Source of the DNA: a virus
Taxonomy: Duplodnaviria; Caudoviricetes
IMG/VR virus record: IMGVR_UViG_2974764813_000001
Coordinates: 1-64,000 of that record
Length of the DNA stretch: 64,000 bases
Direction: 5' to 3' (one strand)
This document shows positions 1 through 64,000 of this stretch, piece after piece (positions within the stretch are counted from its first letter, which is position 1; each line of letters begins with the position of its first letter). The translations under genes and the position numbers were made by a program. Under the pieces are notes generated by a model that saw nothing but the letters and a program-made list of their open reading frames with translations, searched no databases and was not told the DNA's origin.

Positions 1-1641
1 GTGACCGAGAAAGTTCTGCCGTACGACCGCGCTGTGGTCCCACAGGAGTACGGCTGGTCCTGCGGGCCCGCCGCGACCCAGGTGGTGCTGAACTCGCGCG
101 GCATCGTCGTTTCCGAGACGAGCCTGCTCAACCAGATCGAGGCCATCGAGAACCCCGGCCGCGGCGACGACCGCGACGGCACCGACTACGTCGGCCTGAT
201 CGAGCGCGTCTTGGACAACATCGTCCCCGACGCCCGCTACACCTCGGTCTACCTGGAGAAGGACCCGCCCACCGCGGCCCAGAAGGACCTGCTGTGGACC
301 CATCTCAAGCGCTCCATCGACGCCGGATACGGCGTGGTGATGAACTGGGTGGCCCCGCCGAGCAACAAGCCGCGCGGTGTCAAGGGCAGCGTGTCCCCGC
401 GCTACTCCGGCGGCACCACCTACCACTACGTCGCGGCCATGGGCTACGACGACAACCCGGCGCTGCGCGCGGTGTGGATCGCCGACTCCGGCTTCCAGCC
501 CCAGGGCTACTGGATCAGCTTCGACCAGTGCGCCTCGCTGATCCCGCCCAAGGGCTACGCCTACGCCGACGTGACGGTCACCCCGCCGCCTGCGGGCAGC
601 AACGCCGACCTGGTCGCGATCCTCGCCCAGGCGATGAGCCCGAGCTCGATGCCGCGTGAGACCTTCGAGAACTACCTGCCGTTCTTCGCCGAGGCCATGC
701 GCGCCGCGGAGATCAACACGGTGCGCCGCGCCGCGGCCTGGTGCAGCCAGGTCGGCCACGAGTCCGGCGGCCTGCGCTACATGGCCGAGATCCAGACCGA
801 CGGGCCGGGCTGGACCGAGGACCGCAAGCGCTACCGCGGCCGCGGTCCGATCCAGCTGACCTGGTCGTCGAACTACCGCAAGTTCGGCATCTGGTGCAAG
901 GAGAAGGGCTACATCACCGACTCCGAGATCTTCGTCAACCAGCCCGAGCTGGTGGAGCAGCCGAAGTGGGGCTTCCTGGCCTCCAGCTGGTACTGGCTGT
1001 TCGACGGGCCCAAGCCCGGACAGATCAACGGCTACGCCGACGCAGGCGACAACTTCTCGGTCTCGCGCTGCATCAACGGCTGGATCACCAACGACGACGG
1101 CAGCGCCCGCACCCCGAACGGCTGGGACGACCGTCAGGCCCGCTACAACCGCTGCCTGGCCCTGGGCGAGCAGCTTCTGAAATTGACCGACGCAGCAGGA
1201 GGAGACACCGAATTGAGCGCCGAAGCCGAACGCATGATCCGCGAGATGTACCAGGAGTGGCGCAAGGAGAAGATCGGCCCGTCGCGGTCGTTCCTGGCGC
1301 CGGACTCCAATCCCATCGAGTCGCCGCTGGGCTTCATCTACAACATCGACGGCAACGAGTGGAACGGCCTGAACGTCTGGGCCTACCTGTTCGGGGTGCC
1401 GTTTGCGGTGGAGGCCGTCGAGCGTGTGGCCCGCGAGGGGGTGCACCCCAAGTCCTACGCTGCGACCGTCCCGTTCGTCGCCGAGTTCGGTCAGGCGTTC
1501 TGCAAGGGCCTGGTGGAGTTCAAGGCCAAGCTGATGCCGCTGCTGGAGGGCTTTGACGTGCAGGCGCTGCGCGCCCAGGTGGAGAAGCCCAAGGCCGATC
1601 CCGAGCCGTGGACCGGGATGTCGGGCTTCGACGACTTCTAG
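1..1641 (+). CDS. lysA: Endolysin (lysin A): N-terminal C39-like peptidase plus GH19 glycoside hydrolase domain
   Basis: QEYGWSCGPAA (C39-like Gln/Cys), HY..AMGYD, then QVGHESGGLRYMAE and YRGRGPIQLTW typical of mycobacteriophage GH19 lysins. Starts at base 1, so upstream context is not visible. Confidence 0.9.
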   Translation: MTEKVLPYDRAVVPQEYGWSCGPAATQVVLNSRGIVVSETSLLNQIEAIENPGRGDDRDGTDYVGLIERVLDNIVPDARYTSVYLEKDPPTAAQKDLLWTHLKRSIDAGYGVVMNWVAPPSNKPRGVKGSVSPRYSGGTTYHYVAAMGYDDNPALRAVWIADSGFQPQGYWISFDQCASLIPPKGYAYADVTVTPPPAGSNADLVAILAQAMSPSSMPRETFENYLPFFAEAMRAAEINTVRRAAAWCSQVGHESGGLRYMAEIQTDGPGWTEDRKRYRGRGPIQLTWSSNYRKFGIWCKEKGYITDSEIFVNQPELVEQPKWGFLASSWYWLFDGPKPGQINGYADAGDNFSVSRCINGWITNDDGSARTPNGWDDRQARYNRCLALGEQLLKLTDAAGGDTELSAEAERMIREMYQEWRKEKIGPSRSFLAPDSNPIESPLGFIYNIDGNEWNGLNVWAYLFGVPFAVEAVERVAREGVHPKSYAATVPFVAEFGQAFCKGLVEFKAKLMPLLEGFDVQALRAQVEKPKADPEPWTGMSGFDDF

Positions 1642-1650
1642 GAGCCCGCG

Positions 1651-4600
1651 ATGGCGTTCCACCCCAATCAGCAGGCCAACCTGCTGACCATCGAGAACTT
1701 CGATCCGCTCGACCAGCTCAAGCAAGCCGCTGCCGCGCGCACCCGCAAAGGTGCCCCGTGGGAGTCCATCGTCGACTTCATCCGGCACCCGAGCTTCCTG
1801 GGTATCCGCAAGGTCTACCCGCGCCAGCTCACGCTGCACAAGCTGATCTTCCTCGAGACCGAGCACATGACGGCCTACGACCTCGAGGTCATCAACGAGT
1901 GGCGCGACGGCTTCCGGCGCAAGCGCGACGTGTTCGGGGTGCAGCCCGACATCTGGGAGCGCATCGAGTACCTCAAGGCCCGCGGCGCCCGCCGGTTCCC
2001 GCACGTGCAGTGGGTCGGCGGCCGACGCGGATCCAAGGGCTTCAACGGCGGGGTGCTCGGCAGCGAGCAGATCGCCTTCCTGCGCAGCCTGGACGACTGG
2101 CAGGCCTACTACGGCGTGGACGCGGGCAAGGACGGATACTTGCAGGTCGGCGCCACCAGCCAGACCCAAGCCAAGGCGCAGCTGTTCGCCGACATCCGGG
2201 CCATGGTGGAGCGCTGCAAGTACCTGCAGCCCGACGCCAACGGGGTGGGCATCGCCGAGACCAAGGACTACATCCTGTCGGTGCGCACGCCCGCCGACGT
2301 GCGGCGCATCGCCGAGATGAAGGCCTCCAAGGTGCCCATCGACCACCTCGTGGCCACCATCAAGGCCCAGGCGCTCTCGGCGTCCTCGGCGGCCTTCCGC
2401 GGCGCCACCGCGTTCGGGCTGATGCTCGACGAGTTCGCGTTCATGGTGGAGACCGGCTCGACGAAGTCCGGCGACGCCATCTACGAAGACGCCCACCCCT
2501 CACTCGACCAGTTCGACCTCGACGGCCTGACCTACATCCCGTCCTCACCCTGGCAGAAGTCCGGCAAGGCGCAACCACTCGACACCAACGTGCTCACCCC
2601 GACCGGTTGGCGGCGCATGGGAGATCTGCAGGTCGGCGACAAGGTCATCGGCAGCGCGGGCCGCCCGGTCGTCGTGACGGCGATCCACCCGCAGGGCGTG
2701 CGCCCGGTCTACCGCGTGACCACCGCCGACGGCGCATCGACGGAGGCTGCCGACACCCACGAGTGGGCAGTGCAGACGCGACACGACCGCGCACGCGGCA
2801 CCTCTCGGGTCCTGACCACCGAGCAGCTCGTGGCGACGACCCAGAGCACCATGTTCGACCGGGTGTCCATCCCGCGCATTTCGGCGCCGGTGCAGTACCC
2901 CGAACGCGATCTGGCGATTGATCCCTACGCGCTCGGCCTGCTCCTGGGCGATGGCTGCATCACAAGCGCCATCATCTTCGGCAGCCAAGATCAGGAACTG
3001 ATCGACGAGTTCGGCGCGATCATGACGCGCGACTTCCCGGAGAGCCGGTGGGTCACCACGCGACGCGCCAGTGGATACGTCGAGGGGCGGCTGCGCCATG
3101 ATGCCTGGGGCGTCAAGAATCCGGTCCGCAAGGAGCTGGAGAACCTCGGTCTCTGGGGCAAGCGCTCCTACGAGAAGTTCATCCCCGAGGAATACCTCCG
3201 CGCCAGTCCGGCCCAGCGCCTGGAGATTCTGCGAGGCCTGCTGGACACCGACGGCTGGTGCGACACCAAGACTGGTACCGCGATGCTCTCGACTTCGTCC
3301 TGGGCGCTCATGGCGAGCGTCGTCGATCTCGTCGAGGGGCTCGGCGGGGTGTGTCGAGTGCGCAAGATTCATCCAGGTCGCGGGGGCTTCGCCTCGACGC
3401 GCACCGACTACTGGGAGATCCGAGTCCGGCTGCCGGAGGAGGTCGACGCGCCTTTCCGGCTGGGGCGCAAGCGCGATCTTTACGTCGGCCGCCGGACCAC
3501 CGGTGCGCGCGGCCTGGTGCGGTCGGTGCGATCAGTCGAGTACATCGCCGACAAGGAGGTGCAGTGCATCACCGTCGACGCGCCGGACCACCTGTACGTG
3601 ACCGAGCACCACCTGGTGACCCACAACTGCTACGGCCTCTACCAGGAGGGCTCGGTGCTGATGTCCAACTACAAGGACGAGCGAGGCATCGGGGAAGAGG
3701 CCAAGGCCGAACTGCAGGCGCTGGCCGCCCAGAGGGGCGACGACACCGCCGAGGTCGACGCCAACCCGACCATGCTGGTCATCCAGCTGCCCAGCTGGGG
3801 TGTCTACCTGGACTGGGAGCGCGGCCCCGAGCTGGTGGGGGAGACCTTCCGCAAGCCGATCCAGTGGGGGCCGACCCACGAGTCGCAGATCCGGCGCAAG
3901 GTGCGCAACCCGGAGAAGTTCCGCGTCGAACGCGAGGCGCAGTGGGCCGAGGTCATGGGCGCCTACTTCGACCCCGACAAGGTCGACCGGATGTTCCGGC
4001 CGCCGACGTGGCGCCCGGCGCTGGAGGCCCAGTCGCGCGGGTACCTCAAGCACAAGTACCGGATCCACTGCGATCCGGGCCGCACCGGCGCCAACTTCGC
4101 CATGTGCGTCGGGCATACCGAGGACGTCTGCCGGACCTGTCAGTGGGTGCCCAACCCCGAGTTCCCCGACGTGCACAAACACGACTGCGACAAGAACGAG
4201 GTGCGCCCGCACGTCGTCATCGACCTGCTGCATGTGTGGCGGCCCCAGGACTTCCCGCTGGACCCCGAGACCAACAAGCCGACCATCGACTACGCGGTGG
4301 TGCAGGACGCGCTGCGCGGCACGCTGAACTCGTTTCCCTCGACCTCCAAGATCAGCTTCGACCAGTGGAACTCCGCGCTGGGTATCTCGCAGCTGCGCCG
4401 GGAGTTCTCGCCGGGCATTCGGGTCTCGGAGGTGAACTTCACCGAGAAGGAGAACCAGTCGCGCTTCGAGAAGGTCAAGGCCGCCCTGAACATGGAGATG
4501 GTCTCGTCCTACCGCGACACCTGGTACGAGGACGGCGGCTCGCTGCTGGAGATGGAGCTGAAGTTCCTCTCGATGCGCGGCGGGCGGGTGGTCAAGCAGG

Positions 4601-4911
4601 ACGTCGGGCCGGTCACCACCAAGGACCTTTGCGACGCCTTCTGCGTGGTGGTCTCCGATCTGCTGCACGACACCCTGGAGCGCTACTCCAGCGGCACCGA
4701 CATGGCCGTCGGCGCCTATGGTTCGACCAACGTCGCGGCGCTGCGCAGTGGCCGCGAGCTTGAGCGCATCGGCTCCGGCGAGTCCAACAACCGGGCCCGC
4801 CGGGCGATGGCCGACCTGACCCGCGCGCGCAACCGCTACGACTACGGGTCGAACCCGGCAGGCAGCATCCATCGCCGCAATCCGAATACTCGTGGCCGAG
4901 GGCGCTTCTGA
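1651..4911 (+). CDS. terL: Terminase large subunit containing an intein
   Basis: Walker A-like GGRRGSKG, Walker B LMLDEFA, SSP coupling motif, C-terminal nuclease motifs IHCDPG, ISFDQWN, KDLCDA; intein in the middle. Confidence 0.9.
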   Translation: MAFHPNQQANLLTIENFDPLDQLKQAAAARTRKGAPWESIVDFIRHPSFLGIRKVYPRQLTLHKLIFLETEHMTAYDLEVINEWRDGFRRKRDVFGVQPDIWERIEYLKARGARRFPHVQWVGGRRGSKGFNGGVLGSEQIAFLRSLDDWQAYYGVDAGKDGYLQVGATSQTQAKAQLFADIRAMVERCKYLQPDANGVGIAETKDYILSVRTPADVRRIAEMKASKVPIDHLVATIKAQALSASSAAFRGATAFGLMLDEFAFMVETGSTKSGDAIYEDAHPSLDQFDLDGLTYIPSSPWQKSGKAQPLDTNVLTPTGWRRMGDLQVGDKVIGSAGRPVVVTAIHPQGVRPVYRVTTADGASTEAADTHEWAVQTRHDRARGTSRVLTTEQLVATTQSTMFDRVSIPRISAPVQYPERDLAIDPYALGLLLGDGCITSAIIFGSQDQELIDEFGAIMTRDFPESRWVTTRRASGYVEGRLRHDAWGVKNPVRKELENLGLWGKRSYEKFIPEEYLRASPAQRLEILRGLLDTDGWCDTKTGTAMLSTSSWALMASVVDLVEGLGGVCRVRKIHPGRGGFASTRTDYWEIRVRLPEEVDAPFRLGRKRDLYVGRRTTGARGLVRSVRSVEYIADKEVQCITVDAPDHLYVTEHHLVTHNCYGLYQEGSVLMSNYKDERGIGEEAKAELQALAAQRGDDTAEVDANPTMLVIQLPSWGVYLDWERGPELVGETFRKPIQWGPTHESQIRRKVRNPEKFRVEREAQWAEVMGAYFDPDKVDRMFRPPTWRPALEAQSRGYLKHKYRIHCDPGRTGANFAMCVGHTEDVCRTCQWVPNPEFPDVHKHDCDKNEVRPHVVIDLLHVWRPQDFPLDPETNKPTIDYAVVQDALRGTLNSFPSTSKISFDQWNSALGISQLRREFSPGIRVSEVNFTEKENQSRFEKVKAALNMEMVSSYRDTWYEDGGSLLEMELKFLSMRGGRVVKQDVGPVTTKDLCDAFCVVVSDLLHDTLERYSSGTDMAVGAYGSTNVAALRSGRELERIGSGESNNRARRAMADLTRARNRYDYGSNPAGSIHRRNPNTRGRGRF
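2569..3627 (+). mobile_element. Class-3-type intein (353 aa) with LAGLIDADG homing endonuclease
   Basis: Starts AQPLDTNVLTPTGW (Ala1); block B DTHEW; LGLLLGDG and LRGLLDTDG endonuclease motifs; block F VQCITVD; ends LVTHN followed by +1 Cys. Confidence 0.92.
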
Positions 4912-4922
4912 CGCGTGTTTCG

Positions 4923-4951
4923 TTGACGAAACTACACCAAACCTATACGCT
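4923..4951 (+). promoter_or_regulatory. SigA-like promoter TTGACG-N17-TACGCT, overlapped by the 11-bp-phased repeat and followed by a palindromic operator at 4960-4973
   Basis: AT-rich intergenic gap after terL with -35/-10 hexamers at 17 nt spacing. Confidence 0.6.
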
Positions 4952-5004
4952 CTCAATACTTCCAAAAATGGGAGTTTCTTTCATAATCGAAAATGAGGTG
5001 TTGC

Positions 5005-5256
5005 GTGGCCGGTGGTAGCAAAGGCAGCAAGATTTCCGCGCTGATCGACCAGTGCGAATACTTCGATCCCCCCACGGAGGACCAACGCCGAGCGGCGGCG
5101 CGCGCCCTGTGCGGGACCGTCTCCCGCAACGTCCCCGAGGCCGAGCAGGCCGCCGTCGCCCACGACCTGATGGGCATGCTCGGACTGCTGCCCGGCCAGG
5201 AGTCTGAGGAGTACCTGACCGGTCCCGCCCCCATGCTCAACCGGGACTGCTCATGA
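5005..5256 (+). CDS. Hypothetical protein
   Basis: GAGGTG SD before GTG 5005; ATGA overlap with the next gene. Confidence 0.6.
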   Translation: MAGGSKGSKISALIDQCEYFDPPTEDQRRAAARALCGTVSRNVPEAEQAAVAHDLMGMLGLLPGQESEEYLTGPAPMLNRDCS

Positions 5257-5783
5257 CCGCCCCCGCCATGCTGACCACCGGACAGTGGTGGCTGCAGCTG
5301 TGGTCCGGCAACCCCCACATCACCATCTGCTACCGCGACGGCTCCCCGTACCTGCAGCGCTGGTACCTGGTCCCGCGTAACCGGTTCTTCAACCTCTACC
5401 TGCACAAATTCCTGCGCTCCGACGAGGACAAAGAACTCCACTGCCACCCGTGGAACTTCGTCAGCTTCATCCTCAAGGGCAGCTACATCGAGGTCACCGA
5501 GGACGGCCGCCGCGAGCGCAAGCGCTTCTCCATCGCCTACCGGCGCGCCGAGACGCGCCACCGCGTCGAGCTGTTGCGCACCGAGGCCATCCCGCTGGAC
5601 CGCAACCGTCCGCGCCCCATGGAGACCCCGGCCTGGACGCTGGTGCTCACCGGACCGAAGATCCGCGAGTGGGGCTTCTACTGCGTGACCGCGCGTGACG
5701 CACTGGGCCGCATCGCCGAGCAGCGCTTCATCCGGTGGGACCGCTGGGTCGGCGGCCGCGGCGGCTGCGGGGAGTTTGCATGA
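5253..5783 (+). CDS. Conserved phage cupin-like hypothetical protein
   Basis: YLHKFLRSD..ELHCHPWNF.S.ILKG.Y.E cupin-like motif; translationally coupled. Confidence 0.65.
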   Translation: MTAPAMLTTGQWWLQLWSGNPHITICYRDGSPYLQRWYLVPRNRFFNLYLHKFLRSDEDKELHCHPWNFVSFILKGSYIEVTEDGRRERKRFSIAYRRAETRHRVELLRTEAIPLDRNRPRPMETPAWTLVLTGPKIREWGFYCVTARDALGRIAEQRFIRWDRWVGGRGGCGEFA

Positions 5784-6235
5784 GCCGCACCCTGCCTACC
5801 GCGGTTATTGCCGACATGGACGGCACCCTCGTCGACGTCAGCAGCATCCGGCACCACGCCGAGGCCAAGGACTTCGACGCGTTCCACGCCGCCTCGGCCG
5901 ACTGCCCGCCCAACCAGATGGCCATCGACTGGGTCAAGCGCCACCACGCCCGCGGCGACGTCATCCTGGTGCTCACCGGTCGCGAGGACAAGTGGCACCA
6001 GCTGTCGCACCACTGGCTGGTCCAAAACATGCCGGTGCTCTTCTGCGGCCCGTTCATGCGCAAGGCCAAGGACTACCGGCCCGACCACGAGGTCAAGCGC
6101 GAGATGTACGACTGGCTGTCCAAGCGCTACCGGATCACCGCGGCCATCGACGATCGCCCGTCGATCATCAGCCTGTGGACCGAGCTCGGTCTCGACGTCA
6201 CCGTCGTGCCGGGCTGGCCGCAGGGAGTCGCGTGA
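5780..6235 (+). CDS. HAD-family phosphatase (polynucleotide kinase 3'-phosphatase-like domain)
   Basis: DMDGTL motif I, LTGR motif II, FMR..D.RPD..VK, IDDR motif IV. Confidence 0.8.
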   Translation: MSRTLPTAVIADMDGTLVDVSSIRHHAEAKDFDAFHAASADCPPNQMAIDWVKRHHARGDVILVLTGREDKWHQLSHHWLVQNMPVLFCGPFMRKAKDYRPDHEVKREMYDWLSKRYRITAAIDDRPSIISLWTELGLDVTVVPGWPQGVA

Positions 6236-6651
6236 TCACTCCGTTCCGCGGGCGCAGCGTAGCGGCTGGTGACCGCGTCGAGGTGGCCCGCAACCTGCAC
6301 AACGAGAGCTGGTCGGTGCGCGCCCTCGGCGGCGAACACAAGGGCCTGGTGGTGGGCTACGCCGACGAGCTCACCCTGCTGGATCCGCAGTTCCGGGTCA
6401 ACGAGGCCAGCCGCCAGCGCGCCGTACGCGAGGGGCAGCGCAACGTGCACGCCCGCGTGGCCGGGGTGCTCGCCGACTTCCGGCCCGTTGGCGACGTCCA
6501 GGTGCACTACAGCCCGTTCCGGGCGCCGCACTTCACCATCGGCTACGACGTCAATGCCTCGGTGCATGCCGCTGCGGAGGCGTGCTTCACCGATCTTGGT
6601 GAGCTGTTCGTCGTGTCTCCCGTGTGTGATCTTGACGCGATTTGCCAGTGA
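6232..6651 (+). CDS. Conserved phage hypothetical protein
   Basis: RNLH...WSV and FRVNEASRQRA.REG.RNVHA motifs; GTGA overlap with the upstream gene. Confidence 0.65.
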   Translation: MITPFRGRSVAAGDRVEVARNLHNESWSVRALGGEHKGLVVGYADELTLLDPQFRVNEASRQRAVREGQRNVHARVAGVLADFRPVGDVQVHYSPFRAPHFTIGYDVNASVHAAAEACFTDLGELFVVSPVCDLDAICQ

Positions 6652-6726
6652 CCTTGGCTAACGTCGAATAGCTCGCTGTACCCAGAAAAACCCTGTTTAA
6701 ACGTGTTTGCTGCATTTCCAAAAAGG

Positions 6727-7119
6727 GTGACGTTGACAGCAGAAGCAATGACCGCGATCACTGTCCTGATCTCCCAGGTTTCGGGCACCCCGTACATCTC
6801 CGGCGGCAACAGCCCAGCCGGAACGGATTGCTCGGGCCTGGCCTCCTGGGTCGCCAACGTGGCTGTCGGTCGTGATCCGTACTCCGGCCGCTTCCACACC
6901 GGCATCGAGGCGAAGGCGCTCGCCGAGCGTGGCTTCCGGCCCGGTAAGCCCGGCGACGTACCCGCCCTGGTGATCGGCTGGAACTCCCGCCACACCGCGG
7001 TCACCCTGCCCGACGGCACCGCGGTGTCCTCCGGCGAGGGCGGTCGAGGGGTGAAGTACGGCGGCGGCGGGGCCTTCCAGCCGCAGTTCACCCACCACGC
7101 CTATCTGCCAGTCGAATAG
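6727..7119 (+). CDS. Small NlpC/P60-like peptidase (start uncertain, 6727 or 6748)
   Basis: GTPYISGG...DCSGL catalytic Cys and HTAV His. Confidence 0.7.
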   Translation: MTLTAEAMTAITVLISQVSGTPYISGGNSPAGTDCSGLASWVANVAVGRDPYSGRFHTGIEAKALAERGFRPGKPGDVPALVIGWNSRHTAVTLPDGTAVSSGEGGRGVKYGGGGAFQPQFTHHAYLPVE

Positions 7120-7167
7120 AGATGGTATAGTTTGCGTATAGAATCCCACGTCAACGACGGGAGTCCC

Positions 7168-8028
7168 ATGCGCGAACACCTCTACCTCGGCACCCACATG
7201 GTCAACTGGCTCGGCACAGCGGGCGTCCCGCTGTTCGTGTCGCATCGGCGACTGTCTCGGCAGAAAGCACTGCCGGTCGCCGCGGCCCCGTGGGCGCTGG
7301 ACTCCGGCGGGTTCTCGGAGCTGAGCATGTTCGGCGCATGGCGCACCACCGCGGCCGAGTACGTCGCCGCGGTCAACCGCTACGACCAGTTCATCGGCCA
7401 GCTCGAATGGGCCGCCCCGATGGACTGGATGTGCGAGCCCGACATGATCGCCAGGACCGGCCTGAGCGTCCTGGAGCACCAGCGCCGCACCGTCGCCAAC
7501 TACGTCGAACTGCACGCGCTGTGGGGCGACGTCAGCGACGAGCAGTGCCCGTTCATGCCGGTTCTGCAGGGCTACGCCGTCGAGGACTACCTGCGCTGCA
7601 TGGACATGTACGCCGAGGCGGGCGTGGACCTGCACAACGTCGAGCTGGTCGGGGTCGGCAGCGTGTGCCGCCGTCAGCACACCTCCGAGATCGCCGCGGT
7701 CTTCGAGGCGATCCTGGCCACCGACGAGGGCCTGCCGGTGCACGGCTTCGGTGTCAAGAGCCTGGGCCTGCGCGAGTACGGTCACCTGCTGACCACGGCC
7801 GACTCCATGGCCTGGTCCTACAACGCGCGCAAGAATCCGCGCCTGGACGGCTGCACCCACAAGCACTGTGGCAACTGCATGCTCTGGGCGCTGCGCTGGC
7901 GGCGCAACATCGTGCGCGGCTGCTGCGCCACCCATGGCGAGCCGTGCGACGGCGTGCGCGGCGGCTGCCTGGCCGACATGAAGGTCACCAACACGCAGCT
8001 GCTCAGCAACTATGCAGAAGTGGCCTAG
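7168..8028 (+). CDS. tRNA-guanine transglycosylase (TGT/DpdA)-like protein
   Basis: ALDSGGFS, APMDWMCEP, PVLQG, VGVGSVC, VHGFG, ADSMAWS motifs of the TGT-fold family; Cys/His-rich C-terminus. Confidence 0.75.
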   Translation: MREHLYLGTHMVNWLGTAGVPLFVSHRRLSRQKALPVAAAPWALDSGGFSELSMFGAWRTTAAEYVAAVNRYDQFIGQLEWAAPMDWMCEPDMIARTGLSVLEHQRRTVANYVELHALWGDVSDEQCPFMPVLQGYAVEDYLRCMDMYAEAGVDLHNVELVGVGSVCRRQHTSEIAAVFEAILATDEGLPVHGFGVKSLGLREYGHLLTTADSMAWSYNARKNPRLDGCTHKHCGNCMLWALRWRRNIVRGCCATHGEPCDGVRGGCLADMKVTNTQLLSNYAEVA

Positions 8029-8126
8029 CAGTGGTATAGTTTCGCGCAGACCAGCTGACTACTATCGAGGAACACACTCTGTTCCCAGGGTTGCGTTAGT
8101 GCAAGCGGGTTTGGTCTCCCGCGCAA

Positions 8127-8534
8127 GGGCCTGAACTAGTTTCGACAGGTGACTTTGACAACTGAACAGCGGGCAGGTGTTGGGTGCATTTCTACCTCAA
8201 GTGAACGCACCGACCAATTAAGCGCCGACAACAACGACGCACTGGTCTCCGACGCCGACTTCGCCGAGATCGAGGCTTTTGCCAACGACTCGGCTCTGGT
8301 CAGCGCCTGAGCCTGCCGGGGACAAGCAGACCGCTGCGCGGAGTCCCTGGCATCATCCATAGCAGCGGTCGAAGCCGGTCAGGTCCGTGGAGCCTGACCG
8401 AGGGGTATCTAATCCGCGACGATCCTCGCAAGGTCCTGTCCCTGGGGCCGCGAGTTGGCCCTAAACAGGGACTACGCCCGTAGAACGCAGTGAGAAGAGA
8501 CACCTGGACCCCGGGGCAGTGCCGGGCAGGTCCA
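8127..8534 (+). ncRNA. ssrA: tmRNA
   Basis: Acceptor stem GGGCCTG(8127-33)/CAGGTCC(8527-33) with G3:U70 and discriminator A; TTTCGAC D-loop; P2 CAGGTG/CACCTG; T-arm CCCGG-GGCAGTG-CCGGG; AATTAAGC before the GCC resume codon at 8224; tag ORF ends at TGA 8310. Confidence 0.92.
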
Positions 8535-8596
8535 CCGATGGAAGTTGCTTTCCGACTCCGGTTGCAATTGCCGTTTTCGGTAACCACGATGATTGC

Positions 8597-8773
8597 ATGC
8601 GCAAAAGCGACTACACCGATCTAGAACTCAGACAGATTGTCGCCCAACGCCGCCGGGAACTCACCGCTCGCGACGTCGAGCTCGCCAAACAGCAGCGCCA
8701 GATCGCCCAGGAACGGGCCCACGTCGCCTCCGAACTCAACGATCTCGACGAGGCCGACCGGCTGCTAGAGTGA
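8597..8773 (+). CDS. Small coiled-coil hypothetical protein
   Basis: 58 aa ORF with host-like codon usage, preceded by operator-like palindromes. Confidence 0.55.
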   Translation: MRKSDYTDLELRQIVAQRRRELTARDVELAKQQRQIAQERAHVASELNDLDEADRLLE

Positions 8774-8822
8774 AAACGCGGACCCCGCCACACCTGTGGA
8801 GCACGGGGTCCAGCTGTTTTTC
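8774..8822. terminator. Probable bidirectional terminator between convergent operons
   Basis: GGACCCCG...CGGGGTCC stem, flanked by AAAA on the left and TTTTTT on the right. Confidence 0.6.
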
Positions 8823-8994
8823 AGAGGTACTCGACTTCCCAGGCGGGGTGCAGCAGTACGCGGCGGCCGTCGTCCATCCGCACCCGCAGGTAGTGGCTGG
8901 CACTGGTGATGGTGCCCTCGGTGCCGAAGAACCGCACGCGGCCACCGCGGCGCGCGGGCACGCCGTACTGCTGCCGCACCCACGCCATGCTCAC
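8821..8994 (-). CDS. Small SH3-like hypothetical protein
   Basis: YGVPARRGGRV...GTITS...LRVRMD...LHP, a common phage family; coupled to the upstream gene. Confidence 0.6.
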   Translation of the reverse strand: MSMAWVRQQYGVPARRGGRVRFFGTEGTITSASHYLRVRMDDGRRVLLHPAWEVEYL

Positions 8995-9299
8995 CAGCCC
9001 AGCCTCTCTGTGATCCGGCGCTGGGCTTCGACGTGGCCGTTGTAGCGCTTGCGCCAGACCGGGTCGTCGATCTTCACCGATGGGTCGTGGTGGGGGCAGT
9101 CCGAGCTGTAAGCCGAGCCGCCCTGGCCCGAGCAGATGCACCGAAGCCCCTCTTTCCTGAACAGGTCGTCGGCTATCTCCTCGACGCGCGCCACGAGCTT
9201 CTCGGCTCGCTCGTGGGCCTCCTCTGTGGGCAGGTCGTAGCGGTCGCGCATGTAGTCGGCGGCAGACTCCCGCAGGCGCTCCTTGAAGTAGTCGCTCAC
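8991..9299 (-). CDS. Hypothetical protein
   Basis: GTGA overlaps on both sides; codon usage. Confidence 0.55.
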   Translation of the reverse strand: MSDYFKERLRESAADYMRDRYDLPTEEAHERAEKLVARVEEIADDLFRKEGLRCICSGQGGSAYSSDCPHHDPSVKIDDPVWRKRYNGHVEAQRRITERLGW

Positions 9300-9760
9300 C
9301 GGTCGAAGTCCAGGGTGGTCGGGACCGTGACGAACGAGCAGTTGGTCCACCGGCAGACGTCTTTGGGATCCGGCCCGTACTGGACGTACCAGTAGGTGTC
9401 GTGCCAGCGCTCGTCGTCGTTGTCGAGCTCGTCGGGATTGTCCTCGAGCCACTTCTCGCGCTCGGCGTCGGTGTCGGCCCATTCGGTGCGCTTGGCGATC
9501 AGGTATCCGAATGCCCTGTAGTAGACCTCTTTCCGCAGTGTCGCGACGCCGCGAGTGGTCTCGACGACCAGGTCGCCGATTTGTGGCGTGCGCATCCGCT
9601 CGCCGAGCTTGTCGCCGGGCCGCAGGGTGGCCCTGTTCAGGTGCCAGGTCAGCGCCATCATCGCGCCGCGTACCGGCATCGCCTTGTCCTCCAGCGACAG
9701 CAGTTCGTCGTCGGCACGCAGCGTGCCGGTGATGCCCTCCCAGGGCTGTGCGTACGTCAT
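9296..9760 (-). CDS. Hypothetical protein
   Basis: Part of the coupled leftward operon. Confidence 0.6.
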   Translation of the reverse strand: MTYAQPWEGITGTLRADDELLSLEDKAMPVRGAMMALTWHLNRATLRPGDKLGERMRTPQIGDLVVETTRGVATLRKEVYYRAFGYLIAKRTEWADTDAEREKWLEDNPDELDNDDERWHDTYWYVQYGPDPKDVCRWTNCSFVTVPTTLDFDR

Positions 9761-9939
9761 CAGGACCTTTCGAGATAGGGGTTGTGGGCGCCGGTGTGGT
9801 CGACGCCCAGGCGCTGGCGGTCGAGCTCCATGCCGCGCTGGCAGGTGGCCATCAGGCCGCTCCAGACACGCTCGCCGCCGACGATGACCTCGCGGTAGAC
9901 GAAGCAGCGATGGTCGCAGAACTGGCAGTAGGGGCCCAT
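9760..9939 (-). CDS. Small Cys-rich hypothetical protein
   Basis: YCQFCDHRCF...LMATC; TGATG coupling. Confidence 0.55.
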   Translation of the reverse strand: MGPYCQFCDHRCFVYREVIVGGERVWSGLMATCQRGMELDRQRLGVDHTGAHNPYLERS

Positions 9940-10172
9940 CAGCGGAGGTACACCTCGGCGTGCCAGTGCGCGGTGCCGTCGCACGTCCAGGCGATCCTGT
10001 GCACCTCCATGGCTATCGAGTTCTCCGAATCGGTGTTGCCGTACTCGTCGGGGGCTTCCAGCGGGACGTGCACGGTGTCCCCGACCGCGGGCACCTGCGG
10101 CATCCACGCCCAGTGCTTCGAGCGCGAACCGGCCGCCCGGTCCCCGTACCAGTAGAAGAGCACCTGGATCAC
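9939..10172 (-). CDS. Hypothetical protein
   Basis: VPAVGDTV motif; coupled. Confidence 0.55.
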   Translation of the reverse strand: MIQVLFYWYGDRAAGSRSKHWAWMPQVPAVGDTVHVPLEAPDEYGNTDSENSIAMEVHRIAWTCDGTAHWHAEVYLR

Positions 10173-10951
10173 GGCAGCTGTCCTTCCTCGAGCCAGTCGC
10201 CGACGACGTCGCCGGGACCGGAGATGTGCACGCGATTCTGCCGGGGTGCCTGCAGGATGAGCGAGCCCTCGTTCTCGATGGTCACCTTGACTTCACCGTT
10301 GGTGATCACCTTGGCGCGCGCACCCGGCCGGATGGTCAGCGAGTTGCCCCAGACCGAGTGGAGCCGGAACTCGGCCTCGCCGGACTCCAGCACCAGGCGT
10401 GGCAGCCCGGTCTCCACCACGACGGTCAGGGAGTTCCCCTCGGAGACGTTGACCGGGTAGATGTTGCTGGTGCCCTTGCGCAGGTGGATCTCGCGCATGA
10501 GCACGGTACGGACCTGGCCGGTGCCTCGGCGCATCGACAGCGCCGAAATCGCCTCGGTGCGCGTGCGGGGACGGCGGTGATCCACGGCGCCGCCGAACTT
10601 CTGGTCCAGCCGGAACTGCCGGAGTTCCTCGCGGGCCTGCTTGAGGCTGTCGAACGGCGCGCCGGTGTGCTCGGGGTTGTGCGACCACGGCCGGTTGCGG
10701 CAGTAGTGCATGACGCCCTCGATGTCCCAGTCACCCTGCGGCATCACGTACTGCTCGGCACCGGCCTGGTGCCGGATGTCCATCCGCTGGCCGTACTTGG
10801 CATCGACGTAGGACTTGATGTGGCCCTCGCGGGTCACGCTGATCACCATGCCGACCTCGCCCTGGACGCGGTCGTAGTCTTCTGCGCCGATCATGGCGAC
10901 CCGGCGCTTCTTGATGAACAGCACGCCGTCGCCACGCTTGAATACCGTCAT
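10169..10951 (-). CDS. Hypothetical protein
   Basis: 260 aa with GGAGGG SD; coupled. Confidence 0.6.
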   Translation of the reverse strand: MTVFKRGDGVLFIKKRRVAMIGAEDYDRVQGEVGMVISVTREGHIKSYVDAKYGQRMDIRHQAGAEQYVMPQGDWDIEGVMHYCRNRPWSHNPEHTGAPFDSLKQAREELRQFRLDQKFGGAVDHRRPRTRTEAISALSMRRGTGQVRTVLMREIHLRKGTSNIYPVNVSEGNSLTVVVETGLPRLVLESGEAEFRLHSVWGNSLTIRPGARAKVITNGEVKVTIENEGSLILQAPRQNRVHISGPGDVVGDWLEEGQLP

Positions 10952-11127
10952 GTGTCCCTCCCTTCAAATCGCTTGACGACCTCGTCGAACGCCGTGCCAT
11001 AGGCCGAGGTCAGCGCGGTCAGCAGTTCGTCCTGATCGGCGCCGGGCTTCCAGCGCATCGTGAGCGTCAGGTGGTGGTCCTCCTTGTCGGAGGCGACGCT
11101 GAAGCCCTTCTCGCCCCCGGCCGCCAT
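10948..11127 (-). CDS. Small hypothetical protein (59 aa; below the ORF-track cutoff)
   Basis: Fills the gap with coupled start and stop: MAAGGEKGFSVASDKEDHHLTL... Confidence 0.5.
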   Translation of the reverse strand: MAAGGEKGFSVASDKEDHHLTLTMRWKPGADQDELLTALTSAYGTAFDEVVKRFEGRDT

Positions 11128-11357
11128 CAGCTGGCCTCCTGGGCATCGCAGCGGGCATTGAACTGCCGGTACAGCGCGCGGCGCACCTGGCTGCGCAGGA
11201 ACGCTCGATTGGTGGCCGGGTCGGCGAAGTAGGGCATGGCGCCCAGGCGCTGACGGGGGATCGCGAAGCCCGCCAGCTCGTCGGCGCGGTCGCGCTCGGC
11301 GTCGGTGGGGATCTCCCGGCCATCACCGGGGAACATGCGCTCCACGTTGTCCCTCAT
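11127..11357 (-). CDS. Hypothetical protein
   Basis: Coupled operon gene. Confidence 0.5.
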   Translation of the reverse strand: MRDNVERMFPGDGREIPTDAERDRADELAGFAIPRQRLGAMPYFADPATNRAFLRSQVRRALYRQFNARCDAQEAS

Positions 11358-11710
11358 CGGTTCGACACCCTCTCGACGGCCCGGAACACGTCGCTGATCG
11401 CGACCTTCTCGGGCATGCGGTCGAGCTCGTCCTTGAGCGCGCTGAGGGCTGCGTCCCGGCCCTCGGCCGCCCCCTGGGCCAGGCCCTCGACGAGGCCGTC
11501 GGCCTTGCCCTCGTCGAACCCCTCCTGGTTGGCCTCGACGAGCTTGTCCTCGAGGTCGTAGAGCCCCATGGGCTCCACGAAGCCGGACTCGCCCTCGCAG
11601 CTGTAGCGGTCGGTCTGGGTGTGGATCCAGCCGCGTTTGGGGTCACCGTCGGTGTGGGTGGGCTGCTGGCACTTGATGCAGACGCTGTGGCTGCGCAGTG
11701 GGTTGGTCAT
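11354..11710 (-). CDS. Hypothetical protein with CxxC...H...C motif
   Basis: CIKCQQP..GWIH...C followed by G.D.G repeats; ATGA overlap. Confidence 0.55.
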   Translation of the reverse strand: MTNPLRSHSVCIKCQQPTHTDGDPKRGWIHTQTDRYSCEGESGFVEPMGLYDLEDKLVEANQEGFDEGKADGLVEGLAQGAAEGRDAALSALKDELDRMPEKVAISDVFRAVERVSNR

Positions 11711-12060
11711 GATCGAGGTCCTTTCAGGAGTTCGGCGTCGGTCTCGACGAGGGTTTTGGCGCTGATCCACTCGCGCAGCGGCGGCCCGAAGGGGCCGAGG
11801 TACTCGTGGCCGGGGCGCAGGTCGAGCTTGATCACCTGGAACAGGCCGTCCTCGGCGTCCACGCGGTAGACCAGTTCGTCGCTGACGCGGTAGAAGTAGC
11901 TGGAGTCCAGCCCGCTCGGATCAGGCCGGTACCAGCCCACGAAGCTCGGAGCGGCCGGACGCGGCAGCAGATCGGCGGCGTTGCGTCGCGGGTGGTGGCC
12001 TAGGGCGAACCGCTCGCGCAGCACCGGGTCGGCGTAGGCCGTGGGGTCGGTCACGGTCAT
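11707..12060 (-). CDS. Hypothetical protein
   Basis: Coupled operon gene with GGAGG SD. Confidence 0.55.
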   Translation of the reverse strand: MTVTDPTAYADPVLRERFALGHHPRRNAADLLPRPAAPSFVGWYRPDPSGLDSSYFYRVSDELVYRVDAEDGLFQVIKLDLRPGHEYLGPFGPPLREWISAKTLVETDAELLKGPRS

Positions 12061-12347
12061 GCAGCTACCTCCTGCAGGGCCTCGCGTCCCTTGTCGGTGA
12101 TCTCGTAGAACGGCGTGAACTTCGCCTTGGACCTCTCCGGGTTACGGAAGTTGATCGTCTGGGTGATCACGCCAAGCTCGTCGTCGCGCGTCACCAGGCC
12201 ACGCTCGACCAGGCTGTCGAGCACCCGCTGGTACTGGGAGTCCTGGAGTTGCCAGGGGCGGTTGCCCGCGCCGGTCGGGGCGTGGCGGCCCGCCTTGCTG
12301 GCGAAGCGCAAGGCGATCAGCTGGTTCTTGCCGAGTTTGCGGGTCAT
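12057..12347 (-). CDS. Winged-helix-like DNA-binding protein
   Basis: VLDSLVERGLV...YEITDKGREAL winged-helix signature. Confidence 0.55.
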   Translation of the reverse strand: MTRKLGKNQLIALRFASKAGRHAPTGAGNRPWQLQDSQYQRVLDSLVERGLVTRDDELGVITQTINFRNPERSKAKFTPFYEITDKGREALQEVAA

Positions 12348-12583
12348 CGCACCCTCCTGACGTCGATGGGGTCGTAGGCGACGGCGTCGCCCTCGATGGA
12401 GACGAAGATCTGGTAAGCGCCGACCAGCAGGACGTGGCCCTCGCGGCTGTAGTACTGGGCGCCGGGCGTGATGACACGGACGCGGTCGCCCTCTGCGTAG
12501 TCGTTGACCTTCTCGGCCACCGCGCCTGGTGCCCGCCCGGCGCTTACGAGTACCCGTTGTGCGCGCTTGGTGATCTTTTTCAT
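12344..12583 (-). CDS. SH3/KOW-like hypothetical protein
   Basis: EGDRVRV...G....G.V motif. Confidence 0.5.
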   Translation of the reverse strand: MKKITKRAQRVLVSAGRAPGAVAEKVNDYAEGDRVRVITPGAQYYSREGHVLLVGAYQIFVSIEGDAVAYDPIDVRRVR

Positions 12584-12732
12584 CGCGTCCTCCACATCTG
12601 CTTGACGGTCCGCTCGGTCTCCCAGTAGTGCTCGGCCTCTTGGCGGTTCTGCTCGGCCCAGAAGTCGGCCTCGGCGATCTCGGCGGGCCAGTCGATGTCG
12701 GCCTCAGTGATAACGTGCGGATCTGCGCTCAT
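12580..12732 (-). CDS. Small acidic hypothetical protein (50 aa), first gene of the leftward operon
   Basis: MSADPHVITEADIDW...; ATGA overlap with the next gene. Confidence 0.45.
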   Translation of the reverse strand: MSADPHVITEADIDWPAEIAEADFWAEQNRQEAEHYWETERTVKQMWRTR

Positions 12733-12850
12733 TCTGTACCAACTCTCTACTAAGGTGGGGAGTCCCTCTCGGGAGTGGCTATACGAATACTATAGCACTT
12801 CTTTCACAATCCTGTATAGTGGTGTCATTCCCCGACAACAGGAGGTGGTC
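12733..12850. promoter_or_regulatory. Divergent promoter region
   Basis: AT-rich gap between divergent operons; CTATAC-N5-CTATAG repeat at 12779-12795 and TATAGT -10 at 12815-12820. Confidence 0.6.
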
Positions 12851-13078
12851 ATGGCCATCCCGCGCATCCCGCGTCTCGACACCAAGGACTGGAAGATCAA
12901 CGGCGACTCACTGATCGCGTGGATCTCCGACACCGAGTTCTTCGACATCTCCCCGAGCGAGCAGGGCCACAAGCTGACCGTCAACCACGTCGGCCACGCT
13001 CAGTCGGTCTTCCTCGGCCACTACATCCGCATCAGCGAGGCGCAAGCCGCCGCCCGCCAACACATTGGAGACGAATAA
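12851..13078 (+). CDS. Hypothetical protein
   Basis: Strong AGGAGG SD before ATG 12851. Confidence 0.6.
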   Translation: MAIPRIPRLDTKDWKINGDSLIAWISDTEFFDISPSEQGHKLTVNHVGHAQSVFLGHYIRISEAQAAARQHIGDE

Positions 13079-13080
13079 CC

Positions 13081-13407
13081 ATGGCCAAGAAGATCGACAT
13101 CGCAATGTGGCTGCACGACCTGCAGTGCGTCAGCCGCTGCGAAGGCGAGAGCCGCAAGGATCACGCCCGGCGCACCCAGATGGTCAACGCGCGCAAGTAC
13201 GTTGCGGCGACCTCTATCGACGAGCTGTCCGCGCTGCTGCACGAGCAGATGTGCCCGCACTGGGCCTCCCGCGGACACGGGGCCTTCTACGTCGACCGTG
13301 CCGACCGGGTGTGCGGCACCGACGGCAAGGAGCACATCGAGCGCATCGCCAGCGGCCCGACCGTCGCCGCGCTGGCCAAGATGATCGGGCTGGAGGTGGC
13401 GGCATGA
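13081..13407 (+). CDS. Hypothetical protein (His/Cys metal-binding-like repeats)
   Basis: LHDLQC...H and LHEQMC...H repeats; GGAG SD. Confidence 0.55.
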   Translation: MAKKIDIAMWLHDLQCVSRCEGESRKDHARRTQMVNARKYVAATSIDELSALLHEQMCPHWASRGHGAFYVDRADRVCGTDGKEHIERIASGPTVAALAKMIGLEVAA

Positions 13408-13658
13408 CGCTGATCGAGGAGGAGGTGTCAAGGGTCCGCAACAACCGGCTGCTCGACGTCCTCGACGGCCGCTACCTGTGGCGACAGCAGGGCACCGGCA
13501 CGTTGTACCGCCGCAGCCGCGACGGCTGGGAGTACTTCCGCGACGGCAAGTGGCACCCCTGCTACCACGAGGACGGCGCGCGTGCGGTCTACCACCTGTT
13601 CGCAGGCATCCAGGGGCCGTTCATCCGCGTCGCAGAGGACCTCAATTCACGCTGGTGA
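13404..13658 (+). CDS. Hypothetical protein
   Basis: ATGA overlap; D.DG..W...WE...GPF pattern. Confidence 0.55.
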   Translation: MTLIEEEVSRVRNNRLLDVLDGRYLWRQQGTGTLYRRSRDGWEYFRDGKWHPCYHEDGARAVYHLFAGIQGPFIRVAEDLNSRW

Positions 13659-13667
13659 CCTGCGGAA

Positions 13668-13717
13668 CTATACGAATACTTGACGAAAACTATAGAATCG
13701 GTATAGAATCGCTACAT
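13668..13717 (+). promoter_or_regulatory. SigA-like promoter TTGACG(13680)-N18-TAGAAT(13704) within an array of 11-bp-phased hexamers
   Basis: -35/-10 hexamers; related hexamers at 13668, 13679, 13690, 13701, 13712. Confidence 0.7.
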
Positions 13718-13746
13718 CACCACAACCCCCTCCCAAAGGAGCCGCC

Positions 13747-14946
13747 ATGAGCGCACTTCCCACCCTGCCCCAGCGCCAGATGCGTCACGCCGAGCTCGGT
13801 GACCTCGTCTCGGTCCTGCAGGCGCAGCAGCGCCAGACCGTCGACCTGGTCGTCCCGGCCGCCGAACTCGCCGTCCACGGCGGCAACCTCGCCGTGATGA
13901 CCGCGCCGCCGGTCATCGACGCCAACGGCGTGCTCGACCCCAACGGCTACTACCGGCCGACCGCCAACGCCGACAGCCAGCTGGCGAGCCTGTTCGGCAT
14001 CCCGGTGAAGTACATCCGTCGCCTGCGCGCCGAGCACGTCGACCTGTACGACACCAACATCAACCAGTGGTCGATGCACGAGGACTTCGCCGACAAGAAG
14101 GTTCTGGTCCGGCTGCTGTGGGGCGCCAACCCGGAGGATCCCGGCACCAACGGCATCCTGCGCGCGGTGCTCTCGGATCGCTACGGCGCCCGCGACAACT
14201 TCGACACCCTGCTGGCGGTGCTCGACGGCATCCGCGAGGCGGGCCTGTCGGCCGACGACCTCAAGATCAGCGGCGACCTCACCGACGACAAGATGTACGT
14301 CACCGTCGAGGCCCCCGAGATCCAGGGCTACGGCTGGAAGCTGCTGGAGGGCTACCGCAGCCCGTACGGCAACGGTCGCGGCACCGGTCACGGCGGCATG
14401 GACGCCGAGAACCTGCCCATCGTCTCGGCGGGTCTGATCATCCGCAACTCCGAGACCGGCGGCGGTGCGCTGTCGATCACCCCGCGCCTGGTGGTCCGGG
14501 CGTGCAGCAACGGCCTGCAGTGCACCAAGGACGCCATGCGTCAGGTGCACCTGGGCGCCAAGCTCGCCGAGGGGGCCATCGTCTGGAGCGACGCCACCCG
14601 CAAGGCGGCCAACGACCTGGCCCGCACCCAGGCGGCTGACGCGGTCAAGAGCTTCCTGTCGGCGACCTACGTCCAGAAGGTCATCGACGAGATCGAGGCC
14701 GAGGTCGAGACGCCGGTCCACGACGTCCCGGCGACCATCGAGATCGTCGCCAAGGACCAGGGCTACACCCAGGACGAGTCGAAGAGCATCCTCGACCACT
14801 TCATCCGGGGCGGCCAGATCACCGCAGGCGGTGTCCTGCACGCGGTCACCGCGGCCGTCCAGCAGATCGAGGACCCCGAGCGGGCCTTCGAGCTCGAGGC
14901 CGGAGCCATCGACGCGATGCGCGTCGCCGCACGGGCGCAAGCCTGA
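13747..14946 (+). CDS. DUF932-family protein
   Basis: RAVLSDRY and IRNSETGGGAL.I.PRL....C.NG...H motifs; AAGGAG SD. Confidence 0.7.
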   Translation: MSALPTLPQRQMRHAELGDLVSVLQAQQRQTVDLVVPAAELAVHGGNLAVMTAPPVIDANGVLDPNGYYRPTANADSQLASLFGIPVKYIRRLRAEHVDLYDTNINQWSMHEDFADKKVLVRLLWGANPEDPGTNGILRAVLSDRYGARDNFDTLLAVLDGIREAGLSADDLKISGDLTDDKMYVTVEAPEIQGYGWKLLEGYRSPYGNGRGTGHGGMDAENLPIVSAGLIIRNSETGGGALSITPRLVVRACSNGLQCTKDAMRQVHLGAKLAEGAIVWSDATRKAANDLARTQAADAVKSFLSATYVQKVIDEIEAEVETPVHDVPATIEIVAKDQGYTQDESKSILDHFIRGGQITAGGVLHAVTAAVQQIEDPERAFELEAGAIDAMRVAARAQA

Positions 14947-14955
14947 CCCAGACCA

Positions 14956-14994
14956 GGGAGGGCCGGAGCAGAGGGGAACTGCTTCGGCCCTCCC
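14956..14994 (+). terminator. Strong hairpin (terminator or processing site; no U-tract)
   Basis: GGGAGGGCCGGAGCAG / CTGCTTCGGCCCTCCC stem. Confidence 0.5.
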
Positions 14995-15029
14995 GACCTC
15001 TCTCCACCCATCACAACCAGGAGGTCCAC

Positions 15030-15431
15030 GTGAACAAAACCATCCACAAGCGCTTCGCGCGCCGCATCCTGATCGCCGTGCTCATCGGGTGCGCCGCGAC
15101 GCTCACCTTGCTCCCGGCCGCACCGAAGGCCAGCGCCGACCCCGGCATCGGGTGCGAGACCATCCGCTGGGGCTTCCTGGGCTCCCAGCGTCGCACCATC
15201 TGCGACGGCCCCCGCCGCGGCGACGGCAGCTGGGAGCGCGTGCGCACCATCTGGACCCCGGCGGGCTACGTCCCCCGCTCGACCTACTGCGGCACCTGGT
15301 CGTGCTCGTCCTCGGGCGGCTACTACCGCGAGGAGACCGTGCAGGGCCTGGAGAAGTACATCGTGTTCGACCACAACGTGCTGCCGGACGAGCCGGGCTG
15401 GCTCCCGCCGGGCACGGTGACGATCAAGTGA
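15030..15431 (+). CDS. Secreted CDGP-motif protein
   Basis: N-terminal signal peptide (ASA|DP), ICDGP..DGSW.R.R motif seen in mycobacterial and phage secreted proteins. Confidence 0.7.
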   Translation: MNKTIHKRFARRILIAVLIGCAATLTLLPAAPKASADPGIGCETIRWGFLGSQRRTICDGPRRGDGSWERVRTIWTPAGYVPRSTYCGTWSCSSSGGYYREETVQGLEKYIVFDHNVLPDEPGWLPPGTVTIK

Positions 15432-15462
15432 TCTCGGACCTGAGAAAGGGGCACGGAGCACC

Positions 15463-16152
15463 ATGAGTGCAGCCAACGACCACGCGCGCCACGTGCGCAC
15501 CGCGACCCGGTTCTTCTGGGCGTGGCTCGCGGGGTCGTTCGGCGCGTCGGTGGCCTACAACATCGCGCACGCCGTCCTCAACTCCTACGGCACCGATGTC
15601 GTCATTTCTGCCTCAGCCGCGGTCATCCCGCCCACCGTCGCGATCTGCGCGACGCACGGCGTGCGACTGCTGGTCAAGGCCGAGGTGACCGGCCTGGCCT
15701 ACCGCGTCGCGCTCGTCGGCACCTCGCTCATGGCCCTCGGTGCGCTGACGCTCTCGTTCAATGCGCTGCGCGATCTGGCGGCCAAGCACGCGGGCTACTC
15801 GTCGTGGACCTCCTGGGTCTGGCCGCTGGTGATCGACCTGGCCATCGCGGTGTCCACCGTCGCGCTGCTCGCCCTGGGCAGTGCACGGCGCACCGAGCGC
15901 ACCGGCTCGGTGCACACCAGTGCTCCGGTGCACACTGAGCACAATGGGGTGCCAGCGCACCTCGCTCGGGCCGAGGCCCTCGTCGCCGAGGGCGCAGTCA
16001 CCATCGAGGCCGAGCGGGTCGCCCAGGTCCTGCAAGAACTCGACGCCGGGACACCTCCCGGCACCATCGCGCGCACCCTGCGCATGGGGTACGCCACGGT
16101 CGTGCGCATCCGCGACGCCGACCAGTCCCGACTCACCTCGATTGGAGGATGA
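15463..16152 (+). CDS. DUF2637/SpdA-like membrane protein with C-terminal HTH
   Basis: About four TM helices, LSFNALRDLA...WVWPLVID motif, IARTLRMGYATVVR HTH. Confidence 0.7.
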   Translation: MSAANDHARHVRTATRFFWAWLAGSFGASVAYNIAHAVLNSYGTDVVISASAAVIPPTVAICATHGVRLLVKAEVTGLAYRVALVGTSLMALGALTLSFNALRDLAAKHAGYSSWTSWVWPLVIDLAIAVSTVALLALGSARRTERTGSVHTSAPVHTEHNGVPAHLARAEALVAEGAVTIEAERVAQVLQELDAGTPPGTIARTLRMGYATVVRIRDADQSRLTSIGG

Positions 16153-16153
16153 C

Positions 16154-16396
16154 ATGGTCATCTGCGGTGACGATCCCGAGCAGCTGCGCTGCGACATCTG
16201 CAACAACAGCCGGGCCCTCACGGCGACCGCCCAGCTCTACACACTCGCGGTGCGCGGCCCGAAGCACACCTACGTCAAGCGCATCTGCGAGGAGTGCGTG
16301 CCCCTGTTCAACACCACGCACTGGCCCAAGCTGCGCAAGCTGCTGCGCACGCTGCGCCCGACGCGCTACGGGATCACTCACCGGAAGGGGGCCTGA
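16154..16396 (+). CDS. Small zinc-finger protein
   Basis: CDIC...CEEC; GGAGG SD. Confidence 0.5.
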   Translation: MVICGDDPEQLRCDICNNSRALTATAQLYTLAVRGPKHTYVKRICEECVPLFNTTHWPKLRKLLRTLRPTRYGITHRKGA

Positions 16397-16782
16397 TGGC
16401 CGCCATCATCAACGGCAAGGCCGTGGTCACCGCGGCAGAACTGCCGATGCTGCACGAGCTGGCGCAGGTCCAGGAGCTCAACCCCTGGGAGGCCGGAGTG
16501 CAGCGGCTCACCGGCATCCCGGTGCTGCTGGCCGAGGAGTTCCCAGCCCAGCTGGACTGCGGCGACAACTGGTTCGCCACCGTCATCGACGGCGAGATCC
16601 ACGCCTGGAACACCGATGAGCTCAAGGCGGCGATGGAGCGCGTCCAGCAGGAGTCGCGCCAGCGTCCGCTCTCGCTTGACGTCCCTTCGAGCGGCCTGTT
16701 CCAACAGCGCACGGCAGCGTGGGAGTGGGCTTACCAGCCGCACACCCTGTCCGGACTGTTCTCACGAAATCGCAGGCCGTAG
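16396..16782 (+). CDS. Hypothetical protein
   Basis: TGATG coupling. Confidence 0.5.
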   Translation: MAAIINGKAVVTAAELPMLHELAQVQELNPWEAGVQRLTGIPVLLAEEFPAQLDCGDNWFATVIDGEIHAWNTDELKAAMERVQQESRQRPLSLDVPSSGLFQQRTAAWEWAYQPHTLSGLFSRNRRP

Positions 16783-16835
16783 CGCCTACCCTGTCGAACC
16801 ACGTTGGCCTCCCACCAAAAGGTAGGAGGCCAACA

Positions 16836-17456
16836 ATGTTTCGTACTGCTGCACCTGGGCGCGAGCGTTCTGCCAACAGCTTCACTGCGGCGATGACCGC
16901 GTGGCGCGAATCCTCGGACTCATGGTTCGACGGCACCGTCGGCTCGGTGGACCACCGGCTGCAGCGGTGCGCCAAGCTGCTCGGCGCCGCCAACGGCGCC
17001 ATGGCGAACACACCCTTTGCCGATGCCGGACAGTATCTGGCCGCCCTCCAAGAACTGTCAGCAGACCGCCAGGCCATCGCAAGTCTGCGCGATGATCTGC
17101 TGACTGGCAGCTCCGGCCGGGAGGCTGTCGGTGTCTCCCGCTCTCCCGGCCGGACTGCCGCCAAGACCGCCGCAATCAAACTCGCCAGCTCGGAGAAGCG
17201 CTGGGTCGAGCTCGAGGGCGACCGGTTCTTCACCGCCAACCGCGACGCGGCCCACGATCACGAGGAGCTCTCCGAGCGCGCTCGCCATCACGCCGAGCGG
17301 CACACCTCCGCGCTCGGCATGCAGCGCTCGGCCGTCGTCACCCAGGCCTTCATCGACAAGGTCGTCGGCCTCGGCCGCGCCACCCCCAAGCCTCGGCTCG
17401 CCGCTGCGCCCCGGCCCACCCCCGACTTCGCCCCCGAGATGTTGTTCCTGGCGTAA
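16836..17456 (+). CDS. Hypothetical late protein (possibly head-associated)
   Basis: AGGAGG SD, late-type promoter motif upstream, RTA/KTA motifs. Confidence 0.6.
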   Translation: MFRTAAPGRERSANSFTAAMTAWRESSDSWFDGTVGSVDHRLQRCAKLLGAANGAMANTPFADAGQYLAALQELSADRQAIASLRDDLLTGSSGREAVGVSRSPGRTAAKTAAIKLASSEKRWVELEGDRFFTANRDAAHDHEELSERARHHAERHTSALGMQRSAVVTQAFIDKVVGLGRATPKPRLAAAPRPTPDFAPEMLFLA

Positions 17457-17486
17457 CACGAAAACGCCTGGCCGAGAGGACAAGCA

Positions 17487-17789
17487 ATGGCAACACCCGA
17501 AGCATGGGCACTCGGCAAGCTGGACGGCCGCAACGCCGACAGCGGAGCGGTTGAACCGCACCGGCCGGTGCAGCTGTACCGCAAGGTCACCGACAGCGGG
17601 CAGCGCACGACTGCTCGCACCGGCGGCCCCAAGCCCGGACAGCCCTGGAACACCCCGTCGGCGCTCGACGAGCTCACCGTCCTGGCCGAGGACCTCAGCG
17701 TCGTCTACGTCGACCCCTCCGGCAAGGAATGGACCTTGTCGGACATGGTCATCGAACTGTTCAAGGCACACCAAGCCAAGACGTCATGA
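17487..17789 (+). CDS. Hypothetical protein
   Basis: GAGG SD; ATGA overlap with lysin B. Confidence 0.6.
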   Translation: MATPEAWALGKLDGRNADSGAVEPHRPVQLYRKVTDSGQRTTARTGGPKPGQPWNTPSALDELTVLAEDLSVVYVDPSGKEWTLSDMVIELFKAHQAKTS

Positions 17790-18934
17790 GCACCCCGCTG
17801 CGCTGGCCGGTGTCCATGCACGACTTCAACCGCAAGCTCGACGGGTATCCCGTCTTCCGCATTGCGGCCGTGAAGAATCCCGGCACCTGGTCGGCTCCCG
17901 ACGTCGGGCTACAGGCCGACATCGCCCACATGCTCGACCACCGCGTCTTCGCCGAGCTGGACAACTTCTACAACCCAGGCTTCGGCCCGGTGCTCAGCCC
18001 TACCGACGGCCCGTCCTACATCGAGACGGTGCATGAGGGCGTCGAGAACGCCGTGCGGTTCCTGAGCGACCTTGACGCCCAGTACGTTCTGATCGGCCAC
18101 AGCAAGGGCGCCCAGGTGTCCTACGAGATCGCCCGCGAGCACGAGCCCGGCGGCCGTCTGGCCCACCGTGAACGAGATCTGCTCTCCATCGTCAACTGTG
18201 GCGACCCGTGCCGCTTCGACGGCACCGTCAACACCGGCCACAAGCCGCCTGGGGGAGGCATCGCCCGGCGGCGCCCGCTGATCCCTACGCTGGCCAATCG
18301 CTACATCAGCCTGGCCCTCGACGACGACATGTACTGCACGGCCGACGCCGAGAAGGACTACCTCTGGATCGGATACGCCGCGCTGGCAGGCGATTACGAC
18401 CGCCCCGGCTCGGGCCTGCAGCTGCACGACCTCGGCGCCCTGGCCACCACCATGCTCCAGCTCATCCAGCGCGATGAGTTCGTCGATGCGCTCGCCGAGC
18501 TGCTGCCCATCGACTACCCCGGCTTGTCCACGGCGGTCAGTGAGCTGACCGGCAAGGACGGCATGAAGCTACTGGAGAATCGTGAAACCGTGCACGGCGG
18601 CCTGCTCGGAGCTCTGCTCGGGGGTGGGGCCATCACCGCGTCCCCGTTCGGCCTCTTCACTGCCGGAGCCGGATTCCTCGGCGGCCTCATCTCTGGCATC
18701 CCCACCATTGGCCCTCTCGCCGGTGGTCTGCTCTCCGGGGTTCTCGGCTCCGGCACAGGGGGTACAGCAAAAGGATGGACCAAAATGGGCAGGACCGTTG
18801 CGAAGCTTTTGGCGTTCGCGGCGAGCAACGACCATGGCCGCTACGGCGACCCCACACGCGCTGTGTTCCAAGGCAAGACCGGCGTCCAGTGGGCGGCCGA
18901 CTACCTCAACGCTCGCGGAAAGCAGCTGGTGTGA
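17786..18934 (+). CDS. lysB: Lysin B-like serine esterase/cutinase
   Basis: IGHSKGA nucleophile elbow, GDP.R, GGI, DDMYC, C-terminal H..Y; next to membrane genes. Confidence 0.75.
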   Translation: MSTPLRWPVSMHDFNRKLDGYPVFRIAAVKNPGTWSAPDVGLQADIAHMLDHRVFAELDNFYNPGFGPVLSPTDGPSYIETVHEGVENAVRFLSDLDAQYVLIGHSKGAQVSYEIAREHEPGGRLAHRERDLLSIVNCGDPCRFDGTVNTGHKPPGGGIARRRPLIPTLANRYISLALDDDMYCTADAEKDYLWIGYAALAGDYDRPGSGLQLHDLGALATTMLQLIQRDEFVDALAELLPIDYPGLSTAVSELTGKDGMKLLENRETVHGGLLGALLGGGAITASPFGLFTAGAGFLGGLISGIPTIGPLAGGLLSGVLGSGTGGTAKGWTKMGRTVAKLLAFAASNDHGRYGDPTRAVFQGKTGVQWAADYLNARGKQLV

Positions 18935-18947
18935 GGCGGTGGTGAGC

Positions 18948-19493
18948 GTGAACGCACCCTGGAACCGGGAGACCGAGTACGAGGATCCGCGCGACGCCAT
19001 CATCCGGCGTAACGGCTGGGCGCTGTCCTGGCTCGCAACCATTTTCGGAATTACGATCATCGCCTGCCACATCGAGAGCGGCAAGGCGCGCTGGTCGTCC
19101 TCGGTGTGGGAGTACGCGCTGCAGGTGCCGGGATCTCCGGCCACCTGGGGATTTGTCATTCTCGCCTCGGGCCTGATGCTGCTTTACGGTAACCGAGACC
19201 CGCACCGGCAACGCATTCGCAATATCGGTTATTGGATTGGCTTTTGGTGGTTCTGTGCGCTGGACGCCACGGCAATGCTGTCGCTTATCGACGATCTCGT
19301 CGATGCCGATCCGCTGAATATCGCCAATCCTCTTGCCGTCATTTCGTGGACCTATGTCGCCTATATCTATCGCGAGCGGGTCGACCTGTCGAAGTCGCAC
19401 GCCGAACCGATTGCTAAACGTCTGTTGGTCAATACGACAGAGGCGGTACGGAAAATGAGCATTCGAGCGGGACGAGGATTTCGTTATGGGTGA
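18948..19493 (+). CDS. Membrane protein (holin-like; start uncertain)
   Basis: About four hydrophobic segments; follows lysin B. Confidence 0.6.
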   Translation: MNAPWNRETEYEDPRDAIIRRNGWALSWLATIFGITIIACHIESGKARWSSSVWEYALQVPGSPATWGFVILASGLMLLYGNRDPHRQRIRNIGYWIGFWWFCALDATAMLSLIDDLVDADPLNIANPLAVISWTYVAYIYRERVDLSKSHAEPIAKRLLVNTTEAVRKMSIRAGRGFRYG

Positions 19494-19929
19494 CACGCGC
19501 CGTAGATCGTCCAGGCACGTTACCCATGTGACAATTATGTTGGCTCTGGCGATTATCGCCTTCGAGCAGCTCGTGATCGGACCGAAAGGGTCAGTGGTGG
19601 TGTTGGCCATGCCCGAGCCAGTGCAGCGGCTGTTTGCCTGCACGTTGCTCGCCGGGTCGGTCTCCGCGCTGCTGTCAGCGGTGTGGGTCGAGTTCCCCAC
19701 CGACCGGCGCTCCTGGTTGCCGCCCGCGGCGTTCCTTGATCTCGGCGGCATGATCGGCTGTACCACGGCGCTGTTCGTCTACTCGTTCAACCTGCGCGAC
19801 ACCGTGCAGTTCTGGAGCACCAGCCTGGGTGTGGTGCTGTCGTTCCTCGGGGTGGCCTGCGGGGTGCGGGCCTACCAAGCCTTCCGGTTCATCCGCCGAA
19901 ACTTCCACTTGATGAAGCGGGTGAAATGA
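19486..19929 (+). CDS. Membrane protein (holin-like)
   Basis: About four TM segments; basic C-terminus. Confidence 0.6.
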   Translation: MGDTRRRSSRHVTHVTIMLALAIIAFEQLVIGPKGSVVVLAMPEPVQRLFACTLLAGSVSALLSAVWVEFPTDRRSWLPPAAFLDLGGMIGCTTALFVYSFNLRDTVQFWSTSLGVVLSFLGVACGVRAYQAFRFIRRNFHLMKRVK

Positions 19930-20315
19930 ACTGGGAGCTGGTGCTGACTTCCACCGCTATCGCCACGGTGCTCTCCACCGTCGTGGCGGGGTGGTTCGCC
20001 CGTCCCAAGCAGAAGTCGGAGGCGCGCAAGTTCGACACCGACGCCGATCTTGCCGTCACCGATCTCAACGTCCGGCACGCCCGTGAAGAGGCCGACCGCG
20101 CCCAGGCAGCTCGCGAGGAGGCCGAGCGCTCCCGCAACGCCTGCCGCCAGAGCCTGGTGCGCTCCCTGGACCTCTCAGACGTGATTCTGGACGCCTTTGA
20201 GCGCATGATTGCAGTGCTGCGGGCCGGGCGACTGCCCACCCCCGACGAGATCGACGAGATCGTCTCGGAGACAATCGTGCCCACTCGGCGCACGGTGCGT
20301 GAGCTCCGGCCGTAG
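19926..20315 (+). CDS. Single-TM coiled-coil lysis-cassette protein
   Basis: N-terminal TM followed by a coiled coil. Confidence 0.55.
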   Translation: MNWELVLTSTAIATVLSTVVAGWFARPKQKSEARKFDTDADLAVTDLNVRHAREEADRAQAAREEAERSRNACRQSLVRSLDLSDVILDAFERMIAVLRAGRLPTPDEIDEIVSETIVPTRRTVRELRP

Positions 20316-20473
20316 CAACCATCACGATCACCGGCCGTAGGGCCGGAACCCCCGACTGACGGCGTCAGTGAGTTTCACTGTTTCCCCACTTCGACTCACT
20401 CTCATTCATTGCCACTCATTGTCTTTCATGGATGTGTTTTCGCAGGTAAACCTGCATTTCGGGCTCCAGGATA

Positions 20474-20499
20474 AGGGTTTCGAATCCCCTTAGCTCCAC
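20474..20499 (+). mobile_element. attP: attP core matching the 3' end of an actinobacterial tRNA-Ala
   Basis: AGGGTTTCGAATCCCCTTAGCTCCAC resembles a tRNA-Ala T-arm plus acceptor 3' strand; directly upstream of the integrase; GTCAGT repeats nearby may be arm sites. Confidence 0.8.
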
Positions 20500-20587
20500 A
20501 GGAAAACCGCAGGTCAGAGGGTTTTCGAAAGGCCCGAGGGGCCGCCGTCAGTCCACGGTCAGTGGAAAACGGTGGTAATGTCCCCTC

Positions 20588-21727
20588 GTGGCCTTCGTTC
20601 GCACGCGCTACCGCAAAGACGGATCACCGTACTTTTCGGTCGTGTTCAAGCTCTCTGACGGGACCGAGACTTCGGACTCGTACAACGATCTCCCCAGCGC
20701 CGAGAAGACCAAGATGCTCGTTGATGCGGTCGGCGGCGACAAGGCACTGGAGATCCTCGGGATCCCGCACCCCAGCGAGCGCCGCAAGGGCGCCAGGGGC
20801 GCGGGCCCCACCGTCGCCGAGTGGGTCGAGCACTACATCGACCACCTCACCGGTATCGACAAGGGCACCATCACCAAGTACCGGGCCTACCTCAAGAACG
20901 ACATCACCCCGATTCTGGGCGAGATCCCACTCACCGAGCTGTCGCGCGATCACCTGTCGCGCTGGGTGCAGTGGATGGAGAAGGAGGGTGCGCTCAACCG
21001 TGACGGCTCGCGCCGTCCGGCCAAGCCCAAGACCATCGCCAACAAGCACGGCTTCCTGTCCGGCGTGCTGGACGCCGCGGTGCCCAAGCACATCCCGGCC
21101 AATCCCGCCGAGGACCGGCGGCTGCCGAAGGACACCGCGCGCGACGCCGACGAGGAGATGGTCTTCCTCACCCGCAACGAATTTGCTCGACTGCTCGATA
21201 GCGTCACTGAGTACTGGCGTCCACTGGTGGAGTTCCTGGTGGCGTCGGGTTGCCGCTGGGGTGAGGCATCGGCGCTTCGCCCCGAGGATGTCAACCGCAC
21301 CGAGGGGACGGTGCGTATTCGCCGCGCCTGGACGTACAGTCCCGGCGGGGAGAAGTACCGCTTGGTGAAAACCAAGGGAAAGAGCAAACGCACCATTAAT
21401 GTGCCACGCTCTGTATTAACCAAACTGAATTATAATCATGAATGGGTATTTGTGAATCGCGCCGGGGGACCGGTCCGCAATCATGGTTTTCATCGGCGCG
21501 TGTGGGTGCCAGCGGTGAAAAAGGCTGATCTTGACGTTAGCCCGCGAATTCATGACCTCCGGCACACCTGTGCCTCCTGGCTAATTTCGGCGGGTGTGCC
21601 GCTGCCGGTCATCCAGAGACACCTTGGGCACCAGTCAATTAAGACCACCATCGACGTCTACGGACATCTGGATCGAACCTCGTTCGCGGTGGCCGCAGAT
21701 GTGATAGAGGGCGTGCTAGGCGCCTGA
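20588..21727 (+). CDS. int: Tyrosine integrase
   Basis: SGCRWGEA, HDLRHT, LGHQS..TT.D.YGH catalytic residues. Confidence 0.95.
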   Translation: MAFVRTRYRKDGSPYFSVVFKLSDGTETSDSYNDLPSAEKTKMLVDAVGGDKALEILGIPHPSERRKGARGAGPTVAEWVEHYIDHLTGIDKGTITKYRAYLKNDITPILGEIPLTELSRDHLSRWVQWMEKEGALNRDGSRRPAKPKTIANKHGFLSGVLDAAVPKHIPANPAEDRRLPKDTARDADEEMVFLTRNEFARLLDSVTEYWRPLVEFLVASGCRWGEASALRPEDVNRTEGTVRIRRAWTYSPGGEKYRLVKTKGKSKRTINVPRSVLTKLNYNHEWVFVNRAGGPVRNHGFHRRVWVPAVKKADLDVSPRIHDLRHTCASWLISAGVPLPVIQRHLGHQSIKTTIDVYGHLDRTSFAVAADVIEGVLGA

Positions 21728-21867
21728 TTTTGCAACTGCAAACATGTGATTAAGCCGGTCTAAGTACTGCTTGACGCGGAAACAAATTTCCGGTGTTATG
21801 TCAAGAGCAACACGCCTTCCGCAAAGGACGTGTTGCTGCTCTATCTCTTCGATCTCGTATTTCTTGT

Positions 21868-22644
21868 GTGAATGGATCTCGCGTGACCCGTGTCCTCTTT
21901 ATTAACGCCTGCGTCGTCATTTTGTGCTGGGCCTTGTGGGCCCGTCGCGCGACGTGGGCGAACCGCTGGCAGGTGCCGACGACGTTGAGCATGGCGCTGC
22001 TGGCGACCTCGGTGCTGATGCTGGACGAGCGTATGTCCGAGTGGCTCGGGCAACCGCTACACGCGATCACCGGCTACTGGAACGTCGAGGACCTCCTGGG
22101 GCACCTGTTGTTCCTCGGCGCCGCGGGCTGCCTGGTGGTCTCAGTGCTGATGCGCCTGGGCGACGACGACTCGATCCAGGGGGCGGCCCGCCAGTTCCTG
22201 GAGCGTCCGGCGGCAGTGGTGCTCGCGGCAATGCTGTGGACGTTCTGCGCGAGCCAGTGCAGCAATGAGTACATCCCGGACTTCTTGCAGGCGCCTGTGG
22301 ATGTGTGGCTGGTGGCCTACCGGCTGATCGTGGGGCTGGCGCTGGTCTACCAGTTCGGCCTGGCGATGGTGGCACTGCTCGTTTTACGCCAGGACACCGA
22401 GCACAAGATGGTTGCCACCGCCTACCTGGTGGTGTGCGCCGCCGGAACACTCTCGGCGCTGCTCTACAGCATCGCCGCAATGATCCCCGGCGCAGGCGAG
22501 CGCATCGCAACTCTGGAGTGGGCGCTGACAGCTCTGTTCGGGGTGGGCTTCGTGGTGGCCAACTCAGCGAAGGCCATCACCGCTATCCGAGCGGTGGGGC
22601 GTCTTTACGCACCTTCATCTTGGAAATCCTTGTCTCGGCGGTAG
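21868..22644 (+). CDS. Multi-pass membrane protein (start uncertain), convergent with and overlapping the repressor
   Basis: About seven hydrophobic segments; lies between int and the repressor. Confidence 0.65.
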   Translation: MNGSRVTRVLFINACVVILCWALWARRATWANRWQVPTTLSMALLATSVLMLDERMSEWLGQPLHAITGYWNVEDLLGHLLFLGAAGCLVVSVLMRLGDDDSIQGAARQFLERPAAVVLAAMLWTFCASQCSNEYIPDFLQAPVDVWLVAYRLIVGLALVYQFGLAMVALLVLRQDTEHKMVATAYLVVCAAGTLSALLYSIAAMIPGAGERIATLEWALTALFGVGFVVANSAKAITAIRAVGRLYAPSSWKSLSRR

Positions 22645-22957
22645 TCGCCGCAGGGGCGGCGGTCTTCGTGGCCGTCGCCAGGGGACTGGGCGCAGTGCGT
22701 AGTCGCCCCGCCTCGTCGACCTCGGCGACCTCTAGGTAACCGAACTCCACCTGTAGCCATCTCGGGTTGATCCCGAAATGGCGGCCTATCTGATCGAGCT
22801 CTTCGTAGGTCGGGAAGTCCGCGGCATCCTTGCGGCGTGAGTACGTCGCTGGGGGCTTGTTGAGCGCGCCCGCGATCTCCGCGTCCACTATGTCGCGGTC
22901 CAGCACCCACTCCAGGACCCGCTTGAGGCCCCGGCCTTCCCTGCTGTTTTTGGGCAT
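22583..22957 (-). CDS. Immunity repressor (XRE-type HTH)
   Basis: DAEIAGALNKPPATYSRR...FPTYEELD.I...FGINP..L HTH; divergent from the Cro-like gene. Confidence 0.7.
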   Translation of the reverse strand: MPKNSREGRGLKRVLEWVLDRDIVDAEIAGALNKPPATYSRRKDAADFPTYEELDQIGRHFGINPRWLQVEFGYLEVAEVDEAGRLRTAPSPLATATKTAAPAATTAETRISKMKVRKDAPPLG

Positions 22958-22971
22958 GCGCTCAATGGTAC

Positions 22972-23072
22972 TTCCGTTTTCGGAAACGCGGCAACCCTAT
23001 GTGAACTGGGCCATTGACTTCGGAAGTTGATCCGACACGCCCATAAGTGGGACTTAACTTCCAAAAATGGAA
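22972..23072. promoter_or_regulatory. Genetic switch with palindromic operators TTCCG-TTTT-CGGAA (22972-85) and TTCCA-AAAA-TGGAA (23059-72)
   Basis: Two perfect 5-4-5 palindromes in the repressor/cro intergenic gap. Confidence 0.7.
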
Positions 23073-23094
23073 GCCCGCTGCTAGTGTTGCAAGC

Positions 23095-23388
23095 ATGTCA
23101 GCGAGCTCATTGGAGCTGCACTGGATTCCCGAGTCGGTCTCAAACCTTATGCGCGCCAACGGCGTTCGGGATCGTGCAGATTTAGCAAAGAAGAACATCG
23201 GCATCGGCCAGACGACCATCTACCGGTCGTTCGATGAGCGGTGGGGCGGGAAAGTTCAGGCGAATATGCTGCATGCACTGGCTGTCTGGACCCAGATTCC
23301 GTTATCACAACTGGTGCTTCAGATCGTCGTCGATCCGACGGCAGTGCTCGACGGCAAGCCCCGCGCAAAGCGCCGGAGCGAATCATGA
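23095..23388 (+). CDS. Cro-like HTH protein
   Basis: RADLAKKNIGIGQTTIYR HTH; divergent from the repressor. Confidence 0.6.
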   Translation: MSASSLELHWIPESVSNLMRANGVRDRADLAKKNIGIGQTTIYRSFDERWGGKVQANMLHALAVWTQIPLSQLVLQIVVDPTAVLDGKPRAKRRSES

Positions 23389-23648
23389 GTCCACTTACGT
23401 ACAGCCTCACCGAGGTCGCCCAAGCCATCTGCGGTGACGATCTGGGCGATCCCGAAGCCTGGGTGAAGCGCAAGATCCTCGACGGCACGTTCGGCGCCAT
23501 CAAGGTCGGCCGCTCCTACCGGATGACCCACGACCAGTTCATGGCGGCGCTGGCCACCCTGGAGGTCCGCGTCACCCCGAGGCAGGCCCCGGCCACCACC
23601 GGACTCACCGCGTCCTCGGCGCGGCGCCGCCGGAAGCTGCAGTCGTGA
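23385..23648 (+). CDS. xis: Excisionase / MerR-like HTH protein
   Basis: YSLTEVA...W....I.DG..GAIKVGRSYRMT pattern; downstream of cro. Confidence 0.7.
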   Translation: MSPLTYSLTEVAQAICGDDLGDPEAWVKRKILDGTFGAIKVGRSYRMTHDQFMAALATLEVRVTPRQAPATTGLTASSARRRRKLQS

Positions 23649-23842
23649 CCGCGCCCGCGCCACGCCTGGCGCTGTGGTGCGACCGCTGCGGCAAGCAGTT
23701 CTCCACCGCGTCGATCACCTCGCACTGCGCGAGCTGCACACCCGAGCCGGAGACCGCGGTCTGTGATCCCCGCCGTCTGCAACGAGAAAACGTAGAGGCG
23801 GTTGTCGCCTCGTCTGTGACTGGATCGAGGGAGTCCTGGTGA
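23645..23842 (+). CDS. Small zinc-finger protein
   Basis: CDRC...CASC; GTGA overlaps. Confidence 0.4.
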   Translation: MTAPAPRLALWCDRCGKQFSTASITSHCASCTPEPETAVCDPRRLQRENVEAVVASSVTGSRESW

Positions 23843-26178
23843 GCGCAATCAACGTCTTCGAGGCGGCCGTGCATTCTGAGAGCGAGCGGGAGCGCGAGCA
23901 CCGCATCGCCTCCGACAAGCTCGCCGCGGCCATCTACGACTGCAAGGAGCGGTTCGGCGAGTTCGTCATGGCCGCCAAGGACATCGGCGACTTCCGCGAC
24001 CGCATCGCGCTGTGCCGCGACGACATGATCAAGACCGTCGAGCCGCACCTGTTCCCGCGCACCGGGGTGATGCGCCGGGTGTGCAAGCAGCTCGAGCGTG
24101 AGTACGTCGCGAGCAAGCCCAAGAAGAAGGCCGACTTCACCGAGACCCTGGTGCCCGAGGGCGACTTCAAGGGCTACCTCGACTCGGTCGACGACAACGC
24201 CCGCGCCAAGGTCGACGTCAACTTCACCGGCCCCGCCGTCGAGCACACCGGCGACCCGGCCGACACCAACTTCGTCGACGGCAAGACCAAGGAGGCCGTC
24301 AACCGCTTCGCCCGCTGGTGCAAGCAGGCCAACGTGCGGCCGTCGCTGGACGCCCTGGATCGCTTCGCCAGCCAGACGCCGCTGTCCGACGACGCCTACC
24401 TGCGGCTGGTCTCGGCGGTGCAGCGCTCGGCCGGTGACCTCATTCCGTTCCCCATGGATCGACGCAAGGCGATGGATGAGCCGCGGAAGTACTACGTCGG
24501 CCCGCAGGACAGCACCCCTTCGGGTTACACGTGGCTTCACGATGGGGGCAGGGAGCTCACCGATAAAGAGACCGCTCAGGCATACGACCGCGCAAACAAG
24601 TCACTGCCAAAGAGGGACTCGGCTCGGCACACCGCCGCGCCGGACTACCTGCAGAAGGCCAACGACGCGCTGACCGGCCTGCTCAACCAGGAGGCCGAGC
24701 AGTTCCAGGAGCAGATCGCCCCGATGCAGCAGGCGCTGGTCGTGGTGCAGCAGGCGCTGCAGGAACAGCAGGCCGCCAACCCGTTCAACGTCATGCCCGG
24801 CGGCTCGATCAACGTGATGCCCGGCGCCGACGCGGCCGGTGGTGGTGACCCCTCCATGGGTGGTGCCCCCGGCGGCATGCCCGGCATGGACCCGAGCATG
24901 GGCGGCGGCGACCCCTCCATGGGCGGCGGCATGCCTCCGATGGATCCAAGCATGGGCGGCGGCATGCCTCCGATGGATCCAGGCATGGGCGGCGGCATGC
25001 CTCCGATGGATCCGTCGATGGGCGCGATGCCTCCCCAGGACCCGAGCCAGCAGATGATGGCCCGCAAGGCTGATGCTCGCCAGGCGAGCTTGCGCTTTGC
25101 CGACGTCCTGCGGGCCTGGGACGAGTGGAACGCCAAGAAGCCGCAGAAGGGTGGGCTGCCCACCGGCAGCGAGGTCGACTTCGACCAGTTCGCCCAGGAG
25201 ACCGGCGTCGGCCAGCGCGCCCTGCAGAAGCTCAAGAAGCATCTGACCGGTCAGCACAAGCAGGCCGCCGGGTGGGCTGAAGAGTACGAGCAGTACCACC
25301 CCATCGACATGGCCCACGCCGATGCGCAGGAGCAGGCGTTCCTGGCCGACCCGCACGGGTACGCCGCCCAGCACCTCACCAACGGTGGCTCCTCGAACCA
25401 TCCCTGGGTGCGCTCGGAATGGGTGGCCCCGGAGCTCAACCCCGAGTACACCCCGTGGTACCTGCGCCCCAAGGGTGCGCCGGAGCCGGATGTGCCGCAG
25501 TACCTGACCGAAGGGCGCTACGAGCACACCCACAACCCGGACTGGCGCAACAACTTCGCCGTGGTGGACCAGAACCACTCGCACTTCACCGGGCCGCAGC
25601 GCAGCTACTTCAGCGAAGGCCAGGAGCCGAAGGAGCCGCCCGCCGAGAAGCCTGCCTACCTCAACAAGAACGACTGGCGGGCCAAGAACCGCCCGCTGGC
25701 CACTGACTACCTCAAGGGCAAGCAGGCCAGCCGCAAGCAGGCATGGATGGGCTGGGGCACCCCGGCGCAACCCGCGGGTCGCAAGATCGCCGGGTTCGAC
25801 TGGGACGGCCACCTGGAGGCGCACGTCGCCAGCGCTCCCCAGAAGTTCGCCTGCGAGTGCGGGGCGGGCTTCCAGGTGCCCAGCGGCTTCCACCGCTGCG
25901 CCTGCGGCAAGCAGTGGAACAGCTACGTGATCGGCACCGGCGGTGACCGCCACGAAGCCTCCGCACCGCGCTACCTGGTGCGCGAAGTCCCGGTCCGCGA
26001 CGGCGTCATCGTCGCCAGCAAGCAGTCCGCGATCTACGACGTCACCGACCCCGGTGAGTTCGAAGAGGACGGCGGCGAGGACCCCGGCACCTCAACGATG
26101 AAGCCGATGCCTTCCGACTGGGCCCGGCGCAACCCCGACGGCAAGTGGAACAAGGGACCGAAGAAGGCGATTCAGTGA
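23839..26178 (+). CDS. Large head-associated protein with Met/Gly/Pro repeat and C-terminal Cys cluster
   Basis: First large gene of the virion operon; CECG...CACG; multiple [RKH]xA motifs. Confidence 0.7.
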   Translation: MSAINVFEAAVHSESEREREHRIASDKLAAAIYDCKERFGEFVMAAKDIGDFRDRIALCRDDMIKTVEPHLFPRTGVMRRVCKQLEREYVASKPKKKADFTETLVPEGDFKGYLDSVDDNARAKVDVNFTGPAVEHTGDPADTNFVDGKTKEAVNRFARWCKQANVRPSLDALDRFASQTPLSDDAYLRLVSAVQRSAGDLIPFPMDRRKAMDEPRKYYVGPQDSTPSGYTWLHDGGRELTDKETAQAYDRANKSLPKRDSARHTAAPDYLQKANDALTGLLNQEAEQFQEQIAPMQQALVVVQQALQEQQAANPFNVMPGGSINVMPGADAAGGGDPSMGGAPGGMPGMDPSMGGGDPSMGGGMPPMDPSMGGGMPPMDPGMGGGMPPMDPSMGAMPPQDPSQQMMARKADARQASLRFADVLRAWDEWNAKKPQKGGLPTGSEVDFDQFAQETGVGQRALQKLKKHLTGQHKQAAGWAEEYEQYHPIDMAHADAQEQAFLADPHGYAAQHLTNGGSSNHPWVRSEWVAPELNPEYTPWYLRPKGAPEPDVPQYLTEGRYEHTHNPDWRNNFAVVDQNHSHFTGPQRSYFSEGQEPKEPPAEKPAYLNKNDWRAKNRPLATDYLKGKQASRKQAWMGWGTPAQPAGRKIAGFDWDGHLEAHVASAPQKFACECGAGFQVPSGFHRCACGKQWNSYVIGTGGDRHEASAPRYLVREVPVRDGVIVASKQSAIYDVTDPGEFEEDGGEDPGTSTMKPMPSDWARRNPDGKWNKGPKKAIQ
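24841..25035 (+). repeat. 33-bp tandem repeat encoding MGGGMPPMDP(S/G)
   Basis: GGCGGCGGCATGCCTCCGATGGATCC repeated three times near-exactly, plus degenerate copies. Confidence 0.85.
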
Positions 26179-26552
26179 CAGTCCGGTTGTGCTTCTCCTG
26201 CAAGGAACTGCGGGAGATCGTCTACGTCGACCCGGTGTATCGCGGGCACTGCTCGGCCTGCGTCACCGGCCCGACGTCTCAGGTCGGCTCGGTGGTCCGG
26301 GCCATGCAGTTCCTGAGCGCGACGGTCCCCTTCCAGGTCGGTGACCGCGTCGAAGCGCGTACCGGCGGCGAGCTGTACGACGGTGTGGGCACCGTGACCG
26401 AGGTCAGCTTCGACCTCGAGCACGGTGGCACGCCGGTCTACCCGACGTTCCACGTCGTCATCGACGAGCCCGCCGACGAGCACGCTCCCGCTGACGGCTG
26501 GTACACCGAGGTCTGCCTGGCCAAGCTCAGCCACCTGGAGCCGGTCGGGTGA
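26175..26552 (+). CDS. Zinc-finger plus SH3-like hypothetical protein
   Basis: CFSC...CSAC, FQVGDRVE; GTGA overlaps. Confidence 0.6.
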   Translation: MTVRLCFSCKELREIVYVDPVYRGHCSACVTGPTSQVGSVVRAMQFLSATVPFQVGDRVEARTGGELYDGVGTVTEVSFDLEHGGTPVYPTFHVVIDEPADEHAPADGWYTEVCLAKLSHLEPVG

Positions 26553-28942
26553 CCGCACCGGAGCCGAAGTTCCCCATCATCGACCGGCGCGGCCGTACCG
26601 CGTCGGGGCTGCAGGTCGGCAACCTCTCCGCGGAGATGAACCGTCTGCGCCAGGCGGGCGTGAGCCTGCCCAACAACCCGGTGCAGGCCCGCGTCACCGC
26701 CACGCAGATGCAGGAGTTGGCCGCCACGCCGGGCTCGCTGTCGGAGACCACCCGCAAGGTGGCCGCGCAGATGAACCGCTCCCGGATGGCCTCACTGCAG
26801 CGCACCGGAGCAGACACCCAGATCGCCATGCCCCGCATGCGCCAGCCGCTGGGCACCCTCGTCGACAAGGGCGTGCCGATTGACATCGGCAACCCCGACG
26901 AGCTCAAGAAGGCCCGCATGTGGGCGCGGATGTACTACGCCACCCACGACCTGGTGCCCCTGCTCATCGACATCTACGCGCGGTTCCCGCTGACCGGCCT
27001 GGAATTCCAGTCCGACGACTCGAAGATCGAGAAGTTCTTCAGCGAGATGTTCCTCAACGACCTCAACTACGAGGACTTCCTGCCCAACGCCCTGGGCCGG
27101 GAGTACTTCATCGCCGGTGAGGTCACCACCCTGGGCCACTTCGACGAGGAACTCGGCACCTGGGCCTCTGAGGAGGTCCTCGACCCCGACCGCCTGCGGG
27201 TGAGCCGCTCGCTGTTCGTCGACCAGGAGCGCGTGCAACTCATGGTCAAGGACATGGTCGACGCGCTGCGCAACCCGCCCCACACCGGCGGCCGACAGGA
27301 GACCCGCTCCGAGCAACTGGAGCGAACCTGGCAGCTGGAGCAGCTGCAGAAGTACCACCCCGAGATCATTCAGGCCGCCAACAACGACGACGGTCTCGAC
27401 ATCTCCGAGGGCCTGTGGAGCCGCATCGTCAACCGGGCCAACGCCTGGGACGTCTACGGCACCCCACCGCTGATGCGTTCGTTCCGCACCCTGCTGATGG
27501 AGGAGTCGCTCAACGCGGCCCAGGACGCCGTGGCCGACCGGCTGTACGCGCCGTTCATCGTGGCCACCCTCGGCATCGAGAACATGGGCGACGGCGAGCC
27601 GTGGATCCCCTCCATGGACGACCTGCAGGCGCTGCGCGACGACATGCAGGCCGCCCTGATGGGCGACTTCAAGCTCTACACCCACCACATGGGCCTCAAG
27701 ATCGAGAGCGTCTTCGGCCGCGAGTCGGTGCCGCGCTTCGACCAGGACTACGACCGCGTCGACATGAAGCTCATGCAGGCGTGGGGCATCGGCCAGGCCC
27801 TGATCCAGGGCGGCACCGCCGCGGCGGGCACCTACGCCTCCAGCGCGCTCAACCGCGAGGTGTGCGAACTGAACATGAAGGACTTCCAGCGCAAGGCCAC
27901 CGCGCACATCATCAAGCGCGCCGAGGTCATCGCCGAAGCCCAGCAGTTCTACGCCTACGAGAAGAAGGGCGAGCTGCGTATCCCGAAGAAGCGCAAGGTG
28001 CGCCGCTACAACGAGGACACCGGCGAAGTCGAGGTCGTCGAGGTGCCCGAACTGCTGACCCCCAAGGTCATCTTCCGCAGCCTCAACCTGCGCGACGAGC
28101 AGACCGAGCGCCAGTTCATCGCCGACCTCAAGACCGGCGGCGCCCCGGTGTCGGACAAGACCATGGCGCTGAACACCTCCATCGACTTCGACCTGGAGAT
28201 CCAGGCCCAGGCCGAGGAGGGCGTGTCCAAGATGGTCGCCCAGGCCGAGATGATGGCCAAGGCCAAGATGATCATCGACGAGAAGAACCGTCGCCTGCCG
28301 GTCGAGCAGCAGATGCCCTACCCGCCGGACATGATCGACTACCTCAACCAGACGCTGGTGCTGCGCCAGCAGCTGGCCGCGGTACAGATGGCCGAGGGTC
28401 AGGCCGACATGATGGAGCAGCAGAGCCAGGCGATGAGCCCGGCCGGACAGCTCGGCGTGCTGCCGATGGGCGGCATGCTCCCGCCCGGCGGCCCCAACGT
28501 CGCCCCTCCGATGGAGGAGGAGCCCGAGGCGCCGATGAACCGGGCCCGCCCGGAGATCTCCGACGACATGCGCGAAGGCATGCCGCGGGCGGCCAGCCGC
28601 AAGCGCAAGGGCAAGGACAGCAACGTCGAGCCGATCCGCAAGAAGTCGTGGCTGGAGAAGGGGCCGTCGAGCTACGGCCACAAGTTCACTGTCAACGACG
28701 AGCAGATCGAGCGTGCGGTGCGCCGCCGCGAAGTGCTCGCTCGCCACAACTCCCCGCTGGTCAGCGATCTGGTCGAGGATCCGGGCTTCTACCAGATGCT
28801 CAACATGGGCCAGTACGAGAGCCAGATCCGCGCCGACTGGCCGGAGATCCGCAACGGCGGGGCCAAGGACTCCGCTGACCTGCTGCGCGACATGGTCCAG
28901 CAATTCGAGGACATCACAGGGAAGACGGTGCAATGGGACTAG
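26549..28942 (+). CDS. Portal protein
   Basis: Size, position and motifs (YYATHDLVPLLIDIY, YF..GE, GTP.L.R.FR.L) resembling Bxz1-like myophage portals. Confidence 0.75.
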   Translation: MTAPEPKFPIIDRRGRTASGLQVGNLSAEMNRLRQAGVSLPNNPVQARVTATQMQELAATPGSLSETTRKVAAQMNRSRMASLQRTGADTQIAMPRMRQPLGTLVDKGVPIDIGNPDELKKARMWARMYYATHDLVPLLIDIYARFPLTGLEFQSDDSKIEKFFSEMFLNDLNYEDFLPNALGREYFIAGEVTTLGHFDEELGTWASEEVLDPDRLRVSRSLFVDQERVQLMVKDMVDALRNPPHTGGRQETRSEQLERTWQLEQLQKYHPEIIQAANNDDGLDISEGLWSRIVNRANAWDVYGTPPLMRSFRTLLMEESLNAAQDAVADRLYAPFIVATLGIENMGDGEPWIPSMDDLQALRDDMQAALMGDFKLYTHHMGLKIESVFGRESVPRFDQDYDRVDMKLMQAWGIGQALIQGGTAAAGTYASSALNREVCELNMKDFQRKATAHIIKRAEVIAEAQQFYAYEKKGELRIPKKRKVRRYNEDTGEVEVVEVPELLTPKVIFRSLNLRDEQTERQFIADLKTGGAPVSDKTMALNTSIDFDLEIQAQAEEGVSKMVAQAEMMAKAKMIIDEKNRRLPVEQQMPYPPDMIDYLNQTLVLRQQLAAVQMAEGQADMMEQQSQAMSPAGQLGVLPMGGMLPPGGPNVAPPMEEEPEAPMNRARPEISDDMREGMPRAASRKRKGKDSNVEPIRKKSWLEKGPSSYGHKFTVNDEQIERAVRRREVLARHNSPLVSDLVEDPGFYQMLNMGQYESQIRADWPEIRNGGAKDSADLLRDMVQQFEDITGKTVQWD

Positions 28943-29298
28943 GTGACTACAAGGTCGTCGAGACCGTCCAGTACGGGGTGCGGCTGCCCAACGGCACCGT
29001 GTCCTGGGGTGAGCTCGGCGGGCACAACCTCAACACGGCCGAGGGACGCGCCGCCCTGCTCGGTGCTTTGCGAGCCTCTGCGGAGAATCTAGGTTTCTCG
29101 GAGGAGGACCTCCTCCGGCAATATAGGTGGACCACACGCAGAACCACCGTGCTCTCTGTCGAAACGGGTGACCTTCCGATCACCGATCAGTCGGCCTTCG
29201 GCCCGGTGGGCGAGACGGGAGACGACAGTGGCAACGAAAGCTCAGGCGGTAGTGACGGTGGAGCAGTTCGCGAAGGACCTGTGGGGGGCTCTTCGTGA
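28933..29298 (+). CDS. Hypothetical protein
   Basis: Overlaps the portal end; QYGVRLP.G motif. Confidence 0.45.
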   Translation: MGLGDYKVVETVQYGVRLPNGTVSWGELGGHNLNTAEGRAALLGALRASAENLGFSEEDLLRQYRWTTRRTTVLSVETGDLPITDQSAFGPVGETGDDSGNESSGGSDGGAVREGPVGGSS

Positions 29299-29470
29299 AG
29301 AGATCCGCAGCCAGCTGGGTGACTCGATCACTGACGAGCAGTTCGAGGAACAGGTCCCGCCGTGGGACAAGCTCCCCAAGAAAACTCGTGACGAGAAGGT
29401 CAAACTCGCCCGCAACGAAACGCTCAAGCTCATCGACCGCGCCGGGTACGAGGTGCGCAAGAAGATCTAG
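29228..29470 (+). CDS. Hypothetical protein
   Basis: GGAG SD before GTG; PPWDKLP motif. Confidence 0.5.
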   Translation: MATKAQAVVTVEQFAKDLWGALREEIRSQLGDSITDEQFEEQVPPWDKLPKKTRDEKVKLARNETLKLIDRAGYEVRKKI

Positions 29471-29538
29471 TTCGCGCGCAGGGCCTGCGGCGACGGCCAC
29501 CCATCTCACTGTCGTCCGCTCCTGAAAGGGCCCCTGCC

Positions 29539-29805
29539 ATGAATCTCGACATCTGCTACCTGACCCTCCCGGTGGAGAGCGCAGATCAGGCCGCCAGTCT
29601 GGCCACCTATCTCAACAAGCACGGCGTGGAAGCCGTCGCCGAGCTCAACGAGGTCACCTGTCCGATCCACGATCCGGCCGAGGCCGCCCCCATCTACGGG
29701 CTGCGCCGCAACTGGACTCTGTATTGGGAGAACTCCGACGCCGAAATCTTCGGCCTTCCAGTCTTCGTCAAAGACTCGGCCTGCTGCTCGGGGAGCGATC
29801 AGTGA
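29539..29805 (+). CDS. Hypothetical protein
   Basis: ORF coupled to the next gene. Confidence 0.5.
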   Translation: MNLDICYLTLPVESADQAASLATYLNKHGVEAVAELNEVTCPIHDPAEAAPIYGLRRNWTLYWENSDAEIFGLPVFVKDSACCSGSDQ

Positions 29806-30395
29806 GCACCTTCTTCGAGCAACTGGCCGAAGTCGAGCACCTGGTGCGCCTAGCCAACTCGACCACTGGCTCCCGCTACCTCGAGGCTGACGCCGAGCAG
29901 GCCAAGCAGACCGGCGGCATGGTCGCGCTCTACCCGCGCCGCGACATCGCCGAGGCGATGGCCGTGCAGGGCGGCGAGCCGGTCGAGGACATCCACCTCA
30001 CGCTGTGCTACCTCGGCGAGAACGTCACCGACCTGCCGGTCGACGGGGTGGCCGCGGGTATCGGCCATATCGCCGACATGCTCACCGCCGCGGTGCACGC
30101 CCGCGTCATGGGCCACGCCATCTTCAACCCCGACGGCGGGCCGACCGGCGAGATGGATCCCTGCTGTGTGTACCTGGTCAGCGACAGCGACCTGCTGACC
30201 CCGCTGCGCGAAGCGGTGCACGAGGTGTGCGAGGGTGCGCTGCCCGAGATGCCCAAGCAGCACGAGCCGTTCCTGCCGCACATGACCGCGGCCTACGCCA
30301 TGCACCCGCTGGACTTCACCGGCGAGGTCATCTTCGACCGCCTCACCATCGAGTGGGCCGGGCAGACCATCGACTTCCCGCTGCTGGACTCGTGA
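29802..30395 (+). CDS. 2H phosphoesterase (2'-5' RNA ligase/Acb1-like)
   Basis: Two HxT motifs: IHLTLCYLG and FLPHMTAAY. Confidence 0.8.
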   Translation: MSTFFEQLAEVEHLVRLANSTTGSRYLEADAEQAKQTGGMVALYPRRDIAEAMAVQGGEPVEDIHLTLCYLGENVTDLPVDGVAAGIGHIADMLTAAVHARVMGHAIFNPDGGPTGEMDPCCVYLVSDSDLLTPLREAVHEVCEGALPEMPKQHEPFLPHMTAAYAMHPLDFTGEVIFDRLTIEWAGQTIDFPLLDS

Positions 30396-30787
30396 ACGCC
30401 GGAGAGGCCATCGCCTGCGCCGGGATGGCCCACATGGTCGGCGACTACCTGCTGCAGTCGCACTGGATGGCCAACGCCAAGACCAAGCACTGGTGGCCCG
30501 CCATCGCCCACGGCCTGACCTACGGGCTGCCCTTCCTGCTGATCACGCGCTCGCCGCTGGCGCTGGCAGTGATCGTGGTGACCCACATCCTCATCGACCA
30601 CTACCGGCTGGCCCGCTACGTGGTGTGGCTGCGCAACCAGTTCGCCCCGCGGGGCTGGCGGCCGTCGCTGTCCGAGGCAACCGGCACCCCCGCTGAAGCG
30701 CCGGTGTGGCTGGCCACCTGGCTGCTGTTCATCGCCGACAACATCCTGCACGTTCTCATCAACGTCGCCGCCATCCTGTGGTTGTGA
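30392..30787 (+). CDS. DUF3307-family membrane protein
   Basis: HMVGDYLLQS.WMA..K, H...Y, THILIDH, ADN.LH. Confidence 0.75.
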   Translation: MNAGEAIACAGMAHMVGDYLLQSHWMANAKTKHWWPAIAHGLTYGLPFLLITRSPLALAVIVVTHILIDHYRLARYVVWLRNQFAPRGWRPSLSEATGTPAEAPVWLATWLLFIADNILHVLINVAAILWL

Positions 30788-30829
30788 GGTTCCGCGCCCC
30801 TAAGAGGTAGAGACTCTAGGAGGCGCGGC

Positions 30830-33800
30830 ATGCAGGTCCACACGAGCTTTGGCCCTGGCGAGGTTGTCGATACCAGCACCCTGCACGGCAAGACCCAGCT
30901 GCTGGTGGCTGGCAACGGCTTCAAGGTGTGGATCGACCAGCAGAAGGTCGTCCGTACCGCGTCGGATCCGTTCCCCGATGACGGCACCGGCAACAAGCAC
31001 GTCGAGACCGACAACTCGACGACGCTGCCGTACGACCCGGAGCCGCAATACCCGACCGACATGTTCGGGCACGACACCTCGATCCAGCCGGGCGAGCAGG
31101 AGATCGACGCCGACGAGCGCACCTCGCCGTCGGACTCGCTGACCTTCGACGACCGCGCCGAACGCGAGTGGCCCGCCCCCAACCCCGACCTGTTCGCCAA
31201 GGGCGCCTCGCGGCGCTACGCCAACCCGGCCGCCATGCTGGCCGTCGGTGAGGGCGCGGGCACCGCGGGTCTGCTCTCCGAGCTGTCCGACCTCGCCGGT
31301 CTCGGCGGCCATGGCGAAGACAAGCACGACGACGAAGACGACTTCGACGAGGGCGACGACCCTCTGCCCCTGGAGCCGGACCCCGGCCTGGTGGACAAAG
31401 GCATCGACGAGAGCCCGCTGGGCGGCATCCTCGCCCCGCTGCAGCACGTGTTCGGCTCGGCCGACGACGCCTACATCGAGCGCCCCGGCGAGAAGTTCGC
31501 CTTCATCCCACGACCGGTGGACCACTTCAACGACCCGGTGCAGCGCTTCCGCGACGACCCGGTCCGCGAGATCCGGCGCATGGGCTCGGTGCTGCTCGAC
31601 AGCGGCCTGTCCCAGGACATCGTCGAACACGGCATGCTCATCGAGGCCGACCGCGACATGCGCGAAGCGGCCTGGGCCGACGTGCGCAGCAAGGCCAAGC
31701 GCCTGCGCAGCTCCGGCGCCATCGAGGTGCACGACATCGCCCCCGACCGCATCTACGCCAGCGTCAAGGGCGACCACGGCGTCTACGACGTGATGATCAA
31801 GAAGGGCGGCGGCTTCGCGGGCTTCGGCCGCGGGCAGAACGTCAGCGACTACAGCTGCTCGTGCGAGTGGGGCCGCTGGGCGTTCAAGCGCCAGTACAAG
31901 TTCGTCGGCCGCATGTGCTCGCACGCCCTGGCTGCCTACAACGAGATGCAGTCGCAGTACCTCAAGGACAACCCCGACCACTTCCGCAAGCGCCGCACGG
32001 CCGCCGACGGGGTGGAGCGCAAGGAGGTCCGCAACTACAAGGACCCGCTGGCGCACCACTGGGCCGACGAGCTGGACAACGAGCCCGACCACCTGACGCC
32101 GGACCTGGTGTTCCCGCACGACGAGGACGAAGGCGACCGCAGCGAGTTCGTGGACGTCACCGAGGACGACCGCGAGACCACCGGCCCCGACCAGATCGTG
32201 CACTTCGCCCGCCACTTCCTCGCCGACGACGAGAGCGCCTCGTCCGGCATCGGTTCCGGCGCGGGCCTCGGCGGCAGCCTGGGCCTGGGCTCGGGCGGTG
32301 CCGGGGACAGCGGCGGCACGGGCTTGGGCCCCGGCGGGCAGGGGTGGATCCCCACCTGGCCGAGCAGCTCCTCCTCGTCCTCCTCGTCGTCGTCCAGCGG
32401 TGGCGGCGGCCTGGGCTCGGGTGCAGCCGCAGGCGGTGCTCTCGGCACCGGCCTGGGTGCCGGTGTGGCCGCCGACCCGTCGGGCTCGGCCAACGACCTC
32501 GGCAGCGGTGCCGCCGCGGGTGCGGCGCTGGGCGCCGGTATCGGCGCGTCTGACGCGCCGGGAGCCAACAACGCCTACACCGTGCAGTCCGGCGACACCC
32601 TGTGGGACATCGCCGAGCGCACCACCGGCGACGGCAACAACTACCAGCAGATCGCCGACGCCAGCGGCATCGAGAACCCCGATCTGATCATGCCCGGCCA
32701 GGAGCTGACGCTGCCCGGCGGCAACGCCGACCGCGCGCTGCAGATGGGCACGATGGACTCGACGGCGATGCCGACCTCCACCGGCACCGACGACCTGTCG
32801 ATGGGCACCCTCGATCCGACGGCGGGCACGCCGGATGTGTCGATGGGCACCATGGCCGACCCCGCGGCCCAGAGCATCACCGATCCGGGTCTGACGCCGG
32901 AGGGCATGACCAGCTTCTCCGACACCGACGACGAGCTGTCGGGCGGCATCCGGCCGATGGCCTCGCTGCGGTTCCTCTACGCCGACGTCGATGAGAACGG
33001 CGATGTCGCGGCCGACCCGAACGCCGAACCGGGCGCGGCCACCGAGCCCGCCCCGGAGCCCACAACGCCGAGTGCCCAAGAACTGCAGAGCGATCCGGCC
33101 GAGCCGGGCGTGGCGGGCAACGACTCGATGATGGGCGGCGGCCTCGGTGGTTTCGACACGTCGATGATCGGCGACGTCGTGGCCCCGATTGCCCAGGGCA
33201 TCGGCGACTTCGCCGCACCCATCGCCCAGGGCATCGGCACCGGCCTGGGCAGCGCGGTGTCCAACGGCCTGTCGGGCATCTTCTCCAGCGCGCAGGTCCG
33301 CACCGCCGACCTGCTGGAGAAGCTGCGCGATCTGACCGACGAGAAGCAGTCGGATCACTACCAGAACATGGATGCGCGCAACGACGAGATCCGCGACGTC
33401 GTAGAAGAACTGCGCGACTGCGGGATGGACGTGAGCCAGATCGTCGCGCACCTGGCGGCCCGTATTACTGCTGAGACCGAAGGGTTTGCAGGGTCGGGCC
33501 CGGCGCCCAAGCGGCAGTGGGAGACCTCGGAGTCCTACGTGGACGACAACGAGCGTTCGCGCTTCGTCGATGTGACCGAGCTGGAGGGCCCGATCACCAA
33601 GTACAGCGACGACGACGCCCCGCAGCAGCGGGCGGCCGGGATCAGGACCGTCGGCCGCGGACCCGATCCGCGGTTCCAGGCACCTCGGCCCAAGAGGCGC
33701 CAGCAGGCGCCGATGACGCACGAGGCCGGGTTCGGCGACGACGACAACCCGTTCGCCCCTCCCGCAAGTGATCTCGGTGGTGATCCGGTGCGCAGCTTCC

Positions 33801-34024
33801 ACGCGGCGCTGGATTCCGAGGGCGGCGGTGCCCTGGGTGGCGGCGGGGGAGGCGAGGACTACTCCGACGACGCCATCGCCAAGCGTGCGGCCACCATGCT
33901 GCGCACCGCTGGGCGCCAGTACACCCTGGCCCAGCAGCGTGCCCTGGAGGACGAGTCACACCCCCTCGGAGCTCGCAATATGCCGACCGAAGAGGACCTC
34001 GCCGGAACGCATTACGTCTCGTGA
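30830..34024 (+). CDS. Large virion protein with SWIM zinc finger and LysM domain
   Basis: CSCEW...CSH (about 31855-31924); YTVQSGDTLWDIA...NPDLIMPGQELTLP (about 32575-32715); Gly/Ser-rich linkers. Confidence 0.8.
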   Translation: MQVHTSFGPGEVVDTSTLHGKTQLLVAGNGFKVWIDQQKVVRTASDPFPDDGTGNKHVETDNSTTLPYDPEPQYPTDMFGHDTSIQPGEQEIDADERTSPSDSLTFDDRAEREWPAPNPDLFAKGASRRYANPAAMLAVGEGAGTAGLLSELSDLAGLGGHGEDKHDDEDDFDEGDDPLPLEPDPGLVDKGIDESPLGGILAPLQHVFGSADDAYIERPGEKFAFIPRPVDHFNDPVQRFRDDPVREIRRMGSVLLDSGLSQDIVEHGMLIEADRDMREAAWADVRSKAKRLRSSGAIEVHDIAPDRIYASVKGDHGVYDVMIKKGGGFAGFGRGQNVSDYSCSCEWGRWAFKRQYKFVGRMCSHALAAYNEMQSQYLKDNPDHFRKRRTAADGVERKEVRNYKDPLAHHWADELDNEPDHLTPDLVFPHDEDEGDRSEFVDVTEDDRETTGPDQIVHFARHFLADDESASSGIGSGAGLGGSLGLGSGGAGDSGGTGLGPGGQGWIPTWPSSSSSSSSSSSSGGGGLGSGAAAGGALGTGLGAGVAADPSGSANDLGSGAAAGAALGAGIGASDAPGANNAYTVQSGDTLWDIAERTTGDGNNYQQIADASGIENPDLIMPGQELTLPGGNADRALQMGTMDSTAMPTSTGTDDLSMGTLDPTAGTPDVSMGTMADPAAQSITDPGLTPEGMTSFSDTDDELSGGIRPMASLRFLYADVDENGDVAADPNAEPGAATEPAPEPTTPSAQELQSDPAEPGVAGNDSMMGGGLGGFDTSMIGDVVAPIAQGIGDFAAPIAQGIGTGLGSAVSNGLSGIFSSAQVRTADLLEKLRDLTDEKQSDHYQNMDARNDEIRDVVEELRDCGMDVSQIVAHLAARITAETEGFAGSGPAPKRQWETSESYVDDNERSRFVDVTELEGPITKYSDDDAPQQRAAGIRTVGRGPDPRFQAPRPKRRQQAPMTHEAGFGDDDNPFAPPASDLGGDPVRSFHAALDSEGGGALGGGGGGEDYSDDAIAKRAATMLRTAGRQYTLAQQRALEDESHPLGARNMPTEEDLAGTHYVS

Positions 34025-34079
34025 CCTGTAAGCGGGCGCACACCAGCACAGGAATAACCGAGAGATTGGAGTCTGCAAC

Positions 34080-36638
34080 GTGACCAACGCTTTGCGCCGT
34101 GTCGTAACGGGCTCGACCCGTCGTGTTGCAGACTCCGACATCAGCCAGCTGGTCGCGAAGTATCGCAAGACCGGCACCGTGGCCAAGAAGTGGTCGCCCG
34201 AGCCGGGTTTCGTCTACGCACAGGTGCGGGCGATCTCGGCTCGGGTGAACCAGAACTTCGACGCCTGGCCGTCGGGGGAGCTGCAGAAGGCCGCCCACAC
34301 CTTCGTGGGCAAGCCGATCTTCGTCAACCACAAGAACTTCGATGTGAAGAGGGCCCGCGGCAAGGTGGTGGCCGCGCGCTACATCGAGTCCGGTGACGAC
34401 AAGTACATCGAGACCATCATGGAGGTCGACGCCCAGCGTTACCCCAAGCTGGCCAAGGAGATCGTCGACGGCGGCCTCGACAGCGTCTCGATGGGCGTGG
34501 AGGCCGGGTTCACCGTCTGCTCGGCGTGCAACAACCGCGCCACCGACGAGCACGAGTTCTGCGACCACGTGCGCCACCACAAGGGCCAGAAGATCTGGGT
34601 CACCAACCACAAGACGGGCAAACGCGAGCAGAAGCTGGTCTACGAGGACTGCTTCAAGCTCGGATTCTTCGAGCTGTCTTGGGTTTTCGATCCGGCCGAC
34701 GAGACGGCCCTGACGTCTCGGGTGATGGTCGCCAACAACGGCCGAGTGGCCTATGGCGAGACCGAGGTCCCCGAAGACATCGACACGCTTCGCGATGACG
34801 AGAACGACAGCCTCGACGACTACGAGTTCGTCGAGCCGGTCGATCTCACCACCCCGGAGAACCCCTTCCAGCACTACCTGGAGTCCCCGCCGGAACTGTC
34901 CGGCCCGGATTTCGACATGACCAAACGCCTTGACCGCCAACAGGAGGAACAGGGCCTCGATGGCGACCGTCTCGTCGAAGACATCGGCGACGTCGAAGGT
35001 GATCCCGATTCAGTGGACGCCCCACCAAGGAGGAAGACCATGGGCCGTACCCGCACCGATGCACGTCGTCATGCCGCCGACGAGCACGACGCTCTGGAAG
35101 AGCTCGAAGAGATTGTGCACGAAGACCTCGACGGCGACGGCGAGTCCGGCGAGGACGAGGACCACCGCGAAGAGGTCCTCGACGACGACGCCGACGAGAC
35201 CCCCGAAGAGGACTCGGACGATGACTCCGACGACGAGGGCGACGACGCCCCGGAGTGGGTCGAGAAGCGCGAAGCACAGCGTCGCTCTGCAAAGACGCGC
35301 CGCCGCGCAGGAAAGAAGGGACAGACGAAAGGATCTGCGATGACTGCCACTGCTGCCCGCCGCCGCCAGGCCGACACTTCCGGCCACACCGACGGTGGTC
35401 CCTACGGGGAGAACAACCAGGGCGAGCAGGAAGAGGTCTTCATCTCGCAGACCCCCGCGGCCGAGGCTCTGGTGGCCCCGACCGGCGACGAGTCCAAGAT
35501 CAACAACACCGAGAGCAACCTGGTGGCCAGCATCAAGGCCAAGGGCGCCTCACTGCAGCGCGACCTCGACGCCTACCAGCGCCTGCAGGCCGCCAAGCGT
35601 GCGTCCTCGCGTCCCTACCGCCAGACCGCTGACTTCGTGGCCAGCCTGCCGGTGGGCGAACGTGTCGCTGCCGCACAGCGTTTCGCTGCAGTGTTCGCCG
35701 CCGAGAACCCGAAGTTTTCACCCCGCAAGTTCTTCGCCCACGCGGGCATCAACGCCGAGATGATCCGGTCGGCCCAGCGCCGCACGGCCGACGCGGTCGA
35801 GCAGGCCGACAAGGTCAACCCGGAGCTCAGCGGCACCGACGACCAGAGCCTGCGCGGTGACGACTTCGACGACGTCTCGCTCGACGACGTCGAGACCCAG
35901 CCCAAGGACGCCAGCAAGAAGGTCTTCGCGGCCTTCGAGACCTGGGTCCGCACGCAGACCGGCAAGACCGCCGCGCAGCACAACCCGAACTGGCTGCGCC
36001 GCCAGGCAGCTCGCTGGGCCACGAACCAGGGCCTGGATGTCGCCGTTCTGTACCCGACCCTGGGAAATGTCCTGCGCCAAGCCCGAAAGGGTGAAGCAAC
36101 GACAGGAGCTCCCATGAACCGCCGCGCAAACGACACGTCGCTGGATGTTGCAGCACCGGACGGGCGCGTGGACGTGGAGGCCCCTGTGGCCAACGAGACC
36201 GACGCTGACGCGCAAGCCTCTCAGTACGACCTGAAGGACTTCGCGCACAACGCCGGTGACGATCTCGCCGACCCGGAACTCAGTTCGGATTCTCAGATCT
36301 GGGCTCCCGGCGAGGGTGACAAGACAGCAGCCAAGGCTGACGGCGTGGCGGCGGTTCGATATGCCGAAGCTGTCATCAATGCCGGGCTCGCTCCCGCCAC
36401 CGACCGCTGGAAGCTCGCCAAGCAGGCCGAGACCATGCGGCGCCCCGTGGTCGTAGACCGCACCCGCCTGCTGGAGGCAGTGGCAACTGTCAACGCCTCC
36501 AAGACCAGCAAGACCGCCGCGGCAGTTTCGCGGGGTACTGCGCTCCCTCGGGGGCTGACCAATACGCCCCGCGTCGCCGCGACGAATCCCCGCCTGGCAG
36601 CGGCCGATCCGTCTGACGACTCCGCACTCTTCTTCTGA
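34080..36638 (+). CDS. Capsid maturation protease fused to a scaffold-like region
   Basis: FVGKPIFVNH...RGKV, DSVSMG, FFELSWV.DPAD protease motifs; acidic and charged C-terminal region; directly upstream of the capsid genes. Confidence 0.8.
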   Translation: MTNALRRVVTGSTRRVADSDISQLVAKYRKTGTVAKKWSPEPGFVYAQVRAISARVNQNFDAWPSGELQKAAHTFVGKPIFVNHKNFDVKRARGKVVAARYIESGDDKYIETIMEVDAQRYPKLAKEIVDGGLDSVSMGVEAGFTVCSACNNRATDEHEFCDHVRHHKGQKIWVTNHKTGKREQKLVYEDCFKLGFFELSWVFDPADETALTSRVMVANNGRVAYGETEVPEDIDTLRDDENDSLDDYEFVEPVDLTTPENPFQHYLESPPELSGPDFDMTKRLDRQQEEQGLDGDRLVEDIGDVEGDPDSVDAPPRRKTMGRTRTDARRHAADEHDALEELEEIVHEDLDGDGESGEDEDHREEVLDDDADETPEEDSDDDSDDEGDDAPEWVEKREAQRRSAKTRRRAGKKGQTKGSAMTATAARRRQADTSGHTDGGPYGENNQGEQEEVFISQTPAAEALVAPTGDESKINNTESNLVASIKAKGASLQRDLDAYQRLQAAKRASSRPYRQTADFVASLPVGERVAAAQRFAAVFAAENPKFSPRKFFAHAGINAEMIRSAQRRTADAVEQADKVNPELSGTDDQSLRGDDFDDVSLDDVETQPKDASKKVFAAFETWVRTQTGKTAAQHNPNWLRRQAARWATNQGLDVAVLYPTLGNVLRQARKGEATTGAPMNRRANDTSLDVAAPDGRVDVEAPVANETDADAQASQYDLKDFAHNAGDDLADPELSSDSQIWAPGEGDKTAAKADGVAAVRYAEAVINAGLAPATDRWKLAKQAETMRRPVVVDRTRLLEAVATVNASKTSKTAAAVSRGTALPRGLTNTPRVAATNPRLAAADPSDDSALFF

Positions 36639-36655
36639 GACAAGGAGCTACACCT

Positions 36656-37192
36656 ATGTTTCGCGTGACTCCGGCCAATCCCGCCCAGAAGCGGACCATT
36701 CGGCCCGTGTACGCCCAGCACCAGGCGACTGCCTACGCTGGCTTCCTCGATCCCGCCTGGGATCGATCCTTCGACATCGTGCCCGGCACCGTGATGTCGC
36801 GTAAGTCCGGCGAGGTCTTCGAACCCTTCACCGGCAAGCCCGGTCAGAAGCCGTTCGGCCTCTCGGCGCTGTTCGCGGCCCCGCGCCTGGGCATCGACGA
36901 GGTGACCGGCACTGGTGCCAACAACTTCACCGTCTGGGTGGGCGGCGAGCAGGCGGTCTTCGAGATCCTCAATCCGGGCTTCGACCTGGACGCGGACTGG
37001 AACGCCGCCAACGTCACCGACGGCAGCTTCAAGCTGCTGACGGCCACCGACACCGGTCTGCTGACGCCGACCGGTGTCGATCACGGCAACGCCGTGGCCG
37101 AGCTGATCGACGTCATCTCGACCGACGCCATCCAGATCCGCCTCAACCGCTATGACCTGACCTCCGCGGTCGCTCTGGCGGGCGGCAGCTAA
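36656..37192 (+). CDS. Capsid decoration / minor head protein
   Basis: Lies between protease and major capsid; AAGGAG SD. Confidence 0.6.
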   Translation: MFRVTPANPAQKRTIRPVYAQHQATAYAGFLDPAWDRSFDIVPGTVMSRKSGEVFEPFTGKPGQKPFGLSALFAAPRLGIDEVTGTGANNFTVWVGGEQAVFEILNPGFDLDADWNAANVTDGSFKLLTATDTGLLTPTGVDHGNAVAELIDVISTDAIQIRLNRYDLTSAVALAGGS

Positions 37193-37225
37193 GGCCAACG
37201 GGAACAGGACAAGGAGCAAACAACC

Positions 37226-38227
37226 ATGAATCTTCCCGCTGCCGTCGGCTCCGGCTTCGGACGCTACGCCACCCACTCGGACGAGTATGTGGCACAGGCA
37301 CAGAACATGCTGCAGCGCATGGGCCGCAAGCTCACCGCTGCCGAGAAGCAGACCAAGCTGGCGAACATCCTCCGGGATCGCCAGAACGGCCTCCTGCGCC
37401 TCGGCCAGTCGATGATCGGCCCGATCCAGCTGCAGCTGCGTTACCAGGGCATCCTGCGTAACGTCCTGCTCGAAGACGCCTGCACGCCAGGCGTTCCCAT
37501 CGAGTACGACGTGATGGACGATCTCGGCCAGGCGTACTACCTGCACGGCAACGAGGGTGAAGTCAAGATCACCCCGTTCGAAGGCAAGCGTATGCGCGTC
37601 GAGATGTTCCGGCTCGCGACCTTCCCGCAGATCAAGAAGGAAGATCTGTACTGGCTGCGGTCGAACATCGTCGAGTACGCCCAGGATCAGTCGAAGCAAG
37701 CGATCATGCGCCAAGAGGACTCGCGCCTGATCACCCTGCTCGAGGTCGCGGCCCAGCACTACCGGACCATCGACTCGACGGCGATCCCCGGCGTCGGCCC
37801 ACTGCCCAACGAGATCACCGTGGCCTCGAGCTACATCCAGCCCGGTGACCTCTACACGGCGTCGAGCTACACCGATAGCCGCCTGCTCGACTCGACCCGC
37901 CTGCTGTGCGGGCCCATCGAGTACCGGGACTTCTACCGGTGGGAGATCAACAACGTCGGTTGGGCCATGAAGGACTCCGTCGTGGCTGGCGAGAAGATCG
38001 TCCAGTTCGGCGAGTACCAGATCGGCAAGTCGGTCATCATCCCCAAGGGCACGCTCTACCTGACCCCGGACCCCGATTACCTCGGCGTCTTCCCGGTCAT
38101 GTACTCCCTCGATGTCGATGAGGACAACCAGGTCGAGCGGTTCGTCAAGGGCTGGGTCATGGACGAGCTCATCGGCATGGCCATCATCAACCCCCGCGGC
38201 ATCGTGATCATCCGCAAGGCTGCCTAA
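37226..38227 (+). CDS. Major capsid protein
   Basis: 333 aa with strong SD; C-terminal GWVMDELIGMAIINPRG typical of the HK97 fold; followed by a terminator. Confidence 0.85.
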   Translation: MNLPAAVGSGFGRYATHSDEYVAQAQNMLQRMGRKLTAAEKQTKLANILRDRQNGLLRLGQSMIGPIQLQLRYQGILRNVLLEDACTPGVPIEYDVMDDLGQAYYLHGNEGEVKITPFEGKRMRVEMFRLATFPQIKKEDLYWLRSNIVEYAQDQSKQAIMRQEDSRLITLLEVAAQHYRTIDSTAIPGVGPLPNEITVASSYIQPGDLYTASSYTDSRLLDSTRLLCGPIEYRDFYRWEINNVGWAMKDSVVAGEKIVQFGEYQIGKSVIIPKGTLYLTPDPDYLGVFPVMYSLDVDEDNQVERFVKGWVMDELIGMAIINPRGIVIIRKAA

Positions 38228-38241
38228 CCAGCACACCTCGC

Positions 38242-38275
38242 AAAGGGCCCGTCTCCATACGGAGGCGGGCTCTTT
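38242..38275 (+). terminator. Intrinsic terminator after the major capsid gene
   Basis: AAAGGGCCCGTCTCC-ATAC-GGAGGCGGGCTCTTT. Confidence 0.8.
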
Positions 38276-38371
38276 GTGTTGAAGTCGTATAGACTGCGTA
38301 TAGCGTCTATCTAGCGAGGAGGATCCGCAGAACAGCATCGTGCGCTGCCCCGAGCACCGGCAGGTGACCGG

Positions 38372-38551
38372 GTGAAGGTCACCGAGGAGATGCTGGTGGA
38401 TCCGGGCCCGCCGCCGGTGCAACAGCTCCAGCGCCGCGCCACCGAGGAGTTCCTCGACCGCCAGATCGACGAGTTGGCACAGTGCTGCGGCGACCGCGAG
38501 TTCGCCGTGTGGCTCTACCGCGGTCCCATCCCGCTGCGCCTTCCGGGCTGA
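38372..38551 (+). CDS. Small hypothetical protein (59 aa)
   Basis: MKVTEEMLVDPG... with good codon usage; downstream of a GTATAG repeat. Confidence 0.4.
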   Translation: MKVTEEMLVDPGPPPVQQLQRRATEEFLDRQIDELAQCCGDREFAVWLYRGPIPLRLPG

Positions 38552-38599
38552 CTCGGTTGCACCCGCGCCCCGCCACCTCAATAGGGGAGGAGGTCGGGC

Positions 38600-41500
38600 G
38601 TGAAACGTATTATCACCCACCGCGAGCAGGCCGAGGCGATGCAGTGGTGGCAGCAGGGCGCCATCATGCGCACCGCTGCCAGGGACTACTCGAAGATGAC
38701 CCTCTTGCAGGCCATCAACGAGGACGGCGTCCCCGACCTCTGGCTCGACGCCCATCCCGAATGGGTCGAGCTGATCAAGATGCCGGGAAACAAGGCGTTC
38801 TGGAAGCAGGAGCTCAGCCAAAACGGCGACTGGGACCTGGTCCAGGACTACCTGGAGATCAAGGCCGAAGACGGCGACCAGAACGCCTTCGACGTCCTCG
38901 ACGACCACCGCAAAAACAGCCTGATCGGCCAAGGCGCGGTGCCGATGAACTGGCACTCCGGTGACGACGACGACTACGAACTGGATCCCGGCGACGTCGA
39001 TTTCGACGACGACTTCGAGGAGCACCCGGAGCCCGACGAGTCCTCCGTGGGCTCGCTGCTGCCCGACATCTCCGGCATGAGCCTGCGGGAGTTGCTGGAC
39101 TCCGGTGTCAACAGCGCCTCTGTCCACGAGTGGCTCGACAAGCACCCCAACATCAATGCCGTGCTCAAGGACCCCAGCGATCCGGCGCACCAGATCATCC
39201 TCGACGAGGTCGGCAAGAAGCTCGCTCCGCACCTGGACCCCTCCGACTACCCGGAAGTGCACCAGGCCGTCGGCACCGACACGAAGGGTGTCCCCAGCCA
39301 CGAAGACATGCAGCAGCTCGCTGAGGGGCTCTACGGCGGCCCGCACGGCGACCACAGCGACATCATCAACGCCTGGAAGCAGTGGAGTCCCCAGGACTGG
39401 AAGGACAACCTCGAGGTCGCGGCCACCGGTCAGGCCGGACCGCACTGGAAGGCGCTGGCCGACAAGATGCTCGGCGACAACAAGACGCTGGGCCAGAAGC
39501 TCTCCGACGTGTTCGGCGGCCAGGGCATCAATGCCGAGGCGTTCGACTCCATGTCGCCCGAAGGGCAGAAGAACATGCTCGCCGAGTACCTGGGCAGCGC
39601 CACCGGCGAGAACGAGCACCCCGACGTCAAAAAGCTCTTCGACGAGCACTTCGGCGACCCCAAGGGCCACCCCCTCAAGCCCCAGAGCGACGAGGAGTGG
39701 AACGACTTCATGCAGACGATGTTCCCCGGCCTGGGCGAGGGTGCGCTGCAGAACAGCCTCAACAGCTGGAAGTCGCTGAGCGATAAGCAGTGGGAGGACA
39801 TCGCCGACGGCACCCACCCCGCGGGCTCCGGCGTGGGATTCAAGAACTGGAAGAAGCTCAAGGACTACCCGGACAAGCCCTCCACGGGGCTCAACGACGC
39901 CGTCGACGAACTGCTCAACGAACTGTCCGGCGACCCGTGGAACAGCGACGTCAAGCCCAGCACGCCCAGTAAGCCCACCAACCCGTGGGACAACCCGCCC
40001 AAGTCTGGCGACTCCCAGAGCGTGCTCGCCCCGATCAAGTCTCCGGGAGGCAAACCCCTCTACGGCGAGCCTGGCCCGTCCTTCGGTGTCAGCTACAACC
40101 CCGGTGACCGTCAGAGCCGCCCGATGAGTCTGGACTCGCCGATGTTCAACGAGGACAACCGGCCGATGATGCCCGACGGCCGCTGGTACTTCTCGCCCAG
40201 CGACCACAACCCGCTGTCGCAGAGCGATGCGCGCCCCGAGGTCCGCTGGGACCGCAACGACTTCGAGGAAGACGACGTGCTGCCGGGCATGCCGACCGAG
40301 AACCGGTCGGTGAAGCTCTACCGCGGCGAGCCGATCAACCTCGATCACCCCGGCGCCGCGCACATCAAGAAGATGCTCTACGGCGAGACGCCCGACCCCG
40401 ACACCCCGATGCTGCCGGGCACGGAGCAGCTGATGGGCGCCCCGGCCTACGGCAAGGGCTCACCGCGCGAAGGACTGCCCGACGCGGACTGGGCCACCAA
40501 GTACCTGCACCAGACGGTCCCCGGCCTCAACAAGGACGAGGAGTTCTGGACCGACGACCTGATCAAGGACCTGCCCGACGACAACCCGGTGGTCCAGGCG
40601 TGGCGCCGCGGCCACGACGCCGACAGCGACCCGTTCCGCAACCCCGAGCTGGGCAAGGCGCTGCTCGACCACTGGGAGAAGACCCGCGGCAAGGACTACC
40701 CCGGCCCCGATCTGCAGGGCCTGGGACGGCACTGGACGCTCGATCCCGGCCTGGCCAGCAACTTCGGCGGCGCCAACAGCCGCTACGTCCTGCCGACGCG
40801 GTTCGTCTCGGAGTGGGACGGCAGCGGTGAGGACCCGTACCGCTCCAACACCGGCGGCGACTACCCGCACGAGAAGGAGATCACCAAGATCCCCGGCTCG
40901 CCCATGAAGATCGTCGATGTCCAGGTCAAGCACCCCGACACCTACGAATGGGTCTCGGCCTGGCCCAAGGGGCACACCGAGACCCGCTACTCGTCGCGCG
41001 GCGGGATCACCGGCCACCGCGAACAGGCCGAGGCGCTCGCGCAGCTGGAGTACCTCTACCGCACCGGGGCGTTGTCCGACAGCGAGTACTACGCACGGGT
41101 GCGCCAGGTGATGGACCAGGTGGACAACGCCCGCCGGTCGGGCCAGACCACCAACAAGCTGCACGCCGGTCCGATGGCGGGCTACTCGCTGCCGCGCTAC
41201 ATCCAGCAGCAGCAGCTGCTCAACGACGCCTGGAAGGAGCTGGGGGAGAACGTGCCCCGCAACCGCCACGGGCTGATCGTCGGCGGGCTGCCCGGCTCGG
41301 GCAAATCCACCGTGCTCGACAACCACGCCGAGATCGAAGGCGTCGGCCCGGTCAAGGGCAACTTCCTGCGCATCGACCCGGACTACTTCAAGGAGCAGAT
41401 GGGCAAGCGGGGGATGACCCCGCAGATCGAGGGGCTCTCACCGCTGGAGACCGCGGCGCTGATCCACGACGAGTCCACCGACCTGGCCCACCGGCTGGCC

Positions 41501-41866
41501 CACCGCGCCTACCAGGAGGGCACCAACGTCGCCTGGGACGGCACGCTGCGGTATCCGGGCACCGACAAGATCGAGGACTTCAAGAAGCACGGGTACACCC
41601 CGCACGGCATCTTCGTCGACCTGCCGCTGGACGCCTCGGTGCAACGGGCCCAGGAGCGTTACCGTCGGGGGCATGAGGGGTATGTCGCCGGGACCAACCC
41701 GCTCGGCGGCCGCCTGGTGCCCGAGGACTACATCCGCAGCAGCGCCAGCCCGCAGCCGGGGTTCAACTCGATCAACCGCAAGAACTTCGAGGACATGCGC
41801 GCGCACTTCGCCACTCCGGCACAGGTCTGGGACAGCACGGACCTGCCCCCGCGGCGACTTGAGTAA
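38600..41866 (+). CDS. Multidomain effector: leader, internal repeats, ART-like domain, second leader, zeta-toxin-like P-loop kinase
   Basis: KLYRG...RHWT...EKEI (ART-like, about 40300-40990); GGLPGSGKST, RIDPDYFK, NVAWDGT, R..GGRLVP (zeta-like, about 41000-41866). Confidence 0.75.
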   Translation: MKRIITHREQAEAMQWWQQGAIMRTAARDYSKMTLLQAINEDGVPDLWLDAHPEWVELIKMPGNKAFWKQELSQNGDWDLVQDYLEIKAEDGDQNAFDVLDDHRKNSLIGQGAVPMNWHSGDDDDYELDPGDVDFDDDFEEHPEPDESSVGSLLPDISGMSLRELLDSGVNSASVHEWLDKHPNINAVLKDPSDPAHQIILDEVGKKLAPHLDPSDYPEVHQAVGTDTKGVPSHEDMQQLAEGLYGGPHGDHSDIINAWKQWSPQDWKDNLEVAATGQAGPHWKALADKMLGDNKTLGQKLSDVFGGQGINAEAFDSMSPEGQKNMLAEYLGSATGENEHPDVKKLFDEHFGDPKGHPLKPQSDEEWNDFMQTMFPGLGEGALQNSLNSWKSLSDKQWEDIADGTHPAGSGVGFKNWKKLKDYPDKPSTGLNDAVDELLNELSGDPWNSDVKPSTPSKPTNPWDNPPKSGDSQSVLAPIKSPGGKPLYGEPGPSFGVSYNPGDRQSRPMSLDSPMFNEDNRPMMPDGRWYFSPSDHNPLSQSDARPEVRWDRNDFEEDDVLPGMPTENRSVKLYRGEPINLDHPGAAHIKKMLYGETPDPDTPMLPGTEQLMGAPAYGKGSPREGLPDADWATKYLHQTVPGLNKDEEFWTDDLIKDLPDDNPVVQAWRRGHDADSDPFRNPELGKALLDHWEKTRGKDYPGPDLQGLGRHWTLDPGLASNFGGANSRYVLPTRFVSEWDGSGEDPYRSNTGGDYPHEKEITKIPGSPMKIVDVQVKHPDTYEWVSAWPKGHTETRYSSRGGITGHREQAEALAQLEYLYRTGALSDSEYYARVRQVMDQVDNARRSGQTTNKLHAGPMAGYSLPRYIQQQQLLNDAWKELGENVPRNRHGLIVGGLPGSGKSTVLDNHAEIEGVGPVKGNFLRIDPDYFKEQMGKRGMTPQIEGLSPLETAALIHDESTDLAHRLAHRAYQEGTNVAWDGTLRYPGTDKIEDFKKHGYTPHGIFVDLPLDASVQRAQERYRRGHEGYVAGTNPLGGRLVPEDYIRSSASPQPGFNSINRKNFEDMRAHFATPAQVWDSTDLPPRRLE

Positions 41867-41919
41867 GAAATGGTATAGTTTATGTATAGAACTATTGACA
41901 CGGCAGGGAAGGGGTGATC

Positions 41920-42186
41920 ATGGAGCGACCTCAGACCTACCGTGAGGCGGCCGACTGGTTCGTCGAGGGCAAGCTGACGTTCGACCAGTTGCACGACGCG
42001 ATGGGGTACCTGCCCCCGCCGGAGACACGCCGAGAGCCGCAGTCGCTGGCCGACATCTACGACATCGCCGACGAACCTCGCGGGCCCAACTCGACATTCT
42101 GGATCGCCGTGCTCGAGACCTGCGGAAAGATCACCCTCGACCAACTCGTCGAGCTCCTGGAGACCGTTGCTGAAATCCACCGGTGA
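41920..42186 (+). CDS. Small putative antitoxin/immunity protein
   Basis: Directly after the zeta domain, with its own extended -10 TGGTATAGT; two GK[LI]T.DQL repeats. Confidence 0.55.
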   Translation: MERPQTYREAADWFVEGKLTFDQLHDAMGYLPPPETRREPQSLADIYDIADEPRGPNSTFWIAVLETCGKITLDQLVELLETVAEIHR

Positions 42187-42280
42187 TGCGGATTCTAGAC
42201 CATTTCTAGGTTTGCACTGTTGCCCTTCTGGGAATTTCCACTTACAGTAATCAGGTAAGCTCCGGGAAGGGGGTGAAGGT

Positions 42281-42487
42281 ATGCACAGCTACCTGGTAAC
42301 CATGCTCGACCGAATGACAGGCAGCGAATGCCGCGTGGTGGTGCAGGCCGAGTGCCCCCACGATATGCAGGAGTTTGTGGATCGTCTTGCGCGCGAAGGC
42401 AAACTGCCCATCAGCAGCCCGGTGGTCGTCGACATCGACGACCGCGCCGCCGCGCACGTCCCCTTGGTGAACCCAGCCAAGCTCTAA
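42281..42487 (+). CDS. Small hypothetical protein
   Basis: ORF flanked by operator-like palindromes and a terminator. Confidence 0.5.
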   Translation: MHSYLVTMLDRMTGSECRVVVQAECPHDMQEFVDRLAREGKLPISSPVVVDIDDRAAAHVPLVNPAKL

Positions 42488-42504
42488 TTCCACTTTCGGT
42501 GATG

Positions 42505-42533
42505 ACCCCAGAGCGCTGACGCTCTGGGGTTTT
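42505..42533 (+). terminator. Intrinsic terminator
   Basis: ACCCCAGAGCG-CTGA-CGCTCTGGGGT followed by TTT. Confidence 0.75.
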
Positions 42534-42622
42534 CGCTGTTCGGTGCCTGCGCCCCTGTGCGGAAGACCCGTGCCATCCCGGAATAGATGAGTACGTGTTT
42601 TGTCCGACCGCAAGGAGACACC

Positions 42623-43249
42623 ATGACCACCACGACTGCTACGCCGACACCGCGCACCATCGCCGAACTGCGCAAGCACGACGGGCCGATCTACATGGCT
42701 AACAACACCGCCAACCGGGTGCACTGCCACGAGCAGCTCGGTGATCACCGCGTCGACTTCGAGCTCGACCCGGTCGGCGGCGAGGACTCGATCCAGATGG
42801 TGCCCAAGATGGCCCTGGAGGTCCGCGGCATCCAGAAGATGTGGCGCAACGGCGACCTGACCGTGAGCACCGACGAGTCGATGGAAGAGCAGATCACCCT
42901 GCTCATCGACCGCAACATCAAGACCCCGCAGGACCGCCTCAACGGCATCATGGCCGCCAGCGGCGACGGGGCCACCCTGCAGGTCGAGGGGTCGGCCAAC
43001 GGCAAGAACCTCACCGAGAAGGCGTGCCTGGAGTGCGGCGCCTACGACCCGAAGACCGGTGTGCTGCTGCGCGGCCGTGTGGTGATGCGGGTCTCCGACG
43101 TCGAAGAGGGTGTCGCGCCGCTGTGCGCGACCCACCAGCACCTGTCCACGCAGTGGGCCGGTCGCCAGGTCCTCGCCGACACCGACGAGACCCCGCACTG
43201 GGAGTTCGACAAGGTCTCGCTCACCGCCCCGGTGCGCGAACAGGGCTGA
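42623..43249 (+). CDS. Conserved hypothetical late protein
   Basis: AAGGAG SD; CLEC...C..H. Confidence 0.65.
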   Translation: MTTTTATPTPRTIAELRKHDGPIYMANNTANRVHCHEQLGDHRVDFELDPVGGEDSIQMVPKMALEVRGIQKMWRNGDLTVSTDESMEEQITLLIDRNIKTPQDRLNGIMAASGDGATLQVEGSANGKNLTEKACLECGAYDPKTGVLLRGRVVMRVSDVEEGVAPLCATHQHLSTQWAGRQVLADTDETPHWEFDKVSLTAPVREQG

Positions 43250-43268
43250 TCCACAAGGAGGAAAGAAC

Positions 43269-43430
43269 ATGGCAGATACCCCAGTCTGGGCAGGCCAGGT
43301 GCCGCACCTGATCACCGGTGCCTACCAGAAGAAGCAGTTCCGCTCCGGCCTCGCCGGAGGCATTCAGGAGACGGTCTTCGACGCGCTGGCCTACCCGCCG
43401 GAGTCGGGCGTCGAGGCCACTGAGGCCTGA
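43269..43430 (+). CDS. Small virion-region protein (paralog of 44550..44840)
   Basis: AGGAGG SD; shared VFDALAYPPESG motif. Confidence 0.6.
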   Translation: MADTPVWAGQVPHLITGAYQKKQFRSGLAGGIQETVFDALAYPPESGVEATEA

Positions 43431-43437
43431 CCCTGCC

Positions 43438-43629
43438 ATGTTCACCGCAGCGGAACTGAGCTGGTACAAGGCGGGCGCACTGGTTCGCCAGCCCCGCCTT
43501 GTCCCAGGCGAACCCAATCTCTCTTCCATCGCCCATGCCATGGCCAGCCCGCCGATGCCGAACCCCGACTTCATCGTGGACACCGGCAGCGACCGCATCG
43601 ACGGGGAGATCGACGGAGGGACACCGTAA
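43438..43629 (+). CDS. Small hypothetical protein
   Basis: Ends IDGGTP, abutting the fiber gene. Confidence 0.45.
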   Translation: MFTAAELSWYKAGALVRQPRLVPGEPNLSSIAHAMASPPMPNPDFIVDTGSDRIDGEIDGGTP

Positions 43630-44460
43630 ATGCCCGAACTGAGGCGAATCAGGTTTCGTCGAGGCACCCCAGCAGAATGGGCTGACGCCGATCCGGTGCT
43701 TCCGGCCGGATCTCTGAATGTAGAGATCGACGGCGTCAACAGCGTGGCCCGCATCAAGGTGGGTATCGGGGCTCGCTGGACGGAGACGCCCTTTGTCGGC
43801 TCTGACAGCGAGGGCGGCGGCACGGTCACTGTCGCCGATGTCGTCGGCCTGACCGACGCCCTGAGCGAAAAAGCCGACGTCACTCACGACCACAGCGGGG
43901 TGTACGCCCCGACGAGTCACGACCACAGCGGGGTGTACGCCCCCACCAGCCACACTCACGACACTTCGCAGGTGGACGGGCTGGAGACCTTGCTCGGCGA
44001 GAAGGTGGACACCTCCACCACGGTGGCCGCCGGGACCGGCTTGACCGGCGGTGGGACGCTGGATGCCAACCGGACCTTGGCACTGAGCTCGGCCTCGATT
44101 GCCTCGCTGGCCAAAGCCGACACTGCCGTGCAGCCCGAGGCCCTGACCGGACTCTCCCCGAACCTGGTGATCCGGCCCGAGAAGTCCGACAACACGGTGT
44201 TGATCGTGGCCGACGCCAACTCGTTCAGCAAAGTCAACACCACGCCAGGGACGGCCACCATCGTCGTGCCGCTGAACTCCGATGAGCCCATCCCTATCGG
44301 CGCGTCGGTCTACCTCATGGTCTCCGGCGCGAACGACATGAGCATCGGAGCCGACGACGGCGTCACGGTGCGCGCGGTGGATGACGTGATGGACATTTCG
44401 GGGAACCACAGGTTGGCCCACCTGCTCAAGGTCGGCACCGACGAGTGGATCTTGCAGTGA
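43630..44460 (+). CDS. Fiber-like protein with Mtd/hyaluronidase-type N-terminus
   Basis: RIRFRRGTPAEW...PVL..G; HDHSGVYAP repeats; AGTGLTGGG. Confidence 0.7.
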   Translation: MPELRRIRFRRGTPAEWADADPVLPAGSLNVEIDGVNSVARIKVGIGARWTETPFVGSDSEGGGTVTVADVVGLTDALSEKADVTHDHSGVYAPTSHDHSGVYAPTSHTHDTSQVDGLETLLGEKVDTSTTVAAGTGLTGGGTLDANRTLALSSASIASLAKADTAVQPEALTGLSPNLVIRPEKSDNTVLIVADANSFSKVNTTPGTATIVVPLNSDEPIPIGASVYLMVSGANDMSIGADDGVTVRAVDDVMDISGNHRLAHLLKVGTDEWILQ

Positions 44461-44549
44461 TCCCTTGACCTGACTCACCTGTGCTCGCACGCCTCCCGCC
44501 CGGTAATAGGCGAAGGGATTTGCAGCACCCCAGCAAGGAGAAGAGTGAT

Positions 44550-44840
44550 ATGACCGCAGTGCCCGAAGCCGTCCGGCTGGCCTACCAGACTCGCCACTAC
44601 AACGCGGGCATCCCGGTCAAGCCCGACAACAGCGTGTTCGACGCGCTGGCCTACCCGCCGGAGAGCGGCCTGGAAGCCCAGGAAGCCGCACTCGCGGCGG
44701 CCCAGGAAGTCGGCATCATCGCACCGGACCCGGCCGCCCTCAAGGGTGCGGTCGCCCACCGCGACGTCATCAAGCAGTTCTACGACTCGGCCAGCATCCT
44801 GCGTCCCGTCGCAGACGACAACACCGACGAAAACGGCTAG
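44550..44840 (+). CDS. Small virion-region protein
   Basis: AAGGAG SD; VFDALAYPPESG. Confidence 0.6.
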   Translation: MTAVPEAVRLAYQTRHYNAGIPVKPDNSVFDALAYPPESGLEAQEAALAAAQEVGIIAPDPAALKGAVAHRDVIKQFYDSASILRPVADDNTDENG

Positions 44841-44886
44841 AGCCCGCTTCGATTTCGCCGTTCTCCACTGACACGAGAGGACAGAG

Positions 44887-46491
44887 GTGGCTACTGCCTG
44901 GCCGGATGGCTATGACGACTTCGGCGTACCTTCCCTGCCGGAAGAGACACCTCTGTCCTCTGCGGGGGACAGTGCCCGCAACCACCCCGAACTGCTGCGC
45001 GACGTCGGCGATGCCGTCGAGGCCCTGCAGCGCGGTGTGGCGCGCAAGATTCACGATCACTCCGGTGACCCTGACGACATCGCCAAGGGCGACAAGCTCA
45101 AGCAGGCCAACACCCACGAGGACGCCGACACCGACTCCTCACCCACGGCGCTGCACCACACCCTGGGCTTCGGTGCGCACCAGGCCATGCCGGGCAACCA
45201 CGTGCCCAACTACGCCGACCTGCCGGGCGCGCCGTTCCGTATCTGCACCTCCACCACCCGGCCCGGAGCACCGTTCCGCGGCCAGGTGATCTACGAGACC
45301 GACACCAAGTGCTTCCGGCAGTGGGAGCTGTTCAACAACAACGCGGTGATCACCGGGCTCAACTCGCAGATCAACTTCGATACCGTCGATGCCACTACCA
45401 TCGGTGGCGGCGGCTGGGACATCACCATCGCCAGCGGGGACACCACCCACGGCATCCCGGCCACCCCCGACGGCACGCTGCGCTGGATCGACGGCGGCAA
45501 CCAGACCAACCGCTTCTGGGCGCGACGCACCAACCCGCTGGACGCGGAGACCGAGACCGACGACCAGATCATCACCTGGAAGACCGGCGACACCGTCATC
45601 GAATCGGAACTGCCGCTGACCGACGGCGCCACCAACGACGTCTACTTCCGGGTCAGCGAGGACGAGCAGAGCTACATCAAGCTGCGCGTCGGCGACCAGT
45701 ACATCAAGGCGTTCTACACGACCTCCGGCCGGGAGAACGAGAAGGCTCTCGGCGAGCTGTCCAACATCGAGACCCAGTTGTCCAACGCGACGTGGTCCGG
45801 CGAGATGACCGACCGCACCCTCTCGCTGTACTGCGGCGGGGAGTTCATGGGCTCGATCAAGGACACCAAGGCCGTCACCGCCAAAGGCGCCGACAACCGC
45901 GGCTGGATGATCGGCATGCAGGCCGGTGCCCGCGGCCTGGGCCAGACCACCCCGGCCAACATCGACTGGGTCCGCATCCAGGACCGGCGCTACTTCACCT
46001 CGGTCAACCGCTGGAGCCTGCTGCCGCTGGGCCGTGTCCCGGTGTGCCGCCTGCGCCAGTCCAAGAACCAGCAGCTCATGCGCACCGGCACCATCCTGGA
46101 GTTCGCCGAGGAGGTCGAGGACACCTTCGGCTTCTTCGACAAGGCGGTGTCGCAGACCGACGTCGTGATCACCGAGCCCGGCACCTACGACATCACCGCG
46201 ACGCTGCAGTGGGATCCGCAGAGGGTGCCCGACCAGGCCCACGCGCTGGTCATGGTCAACGGCCAGGAGACCGAGATCAAGGACTCGAAGTTCCTGCGCG
46301 GCAACGGTGCGCAGCCGGGCTTCTCCCAGACCCTGGCGATCACCGGCACCCTGCCTCTGGTGGCCGGTGACGTCATCCAGGTCAAGGCCCGCTTCGAGGC
46401 GTCCGGCGGCCTGCTCAACCAGATCTTCTCCTACTTCGACGCCGCGTCGAAGGTCAACTCTCGTCTCGAGATCACATTCCGGGGGCCGTGA
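44887..46491 (+). CDS. Minor tail/fiber protein (lectin-like and C1q-like domains)
   Basis: HHTLG...QAMPGNH, CTSTTRP..PF.GQ.IYETDT fiber motifs; beta-rich C-terminus. Confidence 0.65.
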   Translation: MATAWPDGYDDFGVPSLPEETPLSSAGDSARNHPELLRDVGDAVEALQRGVARKIHDHSGDPDDIAKGDKLKQANTHEDADTDSSPTALHHTLGFGAHQAMPGNHVPNYADLPGAPFRICTSTTRPGAPFRGQVIYETDTKCFRQWELFNNNAVITGLNSQINFDTVDATTIGGGGWDITIASGDTTHGIPATPDGTLRWIDGGNQTNRFWARRTNPLDAETETDDQIITWKTGDTVIESELPLTDGATNDVYFRVSEDEQSYIKLRVGDQYIKAFYTTSGRENEKALGELSNIETQLSNATWSGEMTDRTLSLYCGGEFMGSIKDTKAVTAKGADNRGWMIGMQAGARGLGQTTPANIDWVRIQDRRYFTSVNRWSLLPLGRVPVCRLRQSKNQQLMRTGTILEFAEEVEDTFGFFDKAVSQTDVVITEPGTYDITATLQWDPQRVPDQAHALVMVNGQETEIKDSKFLRGNGAQPGFSQTLAITGTLPLVAGDVIQVKARFEASGGLLNQIFSYFDAASKVNSRLEITFRGP

Positions 46492-47483
46492 TGACCAGCG
46501 AACCGTCGGGCATCATGATTAGCAGCCCGAAGATCCGCGACCAGGCACTGGTGCGCAAGTTCGTCTCCCAGGGCGGCCGCGGCTACATCGCCTTGGACAT
46601 CCGCACCCCCGAGGGGTCGGTGGACCCCGACGAGGGCAGCCTGCAGCTCAAGGTGTGGTTCAACGACGTCACCGCCCAGGTCCCGGTCTCCGATGACCCG
46701 CGCGGCGTGCTGGCGCTGGAGGTGTCCCACGACGAACTGCACCGCGAGGACACCGGCAAGTACGACTACGAGATCGGTCCCGCCCTGACCAGCCAGCGCG
46801 GGGTGTTCACCGTCGAGTGGCTCTACAAGGTCGGCGGCACCGAGTTCAGCTTCACCGACCACCTGCAGGTGCTCAGCCAGATGCCGCTGTACGACACTCT
46901 CTCGACGGCCGAGCGGCTCACCGTCGAGCAGGTGTCCTGGATGCTCGGCGATCTGTTTGACTCCACCGAGGGCGGCCCGTATCTCATCGAGCAGTTCCAG
47001 ACCCACTTCGACTACGAGCGCATCGCCCAGCTCGCCCAGATCGCCGTCACCCGGCTCAACACCACCGGCTTCCCGGTGACCTACTGGGCCTTCGGCGGCG
47101 ACGGCGGCGGCAACGTGGTGCCCAAGGAGTTCGCCGGGCTGCACGTACTGGCCACCTACTACGAGGTGGTGCGCCACCTGATCCGCTCGTACGTGGAGAT
47201 CCCCGCGCGCGTCGGCGCCAACATCACCTTCCTGGACCGTCGCGACTACATGCAGCGCTGGCAGTCCATCCTGGCCACCGAACTGCCGGAGTGGCAGAAG
47301 ATGGTCAAGACCGCCAAGCGCTCGCTGCTCGGCCTGGGCCGCGGCGCGCTGCTGGTCTCCGGCGGCATCTACGGCAGCGGCGCGACCGGTGTCTTCCAGT
47401 ACGGCATGTACGTCAGCCACACCCGCGCGTTCCGGTTCTATCCGGCGGCCCCGGCCGTGTCCTGGGGGTCGATTGGGCGATGA
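46488..47483 (+). CDS. Head-to-tail adaptor
   Basis: Position; D.FDS..GGP.L and DRRDY..RW motifs. Confidence 0.6.
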   Translation: MMTSEPSGIMISSPKIRDQALVRKFVSQGGRGYIALDIRTPEGSVDPDEGSLQLKVWFNDVTAQVPVSDDPRGVLALEVSHDELHREDTGKYDYEIGPALTSQRGVFTVEWLYKVGGTEFSFTDHLQVLSQMPLYDTLSTAERLTVEQVSWMLGDLFDSTEGGPYLIEQFQTHFDYERIAQLAQIAVTRLNTTGFPVTYWAFGGDGGGNVVPKEFAGLHVLATYYEVVRHLIRSYVEIPARVGANITFLDRRDYMQRWQSILATELPEWQKMVKTAKRSLLGLGRGALLVSGGIYGSGATGVFQYGMYVSHTRAFRFYPAAPAVSWGSIGR

Positions 47484-48109
47484 GCGTCGCGATCCTCAAG
47501 CAGGCACAGCAGTTCTCGTGGCGAACCTCATCGTTCCTCTGGGATGACCCGCGCGGCTACCTCGCGGCCAAGGAGTGGCTCGACAACGGCTTCGCATACC
47601 ACGCCGACGACTTCCGCGCGGGCGGGGAGAGTGCGCGCCAGGGCAGCCCGCACCCGTGGCCGGAGGGCTTCAACGAGGCCCGGCTGCTGCGCACCCCTGA
47701 TGGCCGCCGCGCCATCGGTTCGGAGATCTACCAGCGGCTCACCCAGGCGCAGCCGACGAAGTACGAGCTGTGGCGCGGGGTCACCGGCGACCTGCCCTAC
47801 ACCGAGGGCCAGACCGTCAGCATGCCGCTGTCGTCGTTCGCCATCGACAAGGCCAAGGCCAGCGAGTTCGCCCGCGAGACGCCGAAGGACACCGGCGGCT
47901 ACCTGCTGCGCATGAGCCCCGGATCGCAGTCCTACAAGCTCATCAACCACGACAACCCCGGCGAACTGCGCGGCTGGGATCCCGCAGGCGAGCACATCTC
48001 CATGGGCGACTTCCGGGTGAACCGCATCCACCAGCCCCGCAACCCCGGCGACCTGCCCATCGCCGACATCACCCACCTGGGCCTGGGCGCACCGGAGGTG
48101 AGGCCATGA
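47480..48109 (+). CDS. Leader plus ADP-ribosyltransferase-like domain (R-S-E type)
   Basis: ELWRG, MPLSSFA, GEHISMGDFRV; N-terminal MSVAILKQAQQFSWRTS. Confidence 0.6.
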   Translation: MSVAILKQAQQFSWRTSSFLWDDPRGYLAAKEWLDNGFAYHADDFRAGGESARQGSPHPWPEGFNEARLLRTPDGRRAIGSEIYQRLTQAQPTKYELWRGVTGDLPYTEGQTVSMPLSSFAIDKAKASEFARETPKDTGGYLLRMSPGSQSYKLINHDNPGELRGWDPAGEHISMGDFRVNRIHQPRNPGDLPIADITHLGLGAPEVRP

Positions 48110-48486
48110 CCGCGATCCTCAAGCAAGCCGAGCAGTATTCCTGGCGGGTGGCGATGCCTTGGTATCACGTCAGTCCTCATGATCTCCCTGATGCCACCAG
48201 GCTGACTCCTGGTGGAGGGGAGTCAGCTTTTGGCGACGAGGTTTACCAGGATGAATTCAGCGATCATCCGAATCACGTTTGGATGTGGAATGACCTAAAC
48301 AGCGCCGTTCGGTTCCTGCCTGAGATCGGCGCCGAGAAGCGTCCTAACGGTGACTGGGAGCATGGCCACGTCTACGAGGTGGATCCAGAAGACCCCAGGC
48401 CTTGGTACAGCGGCCAGCACGGTTACGTGACTCCATCTGCGAAGATCATTCGTCAAGTCCCACAAGGCGAATGGGGGCAGCAGTGA
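48106..48486 (+). CDS. Leader plus Arr-like ADP-ribosyltransferase-fold domain
   Basis: WYHVS...L.PG, HVWM, GHVYEVDP; N-terminal MTAILKQAEQYSWRVA; atypical codon usage after the leader. Confidence 0.55.
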   Translation: MTAILKQAEQYSWRVAMPWYHVSPHDLPDATRLTPGGGESAFGDEVYQDEFSDHPNHVWMWNDLNSAVRFLPEIGAEKRPNGDWEHGHVYEVDPEDPRPWYSGQHGYVTPSAKIIRQVPQGEWGQQ

Positions 48487-49397
48487 GCATCAAGCTGCCC
48501 GAAGACTTCGGCGTCAACCAGCTGCGCAAGGACGTTCGCGACTCCTTGCAGACCGCGGGGGAGCAGTGCATCGTGCTGGCGATGCGCCACCCTGTCGACG
48601 ACGACGACGCCGAGAAGTGCCCGGTCTGCGACGACGACATCTACAACGACGGCGAGGCCGACTGCGAGGTCTGCTACGGCACCCGCTACGCCCACCCGGT
48701 GCGCGAGGCCGCCAAGGTGTGGGCGGTGTTCTCCGACCAGACGAACGACGAGACCTACACCAAGCAGGGCGTGTTCCAGTCCGACGTGCGTGAGATCCAG
48801 ACCGAGGCGTTCCCGCGGCTGATGGAGCACGACTACGTCGTGCGCGTGCGCCGCTGGACCCCCGACGGCCGCGCCGCCGAGATCGAAGGCTTCTACACCG
48901 TCGACAAGGTCATCCCGAACTCGGTGCGCACCGGCAACCGCTTCGGCCAGGCCAGCTGGGACATCGTCGGCCAGAAGGCCACCGTGCGCGAGGTTCCGCG
49001 CACCTCGCTGGCGATCACGAAGTACCCGGTGCTGGGCAAGACCTTCAACGCGGGCCTGATCGAGCCGGTCGGCACCATGGCCACCCCGGCACCGGCACCG
49101 CCGGACACCAAGGTCGTCTACGTCCCGGTCATCTCGCCCGGCGCGAGCACCCCCGACCCAGACGACTCGCCCCCGCTGGTGCAGATGCCGCCCGGCACCT
49201 ACTGGCGGCGGGTGTTCTTCCACACCCAGAGCGCTCCCGCGGCCACCTGGACCATCGTGCACCCCTTCGACTACGACCCCTCGGTCACGCTCTTCGTCGG
49301 CGGCGAAGAAGCCGACACCGACGTCGAGTACCCCAACGACCACACCGTGGTGCTGACCTTCGCCGAACCCCAGGCCGGTGTCGCACAGCTCATCTGA
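48483..49397 (+). CDS. Head completion/stopper protein
   Basis: CPVC...CEVCYGT motif typical of myophage neck proteins; WTIVH C-terminal repeat. Confidence 0.6.
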   Translation: MSIKLPEDFGVNQLRKDVRDSLQTAGEQCIVLAMRHPVDDDDAEKCPVCDDDIYNDGEADCEVCYGTRYAHPVREAAKVWAVFSDQTNDETYTKQGVFQSDVREIQTEAFPRLMEHDYVVRVRRWTPDGRAAEIEGFYTVDKVIPNSVRTGNRFGQASWDIVGQKATVREVPRTSLAITKYPVLGKTFNAGLIEPVGTMATPAPAPPDTKVVYVPVISPGASTPDPDDSPPLVQMPPGTYWRRVFFHTQSAPAATWTIVHPFDYDPSVTLFVGGEEADTDVEYPNDHTVVLTFAEPQAGVAQLI

Positions 49398-49436
49398 GCC
49401 CAGAAGTAGTAGGGGAGCCAAACCGAGGAGGCTGAC

Positions 49437-50219
49437 GTGGCTCGCAAGATTTTCAACGGGCTCGACCTGCAGAACCAGCGGATCGAGGCGGTGGCCAGCC
49501 CGGCATCGCCGACCGACGCCGCCAACAAGTCCTACGTCGACAACCTGGTCAAGGGCCAGGTATGGAAGGTCGGCGTGCGCGTGGCCTCCACCACCAACGT
49601 CGACATCCTGGCTCCGGGCACCGTCATCGACGGCATCACCCTGGCCAACGGCGACTCGATCCTGCTGAAGAACCAGTCCAGCGAGACCGACAACGGCATC
49701 TACGTCTACACCTCGGCCTCGGCTGCCCTGACCCGTCGCGACGACGCCAACAGTGCCGACACCCTGGTACCCAACACCACGGTGTACGTGGCCGAAGGCG
49801 ACACCAACGCTGACACGGCCTGGACGCTGACCACCGACGCCCCGATCACCGTCGGCACCACCAACCTGACCTTCGCCCAGTCCGGCGGCGTCGCCCCCTA
49901 CACCGCGGGCGACGGCCTGGACCTCAACGGCATGGAGTTCAGCGTCAAGTCGGGCACCGGCATCATCGTCGGCGACGAGGTGAGCATCGACACCACCATC
50001 GTCGCACGCAAGTACGCCACCAACATCGGCGACGGCACCACGACCAGCATCGTGGTCACCCACAGCCTGGGCAGCCGCGACGTCGCGGTATCGGTGCGCG
50101 ACGCCACCACCCACGAAGAGGTCTATCCCGACGTCGAGATGACCACGCCGGACACAGTCACCCTCAAATTCGCTGTGGCGCCCGCCTCCAACGAACTGCG
50201 CGCAGTCGTCGTCGGGTAA
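49437..50219 (+). CDS. Structural/fiber protein
   Basis: DAANKSYVD, WK..VRVA, IDG..L..GD.ILLKNQ...NGIY. Confidence 0.7.
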   Translation: MARKIFNGLDLQNQRIEAVASPASPTDAANKSYVDNLVKGQVWKVGVRVASTTNVDILAPGTVIDGITLANGDSILLKNQSSETDNGIYVYTSASAALTRRDDANSADTLVPNTTVYVAEGDTNADTAWTLTTDAPITVGTTNLTFAQSGGVAPYTAGDGLDLNGMEFSVKSGTGIIVGDEVSIDTTIVARKYATNIGDGTTTSIVVTHSLGSRDVAVSVRDATTHEEVYPDVEMTTPDTVTLKFAVAPASNELRAVVVG

Positions 50220-50223
50220 CCCT

Positions 50224-50691
50224 ATGACCAGGATTGCTGCGCCACAGCCGATCTGCGCGCAGGTCAGCACCAGGGCGGTGCAGTTCGCGCGCGAGAGCGC
50301 CCAGTCGATGGGCTGGTCGGACCGCTCGCTGCAGGCCATCGTCTCGATGAGCAGTGAGGGCACCGTCGGCCTGCGCACCACCGCCAAGTATGTGATGCAC
50401 CAGAACCGCGGCATCCGGCCCTTCGTGATGTGGTGGGCCGAGGGCCGCACCATCCCGATGAGCAATGGGTCCGGGGGAGTGAGCTTCGTGCGCGCCAAGG
50501 GTGTGGGCACCCCCGGCTGGGTGACCCTGCCCGGCGGGGTGCGCAAATGGCGCGAGCAGCGTTGGCGCCACCCCGGCCTCAAGCCGAAGAACTTCCTGGA
50601 GAGCGCGCTGAGCCGCGCCATCGAGGACTCCAAGCCTGAGCTGCAGAAGATGCTCATGGGCACCCTGACGGGAGTGGGCAGTGGCTACTGA
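50224..50691 (+). CDS. Neck/tail completion protein
   Basis: W.HPG..PKNFL motif; position. Confidence 0.55.
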   Translation: MTRIAAPQPICAQVSTRAVQFARESAQSMGWSDRSLQAIVSMSSEGTVGLRTTAKYVMHQNRGIRPFVMWWAEGRTIPMSNGSGGVSFVRAKGVGTPGWVTLPGGVRKWREQRWRHPGLKPKNFLESALSRAIEDSKPELQKMLMGTLTGVGSGY

Positions 50692-51463
50692 CGACGAGCT
50701 CTATGCGCCCAGCGTGTTCATGTCCGACTACGACCACCCGGCGCCCGAGACGGTGGTCAACGCCCCGCTGCCGCGCGGCACCGAGGGCGGCCTGATCGAG
50801 ACCACCAAGCGCGCGGTGGTCACCGCGATCCGCACCGCGCTCACTGCGACCGGCATGTCCACCGGCGACCGGCCGCTCTACATCGACCAGGAATACCCGA
50901 TGAAGGAGCTGCACTACCCCGGCGTGTGGGTGCAGTTCTCCATCACCAAGCTCAACCGCGCAGGCATCGGCCATGAGGTCGCCGTCGAGGTGGACGACCA
51001 GTGGTGCACCGTGCAGGAGTGGATGGTGGAGGGCCGGGTCACCGTGTCGGTGGTCGGCCTGAAAAACAAAGACCGCGACCGCATCTCTGACGCGATCATC
51101 GCGATGCTGGCGTTCTCCCGGCCGCCGGAGCCGGTACTGACCAACGCCGCCGTGGACACCAAACAGAACCGCAGCCTGTTCGCCGCGCTGGCCGAGAACC
51201 CGCACATGTCGATCACGCTGAACACCGACGTGCTCTACTCCGGCGGCCAGGGCGTCAACGTCGGCACCCCGTTCTCCCCGGACATGCTCGCCTACGAGGA
51301 CAGCTACTCGTTCGATCTGCAGGGCCAGTTCAACACGGTCTTCCGCCACGACGGCACCTACACGCTCACCCGCGTGGACGTCGACGACTACAGCGCCCCG
51401 TCGACCGCGGAATACCGCGAGCTGGACCCCTGGTCAGGGCCCCCGCCACCCCACACGCTGTGA
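50681..51463 (+). CDS. Tail terminator-like protein
   Basis: Directly upstream of the sheath; EYP....YP. Confidence 0.55.
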   Translation: MATDDELYAPSVFMSDYDHPAPETVVNAPLPRGTEGGLIETTKRAVVTAIRTALTATGMSTGDRPLYIDQEYPMKELHYPGVWVQFSITKLNRAGIGHEVAVEVDDQWCTVQEWMVEGRVTVSVVGLKNKDRDRISDAIIAMLAFSRPPEPVLTNAAVDTKQNRSLFAALAENPHMSITLNTDVLYSGGQGVNVGTPFSPDMLAYEDSYSFDLQGQFNTVFRHDGTYTLTRVDVDDYSAPSTAEYRELDPWSGPPPPHTL

Positions 51464-51525
51464 AATCCGCTCCCCAGCCCATGAAAGGGGGAAGGCGCCC
51501 TGGCTGGTGGTGACGGAGGTATGCA

Positions 51526-53049
51526 ATGGCCGTTTCAAGCGCTGCGAATTTCGGCAGTCGGTACCTGCCGCCCGGCGTATACACGAGGATCGTCGACGGT
51601 CCTCAGCTGGCGGTCAACTCCTCGATGCCCACGGCGGTGGGCCTGTTCGGGACGGCGGTCGGGTTCCGCACCTGGCTGGAGACCTTGCAGATCAACCCCG
51701 ACACCGACGCCGAGACCCCCGCGATCAACCGGACCCTGGCCAAGCAGGGCATCGACGTCGAGACCCTGGTGGTGCGCAACCCCACCTCGGGCCAGACCTA
51801 CGTCGAGGGCACCGATTACACCGTCGAGCACATCGGCGGCACGATCAACACCCCCAACGCGACCTACGCCATCGCGCGGGTGATCGACGGCGGTCACATC
51901 GACCCCGGCACCGAGGTCCAGATCTCCTATCGCTACACCGATCCCAAGTACTTCGACCCGTACATCTTCTACGACTACGAAGACGTCCGCGCCGCCTACG
52001 GCGACCCGTACAACACGGCCACCGGCGAGATCCAGTCCGAGCTCACGCTGCACGCCAAGTTCGCCTTCGCCAACGGTGCCTACCAGGTCGTCTGCGTCGC
52101 GGTGGACCCGGCGACCCCCGGCTCGCCCACCACTGGCGAGTACGCCGACGCGCTGGCCAAGCTCTCCGACCAGCCGCAGGTCGCGGTCGTGTCGTCCTGC
52201 TCGGGCGCGGTCCCGCTGCACGCCCTGGTCCAGCAGCACGTGCGGGTGCAGTCCGACAACCGCTTCGAGCGCCGCGCGATCCTGGGCATGGACGGCAGCG
52301 TCACCCCGATTGCCTCCGCGCAGCGGATCCTCAACGCCCAGGCGCTCACCGACCGGCGCGTCGCCCTGGTCAGCCCGTCGAGCTTCGTCACCTACAGCGA
52401 AGAGCTCAACAACGAGGTCACCCTCGGCGGCCAGTACATGGCGACCTGCCTGGCGGCCATGACGGTGGCGATGGACTTCGCCCAGCCACTCACCCACAAG
52501 CGGATCACCGGCTGGAAGGCCATCGGCGAGCTGCAGCCCGAGGGCGAGAAGAACCTCGAGTCGCAAAACGGCCTGATGGTCGTGGAGCAGACCCGCCAGC
52601 AGATCATCCGGGTGCGCCACGGTGTGACCACCGACCCCACCGACCTGATCTCGCGCGAGTGGAACGTCACCGGCCAGACCGACGCGCTGACCTTCCGCAT
52701 CCGCGACTACCTGGAGGCGGCCAACCTGATCGGCCAGCCGATCTACGGCTACACGCTGATCAACGTCAAGAGCTCGGCGCAGTCCGCACTCGAAAGCCTT
52801 AAGCGCGACGGGCTTTTGGTCGACTACCACGGCCTCAAGGCCCGCCAGCTGCTGACCAACCCCGACGTCATCTCGGTGTCGTTCACCTGGCTCCCGGCCT
52901 TCCCGCTGAACTACATCGTCGTCGAGTTCGGCATCAGCCTCACCAACGGCGAGGTCTCCATCGGAGATACCGCCAACCTCAACAACTTTGGATCGCCGAG
53001 CGCCACCAACAGCTTCGGCGGCCCCGGAAACACCCTGCAGAGCATCTAA
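51526..53049 (+). CDS. Tail sheath protein
   Basis: YLPPGVY N-terminus, HGVTT, C-terminal PAFPLNYI. Confidence 0.9.
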   Translation: MAVSSAANFGSRYLPPGVYTRIVDGPQLAVNSSMPTAVGLFGTAVGFRTWLETLQINPDTDAETPAINRTLAKQGIDVETLVVRNPTSGQTYVEGTDYTVEHIGGTINTPNATYAIARVIDGGHIDPGTEVQISYRYTDPKYFDPYIFYDYEDVRAAYGDPYNTATGEIQSELTLHAKFAFANGAYQVVCVAVDPATPGSPTTGEYADALAKLSDQPQVAVVSSCSGAVPLHALVQQHVRVQSDNRFERRAILGMDGSVTPIASAQRILNAQALTDRRVALVSPSSFVTYSEELNNEVTLGGQYMATCLAAMTVAMDFAQPLTHKRITGWKAIGELQPEGEKNLESQNGLMVVEQTRQQIIRVRHGVTTDPTDLISREWNVTGQTDALTFRIRDYLEAANLIGQPIYGYTLINVKSSAQSALESLKRDGLLVDYHGLKARQLLTNPDVISVSFTWLPAFPLNYIVVEFGISLTNGEVSIGDTANLNNFGSPSATNSFGGPGNTLQSI

Positions 53050-53061
53050 GGACGGTGAATC

Positions 53062-53535
53062 GTGCCCATCGGCAAAATCCGCGTTGCTGGGTCGGGGTAT
53101 ACAACCCTGCTGTTCCAGGGGCAGCGCTTGGCCTACCTCCAGGTCATCCAGGACACGCCGCCCACCCCGGTGGCCCAGGCGCAGGCCGTCCAATCCCTGG
53201 ATGAGCCGGTACCGCAGGAGATCGTCACCGCGGGTGCGGTCGGCGTCGGCACGTTGCGAATGACCTTCTACGAGAAGTGGATTTCGCCTGCGTGGGCGTC
53301 GCTGCCGGGCCTGGAGGGGACCAACAACCTCCTCGAGGTGCTCCAGCGCCAGCTCACCCTGGGGTCGATCACGATGCAGAAGATCGTGCGTCACCCCGGC
53401 ACCGGCCAGATGCGCGCCCGCGTCTACCACGACGTCGTCATCACCGACATCGACGAGGGCGAGAACATCAACATCGGCACGATGACGCTGCCGAAGACCA
53501 TCACCGCCCAGTATTGCTACACCACGCCGGTGTAA
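53062..53535 (+). CDS. Tail tube protein
   Basis: 157 aa directly after the sheath. Confidence 0.75.
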   Translation: MPIGKIRVAGSGYTTLLFQGQRLAYLQVIQDTPPTPVAQAQAVQSLDEPVPQEIVTAGAVGVGTLRMTFYEKWISPAWASLPGLEGTNNLLEVLQRQLTLGSITMQKIVRHPGTGQMRARVYHDVVITDIDEGENINIGTMTLPKTITAQYCYTTPV

Positions 53536-53590
53536 TAGCTGACCTGCGCTTTCGCTCAGCTTGCTGTTTAGCTCTGAAAAAGGAGACACC

Positions 53591-53764
53591 ATGGCACCAC
53601 GCATTGCTCGGCAGGCAGAGACCTTCGGCCTGCACGAGGTCGAGGAGGCCCGCCAGCGGACCGCGGCGAGCATCGCGGACCCGGCCGAGATCGCTGACCT
53701 GCTCAAGGGTCCGCGCATCCAGGCCGGGCTTCTGCAGGTGCGCGACGAAGGGGACATCGAGTGA
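53591..53764 (+). CDS. Small hypothetical protein
   Basis: AAGGAG SD. Confidence 0.5.
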   Translation: MAPRIARQAETFGLHEVEEARQRTAASIADPAEIADLLKGPRIQAGLLQVRDEGDIE

Positions 53765-54327
53765 CGAGCGTCCCCGAGCCGAACCTGGGCCCGCCGCCGA
53801 CGCTGGCGACACCGGGCATCCAGCCCCCGACGCAATTCGTTCCCGCACAACCGTTCTCCGAGGACGAGTTCGACCCGATGGCCGTGGCCCCGCCGCCGGA
53901 GCCCGAAGAGGTCGAGGAGGAAGAGGTCACCGAGCTCGACGACGACGAGCTGCGGCTGTTCGCCTCGCTGCTCACCGTCGGCCAGATCTTCAAGACGATC
54001 TCGGTGATGGGCCACAAGGTCAAGATCCAAAGCCTGCGCGTGGCAGACGATTTGCGCATCGGGCTGTACTGCCGCCCGCACGAGGGCTCGAAGATGGAGC
54101 AGCGGGCCTACCAGCTCGCTGTGTGCGCCGCGGGCATCGTCGAGGTCAACGGCCAGCCGCTGGTGAATTCGTTCCTGCCGATGACCGACGACGAGCGGTT
54201 CGACAAGCAGGCCGAGATCCTCAAGAACGCCTATCCGGTCATGCTCACCCGCGTCCACCGGGCGATCATGGCGCTGGACCAGGAGTTCGTCGAACTGGCA
54301 GACAAACTGGGAAAACTCGAAGGCTAG
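53761..54327 (+). CDS. Tail assembly chaperone (short form)
   Basis: Between tube and tape measure; slippery GGGAAAA near its end. Confidence 0.75.
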   Translation: MTSVPEPNLGPPPTLATPGIQPPTQFVPAQPFSEDEFDPMAVAPPPEPEEVEEEEVTELDDDELRLFASLLTVGQIFKTISVMGHKVKIQSLRVADDLRIGLYCRPHEGSKMEQRAYQLAVCAAGIVEVNGQPLVNSFLPMTDDERFDKQAEILKNAYPVMLTRVHRAIMALDQEFVELADKLGKLEG

Positions 54328-54737
54328 ACGCACGTGCGGAAGTGGAAGTGCGTCTGGCCCATGAGCAAGGACTACTGCATCAGCGCATCCTGAGCCGCTT
54401 CCAGCACTGGGCGCTCCTCTATTGGATCTACATGGACCGCCGCACGGAGAACGAAACCACGTTCGCCGCGCTGGAACTGCAGTGCTTCAACCTCCACCAG
54501 GAGCGCTGGGAGCAGATCTACAAGGACCTGCCCCAGTCCACGCTGGCGCCCACGGCCGACGAGGACGAAGAGGTCCCGGTCGACGACATCGAGGCGATCC
54601 ACGCCTTCTACGAGGAGGCCGAGCGCAACGGCAGCGTCGGCGGGTCGATGTCCGGTGCGGACGCCCCCGACCTCTACGACGTGGCGCGCTCGGGTTGGCC
54701 AGCCAGCAACGACAAGGCGTGGGGTGAGTGGACATGA
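53761..54737 (+). CDS. Tail assembly chaperone, -1 frameshifted long form
   Basis: G GGA AAA at 54309-54315; the -1 frame is open to TGA 54737, overlapping the tape measure ATG. Confidence 0.7.
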
Positions 54738-57052
54738 GCAGTCCCGACAGCGGCAGCAGCTTCCAGCAGGGTGAGGACTTCGTCGCCGCCCGGCTGTCCA
54801 TCGACGTCCCCTCCGACGGCATCGCCACCCTGCGCGAGCTCAGCCAGGAGATCGAGCGCTACCGCGTCGGTGCGGAGGCCGCGGCCCGCGCCCAGGACAA
54901 CTTCACCCAGTACCTCACCCAGTCGGCCGAGGTCGCCGACCGCGCCGCCGGGGCCCAGCAGAACCTGATCACCGCCCTGCAGCGCACCGCCGAACTGCAG
55001 GAGCGCATCGCCAGCGGATCCTCCACCGCCGGGGGCATCACCGTGCCGCAGGGCTACGTCGACCCGTTCGGCAACGCCCAGGCCGGGCACGGCGGCTTCC
55101 GCTCGCCCAACGACATGACCGCGGTCAACCTCGACTCGGTGCAGGGCCAGATCGAACAGCTGCGCAACACCGATCCGCGCACCTACCTCAACATGCAGGC
55201 CGCCCGCGGCAACCTGCGCGCCGGGGACCTCCCGGCCGCCACCCCCGATGAGACCCAGCTGCACCAGGCCGCCAGCCGGGTGGCCACCCGCGATCAGCAG
55301 AACGCTCAGCGCATCTCGGCGCAAAACTCGGCCAACGACACCGCCAGCCTGCGTGGCTCCATCGGCCGCGGCGCCGGAATGGCCCAGCAGGTCCTCAACG
55401 AGGTCGGCGCCGGAGGGTCGCTCCAGGGACTGGGTGGCCTGGCCGCCAATGCGCTGACCTCCGCGGCAGCCTCCGGCGGCATCCAGGGTGGCGCGCTGGC
55501 CGGGATCGCACGCTACGCCGGGGGAGCGGGCCTGGGCCTCGGTGGCCTGCTGGCCGCCAATGGGCTGCTGCAAAAGGGCGGCGAAGTGGTGCAGGGCTAC
55601 GCCAACATGGGCTCGATCCGCGGCGGCGGCGCCATGGAGGGCTTCGGCACCGAGATGGCCATCCGCGCCATGGCGATGAACCCGCTGATCAGCACCGAGC
55701 AGAGCCGCCAGATCATCCAGAGCGCGCTCACCGAGGGCTACACCGGCAAGACCTTCGACACCGTGACCGGCTTCATCTCCCACAACCTCACCGAGATGAA
55801 CATGAGCGTCAACGAGTCGGTCGAGCTGCTGCGCAAGAACGTCAACGAGGGCGGTCAGTCGATTGCCGGTCTGGCCGCCAACCTCGGTGTGCTGCGGGGC
55901 CTGTCCAAGGACGGGGTGCGCAGCCTGCCGGAACTGTCTGCGGAATTCCAGGCCACCACCAGCAACCTGGTGGGCGCGGGCATGTCCGGCGCCGACGCCG
56001 AACGCGCCGCGCTGCTGGCCGGGCAGATGTTCCCCGACAGCCAGAACCTCAAAGACGTCGGCGGCAAGATCGCCAACGGGATGATGAACCCCCAGAACCT
56101 GTCGATGATCCAGGCATTCGGCGGGGTCAACGTCCCCAAGGGCCTCTCGCCGTTCGCGATGCCCTACGCCATGAGCGGCGACCAGCTCGTCCAGGGTGGC
56201 GAAGGCGTGCTGCGCAAGTACGCCCAGCAGATCTACCGCGGTGCGGGCAGCCCGCCGGAGGGCAGCGCAGCCTACTTCAACGTCATGGCCAGCTTCGGCC
56301 AGTTCGCCGCGCGCTTCGGCATCGCGCCCAACGAGGTCAAGGAACTGTTCCCGAAGCTGCTGCGCGGCGAGGACATCACCGGCGGCGCCAGCGAGCGGGT
56401 CGCCGACGAGATGAAAGAGCAGACCTCGGTCCAGGAGCGAGGTTTCTGGCAGCAGTGGGGCGGCAACCTGGCCGACACCGGCGAGATGCTCGGTGACGTC
56501 GTCGGCGGCAACGCGCGCACCGTCTTCTCCAATCTCGGCTCGCTGCTCAGCGGGCACTGGAGCGAGATCCCCAAGCGCTGGGCCGAACGGGGCAAGAAGA
56601 ACATCGAGTCCTGGAACGCCCCCAGCAAACGCTCCGGCGACTACCGCATCCCGATGCTCGACCAGATCATGGCCGAGTACGGGCCGACCGGCATCGAGAT
56701 CCTCGACGAGAACCAGAAGTCGGTGAAGTTCAACCCGAACGACCGCGGACAGATGGACAAAATCTCCGAGGGCGCCTACACCTGGCGGCCCAAGGGCTCC
56801 ACCGGCCGCGGCGTCACCCTCAGCGAGACCCCGCAGGCCGGGGAGAACTTCCGCGACCGCGTCACCCAGGTGCAGGGCAGTGTGCAGCTGGGCCTGACCC
56901 CCGACGCGGCCAAACTGCTGCAGCCCCAGGGCGGCAACACGATCCGGCTCACCCCGCACGAGCAGCGCGCCAACCAGAGCTACGGCGACGCCATGCCCAA
57001 CAACGCGCCTCCCGGTGAAGGGCCCCTCACGCGCGGCAGGAGCGGGTGGTGA
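54734..57052 (+). CDS. Tape measure protein
   Basis: Ala/Gly-rich helical protein after the chaperones. Confidence 0.75.
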   Translation: MSSPDSGSSFQQGEDFVAARLSIDVPSDGIATLRELSQEIERYRVGAEAAARAQDNFTQYLTQSAEVADRAAGAQQNLITALQRTAELQERIASGSSTAGGITVPQGYVDPFGNAQAGHGGFRSPNDMTAVNLDSVQGQIEQLRNTDPRTYLNMQAARGNLRAGDLPAATPDETQLHQAASRVATRDQQNAQRISAQNSANDTASLRGSIGRGAGMAQQVLNEVGAGGSLQGLGGLAANALTSAAASGGIQGGALAGIARYAGGAGLGLGGLLAANGLLQKGGEVVQGYANMGSIRGGGAMEGFGTEMAIRAMAMNPLISTEQSRQIIQSALTEGYTGKTFDTVTGFISHNLTEMNMSVNESVELLRKNVNEGGQSIAGLAANLGVLRGLSKDGVRSLPELSAEFQATTSNLVGAGMSGADAERAALLAGQMFPDSQNLKDVGGKIANGMMNPQNLSMIQAFGGVNVPKGLSPFAMPYAMSGDQLVQGGEGVLRKYAQQIYRGAGSPPEGSAAYFNVMASFGQFAARFGIAPNEVKELFPKLLRGEDITGGASERVADEMKEQTSVQERGFWQQWGGNLADTGEMLGDVVGGNARTVFSNLGSLLSGHWSEIPKRWAERGKKNIESWNAPSKRSGDYRIPMLDQIMAEYGPTGIEILDENQKSVKFNPNDRGQMDKISEGAYTWRPKGSTGRGVTLSETPQAGENFRDRVTQVQGSVQLGLTPDAAKLLQPQGGNTIRLTPHEQRANQSYGDAMPNNAPPGEGPLTRGRSGW

Positions 57053-57585
57053 CCTCCCCACAGTTCCCGGCGCCCGGCGGCGACAACCCGCAGCGCGGCA
57101 TCGCCAGCATCCAGTTCGGCGGTCGCGTGCTGCGCTTCCGCACCAACCCGAACTCGATCTGGTGGAACTACAAGCTCATCACCGCGGTGGAGAACACCTA
57201 CGGCGGCCGGGTGGTGCAGATCCTCGGCGCTCGCATCGAGGACCTCGTCGTGCAGGTCGACATCGGCCGCGGCGGCTGGCCCTACATGATGCAGGTCGTC
57301 AACTTCATGCGCGACATGATCAACGACCAGCGCAAGGGCGACCCCGGCACCTTCACCTACACCACCCGCAACTGGCGGCTGAAGGTGTTCGCGCTGTCGG
57401 TGCCGTTCCAGGACACCCTCACCGCCACCACCCGCGAGATCGAGCTGCGCTTCAAGGTCCAAGAAGACGTCTCCGGCGTGCAAACCTCCGCGGCGCTGTC
57501 GGATGCACTGGCCCGTCTCCAGGACGGCGTCGGCTTCAAGAAGAGCAAGTACAACACCAGCAATTCGAGCTCGTGGGGCCAGTAA
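57046..57585 (+). CDS. Baseplate/tube initiator-like protein
   Basis: F..NPNSI.W.Y...E.TYGG.V motif after the tape measure. Confidence 0.6.
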   Translation: MVTSPQFPAPGGDNPQRGIASIQFGGRVLRFRTNPNSIWWNYKLITAVENTYGGRVVQILGARIEDLVVQVDIGRGGWPYMMQVVNFMRDMINDQRKGDPGTFTYTTRNWRLKVFALSVPFQDTLTATTREIELRFKVQEDVSGVQTSAALSDALARLQDGVGFKKSKYNTSNSSSWGQ

Positions 57586-57607
57586 AGGGTGAGAGAAGAG
57601 GTGTGCC

Positions 57608-57769
57608 ATGGCTGATTTCGCGAGCAACTGCCCGGTCAGTTGGCCGATCAAGATTCCGAATCTGCTGCCCGAGATCGACCTCAACGGCGTGATGTTCTCC
57701 TACCAGCACGGCCTGGTCTACAACGCCGACGACCCGCCCTCGCAGCTGCGCCAGCCGGTCGAGGAGTGA
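57608..57769 (+). CDS. Small tail-region protein (53 aa)
   Basis: GAGG SD; fills the gap. Confidence 0.5.
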   Translation: MADFASNCPVSWPIKIPNLLPEIDLNGVMFSYQHGLVYNADDPPSQLRQPVEE

Positions 57770-57770
57770 T

Positions 57771-58319
57771 ATGCCGCTGCAGCTGAAGAGCACGACGCTC
57801 GGCGTCGAACACACGCTGGCCTGCACCTCGTTTCAGACGACGCTCTTCTCGGAGATGTCCACCGTGCAGACCAAGGAGATGCAGCAGCATTTCCCGATCA
57901 AGGCCCAGCAGCCCGCGGTCACCTTCAACGTGGTGTTCCCCAGCGAGCGCGACTTCGAGGACTTCCAGAAGTTCGTGCGCCGCCACCAGCAGGCCGCGCT
58001 GCACAGCTGGCCCAACCCGCAGATCACCCTGTGGTGGCCGGAGCGCAACATCCAGAACTGGACCGGCATCATCAAGGACTTCCGCGCCGGTGGCCAGCGC
58101 TTCAACCCCATGCCACGGGCCCAGCTCAGCGTCGACCTGATCGACTCGGTGTACTCCACGCGCACCGAGCTGGCCAGCATGGCGCAGACCATCTGGGCGG
58201 TCGCGGGCTACGGCTCGCCCTCGGGCGTGCTCACCCAGCCGCTGCAGATCGTCGAAGAACTGCTCGACCGCATCGGCGTCGGCGGCGGCGCCGGATCCTT
58301 CCTGCGAGGTGGCCGATGA
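57771..58319 (+). CDS. Baseplate/minor tail protein
   Basis: GAGGAG SD; position. Confidence 0.6.
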   Translation: MPLQLKSTTLGVEHTLACTSFQTTLFSEMSTVQTKEMQQHFPIKAQQPAVTFNVVFPSERDFEDFQKFVRRHQQAALHSWPNPQITLWWPERNIQNWTGIIKDFRAGGQRFNPMPRAQLSVDLIDSVYSTRTELASMAQTIWAVAGYGSPSGVLTQPLQIVEELLDRIGVGGGAGSFLRGGR

Positions 58320-61105
58320 CCTCAGCCGTCAACGACCTGGTCTCGCGGGTCAACATCGACCCGTTCAGCCCGCCGGAGATGAAGACCCTGGTCTACTCCC
58401 CGGACGTCCAGGTGTTCGTCGAACACAACGGCCGCCAGTACGACATCTCCAAGGACGTCGTGCGGGTGACGGTCATCCGCAAGGAGAACTCGGCGTCGTC
58501 GGTGTTCGTCAGCGTGGCCAACAAGGGCGGTCGCTACAGCGGCAAGGTCGCGCCGATGGACCGGATCACCGTGTTCATGAAGCGCTTCAAGTGGACGCAG
58601 GTGCTCTCCGGCTACGTCGACAAGGGCCCGCACTCCCAGCTCTACCAGGGCGTGTCGATGATCAAGGCGACGTGCACGCTCAAGCGCCTCATGCACACCC
58701 GGTGGAACCCCGGCCTGCCCGGCTGCGAGAAGTTCTTCGGCCAGATGGGTGCCGCCCAGGCCAACGCGGGCGACGGCCAGACCCTGGACTCGGGCTTCGG
58801 CTCGCTGCTGCGCCAGCTGCTCATGGAGGTCGGCGGCTGGCAGCCCAGCAACATCCACATCCAGAACTTCCCGGTGAGCTTCTACAACTTCCTCACCAGC
58901 CAGGTCCGGGCCAACGCCGGAGCCAACCAGGCCGCGGTCGAGAAGTTCAAGCACCTGCTCCTCGGCGACGACATCTCCAGCGGCGCCAAGTCGTTCGCCA
59001 ACTACAGCTCCTCGGCGGGCACCCCCGGCCCGATTGGCGCCGGGCAGGCGTTCTACGTCGGCGAGATCATCGCCGCCTGTGACGAGCTCGGCCTGGGCCC
59101 GCTCAACCTCAACCTGCAGACCGCCCAACAGCTGCAGGAGGCCGCCGCCCAGGGCGCGGCGGGCGCGACCTCTGGCCTGGACCCCAACCAGAGCGCCGCC
59201 TGGGAGGGCGTCGCGGAGGCAGCCACCAACCTGCAGCAGTCCAGCAGCAACAGCGACGGCGCGATCCTCGGCATCGCCTGCGCGCTGGGGGAGAGCGGGC
59301 TACGCAACCTGCCCAACCCAGAGATCCCCGAGAGCTTCCAACTGCCGCACGATCCCTATGGCGGCCCCTACGACCACGACTCGGTCGGCCTGTTCCAGCA
59401 GCGCAACTTCGCCGAGTGGGGCACGGTACAGCAGCGCATGAACCCGCGGCAGTCCGCACGCATGTTCTTCCAGCACCTCGCCGGGATCGAGGGCTGGCGC
59501 AACATGGACCCCGGCCAGGCCATCTACCGGGTGCAGCGCGGCGGCTCCCCGTCGTACTACAGCAGCTTCATCGCCCAGGCCAAGGAGCTCGTCGCCGCCC
59601 ACCGCGCAGCCAGCCAGGCAGCGGCCACCACGATCACCTCCAATCCGATCACCGGCGCGGTCAGCGGTGTGGCCGGGGCCGCGGGCATCAACGTCGGGCC
59701 GTCGCTGGCTGCTGCGGTCGGCCAGGCCACCACCAGCCCGGACCCCGCCGCGGCACGCGCACAACTGGGCAAGCCCAACCCCGACTCCGAGGGCGCGGTG
59801 CAGACCGCCCTGCAGTACATGAGCACCCCGTATCACTGGGGCGGCAAGACCCCGGCCGCGGGCTTCGACTGCTCGGGCCTGATGACCTGGGCCTACAAGG
59901 CCATCGGCATCGACATCGGGCACGGCACCAGCGGCATCCGCGCCACCGTGCAGCAGATCTCGCCCAGCCAGATCCAGCGTGGCGACATCATCATCCGCGG
60001 CTCTGGCGGCGGCACGCACGCCCAGATGTACTACGAGCCCGGCGCCATCCTCGACACCGGCGGCCCCGAGGGCAGGCCCGGCAGCCTCAAGCCGATGGCC
60101 CCGCTGCAGCCCGGCGACTCGGTGCACCACGTCTGCGACAACGGCGGGCCGGACCCGTCCTCACCGCGGCTGGACCCCGCCCTGGTGAGCAACCCGCTGC
60201 CCACCCCCGGCACCGGGGCGGCCACCGGCCTGGGTGGCGGTGCGGGCGGCTCGCACTCCGAGCCCATCGCGCGCAACCTGTTCTCCTACATCTTCGAGCC
60301 GAGCCAGTACGCCTCGGACATCGCGCCGCTGTGGGGCATGGCCGGAGGCCACAAGGACTTCATCGACTCCCAGCCGCTGATGCAGATGGTGCAGGCGTTC
60401 TGCCGGGCGTCGATGCGCAACTTCCAGTCCGCGCCCAACGGCGACTTCATCGCCTACTACCCGGACTACTTCGGGCTCGACGGCAAGCCCGCGGTGATGC
60501 GCCTGGAGGACATCGAGCTCAAAGACGTCCACATCGACGTCTCCGACGACAACCTGGCCACCCACGTCTACGTCGCCGGGCAGTCGACCATGCTCGGCCA
60601 GCTCGACCAGGTCAGCCAGTGGCTGGACACCGCGGGCACCGCCACCGTCGAGGACGAGTGGCTGTTCCAGCGCATCCGCAAGGTCAGCGTCGGCGACTAC
60701 AGCGCCACCGACGGCGAAGACATCATGCGCAAGTTCGGCGTGCGGCCCTACCAGGTCACCCAGTCGCTGACCGGCAGCTACGAGCTCGAGTTCCTGCTGG
60801 CATGCCAGATCTTCATGGAGAAGTGGGCCGCCCAGTACGAGACCCAGGTCAGCTTCGCCTTCATGCCGGAACTGTTCCCCGGCATGCGCATCCAGATCGG
60901 CGACCACAACCTGCAGGTCTACGTCTCCGAGGTGGTCCACGACTGCGACTTCGAGCAGGGCTTCCGCACCACCGCCACCATCATGGCGCCGTCGAACCCC
61001 AAGGCCCGCCAGCAGATGGCCGACACCCGCACCGACGCCACCAACACCGAGGCCACCCGCGGCGGGGCAGGCGGGCCGGTGCTCAGCGGGGAGGAGCTGC
61101 ACTGA
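58316..61105 (+). CDS. Baseplate hub with transglycosylase-like and NlpC/P60 peptidoglycan hydrolase domains
   Basis: ALGESGLRN...DSVGLFQQR...WG; TPYHWGG...FDCSGL...H; C-terminal FMPELFPGMR hub motif. Confidence 0.8.
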   Translation: MTSAVNDLVSRVNIDPFSPPEMKTLVYSPDVQVFVEHNGRQYDISKDVVRVTVIRKENSASSVFVSVANKGGRYSGKVAPMDRITVFMKRFKWTQVLSGYVDKGPHSQLYQGVSMIKATCTLKRLMHTRWNPGLPGCEKFFGQMGAAQANAGDGQTLDSGFGSLLRQLLMEVGGWQPSNIHIQNFPVSFYNFLTSQVRANAGANQAAVEKFKHLLLGDDISSGAKSFANYSSSAGTPGPIGAGQAFYVGEIIAACDELGLGPLNLNLQTAQQLQEAAAQGAAGATSGLDPNQSAAWEGVAEAATNLQQSSSNSDGAILGIACALGESGLRNLPNPEIPESFQLPHDPYGGPYDHDSVGLFQQRNFAEWGTVQQRMNPRQSARMFFQHLAGIEGWRNMDPGQAIYRVQRGGSPSYYSSFIAQAKELVAAHRAASQAAATTITSNPITGAVSGVAGAAGINVGPSLAAAVGQATTSPDPAAARAQLGKPNPDSEGAVQTALQYMSTPYHWGGKTPAAGFDCSGLMTWAYKAIGIDIGHGTSGIRATVQQISPSQIQRGDIIIRGSGGGTHAQMYYEPGAILDTGGPEGRPGSLKPMAPLQPGDSVHHVCDNGGPDPSSPRLDPALVSNPLPTPGTGAATGLGGGAGGSHSEPIARNLFSYIFEPSQYASDIAPLWGMAGGHKDFIDSQPLMQMVQAFCRASMRNFQSAPNGDFIAYYPDYFGLDGKPAVMRLEDIELKDVHIDVSDDNLATHVYVAGQSTMLGQLDQVSQWLDTAGTATVEDEWLFQRIRKVSVGDYSATDGEDIMRKFGVRPYQVTQSLTGSYELEFLLACQIFMEKWAAQYETQVSFAFMPELFPGMRIQIGDHNLQVYVSEVVHDCDFEQGFRTTATIMAPSNPKARQQMADTRTDATNTEATRGGAGGPVLSGEELH

Positions 61106-62343
61106 TGGTCGGCACCCCCGTCGGCTTCTCCAGTGGCGACACCCAGCCGGTGGCGATCATGTCGGTGGACCCCGTCAACCGCCAGGCCATCGGCCTGACC
61201 CGGCGCCGCAGCGAGGTCACCATCGACCTGCGCTACCACGTCGGCGGCCTGCAGGTCACCCCCGCGGTCGGCGAGCAGTGGTTCATCGCCCAGGAGAGCA
61301 CCTTCTACTACCGGCTGATCTCCAAGATCCCGTACAACGCCGAGGAGATGAACACCGAGGCCGAAGAGGGCCAGGTGCAGGTCGGCTCGACCGGCCCGCT
61401 GGAGCTGCACGGCTCACGGGTCAACATCCGCGGCGGGGTCCTGACCCTCGGCGGCGTTGAGTACCGCAGCCGCGAAGGGGTGCTGCAGTACAACTCCGGC
61501 ACCACCGAGGACCCGCACTGGCTGCCGGTGGCGGCGCTCACCGGGCCCGACGGCGAGGCGCTGACCACCGACAACGTCGTCGAGGGCACCACCCACCTGT
61601 ACTTCACCACCGGCCGTGCCGCCGCCGCGGCCCCGGTGCAGAGCGTGGCCGGGCGCACCGGCAATGTCACGGTGACCAAGGCCGACGTCGGCCTGAGCAA
61701 CGTCGAGAACATCGCGGTCACCGCTCTGCTGGCGGCCAAGGCCGACCTCGACGGCGACGGGCGGGTGCCATCCTCGCAGCTGCCCGCCTCGGGCAACCCG
61801 GTCCGCGTCTACGACGACCTGGCCAGCTTCCCGCCCAGCGGCCTGATCGGCGTCCTCTACATCGCCGCGGACACCCGCTCGATCTACCTGTGGGACGGCG
61901 AGAGCAGCTACGAGCTCTTCTACACCCCCGGCGACGGCCCGGCCAACACCGACAGCCTGCCCGAGGGCACGTCGAACCTCTACCACACCGCCGAGCGGGC
62001 CGCCGCTGCTGCGCGCACCCCCGAGGTGCTCACTCTGGCCTCCACCGCGGCCCCGATCTACAACGTCGAGGGGATCGACCACCTGGAGATCGTCGACCTC
62101 GACACCAACATCGCCACGATGACCGCGGGCATGAGCGGCACCCCGGCGCACCGGCAGAAGCTGATGATCTGGATCCACGCGCTGTCGACCCGCTCGATCT
62201 TCTGGGGCACCGGCTTCCGCAATTCCGGGGTCGCGGCCCTGCCGACGACCGCGGTGGCCAACAAGACGATCTGCATCGGGGTGGTCTACGACGCCACCGC
62301 CGAGGTCTGGGTCTGCATGGCCGCGGACCCCGTGGGCTATTGA
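61105..62343 (+). CDS. Baseplate spike/fiber-like protein
   Basis: PAVGEQW OB-fold-like N-terminus; EG...LY.T..RA and VQSVAGRTG.V..TKADVGL.NV fiber repeats. Confidence 0.6.
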   Translation: MVGTPVGFSSGDTQPVAIMSVDPVNRQAIGLTRRRSEVTIDLRYHVGGLQVTPAVGEQWFIAQESTFYYRLISKIPYNAEEMNTEAEEGQVQVGSTGPLELHGSRVNIRGGVLTLGGVEYRSREGVLQYNSGTTEDPHWLPVAALTGPDGEALTTDNVVEGTTHLYFTTGRAAAAAPVQSVAGRTGNVTVTKADVGLSNVENIAVTALLAAKADLDGDGRVPSSQLPASGNPVRVYDDLASFPPSGLIGVLYIAADTRSIYLWDGESSYELFYTPGDGPANTDSLPEGTSNLYHTAERAAAAARTPEVLTLASTAAPIYNVEGIDHLEIVDLDTNIATMTAGMSGTPAHRQKLMIWIHALSTRSIFWGTGFRNSGVAALPTTAVANKTICIGVVYDATAEVWVCMAADPVGY

Positions 62344-62380
62344 CCGGCCCCTCCCGAGCCGTAAATAGAGAGGAGGCACC

Positions 62381-62797
62381 GTGTCGTTTTCGCTGAAAGT
62401 GTCCGGCGGGGACCTTGTTCAGGAAGGGTCCTCGCTGGCCATCGTCTCGGGTATCGAGAAGCTCAAGCAGGACCTTCAGCTGTGGGTGCTCGAGCAATGG
62501 GGCGGCGACCGCTTCCACCCCGACATGGGCTCGATCCTGCAGGACATGATCGGCGGGGTCATCAACGCCACCACCTCCCAGCGGGTCACCGCCGAGCTCG
62601 AGCGTGTCCTCGACAACTTTCAGCGTGTGCAGAAGGCCTCCCTGCTGGCCAACCCGCAGCTGTACTCGGCCGCCGAACTGCTGATGTCCATCGACGACAT
62701 CGTCGTCACCCTGTCCTACGACACCGTGGTGGCCGTGGTGAAGGTGACCAGCGCCGCCAGCCAATCCGCATCACTCACCTTCACCAAGGGGTTGTGA
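62381..62797 (+). CDS. Baseplate wedge protein (gp25/W-like)
   Basis: GDL...KL.QDL...G.DRFHP..GS.L motif. Confidence 0.75.
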   Translation: MSFSLKVSGGDLVQEGSSLAIVSGIEKLKQDLQLWVLEQWGGDRFHPDMGSILQDMIGGVINATTSQRVTAELERVLDNFQRVQKASLLANPQLYSAAELLMSIDDIVVTLSYDTVVAVVKVTSAASQSASLTFTKGL

Positions 62798-62798
62798 C

Positions 62799-64000
62799 AT
62801 GAGCCGTACACCGCCTGAGATCGCAGCCCGCATCGTCGCCCAGCTCGGCCTGACCGCGCCGGGCCTGGACTGCCGTCCCGGCACCATCCAGCGCAAGATC
62901 ATCGACGCCTGCGCCGAGGCGATCTCCGAGGGCCACGTCGAGCAGTACCTGGTGGCCAGCCTGCTCGACCTCGACAGCAAGGTCGGCCTGGAACTGGAGC
63001 AGTTCGTCGGCAACTTCGGTTACGGCCGCCTGCAGGGCAAGGCCGCCGAGGGCGTCGTACGCATCACGCTGAACACCGCCGCACCCCAGGACTACAGCAT
63101 CCCGCTGGGCACGCAGTTCTACACCAAGAACGGCGTCACCGGCGCCGGGCTGGCCGGTGGGCAGACGCTGTACTTCGCCTCCACCCAGGCCGTGGTGCTC
63201 ACCGCGGGCAGCCTGTCGGTGGACGTGCCGGTGCAGTGCTCCATCGTCGGCGCCGTCGGCAACGTCCCGCCGGACACGATCATCTACTTGGGCAACACCA
63301 TCGGCGCGGGCTCGGCGACCAACCTCACCGCGCTCACCGGCGGCGTCAACGTCGAATCCGACACCGAGCTGCGCCAGCGGTTCAAGGACACCTTCCTGCG
63401 CAACATCGCGGGCACTGCGGACTGGTACCGCGCGATCTGCCTGCAGAACAACCGCGTCTCGCGGGTCGCGGTGTACGGGCCGACCACGCTGTACCGCACC
63501 CAGATCGCCGCCCCGGCGGCCACCGCGGCGCTGTCGCTGAACCAGGACGTCAAATACGTCTGGCCCGACATGCACTCGTGCTTCACCAACCTCGGCCAGG
63601 AAGACCAGGTCTTCTACTCGCCGACCTACGACTACACCCTCACCTCGGGTGCCTCGCCGGTGTTCACCCGCGTGTCCACCGGCGAGATCGAGACCGGCGA
63701 CATCGTCGACCTGGAGTTCCAGTACGTCACCCGGTGCAGCCGCAACGACCCGGTCAACGACATCACCAACAAGGTCGACGTGTTCGTCGACGGCGTCGAG
63801 TCGCACTCGGTCACCGAGAAGACCGTCGTCAGCGCCGCCGCGCTGTCGGCGACGAGCACCAACCCGCTCTACACCGGCAACTTCGTGCGCATCGGCTCCA
63901 CCGGCTCGCCGTCGGCGGGCAACCGCTTCATGCGGCTGGGCTCGGTGCCGGTGGTGACCTTCCCGGCCACCATCACCGTGGACGGCGTCGTGTTCACCCA
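62799..64000 (+). CDS. Baseplate J-like protein (truncated by the window end)
   Basis: Frame from ATG 62799 reads G..GNV, GG.N.ESD.ELRQRF and RNIAGT; no stop seen before 64000. Confidence 0.8.
   Translation, partial: MSRTPPEIAARIVAQLGLTAPGLDCRPGTIQRKIIDACAEAISEGHVEQYLVASLLDLDSKVGLELEQFVGNFGYGRLQGKAAEGVVRITLNTAAPQDYSIPLGTQFYTKNGVTGAGLAGGQTLYFASTQAVVLTAGSLSVDVPVQCSIVGAVGNVPPDTIIYLGNTIGAGSATNLTALTGGVNVESDTELRQRFKDTFLRNIAGTADWYRAICLQNNRVSRVAVYGPTTLYRTQIAAPAATAALSLNQDVKYVWPDMHSCFTNLGQEDQVFYSPTYDYTLTSGASPVFTRVSTGEIETGDIVDLEFQYVTRCSRNDPVNDITNKVDVFVDGVESHSVTEKTVVSAAALSATSTNPLYTGNFVRIGSTGSPSAGNRFMRLGSVPVVTFPATITVDGVVFT

Follow-up and report, generated by a model that had tools for sequence, protein, structure and literature searches.

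The window analysed here, a 64-kb stretch of DNA, is the first part of a 136-kb genome (67% G+C) of an actinobacterial phage, and the source phage is a myovirus related to cluster C mycobacteriophages. Its head genes and the genes that concern us, which carry a short common leader in front of enzyme-like cargos, are mapped in Table 1. The prohead protease, fused to a scaffold-like region, was recognized by its phrog matches; Pfam and PDB sequence searches with it gave no matches, and no characterised close relative was found; its family is uncharacterised. Some leader genes stand immediately behind the capsid gene, others are flanked by neck/tail genes whose stop and start codons overlap with theirs, and others follow a virion structural protein. 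The second of these places, upstream of the sheath gene, is a fixed slot between two conserved neck/tail genes (phrog_2791 and phrog_2806) that holds different leader-cargo cassettes in different phages, as expected from an earlier note on this DNA, which had proposed swappable cargos. That note had also called the system independent of MuF, and a search across the 136-kb genome found no MuF domain.

Table 1. Virion genes, leaders and cargo domains in the window.
Feature	Position	Strand	Evidence or remarks
LysM-bearing head protein, 1064 aa	30830..34024	+	LysM PF01476, E 9e-13
Prohead protease and scaffold-like region, one 852-aa fusion	34080..36638	+	phrog_18299 head maturation protease, E 1e-19, residues 69-216; phrog_2774
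Major capsid protein	37226..38227	+	phrog_2522, E 2e-126
gp1088, 1088-aa ORF	38600..41866	+	
Leader 1, long type (gp1088 residues 1-26)	38600..38677	+	28.4 bits
gp1088 spacer (residues 27-559)	38678..40276	+	Acidic, Trp-rich, no recognised domain; like inter-module spacers of the 2030-aa polyprotein
gp1088 "type A" ADP-ribosyltransferase-like module (residues 560-800)	40277..40999	+	Y-R-G, G-R-H-W-T, E-K-E; phrog_2579
Internal leader copy (gp1088 residues 802-826)	41003..41077	+	R-Y-S-S upstream; ends in its own R-T-G-A; just before zeta domain
Zeta-toxin-like kinase with P-loop	41078..41866	+	PF06414, E 4e-17, residues 892-1046
Conserved virion-module gene phrog_2791, left flank of cassette site	46488..47483	+	Stop overlaps start of next gene
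Leader 3, short type (residues 1-17 of 209-aa protein, ORF 47480-48109)	47480..47530	+	Leader profile; pLDDT about 30 in model
Predicted C3/ExoS-like ADP-ribosyltransferase cargo of 209-aa protein	47531..48109	+	Triad R99, S118-S119, E171
Leader 4, short type (residues 1-16 of 126-aa protein, ORF 48106-48486)	48106..48153	+	28.5 bits
Candidate Arr-like (rifampin ADP-ribosyltransferase-like) cargo of 126-aa protein	48154..48486	+	Atlas score 0.96, TM 0.64
Conserved virion-module gene phrog_2806, right flank of cassette site	48483..49397	+	Synteny: Phabba, Skog, G001, Finch, E3
57-aa ORF after tail-tube gene; residues 1-27 a long-type leader ending R-T-A-A-S	53591..53764	+	26.3 bits

The leader is a peptide of about 16 to 26 residues, with the consensus M-R-[IV]-x-[RKT]-[QA]-[AR]-E-Q-[FY], 1 to 13 variable residues, and [WY]-R-x-[A/S/G] in an alignment of 23 sequences; R-x-[A/S/G] closes every copy, as the earlier note had stated. 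The four related peptides it reported (at 38600, about 41000, 47480 and 48106) are all present, but it undercounted the set, missing the copy at 53591, whose 57-aa ORF matches the N-terminal 50 positions of phrog_2933, and one heading a 2030-residue polyprotein at 126357, beyond the window. A first HMM of 14 positions, built from seven leaders and searched against a six-frame translation of the 136-kb genome and five loci, gave 12.2 to 24.8 bits for the window's four copies, compared with 7.1 bits for the best reversed-sequence match. With the final 25-position HMM, the six genome sites, which are training members, score 17.7 to 28.5 bits, compared with at most 7.5 elsewhere and 7.3 in the reversed control. 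The first leader of gp1088 begins with a GTG start 6-7 nt beyond a ribosome-binding site, GGGGAGGAGG, and in the model of the 209-aa protein the leader lies outside the cargo fold, residues 1-21 having a pLDDT of about 30. The internal copy of gp1088 aligns with the N-terminal leader of a stand-alone leader-zeta gene in the relative G001, and on this alignment its presence is accounted for by the joining of two genes that G001 keeps apart, an origin overlooked when the copy before the zeta domain was first described.

Leader pairs also match at the DNA level, as had been claimed: 21 of 24 bases are identical over H-R-E-Q-A-E-A in the first pair, and 29 of 39 in the second, formed by two adjacent small genes that diverge straight after the leader. 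This abrupt divergence, like the differing cassettes between phrog_2791 and phrog_2806, is what one would see if the leader were a relic of duplication or recombination, serving as a homology anchor for cassette exchange and having no function as a peptide. We regard such an origin as very improbable. The conserved leader residues are encoded by differing codons in phages whose DNA is otherwise dissimilar, so that it is the peptide, not the DNA, that is under selection. Moreover, cargos at four separate sites in the genome, and phages of both Mycobacterium and Gordonia, have retained the leader, and its start-proximal position and closing [WY]-R-x-A are kept although the length of the middle varies.

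The cargos in the window had been described as three ADP-ribosyltransferase (ART)-like folds and a zeta-like kinase, and this description holds to different degrees. It is strongest for the 209-aa protein, which is predicted to have a C3/ExoS/iota-like ART fold (Foldseek E 6e-6, probability 1.0) with R99, S118-S119 and E171 invariant among remote homologues; this strong fold match argues for a C3/ExoS-like ART. The zeta kinase of gp1088, assigned by Pfam, is 35% identical to the G001 leader-zeta protein (E 1e-37). Evidence for the type A module is weak but consistent: R575, R-H-W 710-712 and E760 are invariant (alignment A2), the model has a pLDDT of 64.5, every top VIA/Foldseek match is an ART toxin (Z up to 4.8), and its Atlas matches are ART families, suggesting that residues 560-800, which end in R-Y-S-S (796-799), form a cholera/TreX-like ART. 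The Arr-like assignment of the 126-aa protein is a lead, its best PDB profile matches being Arr-2 and 2hw2 (E 0.4-0.6).

Mapping the leader profile onto related actinophages, we found the tag at the N terminus of about 20 further genes in nine relatives, so that the original observation is real and larger than first noted. As predicted, these matches carry unrelated enzyme cargos, including GNAT, NMNAT-like, ParB, DUF7178 and kinase-like domains, and nearly all adjoin virion genes. G001 has five leader genes (a 94-aa protein, a type A ART, zeta, an NMNAT-like enzyme and ART+ParB), G002 has one, and in G003 two polyproteins bear it, made up of GNAT, zinc-finger and Arr-like modules, the module of the 126-aa protein being present three times within them. 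Leaders are also found on gp212, gp229 and the phrog_2933 homologue of Phabba, a 520-aa protein of Myrna, gp103/gp104 of McWolfish, three genes of Tonenili, and gp173 and a 516-aa protein of Skog. The most conserved leader genes, namely gp1088, Phabba gp229 and McWolfish gp103/104, stand behind the capsid gene. No leader was seen in a search of Finch and E3, though the motif is kept in their head proteins, an observation that counts against the capsid-loading reading favoured below.

The closing motif had been said to punctuate the head proteins. In the proteome, R-[TY]-[AS]-[AS] occurs 17 times compared with 6.2 expected, in the 2030-aa polyprotein 5 times compared with 0.17, and in gp1088 twice compared with 0.06, counts to be read with the motif having been refined post hoc, with R, T and A common in the proteome and with small numbers per protein. 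Twelve of the 17 fall in head or leader-bearing proteins, which agrees in part with the claim. Arg-Thr/Tyr-Ala/Ser-Ala/Ser recurs behind each polyprotein module, bounds the modules of the G003 polyproteins, and lies 8-12 residues past the last strand in 6 of 7 type A modules. A related motif occupies conserved columns of three head proteins in three to five phages. The capsid protein has G-x-R-[YFV]-[AG] at residues 11-15, in the equivalent alignment column in Phabba, Finch, G001 and McWolfish, where a short propeptide may end; the LysM protein has four R-T-A (0.33 expected), of which one, L-R-T-A-G-R, is conserved near the C terminus in three phages; and the scaffold/protease has R-[VT]-A-[AS] near its C terminus in the window, Phabba and Finch. 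In Phabba, McWolfish and Finch, R-T-A-[AS] occurs 18 times in head proteins compared with 5.6 expected, and in tail proteins 4 times compared with 4.0.

This head bias bears on where the leader would direct its cargos. Two neck/tail-module genes flank the cassette site, which is upstream of the sheath gene, and in the window, Phabba and Finch the genes of the leader-bearing phrog_2933 family stand between those for the tail tube and the tail assembly chaperones. The latter counts against packaging in the head, since the head interior is then not necessarily the destination of this family, and the leader could instead target the tail, neck or tail lumen, with any processing carried out by something other than the prohead protease. 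We consider this improbable, as the most conserved leader genes come after the capsid gene, the motif is enriched in head and not in tail proteins, and polyproteins of 1300-2030 residues are better suited to the capsid than to a tail lumen.

Most likely, toxin-like enzymes are marked by the tag to be taken into the capsid and trimmed by the head protease. We give a probability of roughly 55% that each peptide is a copy of one portable N-terminal propeptide of the T4-like capsid-targeting kind, with another sequence and another predicted cut site. The leader would bind the assembling prohead core, so that the cargo becomes enclosed in the capsid. The prohead protease, for which R-x-A sites are the predicted targets, would then cleave at R-x-[A/S/G], removing the leader and splitting polyproteins, gp1088 and the 2030-aa protein among them, into their modules. 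The freed enzymes (ARTs, zeta kinase and Arr-like enzyme, and in relatives GNAT, NMNAT-like and ParB) would be present in virions, be ejected with the DNA, and act on the next host, and exchange downstream of the leader would bring new cargos. Analogy and motif statistics are what suggest head loading, leader removal and ejection, and a literature search turned up neither a virion proteome nor N-terminal data for phages of this group. The earlier interpretation is partly supported as a whole, all parts that could be tested in silico having come out as predicted.

Alternatively, the leader could be a shared functional module other than a packaging signal, such as a handle for a common chaperone or inhibitor or a control of timing or localisation. 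In that case the enzymes would act in the producing cell, as T4 ModA/ModB do, and R-x-A would be structural or part of a linker. Peptide-level conservation implies function without specifying which. In Myrna gp78, which lies near tRNA genes and outside the virion module, type A ART modules and an R-S-A-S linker occur with no clear leader; R-x-A-S after a type A module could belong to the domain itself instead of marking a cut site. In addition, G001 leader genes at 15-17.7 kb adjoin genes for an NlpC/P60-like protein and a small membrane protein, near lysis functions. We nevertheless judge this alternative unlikely: almost all leader genes are in late virion operons, often translationally coupled to structural genes, the closing motif stands at conserved columns of the capsid, scaffold and LysM head proteins, and no candidate partner gene accompanies the leader. 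The cargo families, moreover, are those joined elsewhere to MuF/VG15 head domains: the 209-aa cargo domain is found fused to Phage_Mu_F, VG15, zeta and GNAT in polymorphic-toxin-like proteins, one of which also contains DUF7178, the cargo of gp103/gp229.

The proposed capsid-targeting propeptide has its closest parallel in phage T4, where the capsid-targeting sequence (CTS) of IPI-III and of the packaged ART Alt is removed by prohead protease gp21, and where the CTS has been proposed as a phage route to new packaged proteins (PMC9026906). Both are short N-terminal propeptides common to otherwise unrelated proteins, with an ART among the cargos and a closing motif that also marks capsid and core proteins. 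However, the leader here differs in sequence, is longer (about 16-26 compared with about 10 residues), and closes in R-x-[A/S/G] instead of [L/I]-x-E. Further differences are the protease, whose family is uncharacterised and which is joined to a scaffold-like region, the cargos, some of which are polyproteins reaching 2030 aa, the internal copy of the leader, and the actinobacterial hosts; and the system here is known from sequence alone. The phiKZ-like giant phages (phiKZ, SPN3US) have ejection or inner-body proteins with propeptides cut at [A/S/G]-x-E (PMC5694885, PMC10052503). In them, one prohead protease with a short motif processes many head-internal proteins that are packaged and ejected, as proposed here, whereas the cut motif differs and phiKZ-like capsids are much larger. 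To our knowledge, no single shared leader family has been described for them.

Phage P1 packages Dar antirestriction proteins (DarA, DarB, DdrB and others) in its head with proteolytic processing (PMC9024508; PMC5512222). Large effectors loaded into the capsid before DNA, some of them cleaved, are common to P1 and to our proposal, but the sequences are unrelated and the loading hierarchy differs. We know of no shared short leader in P1. The MuF polymorphic toxins of temperate phages (Jamet et al. 2017; PMC5576092) likewise combine a constant N-terminal head-associated part with variable C-terminal toxin domains, and MuF/VG15 fusions share the 209-aa cargo domain and DUF7178 with the leader proteins. 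In contrast, the constant part here is the leader peptide itself, no immunity gene was identified here, and the phages are large myoviruses of lytic type. Finally, the polyvalent proteins of phages and conjugative elements are multi-effector proteins predicted to be packaged in capsids (Iyer, Burroughs, Anand, de Souza and Aravind 2017; PMC5512222), and they resemble the leader proteins in carrying several effector domains (ART, GNAT, zeta-like kinase, ParB) per polypeptide, encoded with virion genes. That account describes neither a common N-terminal leader (the word "leader" is absent from its text) nor an R-x-A junction motif, and it proposes processing by built-in peptidase domains, of which none were found in the leader proteins here. 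It had, however, already singled out gp113 of mycobacteriophage Alice, a lone GNAT at the corresponding gene neighbourhood, as probably deployed from the capsid (PMC5512222).

The leader, a 16- to 26-residue N-terminal tag that ends in R-x-[A/S/G] and is fused to enzyme domains (cargos), forms a recognizable sequence family. All four peptides that the earlier note had picked out in the virion operon were found where it placed them, and the DNA-level matches it saw between pairs of them hold. With a profile of seven leaders, the copies in the window scored 12-25 bits, against a best score of 7.1 on reversed sequence, and the same search returned two further candidates at threshold, each at the start of an ORF and each confirmed by relatives: one opens a 57-aa ORF after the tail-tube gene, and the other forms the first residues of a 2030-aa ORF outside the window. 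With the final profile of 23 sequences, the six sites of this genome, themselves training members, scored 17.7-28.5 bits, everything else at most 7.5 and the reversed control 7.3. These scores against reversed controls rule out a chance origin of the leaders. The 23 aligned leaders span at least 10 cargo types, and their genes lie in virion-gene context. Since codons vary freely across phages at the conserved residues, selection acts on the peptide, and the leader is almost certainly a real, selected and portable module. Our literature search retrieved no paper describing it, and the leader genes that we looked up in public records are labelled hypothetical or, probably misleadingly, "ParB C-terminal domain"; the family is thus new in being unannotated in those records.

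The record holding the window comprises 136,361 bp at 67.4% G+C and is an estimated ~97% complete. Its DNA resembles known phages only over short stretches, in Rhodococcus phage Finch and Mycobacterium phages Phabba and ScoobyDoobyDoo. Judged from protein sequence, its virion module is the one found in cluster C mycobacteriophages (Bixzunavirus, Myrnavirus) and in myoviruses of Gordonia and Rhodococcus. Every gene discussed in the window lies on the + strand.

Coordinates of virion genes, leader genes and neighbouring features; positions are those of the window unless assigned to the whole genome
Feature	Position	Strand	Remarks
Lysin A and large terminase with intein	left end of window	+	
Large terminase	1651-4911	+	intein-like insert at residues ~300-580, with Hint and LAGLIDADG matches
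Portal	26549-28942	+	
LysM head protein	30830-34024	+	1064 aa
Protease fused to scaffold-like region	34080-36638	+	
Cement protein and major capsid protein	36656-38227	+	
gp1088	38600-41866	+	followed by fibre-like and neck/tail genes
Two orphan ORFs	41914-42487	+	90 and 68 aa; after the zeta domain
Fibre-like protein	43630-44460	+	tandem 12-residue His/Ser-rich unit; weak Mtd_N and phage-tail-repeat matches
DUF7257 protein	44887-46491	+	neck/tail block; paralogue of the copy near the right end; the two match DUF7257 at E 1.5e-66 and 2.7e-57
Cassette site	46488-49397		gap between phrog_2791 and phrog_2806; syntenic in L001, L005, L026, L017, L002 and L008
209-aa leader protein	47480-48109	+	
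126-aa leader protein	48106-48486	+	
Sheath	51526	+	
Tube	53062	+	
57-aa leader ORF and 188-aa ORF	53591-54327	+	overlap at GTGA
2030-aa leader-headed polyprotein	126357-132449 of the genome		outside window; locus L006:4358-10450
DUF7257 protein	133441-134754 of the genome		near right end

The earlier note had read the cargos as three ADP-ribosyltransferase (ART)-like folds and a zeta-like kinase, and this stands with graded confidence: the ART assignment is firm for the 209-aa protein and weaker for the 126-aa protein and the type A module, and the zeta domain is a clear Pfam match. The ART-like modules have no Pfam match, even at E 10. Neither of the two small proteins was matched by tblastn against 50,697 phage records, and a word-indexed search of 5.8 billion proteins recovered nothing but themselves; remote relatives of the 209-aa protein came only from an exhaustive HMMER search. 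A model built with these HMMER rows as alignment (pLDDT 75.5), in which leader residues 1-21 are unstructured, retrieved ExoS, Vis, C3larvin, iota Ia and CDTa by Foldseek (E 6e-6, probability 1.0). R99, S118-S119 and E171 are invariant, forming an Arg, Ser-Ser, Glu triad, and Ala takes the first position of the customary [Q/E]-x-E. The modelled fold and the triad place the 209-aa cargo in the R-S-E clade of the ART superfamily. The 126-aa protein looks like Arr (PF12120), the rifampin ADP-ribosyltransferase, whose small ART fold is marked by Y-H-G-T and Y-x-V-E-P motifs; this is backed by its Atlas features (0.96, 178 shared; TM 0.64) and by the search of its small-family profile against the PDB, in which the best three hits were Arr proteins at weak E values of 0.4-0.6, neither being statistically firm.

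Residues 560-800 of gp1088 belong to the type A family, labelled "ParB C-terminal domain" in phage records (phrog_2579), whose invariants are Y-R-G, R-H-W-[ST] and E-x-E, including R575 and E760 in gp1088 numbering. The top 28 VIA rows for the type A model are all ARTs at weak scores (Z ≤4.8), its Atlas leads are all ART families, and Foldseek gave nothing at E ≤0.001 (best E 0.4). Together, invariants, structural neighbours and Atlas neighbours weakly suggest that the type A module may be an ADP-ribosyltransferase. The zeta domain of gp1088 (PF06414, residues 892-1046) scores 62.7 bits against a cut-off of 22.3 and has a P-loop. Residues 813-1070 align at 35% identity, starting from residue 4, with a leader-zeta protein that stands alone in G001 (an uncultured relative, 143.6 kb), indicating that gp1088 is a fusion of leader-ART and leader-zeta genes that are neighbours in G001. 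On this sequence comparison, gene fusion explains the internal leader copy of gp1088. For the two orphan ORFs after the zeta domain, either of which might encode an antidote to the kinase, Pfam and PHROG gave no match, and BLASTP showed no similarity to the C-terminal extension of the G001 zeta protein; a resemblance of the first (41914-42186) to that extension, seen by eye, was therefore dropped.

As the earlier note had anticipated, a leader profile run against related phages recovers N-terminal leaders on varied cargos. In Phabba, gp212 occupies the site of the window's two small cargo genes, between phrog_2791 and phrog_2806 homologues; its leader is intermediate between the two window types and its cargo is a different ART-like module. 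At the same site, G001 has two leader genes, one encoding an NMNAT-like nucleotidyltransferase and the other a type A module with a ParB nuclease domain, and elsewhere it has three successive leader genes, for a 94-aa protein, a type A module and a zeta kinase. Another relative, G002, has one leader gene, and a third, the 150-kb contig G003, has two adjoining leader-headed polyproteins of ~1300 residues, in which GNAT, zinc-finger and three Arr-like modules occur. Further leader genes are McWolfish gp103 and gp104, three in Tonenili, one for a 520-aa protein of Myrna, Phabba gp229, and, in Skog, gp173 (GNAT and ART-like) and one for a 516-aa protein; several leader proteins of cluster C and Gordonia phages carry DUF7178. 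In McWolfish and Phabba, the two phages in which the capsid gene was located, gp103, gp104 and gp229 lie at most a few kilobases downstream of it. The DNA pattern of the short leader type occurs at only three places in IMG/VR, in G003 and G001, so that at this stringency the type is rare there. The profile found no leader in Finch or E3, and its match in RedWattleHog, which falls within a tail-fibre repeat, is no leader.

Behind its leader, the 2030-aa polyprotein carries an N-terminal kinase-like domain (weak PI3_PI4_kinase match), a zinc-ribbon-like stretch and, besides one short Y-R-G module, three complete type A ART-like modules; these are separated by R-T-A-A sites and by highly acidic spacers rich in Trp. 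Its gene is flanked on the 5' side by that of a 1160-aa virion structural protein (phrog_2824) and on the 3' side by genes for small membrane proteins and DUF7257 minor-tail-like genes. Such proteins fit the class of multi-effector "polyvalent" phage proteins for which Iyer et al. predicted capsid packaging (PMC5512222), defined here by at least two effector domains in a virion context: gp1088 combines an ART-like with a zeta domain, and the 2030-aa protein a kinase-like domain with three or four ART-like modules. Iyer et al. extended the prediction to a lone GNAT in the same neighbourhood of mycobacteriophage Alice and described no common leader or junction motif (PMC5512222).

All leaders close with [WY or other]-R-x-[A/S/G], and similar sites elsewhere are mostly R-T-A-A. 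The motif stands 8-12 residues after the last strand in six of seven type A modules, at module boundaries in the G003 polyproteins, and on either side of the internal leader of gp1088 (R-Y-S-S and R-T-G-A). In the 2030-aa protein it divides leader, kinase-like domain and ART modules, with five sites against 0.17 expected. Genome-wide there are 17 against 6.2 expected, 12 of them in head or leader proteins, and with a slightly wider motif in Phabba, McWolfish and Finch, head proteins have 18 against 5.6 and tail proteins 4 against 4.0, these being small counts for a motif sharpened after the data had been seen. In alignments of homologues from three to five phages, the conserved sites are R-x-[AG] at residues 13-15 of the capsid protein and, close to the respective C-terminus, L-R-T-A-G-R in the LysM protein and R-[VT]-A-[AS] in the scaffold/protease. 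Such a sequence pattern would be expected of a prohead-protease site, and we put even odds on the leader being removed by the prohead protease at R-x-[A/S/G]. That protease has phrog_18299 as its sole match and lacks Pfam or PDB relatives; searching PDB sequences with the protease domain returned nothing meaningful. Herpesvirus assemblin, whose fold is common to phage prohead proteases, cuts at (V/L)-x-A|S sites, which the present site would resemble if the cut came after the small residue.

On this analysis, we somewhat favour the view that the leader directs proteins into the virion. The main rival is that it serves as a shared handle for another purpose in the infected cell; our literature search on cluster C phages yielded no virion proteome or N-terminal data. 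A second rival, delivery to the tail or neck and not to the head, draws on the phrog_2933 leader family, which is encoded beside the tail tube gene. The 57-aa ORF corresponds to the N-terminus of phrog_2933, whose Phabba member opens with the same kind of peptide; as phrog_2933 members have ~250-280 aa, it may be a truncated or split form, and the overlapping 188-aa ORF downstream shows no resemblance to the Phabba homologue.

For head loading, the closest parallel is T4. There, the N-terminal ten residues of IPIII are enough to bring a protein into the prohead core, and gp21 removes the tag at a motif common to capsid and core proteins; the ADP-ribosyltransferase Alt is among the proteins loaded, trimmed and ejected, and T4-like phages have been proposed to gain new packaged proteins by way of the tag (PMC9026906). 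In both systems, a short N-terminal peptide is found on otherwise unrelated proteins encoded with head genes. By the same logic with different parts, the leader studied here would load its cargo into the prohead and then be trimmed by the protease. However, T4 uses [L/I]-x-E and a gp21-family protease, whereas here the tag is another one, the closing motif is R-x-A/S/G, the protease is of the phrog_18299 type, and the cargos include long polyproteins. Lacking the [L/I]-x-E and gp21 combination, the system may work like that of T4 but is not a member of the T4 family. MuF toxins offer another likeness, since the 209-aa cargo, too, is a variable C-terminal toxin domain from a shared pool: it occurs in large multi-domain proteins with Phage_Mu_F, VG15, glutamine-deamidase toxin, DUF7178, zeta toxin or GNAT. 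The MuF domain itself (PF04233) has no match in the 97%-complete genome or in the leader proteins, and the earlier note was right to call the system MuF-independent.

Taken together, we give a probability of about 0.5 to an undescribed, portable virion-loading signal with its own Arg-x-Ala/Ser/Gly protease code, which would load the capsid with enzyme cocktails cut out of polyproteins as long as 2030 residues and be common to cluster C (>200 genomes), Gordonia phages and uncultured relatives. The packaging-tag principle is already known; what is new is the leader family, the predicted Arg-x-Ala cleavage code and the reach into culturable mycobacteriophages. Many cargos would then be NAD-linked (several ADP-ribosyltransferase types and an NMNAT-like enzyme), alongside zeta kinase, GNAT and ParB. 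If true, this would be the first sequence-defined packaging tag for mycobacterial phages and the first sequence rule for head-carried proteins in a large, well-studied and culturable group that includes the Bxz1/Myrna-type phages (>200 genomes). In a head-assembly lineage unrelated to that of T4, the T4 strategy of tag, protease site and swappable cargo would have arisen with another tag and another code. Moreover, the injected enzymes (ADP-ribosyltransferases, zeta kinase, Arr-like, GNAT and NMNAT-like) would be a set for host-takeover or counter-defence tests in actinobacteria, and the tag could serve, as with T4, for packaging proteins of choice in phage heads. The hypothesis is directly testable by virion mass spectrometry on phages already in collections.

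Between the phrog_2791 and phrog_2806 genes lies a cassette site, occupied by two leader genes each in the present genome and G001 and by one each in Phabba (gp212) and Skog (gp173). Finch, E3, RedWattleHog and the Bixzunaviruses have no leader gene there, and the Bixzunaviruses carry a leaderless GNAT gene just upstream. Elsewhere, near the tRNA cluster, Myrna gp78 (L018:2159-3592) and its homologues in ~200 cluster C phages have no clear leader and join two different ART-like modules by an R-S-A-S linker. Their public annotation, "ParB-like nuclease domain / ParB C-terminal domain", is probably misleading.

Follow-up and report, generated by a model that had tools for sequence, protein, structure and literature searches.

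We analysed a window of 64,000 nt from a Bxz1-like (Ceeclamvirinae-related) actinobacteriophage. The operon that concerns us here carries the portal, protease, major head, sheath and tube genes, and within it two small genes, A and B, lie in tandem between two conserved genes. The features are as follows.

38600..41866, + strand: tagged 1088-aa protein, directly 3' of the major head gene (translation; leader HMM 39.5 bits)
46488..47483, + strand: conserved upstream gene ('adaptor', putative head-tail joining), 331 aa, phrog_2791 (PHROG E 2.7e-124)
47480-48109, + strand: gene A, 209 aa
47480..47533, + strand: leader (tag) of gene A, residues 1-18, type 1, AILKQAQQFSWRTS (leader HMM 26.4 bits)
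47534..48109, + strand: cargo of gene A, orphan domain, ART-like in the ESM Atlas only (Atlas features and TM)
48106-48486, + strand: gene B, 126 aa
48106..48153, + strand: leader (tag) of gene B, residues 1-16, AILKQAEQYSWRVA (leader HMM 33.9 bits; nucleotide comparison)
48154..48486, + strand: cargo of gene B, predicted Arr-like (H-Y-D-type) ADP-ribosyltransferase (ART) domain (AF2, Foldseek, VIA-align, PDB profile, GC3)
48483..49397, + strand: conserved downstream gene ('stopper'), 304 aa, phrog_2806 core (PHROG E 4.3e-58)

The initial annotation described A and B as coupled to their neighbours by 4-bp overlaps, and this is what the junctions contain. The TGA of the upstream gene overlaps the ATG of A (ATGA, 47480-47483), the TGA of A overlaps the ATG of B (ATGA, 48106-48109), and the TGA of B overlaps the GTG of the downstream gene (GTGA, 48483-48486), a start that is matched by an equivalent start residue in the homologues of that gene. 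The upstream and downstream genes are the left and right borders of what we call the slot. The former is 39-66% identical to homologues in 60+ loci, and the latter, which consists of a phrog_2806 core with a CxxC...CxxC motif followed by a C-terminal extension, has homologues in 30 loci (tblastn). Both PHROG families are annotated as function unknown and a PDB sequence search with the two border genes gave nothing useful; their position between head and sheath genes is what suggests a neck role. No promoter-like or terminator-like sites were seen in 46300-49600, and Rfam returned nothing but an AS-traI match at 47342-47396 that is far below threshold.

The leader peptide and its spread

A common N-terminal leader of A and B had been noticed previously, and the comparison agrees with it over 14-16 aa: residues 4-17 of A and 3-16 of B are identical at 10 of 14 positions (AILKQA.Q.SWR..). 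At the DNA level 30 of 42 nt are identical, with an exact run of 14 nt, and of the eight codons that differ, four do so synonymously, which points to selection on the leader as a peptide. More generally, the tag is an N-terminal stretch of 14-20 aa with the consensus h-h-K/T-Q/A-A/R-E-Q-F/Y...W-R-T/V-A that terminates in W-R-[TV]-[AS] and is predicted to form a short amphipathic helix. It occurs in two length variants, type 1 and type 2, with the same hydrophobic pattern and the same W-R-T-A end.

In the collected loci of Bxz1-like phages, HMMs of the tag gave 28 matches of at least 10 bits, and in a reversed six-frame control the maximum was 8.6 bits, with no match reaching 10 bits. All 28 matches are on the operon strand and at the N-terminus of an ORF, located in the slot, past the downstream gene or past the capsid gene. 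The type-2 tag was found in 213 phage records, every one of them a Mycobacterium or Gordonia phage, and Bxz1 genes 103 and 104 are among its carriers. Tagged slot genes are also present in cultured relatives, namely as Phabba gp212, Cane17 gp114 and gp109 of the Gordonia phage CherryTomatoes. The tag stands at the start of 38 of the 89 proteins that contain the domain of B, and the same tag precedes unrelated cargos, namely NMNAT-like (CTP_transf_like) proteins, zeta kinase, polyvalent proteins, an ART-like module with ParB_N, and a Phabba-type domain. In one relative (L073), another such cargo, a tagged 397-aa protein of unknown function, adjoins a close homologue of the downstream gene of this phage. 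The tag is also not restricted to the neck slot, since the 1088-aa protein at 38600..41866 starts with a type-2 tag and contains another tag-like stretch ahead of its zeta-kinase part. In this phage and its relatives one peptide thus heads unrelated proteins, as in a system of the T4 capsid-targeting-sequence (CTS) type. Judged from these sequences, the leader is a portable tag of the late operons of Bxz1-like phages and not a local duplication. A literature search for the motif gave nothing relevant.

Cargo domains of genes B and A

The cargo of B was modelled by AF2 with a 24-sequence alignment (pLDDT 81); the single-sequence prediction had a pLDDT of 35 and the alignment-based model was used. 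The Foldseek comparison with ARTs, which had been proposed as a check, matched this model to 2HW2 with an E-value of 1.5e-5 and a TM of 0.57. VIA-align gave Z scores of 9.4, 8.6 and 8.5 to Arr structures over 96-105 aligned residues, starting from model residue 15, and for two of these three structures the aligned core leaves out the leader of B. Among the 50 VIA-align matches listed, all are ART-superfamily entries or unnamed proteins, with Tpt1/KptA and toxin ARTs close behind Arr in Z. In a PDB profile search with the B family, Arr came out on top with an E-value of 0.22, and the ESM Atlas cluster nearest B is 65% Pfam Arr-ms. AF2, Foldseek and VIA-align agree on an ART fold for B that is nearest to Arr, and its domain is a predicted Arr-like, H-Y-D-type ADP-ribosyltransferase.

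Residue H21 of B is invariant in the 24 family members and aligns, in the profile match, with the His of the Arr YLHGT motif, so that B has the catalytic strand-1 His of the H-Y-[EDQ] clade. The family has HVW opposite the HIY of Arr, with a nearly invariant W59 in place of the strand-2 Tyr. The strand-5 acidic position of Arr falls past the aligned stretch, and E91 in the YEV of B is common, not invariant. Because Trp replaces the Tyr and the acidic catalytic residue is not placed, enzymatic activity of B is not assured. Compared with Arr (PDB 2HW2, 9IAF, 9IBA; PF12120), B thus has a similar small ART fold (Z 8.5-9.4) and the conserved His of the first strand motif (WYH in B, YLH in Arr); it differs in its identity of about 20%, in its sub-threshold Pfam score, in the strand-2 Trp, in its additional N-terminal tag and in being set in a phage late operon.

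B has no Pfam, PHROG or NCBIfam match. It does not reach Pfam Arr-ms (PF12120, gathering threshold 25 bits), for which a search through the whole genome found nothing; one of the 24 family members matches this profile at E<=0.05, below threshold, and the B homologue P0009 scores 19.9 bits, also below the 25-bit threshold. A tblastn search over 50,697 phage records gave no match to B, and a word-based homologue search returned B alone. With HMMER, 128 copies of the domain were found in 89 proteins, single or up to six per protein, and many of the carriers are multidomain proteins of 400-4000 aa with GNAT domains. The alignment of most of these 89 homologues starts at residue 17-18, and many have no leader or a different one; the discordance between leader and cargo claimed for B is therefore borne out by its homologues.

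For the cargo of A, no match was found in Pfam, NCBIfam or PHROG, by tblastn over the 50,697 phage records, or in locus searches of genome and viral collections. The word-based search returned A alone, a search of longer proteins was empty, a PDB sequence search gave nothing useful, and no part of the genome matched PF03496 (ADPrib_exo_Tox) at E<=10. In the ESM Atlas, A has an ART feature score of 0.93, and its Atlas model (pTM 0.72) has a TM of 0.59-0.67 to seven ART-annotated (ADPrib_exo_Tox/ART) clusters. R-S-E ARTs such as Alt/VIP2 have an Arg, a Ser-x-Ser and a catalytic Glu in this order; the candidate residues in A are R98 (ELWRG), S117/S118 (PLSSF) and E171 (AGEHI), whose order and spacing are as expected when judged by eye without an alignment. 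An hhalign comparison of A to the Phabba-type slot domain paired the R and S regions at a probability of 0.2%, which is not significant. According to the Atlas model, the cargo of A is probably an R-S-E-type ADP-ribosyltransferase. The initial description of both genes as ART-like is accordingly well supported in the case of B, by its fold, and moderately in the case of A, by the ESM Atlas.

Composition and turnover of the slot

GC3 is 0.92 in A and 0.63 in B, and it ranges from 0.92 to 0.95 in seven neighbouring genes; the cargo of A, at 0.93, has the native value. A two-boundary likelihood fit placed the low-GC3 block of B at 48157-48471, with 0.58 inside vs 0.94 outside; the block starts at codon 18, one codon past the leader, and ends five codons short of the stop. 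The probability of 66 or fewer GC-ending codons among 110, given a rate of 0.93, is about 1e-22. In the leader of B, 14 of 16 codons are GC-ending (GC3 0.875; binomial P = 0.018 against the cargo rate of 0.60), a contrast that involves these 16 leader codons only. The change-point at 48157 confirms the codon-usage shift that had been reported directly after the leader (about 48155), and the Met said to follow the leader (RVA-MPWYH) is present as M17. The 136-kb genome contains about 20 low-GC islands, of which B is one. Across 24 tagged genes, GC3 of the leader is at the level of core genes and that of the cargo is usually lower; in L010, for instance, it is 0.94 in the leader, 0.63 in the cargo and 0.86 in the adaptor gene. 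The cargo DNA of B is foreign by composition, with the edge at the junction of tag and cargo. What this locus adds is a compositional break exactly at that junction, which is a clean recombination signature.

In about 30 relatives, the content of the slot varies from empty up to 2.5 kb. In nine of them the slot is empty (12-76 nt) and the border genes are directly coupled. A 145-kb NCBI record likewise carries both A and B. Untagged genes are also found in the slot, including HNH endonucleases (L015, L022) and fibre-like genes (L004), and position in the slot alone therefore does not imply association with the neck. The DNA of the leader is kept among A, B and L073, and the flanks on either side diverge. 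Taken together, the GC3 break at the tag/cargo junction and the turnover of the slot suggest modular exchange of cargo behind a conserved tag. Similar to the sites of morons and homing endonucleases, the junction of two tightly coupled conserved genes takes varied inserts here, HNH endonucleases are found in some relatives, and the composition of the inserts is often unlike that of the resident genes. The difference from such sites is that most of the inserts in this slot are tagged, with frame-tight coupling and sometimes in tandem arrays.

The homologue P0009, with 44-48% identity, has a junction identical to that of B (RVAMPWYH), and the 3' half of the B leader (E9, V15, A16, M17) is closer to P0009 than to the leader of A. 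P0016, P0024 and L018, as well as P0029, P0069 and P0080, also have a type-1 or type-2 tag on the domain of B. Unless it originated repeatedly, the fusion of tag and Arr-like domain thus predates this genome. In a tree of 121 Arr-like domains, which has poor resolution, the rows with a tag directly before the domain are scattered, and the phylogeny is compatible with one fusion or with several. No donor of the B cargo was found, the closest homologue being 48% identical.

Role of the tag and origin of gene B

We consider it probable (roughly 0.6) that A and B are tagged effector cassettes in a hypervariable slot, that the cargo of B was recently imported and that the tag likely serves virion loading. 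In this scenario, A and B would be late, co-transcribed and translationally coupled effector cassettes between two head-tail joining genes, each consisting of an N-terminal tag of 14-18 aa and then an enzyme domain, and the lineage would fit its portable tag to many unrelated enzymes whose genes lie among those for head and neck. The job of the tag would be the loading of the enzyme into the virion, so that it enters the host along with the DNA; by analogy with T4, virion loading is the likeliest role. The cargo DNA of B (48157-48471) would have been imported recently from a source of lower GC, probably within a cassette already tagged. We propose that one crossover took place within or at the conserved leader and a second directly ahead of the ribosome-binding site of the downstream gene, which would leave a native-looking leader and a foreign-looking cargo. 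Exchange of the whole tagged cassette or of the cargo alone is more likely than capture of a naked gene.

The head-packaged ARTs of T4 are textbook knowledge. Mullaney and Black reportedly described, in 1996, the CTS of phage T4 on the internal proteins IPI-III. T4 loads Alt, an ART, and its internal proteins into the head through the CTS (PMC9026906), and head-packaged ARTs and polyvalent proteins are known (PMC5512222, PMC9503650). The tag described here resembles the CTS in being an N-terminal peptide of about 10-20 aa that is common to otherwise unrelated, fast-evolving proteins, in late expression, in having ARTs among its cargos and in cargo sets that differ between related phages. However, it has no sequence similarity to the CTS and no LxE/IxE end (CTS as given in PMC9026906), it belongs to a lineage of actinophage myoviruses in which the genes lie among head and neck genes, and it also heads very large polyvalent proteins, inside which it can recur. 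In a system of the T4 type, packaging in the head goes with cutting of the tag by the prohead protease and with ejection; for the actinophage proteins, loading and delivery are predictions. No virion proteomics of Bxz1-like phages (Bixzunavirus) was found in the literature.

Polyvalent proteins carry H-Y-D ART domains (Tox-ART-HYD2-like; Iyer et al. 2017, PMC5512222), and the domain family of B is likewise seen in phage proteins of 400-4000 aa with GNAT and other domains. As with these proteins and with the NAD+/ADPr enzymes of myovirus virions (PMC9503650), the genes adjoin morphogenesis genes and the predicted role is early modification of the host once delivered. A and B differ from polyvalent proteins in being single-domain, short of the two or more effector domains that define that class, and their link to the virion would be a short tag and not a fusion to MuF or portal domains. 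This tag is not described in PMC5512222 or PMC9503650.

The initial annotation had proposed a different history, in which the leader of A underwent a local duplication, and an ART gene lacking a leader, its original ATG still recognisable as M17, was captured behind the duplicate in this genome. The 14-nt run common to both leaders and the GC3 step exactly at M17/P18 fit such a capture. The leaderless homologues P0036, P0084 and P0085 begin 2-6 residues N-terminal to the WYH motif, A-M-P directly follows the tag in 6 of 38 tagged proteins (background of MP 0.0023 per dipeptide position), and free-standing proteins start with MPAVDAYD or MPAIDAYD; from these junctions and starts, tags seem to be fused ahead of whole ORFs. 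However, P0009 has the same junction and its leader is nearer to the 3' half of the B leader than that of A is, and several other phage proteins join tags of either type to the same domain, which makes duplication and capture at this locus unlikely. What stands of the recent capture is the leader-plus-cargo build, the foreign cargo DNA and the ART fold of B; the local origin of the leader from A, in view of a tag portable across Bxz1-like phages, and the novelty of the leader-ART fusion in this genome, in view of P0009, do not.

About as improbable is a role of the leader other than that of an address tag, be it as an element for DNA recombination or translational coupling or as a structural part of the enzyme. 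The leader DNA of A, B and L073 is conserved between diverged flanks, every cassette is tightly coupled to the preceding gene, and both AF2 and the ESM Atlas place the leader as a helix beside the domain. Against this, conservation is at the level of the peptide (synonymous differences, and two length variants with the same pattern), the leader is found on unrelated folds that also occur without it, and translational coupling cannot be the function of the tag-like copy within the 1088-aa protein. Our preferred explanation accommodates, and includes, a leader that anchors cassette exchange by its homology.

There is little to recommend selection, for instance for low expression or slow translation, or mutation bias as the cause of the low GC3 of B in place of recent horizontal arrival. 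The cargos of tagged genes in many relatives are also below core-gene GC3, which could indicate a common selective cause, but the edges of the block are sharp and at module boundaries, A is native in GC3 although it shares tag, slot and expression context with B, and the content of the slot changes from one relative to another. Least probable is that B is a true rifamycin-inactivating Arr, which would protect the RNA polymerase of the infected host against rifamycins in the soil, and not an effector that modifies macromolecules, as its closest solved structures (Arr, and Arr-2 with bound rifampicin), its mostly Arr-ms Atlas cluster and likely hosts among soil actinobacteria would have it, given its low identity to Arr, the sub-threshold Pfam scores of B and its family, the close Z scores of Tpt1/KptA and toxin ARTs, and a family found for the most part as repeats within polyvalent proteins, whose proposed targets are proteins or nucleic acids (PMC5512222).

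Returning to tagged cassettes, a broader reading, which we put forward tentatively and at somewhat less than even odds, is that the tag is a general signal of Bxz1-like actinophages for loading into the virion and delivery, that it is at the same time a homology anchor for cargo swaps, and that B has been caught in the middle of such a swap. A literature search found no loading signal or set of injected effectors for actinophages, including Bxz1-like mycobacteriophages. If the broader reading is true, the injected enzymes of mycobacteriophages form an arsenal that can be recognised in genome sequences by the tag, and a tag marking such proteins would explain the clustering of NAD-related enzymes in neck and head operons. 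It could also be used in order to send chosen proteins into mycobacteria by phage, as CTS fusions do in T4. The large Bxz1-like mycobacteriophages are widely isolated and studied.

Setting of genes A and B and a portable leader

The window covers the first 64 kb of a 136-kb virus record whose genome is a distant relative of the Ceeclamvirinae (Bxz1/Phabba-like mycobacteriophage myoviruses), and PHROG assignments of the surrounding genes place A and B within the late structural operon.

Late structural operon around A and B, from the portal onward (window positions; PHROG assignments for the surrounding genes)
26549, portal
34080, head maturation protease
37226, major head protein
44887, minor-tail-like protein, upstream of the slot
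46488-47483, phrog_2791 gene, directly before A
47480-48109, gene A, leader and cargo
48106-48486, gene B, leader and cargo
48483-49397, phrog_2806 gene, directly after B and followed by three more virion genes
51526, sheath
53062, tube

The names adaptor (phrog_2791) and stopper (phrog_2806) in the initial annotation were inferred from position only; both PHROG families carry no functional annotation, and PDB sequence searches gave no match for either protein. Its description of the locus was otherwise accurate: 4-base stop/start overlaps couple A to B and both genes to their outer neighbours, the leader is shared, and GC3 drops right after the leader of B. A scan of 46300-49600 found no promoter-like or terminator-like site.

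The N-termini of A and B share AILKQA.Q.SWR (10 of 14 residues and 30 of 42 nt, with a 14-nt exact run), and of the codons that differ, half are synonymous. Rather than the duplicated leader proposed initially, sequence comparison identifies this peptide as a portable tag, present on unrelated cargos across related phages. In approximately 30 related loci the slot flanked by phrog_2791 and phrog_2806 could be located, and its size is highly variable: it is empty in nine (12-76 nt, flanking genes directly coupled), holds one small gene in some, and reaches 2.5 kb at its largest. Most inserts start with a common peptide in one of two forms, type 1 (h-h-K/R-Q-A-E-Q-F/Y-x-W/Y-R-x-A) or type 2 (R-h-h-T-A-R-E-Q-x-E-x-L-x-P-W-R-T-A), and the cargos behind it are mutually unrelated.

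Cargos found behind the tag
Phabba-type domain, annotated 'ParB C-terminal domain'; leaderless in cluster-E phages and Rhodococcus phage E3
Locus L005, in tandem: NMNAT-like nucleotidyltransferase; ART-like module with ParB_N
Locus L010: 818-aa fusion with a B-like domain at its end
Locus L073: 397-aa unknown protein, directly before a close homologue of the window's downstream gene (48483-49397)

Leader HMMs gave 28 matches of at least 10 bits, compared to a maximum of 8.6 bits in a reversed six-frame control. All 28 are on the operon strand and at an ORF start, some of them located after the phrog_2806 gene or the capsid gene. Matches to a 22-aa type-2 query occur in 213 phage records, about two per record and exclusively in Mycobacterium or Gordonia phages; they include Bxz1 genes 103 and 104 just downstream of the Bxz1 capsid gene. 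In the window genome, a type-2 tag is found on the 1088-aa protein encoded at 38600, which has a further tag-like stretch ahead of its kinase part. The tag also starts 38 of the 89 proteins that have the domain of B (reverse control maximum, 2.5 bits).

Cargo domains

No family match was found for B in Pfam, PHROG or NCBIfam, and an exhaustive HMMER search gave 89 relatives. The AF2 model, built on an alignment of 24 of these, is confident (pLDDT 81). Among solved structures it matches the rifampin ADP-ribosyltransferases Arr and Arr-2 best (Foldseek E 1.5e-5; VIA-align Z 9.4, 8.6 and 8.5), with Tpt1/KptA and toxin ARTs next. This bears out the ART fold initially suggested for B. Arr was also the top PDB match of the family profile, though a weak one (E 0.22), with WYH.SP paired with YLHGT of Arr and HVW with HIY. 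H21 is invariant in the family, a Trp stands where Arr has the strand-2 Tyr, and the weak profile alignment places no acidic catalytic residue. An Arr-type antibiotic-resistance role for B is an unlikely alternative. The domain itself occurs in 128 copies in the 89 proteins, up to six per protein and often alongside GNAT domains, and in these repeated copies and GNAT company it resembles the H-Y-D ARTs of polyvalent proteins, for which Iyer et al. (PMC5512222) describe the same picture.

The cargo of A was an orphan in every sequence search run (phage records, PDB, PF03496, genome and viral collections), and it is linked to ARTs by the ESM Atlas only, with a feature score of 0.93 and TM 0.59-0.67 to seven ADPrib_exo_Tox/ART clusters. 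R98, S117/S118 and E171, read by eye, follow the order of R-S-E enzymes. A probably has an ART fold.

Origin of gene B and role of the tag

With a GC3 of 0.63, B stands apart from A (0.92) and from seven neighbouring genes (0.92-0.95). A likelihood fit located the low-GC3 block at 48157-48471 (0.58 inside versus 0.94 outside), confirming the shift reported at the leader/cargo junction. The block starts one codon past M17 of B and ends five codons short of its stop, at the ribosome-binding site of the next gene. Approximately 20 islands of 300-900 bp in the genome have GC below 0.60 (genome mean 0.67); B is one of these, and others lie within window 4751-23451 and whole-genome positions 69851-118101.

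The initial annotation explained B by recent capture behind the leader. Most homologues align with B from residue 17-18 onward only and several free-standing ones begin a few residues ahead of WYH, so the module boundary is real. The fusion is not unique to this genome: one homologue, P0009, has the same junction, RVAMPWYH, and tag and domain also occur together in P0016, P0024, P0050, L018, P0029, P0069 and P0080. The domain tree is too poorly resolved to separate a single joining of tag and domain from several. 'A-M-P' directly behind the tag is found in 6 of 38 tagged proteins, on two different modules and far above background, and may be either a relic start codon of the cargo or a functional junction or conserved processing site. 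The junction R-[TVI]-A-M-P was seen in P0032, P0058, P0083, P0031, P0002 and P0009. A module starting MPAVDAYD/MPAIDAYD is fused to the tag in some proteins and opens free-standing ones (P0010, P0071, P0043).

In the leader of B, 14 of 16 codons end in G or C, above the cargo rate (P = 0.018). Where the two leaders correspond, the first 14 nt are identical in A and B, and the second half of the B leader resembles the P0009 peptide. Cassette recombination is the simplest reading of this likeness and of the GC3 contrast: a tagged cassette would have come in from a lower-GC relative through two crossovers, the first in the leader or at its edge and the second shortly ahead of the next gene's start. 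Relatives with approximately 54% GC are present (e.g. L026, L028); no donor was found. A native-looking leader before a lower-GC3 cargo recurs in many relatives, which is compatible with frequent cargo turnover behind a retained tag.

In T4, a capsid-targeting sequence (CTS) directs internal proteins, among other cargo, into the prohead for ejection with the DNA, and the ART Alt is likewise head-packaged and ejected (PMC9026906). This is the closest known logic to the tag. Since the tag marks late genes that are closely coupled to those of the virion and encode many enzymes (ARTs, an NAD-synthesis enzyme, a kinase), and myoviruses have been proposed to package ARTs and other NAD/ADPr enzymes (PMC9503650), virion loading is the most likely of the roles considered, at a probability of roughly 0.4-0.5; some other role of the leader is the alternative. 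ARTs near morphogenesis genes, polyvalent proteins and the T4 CTS are all already known, and no description of the tag of Bxz1-like actinophages was found in the literature searched. The locus adds a clean change in composition where tag and cargo meet, in a slot with demonstrable turnover.

Further tag-like N-termini and untagged inserts

The annotated start of Bxz1 gene 104 (L070:5998-7290), MLQPWYRE..., falls inside the tag. Because the ORF extends upstream to RRIVTAREQFEMLQPW, the start in the deposited record probably lies too far downstream. In the window, a small ORF between the tube and the next gene (53600-53760) begins MAPRIARQAETFG and matches type 1 weakly (11.6 bits; control maximum 8.6). 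Outside the window, from G000:C1:126363 of the whole genome onward, a 2028-aa ORF begins MSRSVLTQREQFAV and matches the tag weakly (10.8 bits); its product may be a giant tagged protein encoded well away from the structural operon.

A second motif, M-x-(x)-WGLWG or DLWG, starts approximately 10 proteins with an Arr-like domain and may be another tag family. Its bearers include P0013, P0026, P0048, P0055, P0061, P0065 and two adjacent genes of IMGVR_UViG_3300014962_000004, an Arr-like plus glutaredoxin protein (L069:3453-4085) and a 1003-aa polyvalent protein (L069:4078-7089). The slot genes L011:2705-3241 and L011:3238-3720, a tandem pair, and L012:4960-5511 share another N-terminus, ..HLMARFRH.., possibly a third or diverged leader type. 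Untagged inserts include HNH/NUMOD-like, endonuclease-looking genes (L015:2659-3204, L022:5022-5570) and, at L004:5041-7397, two small genes and a gene for a 545-aa protein homologous to the minor-tail-like one, whose gene in the window lies upstream of the slot.
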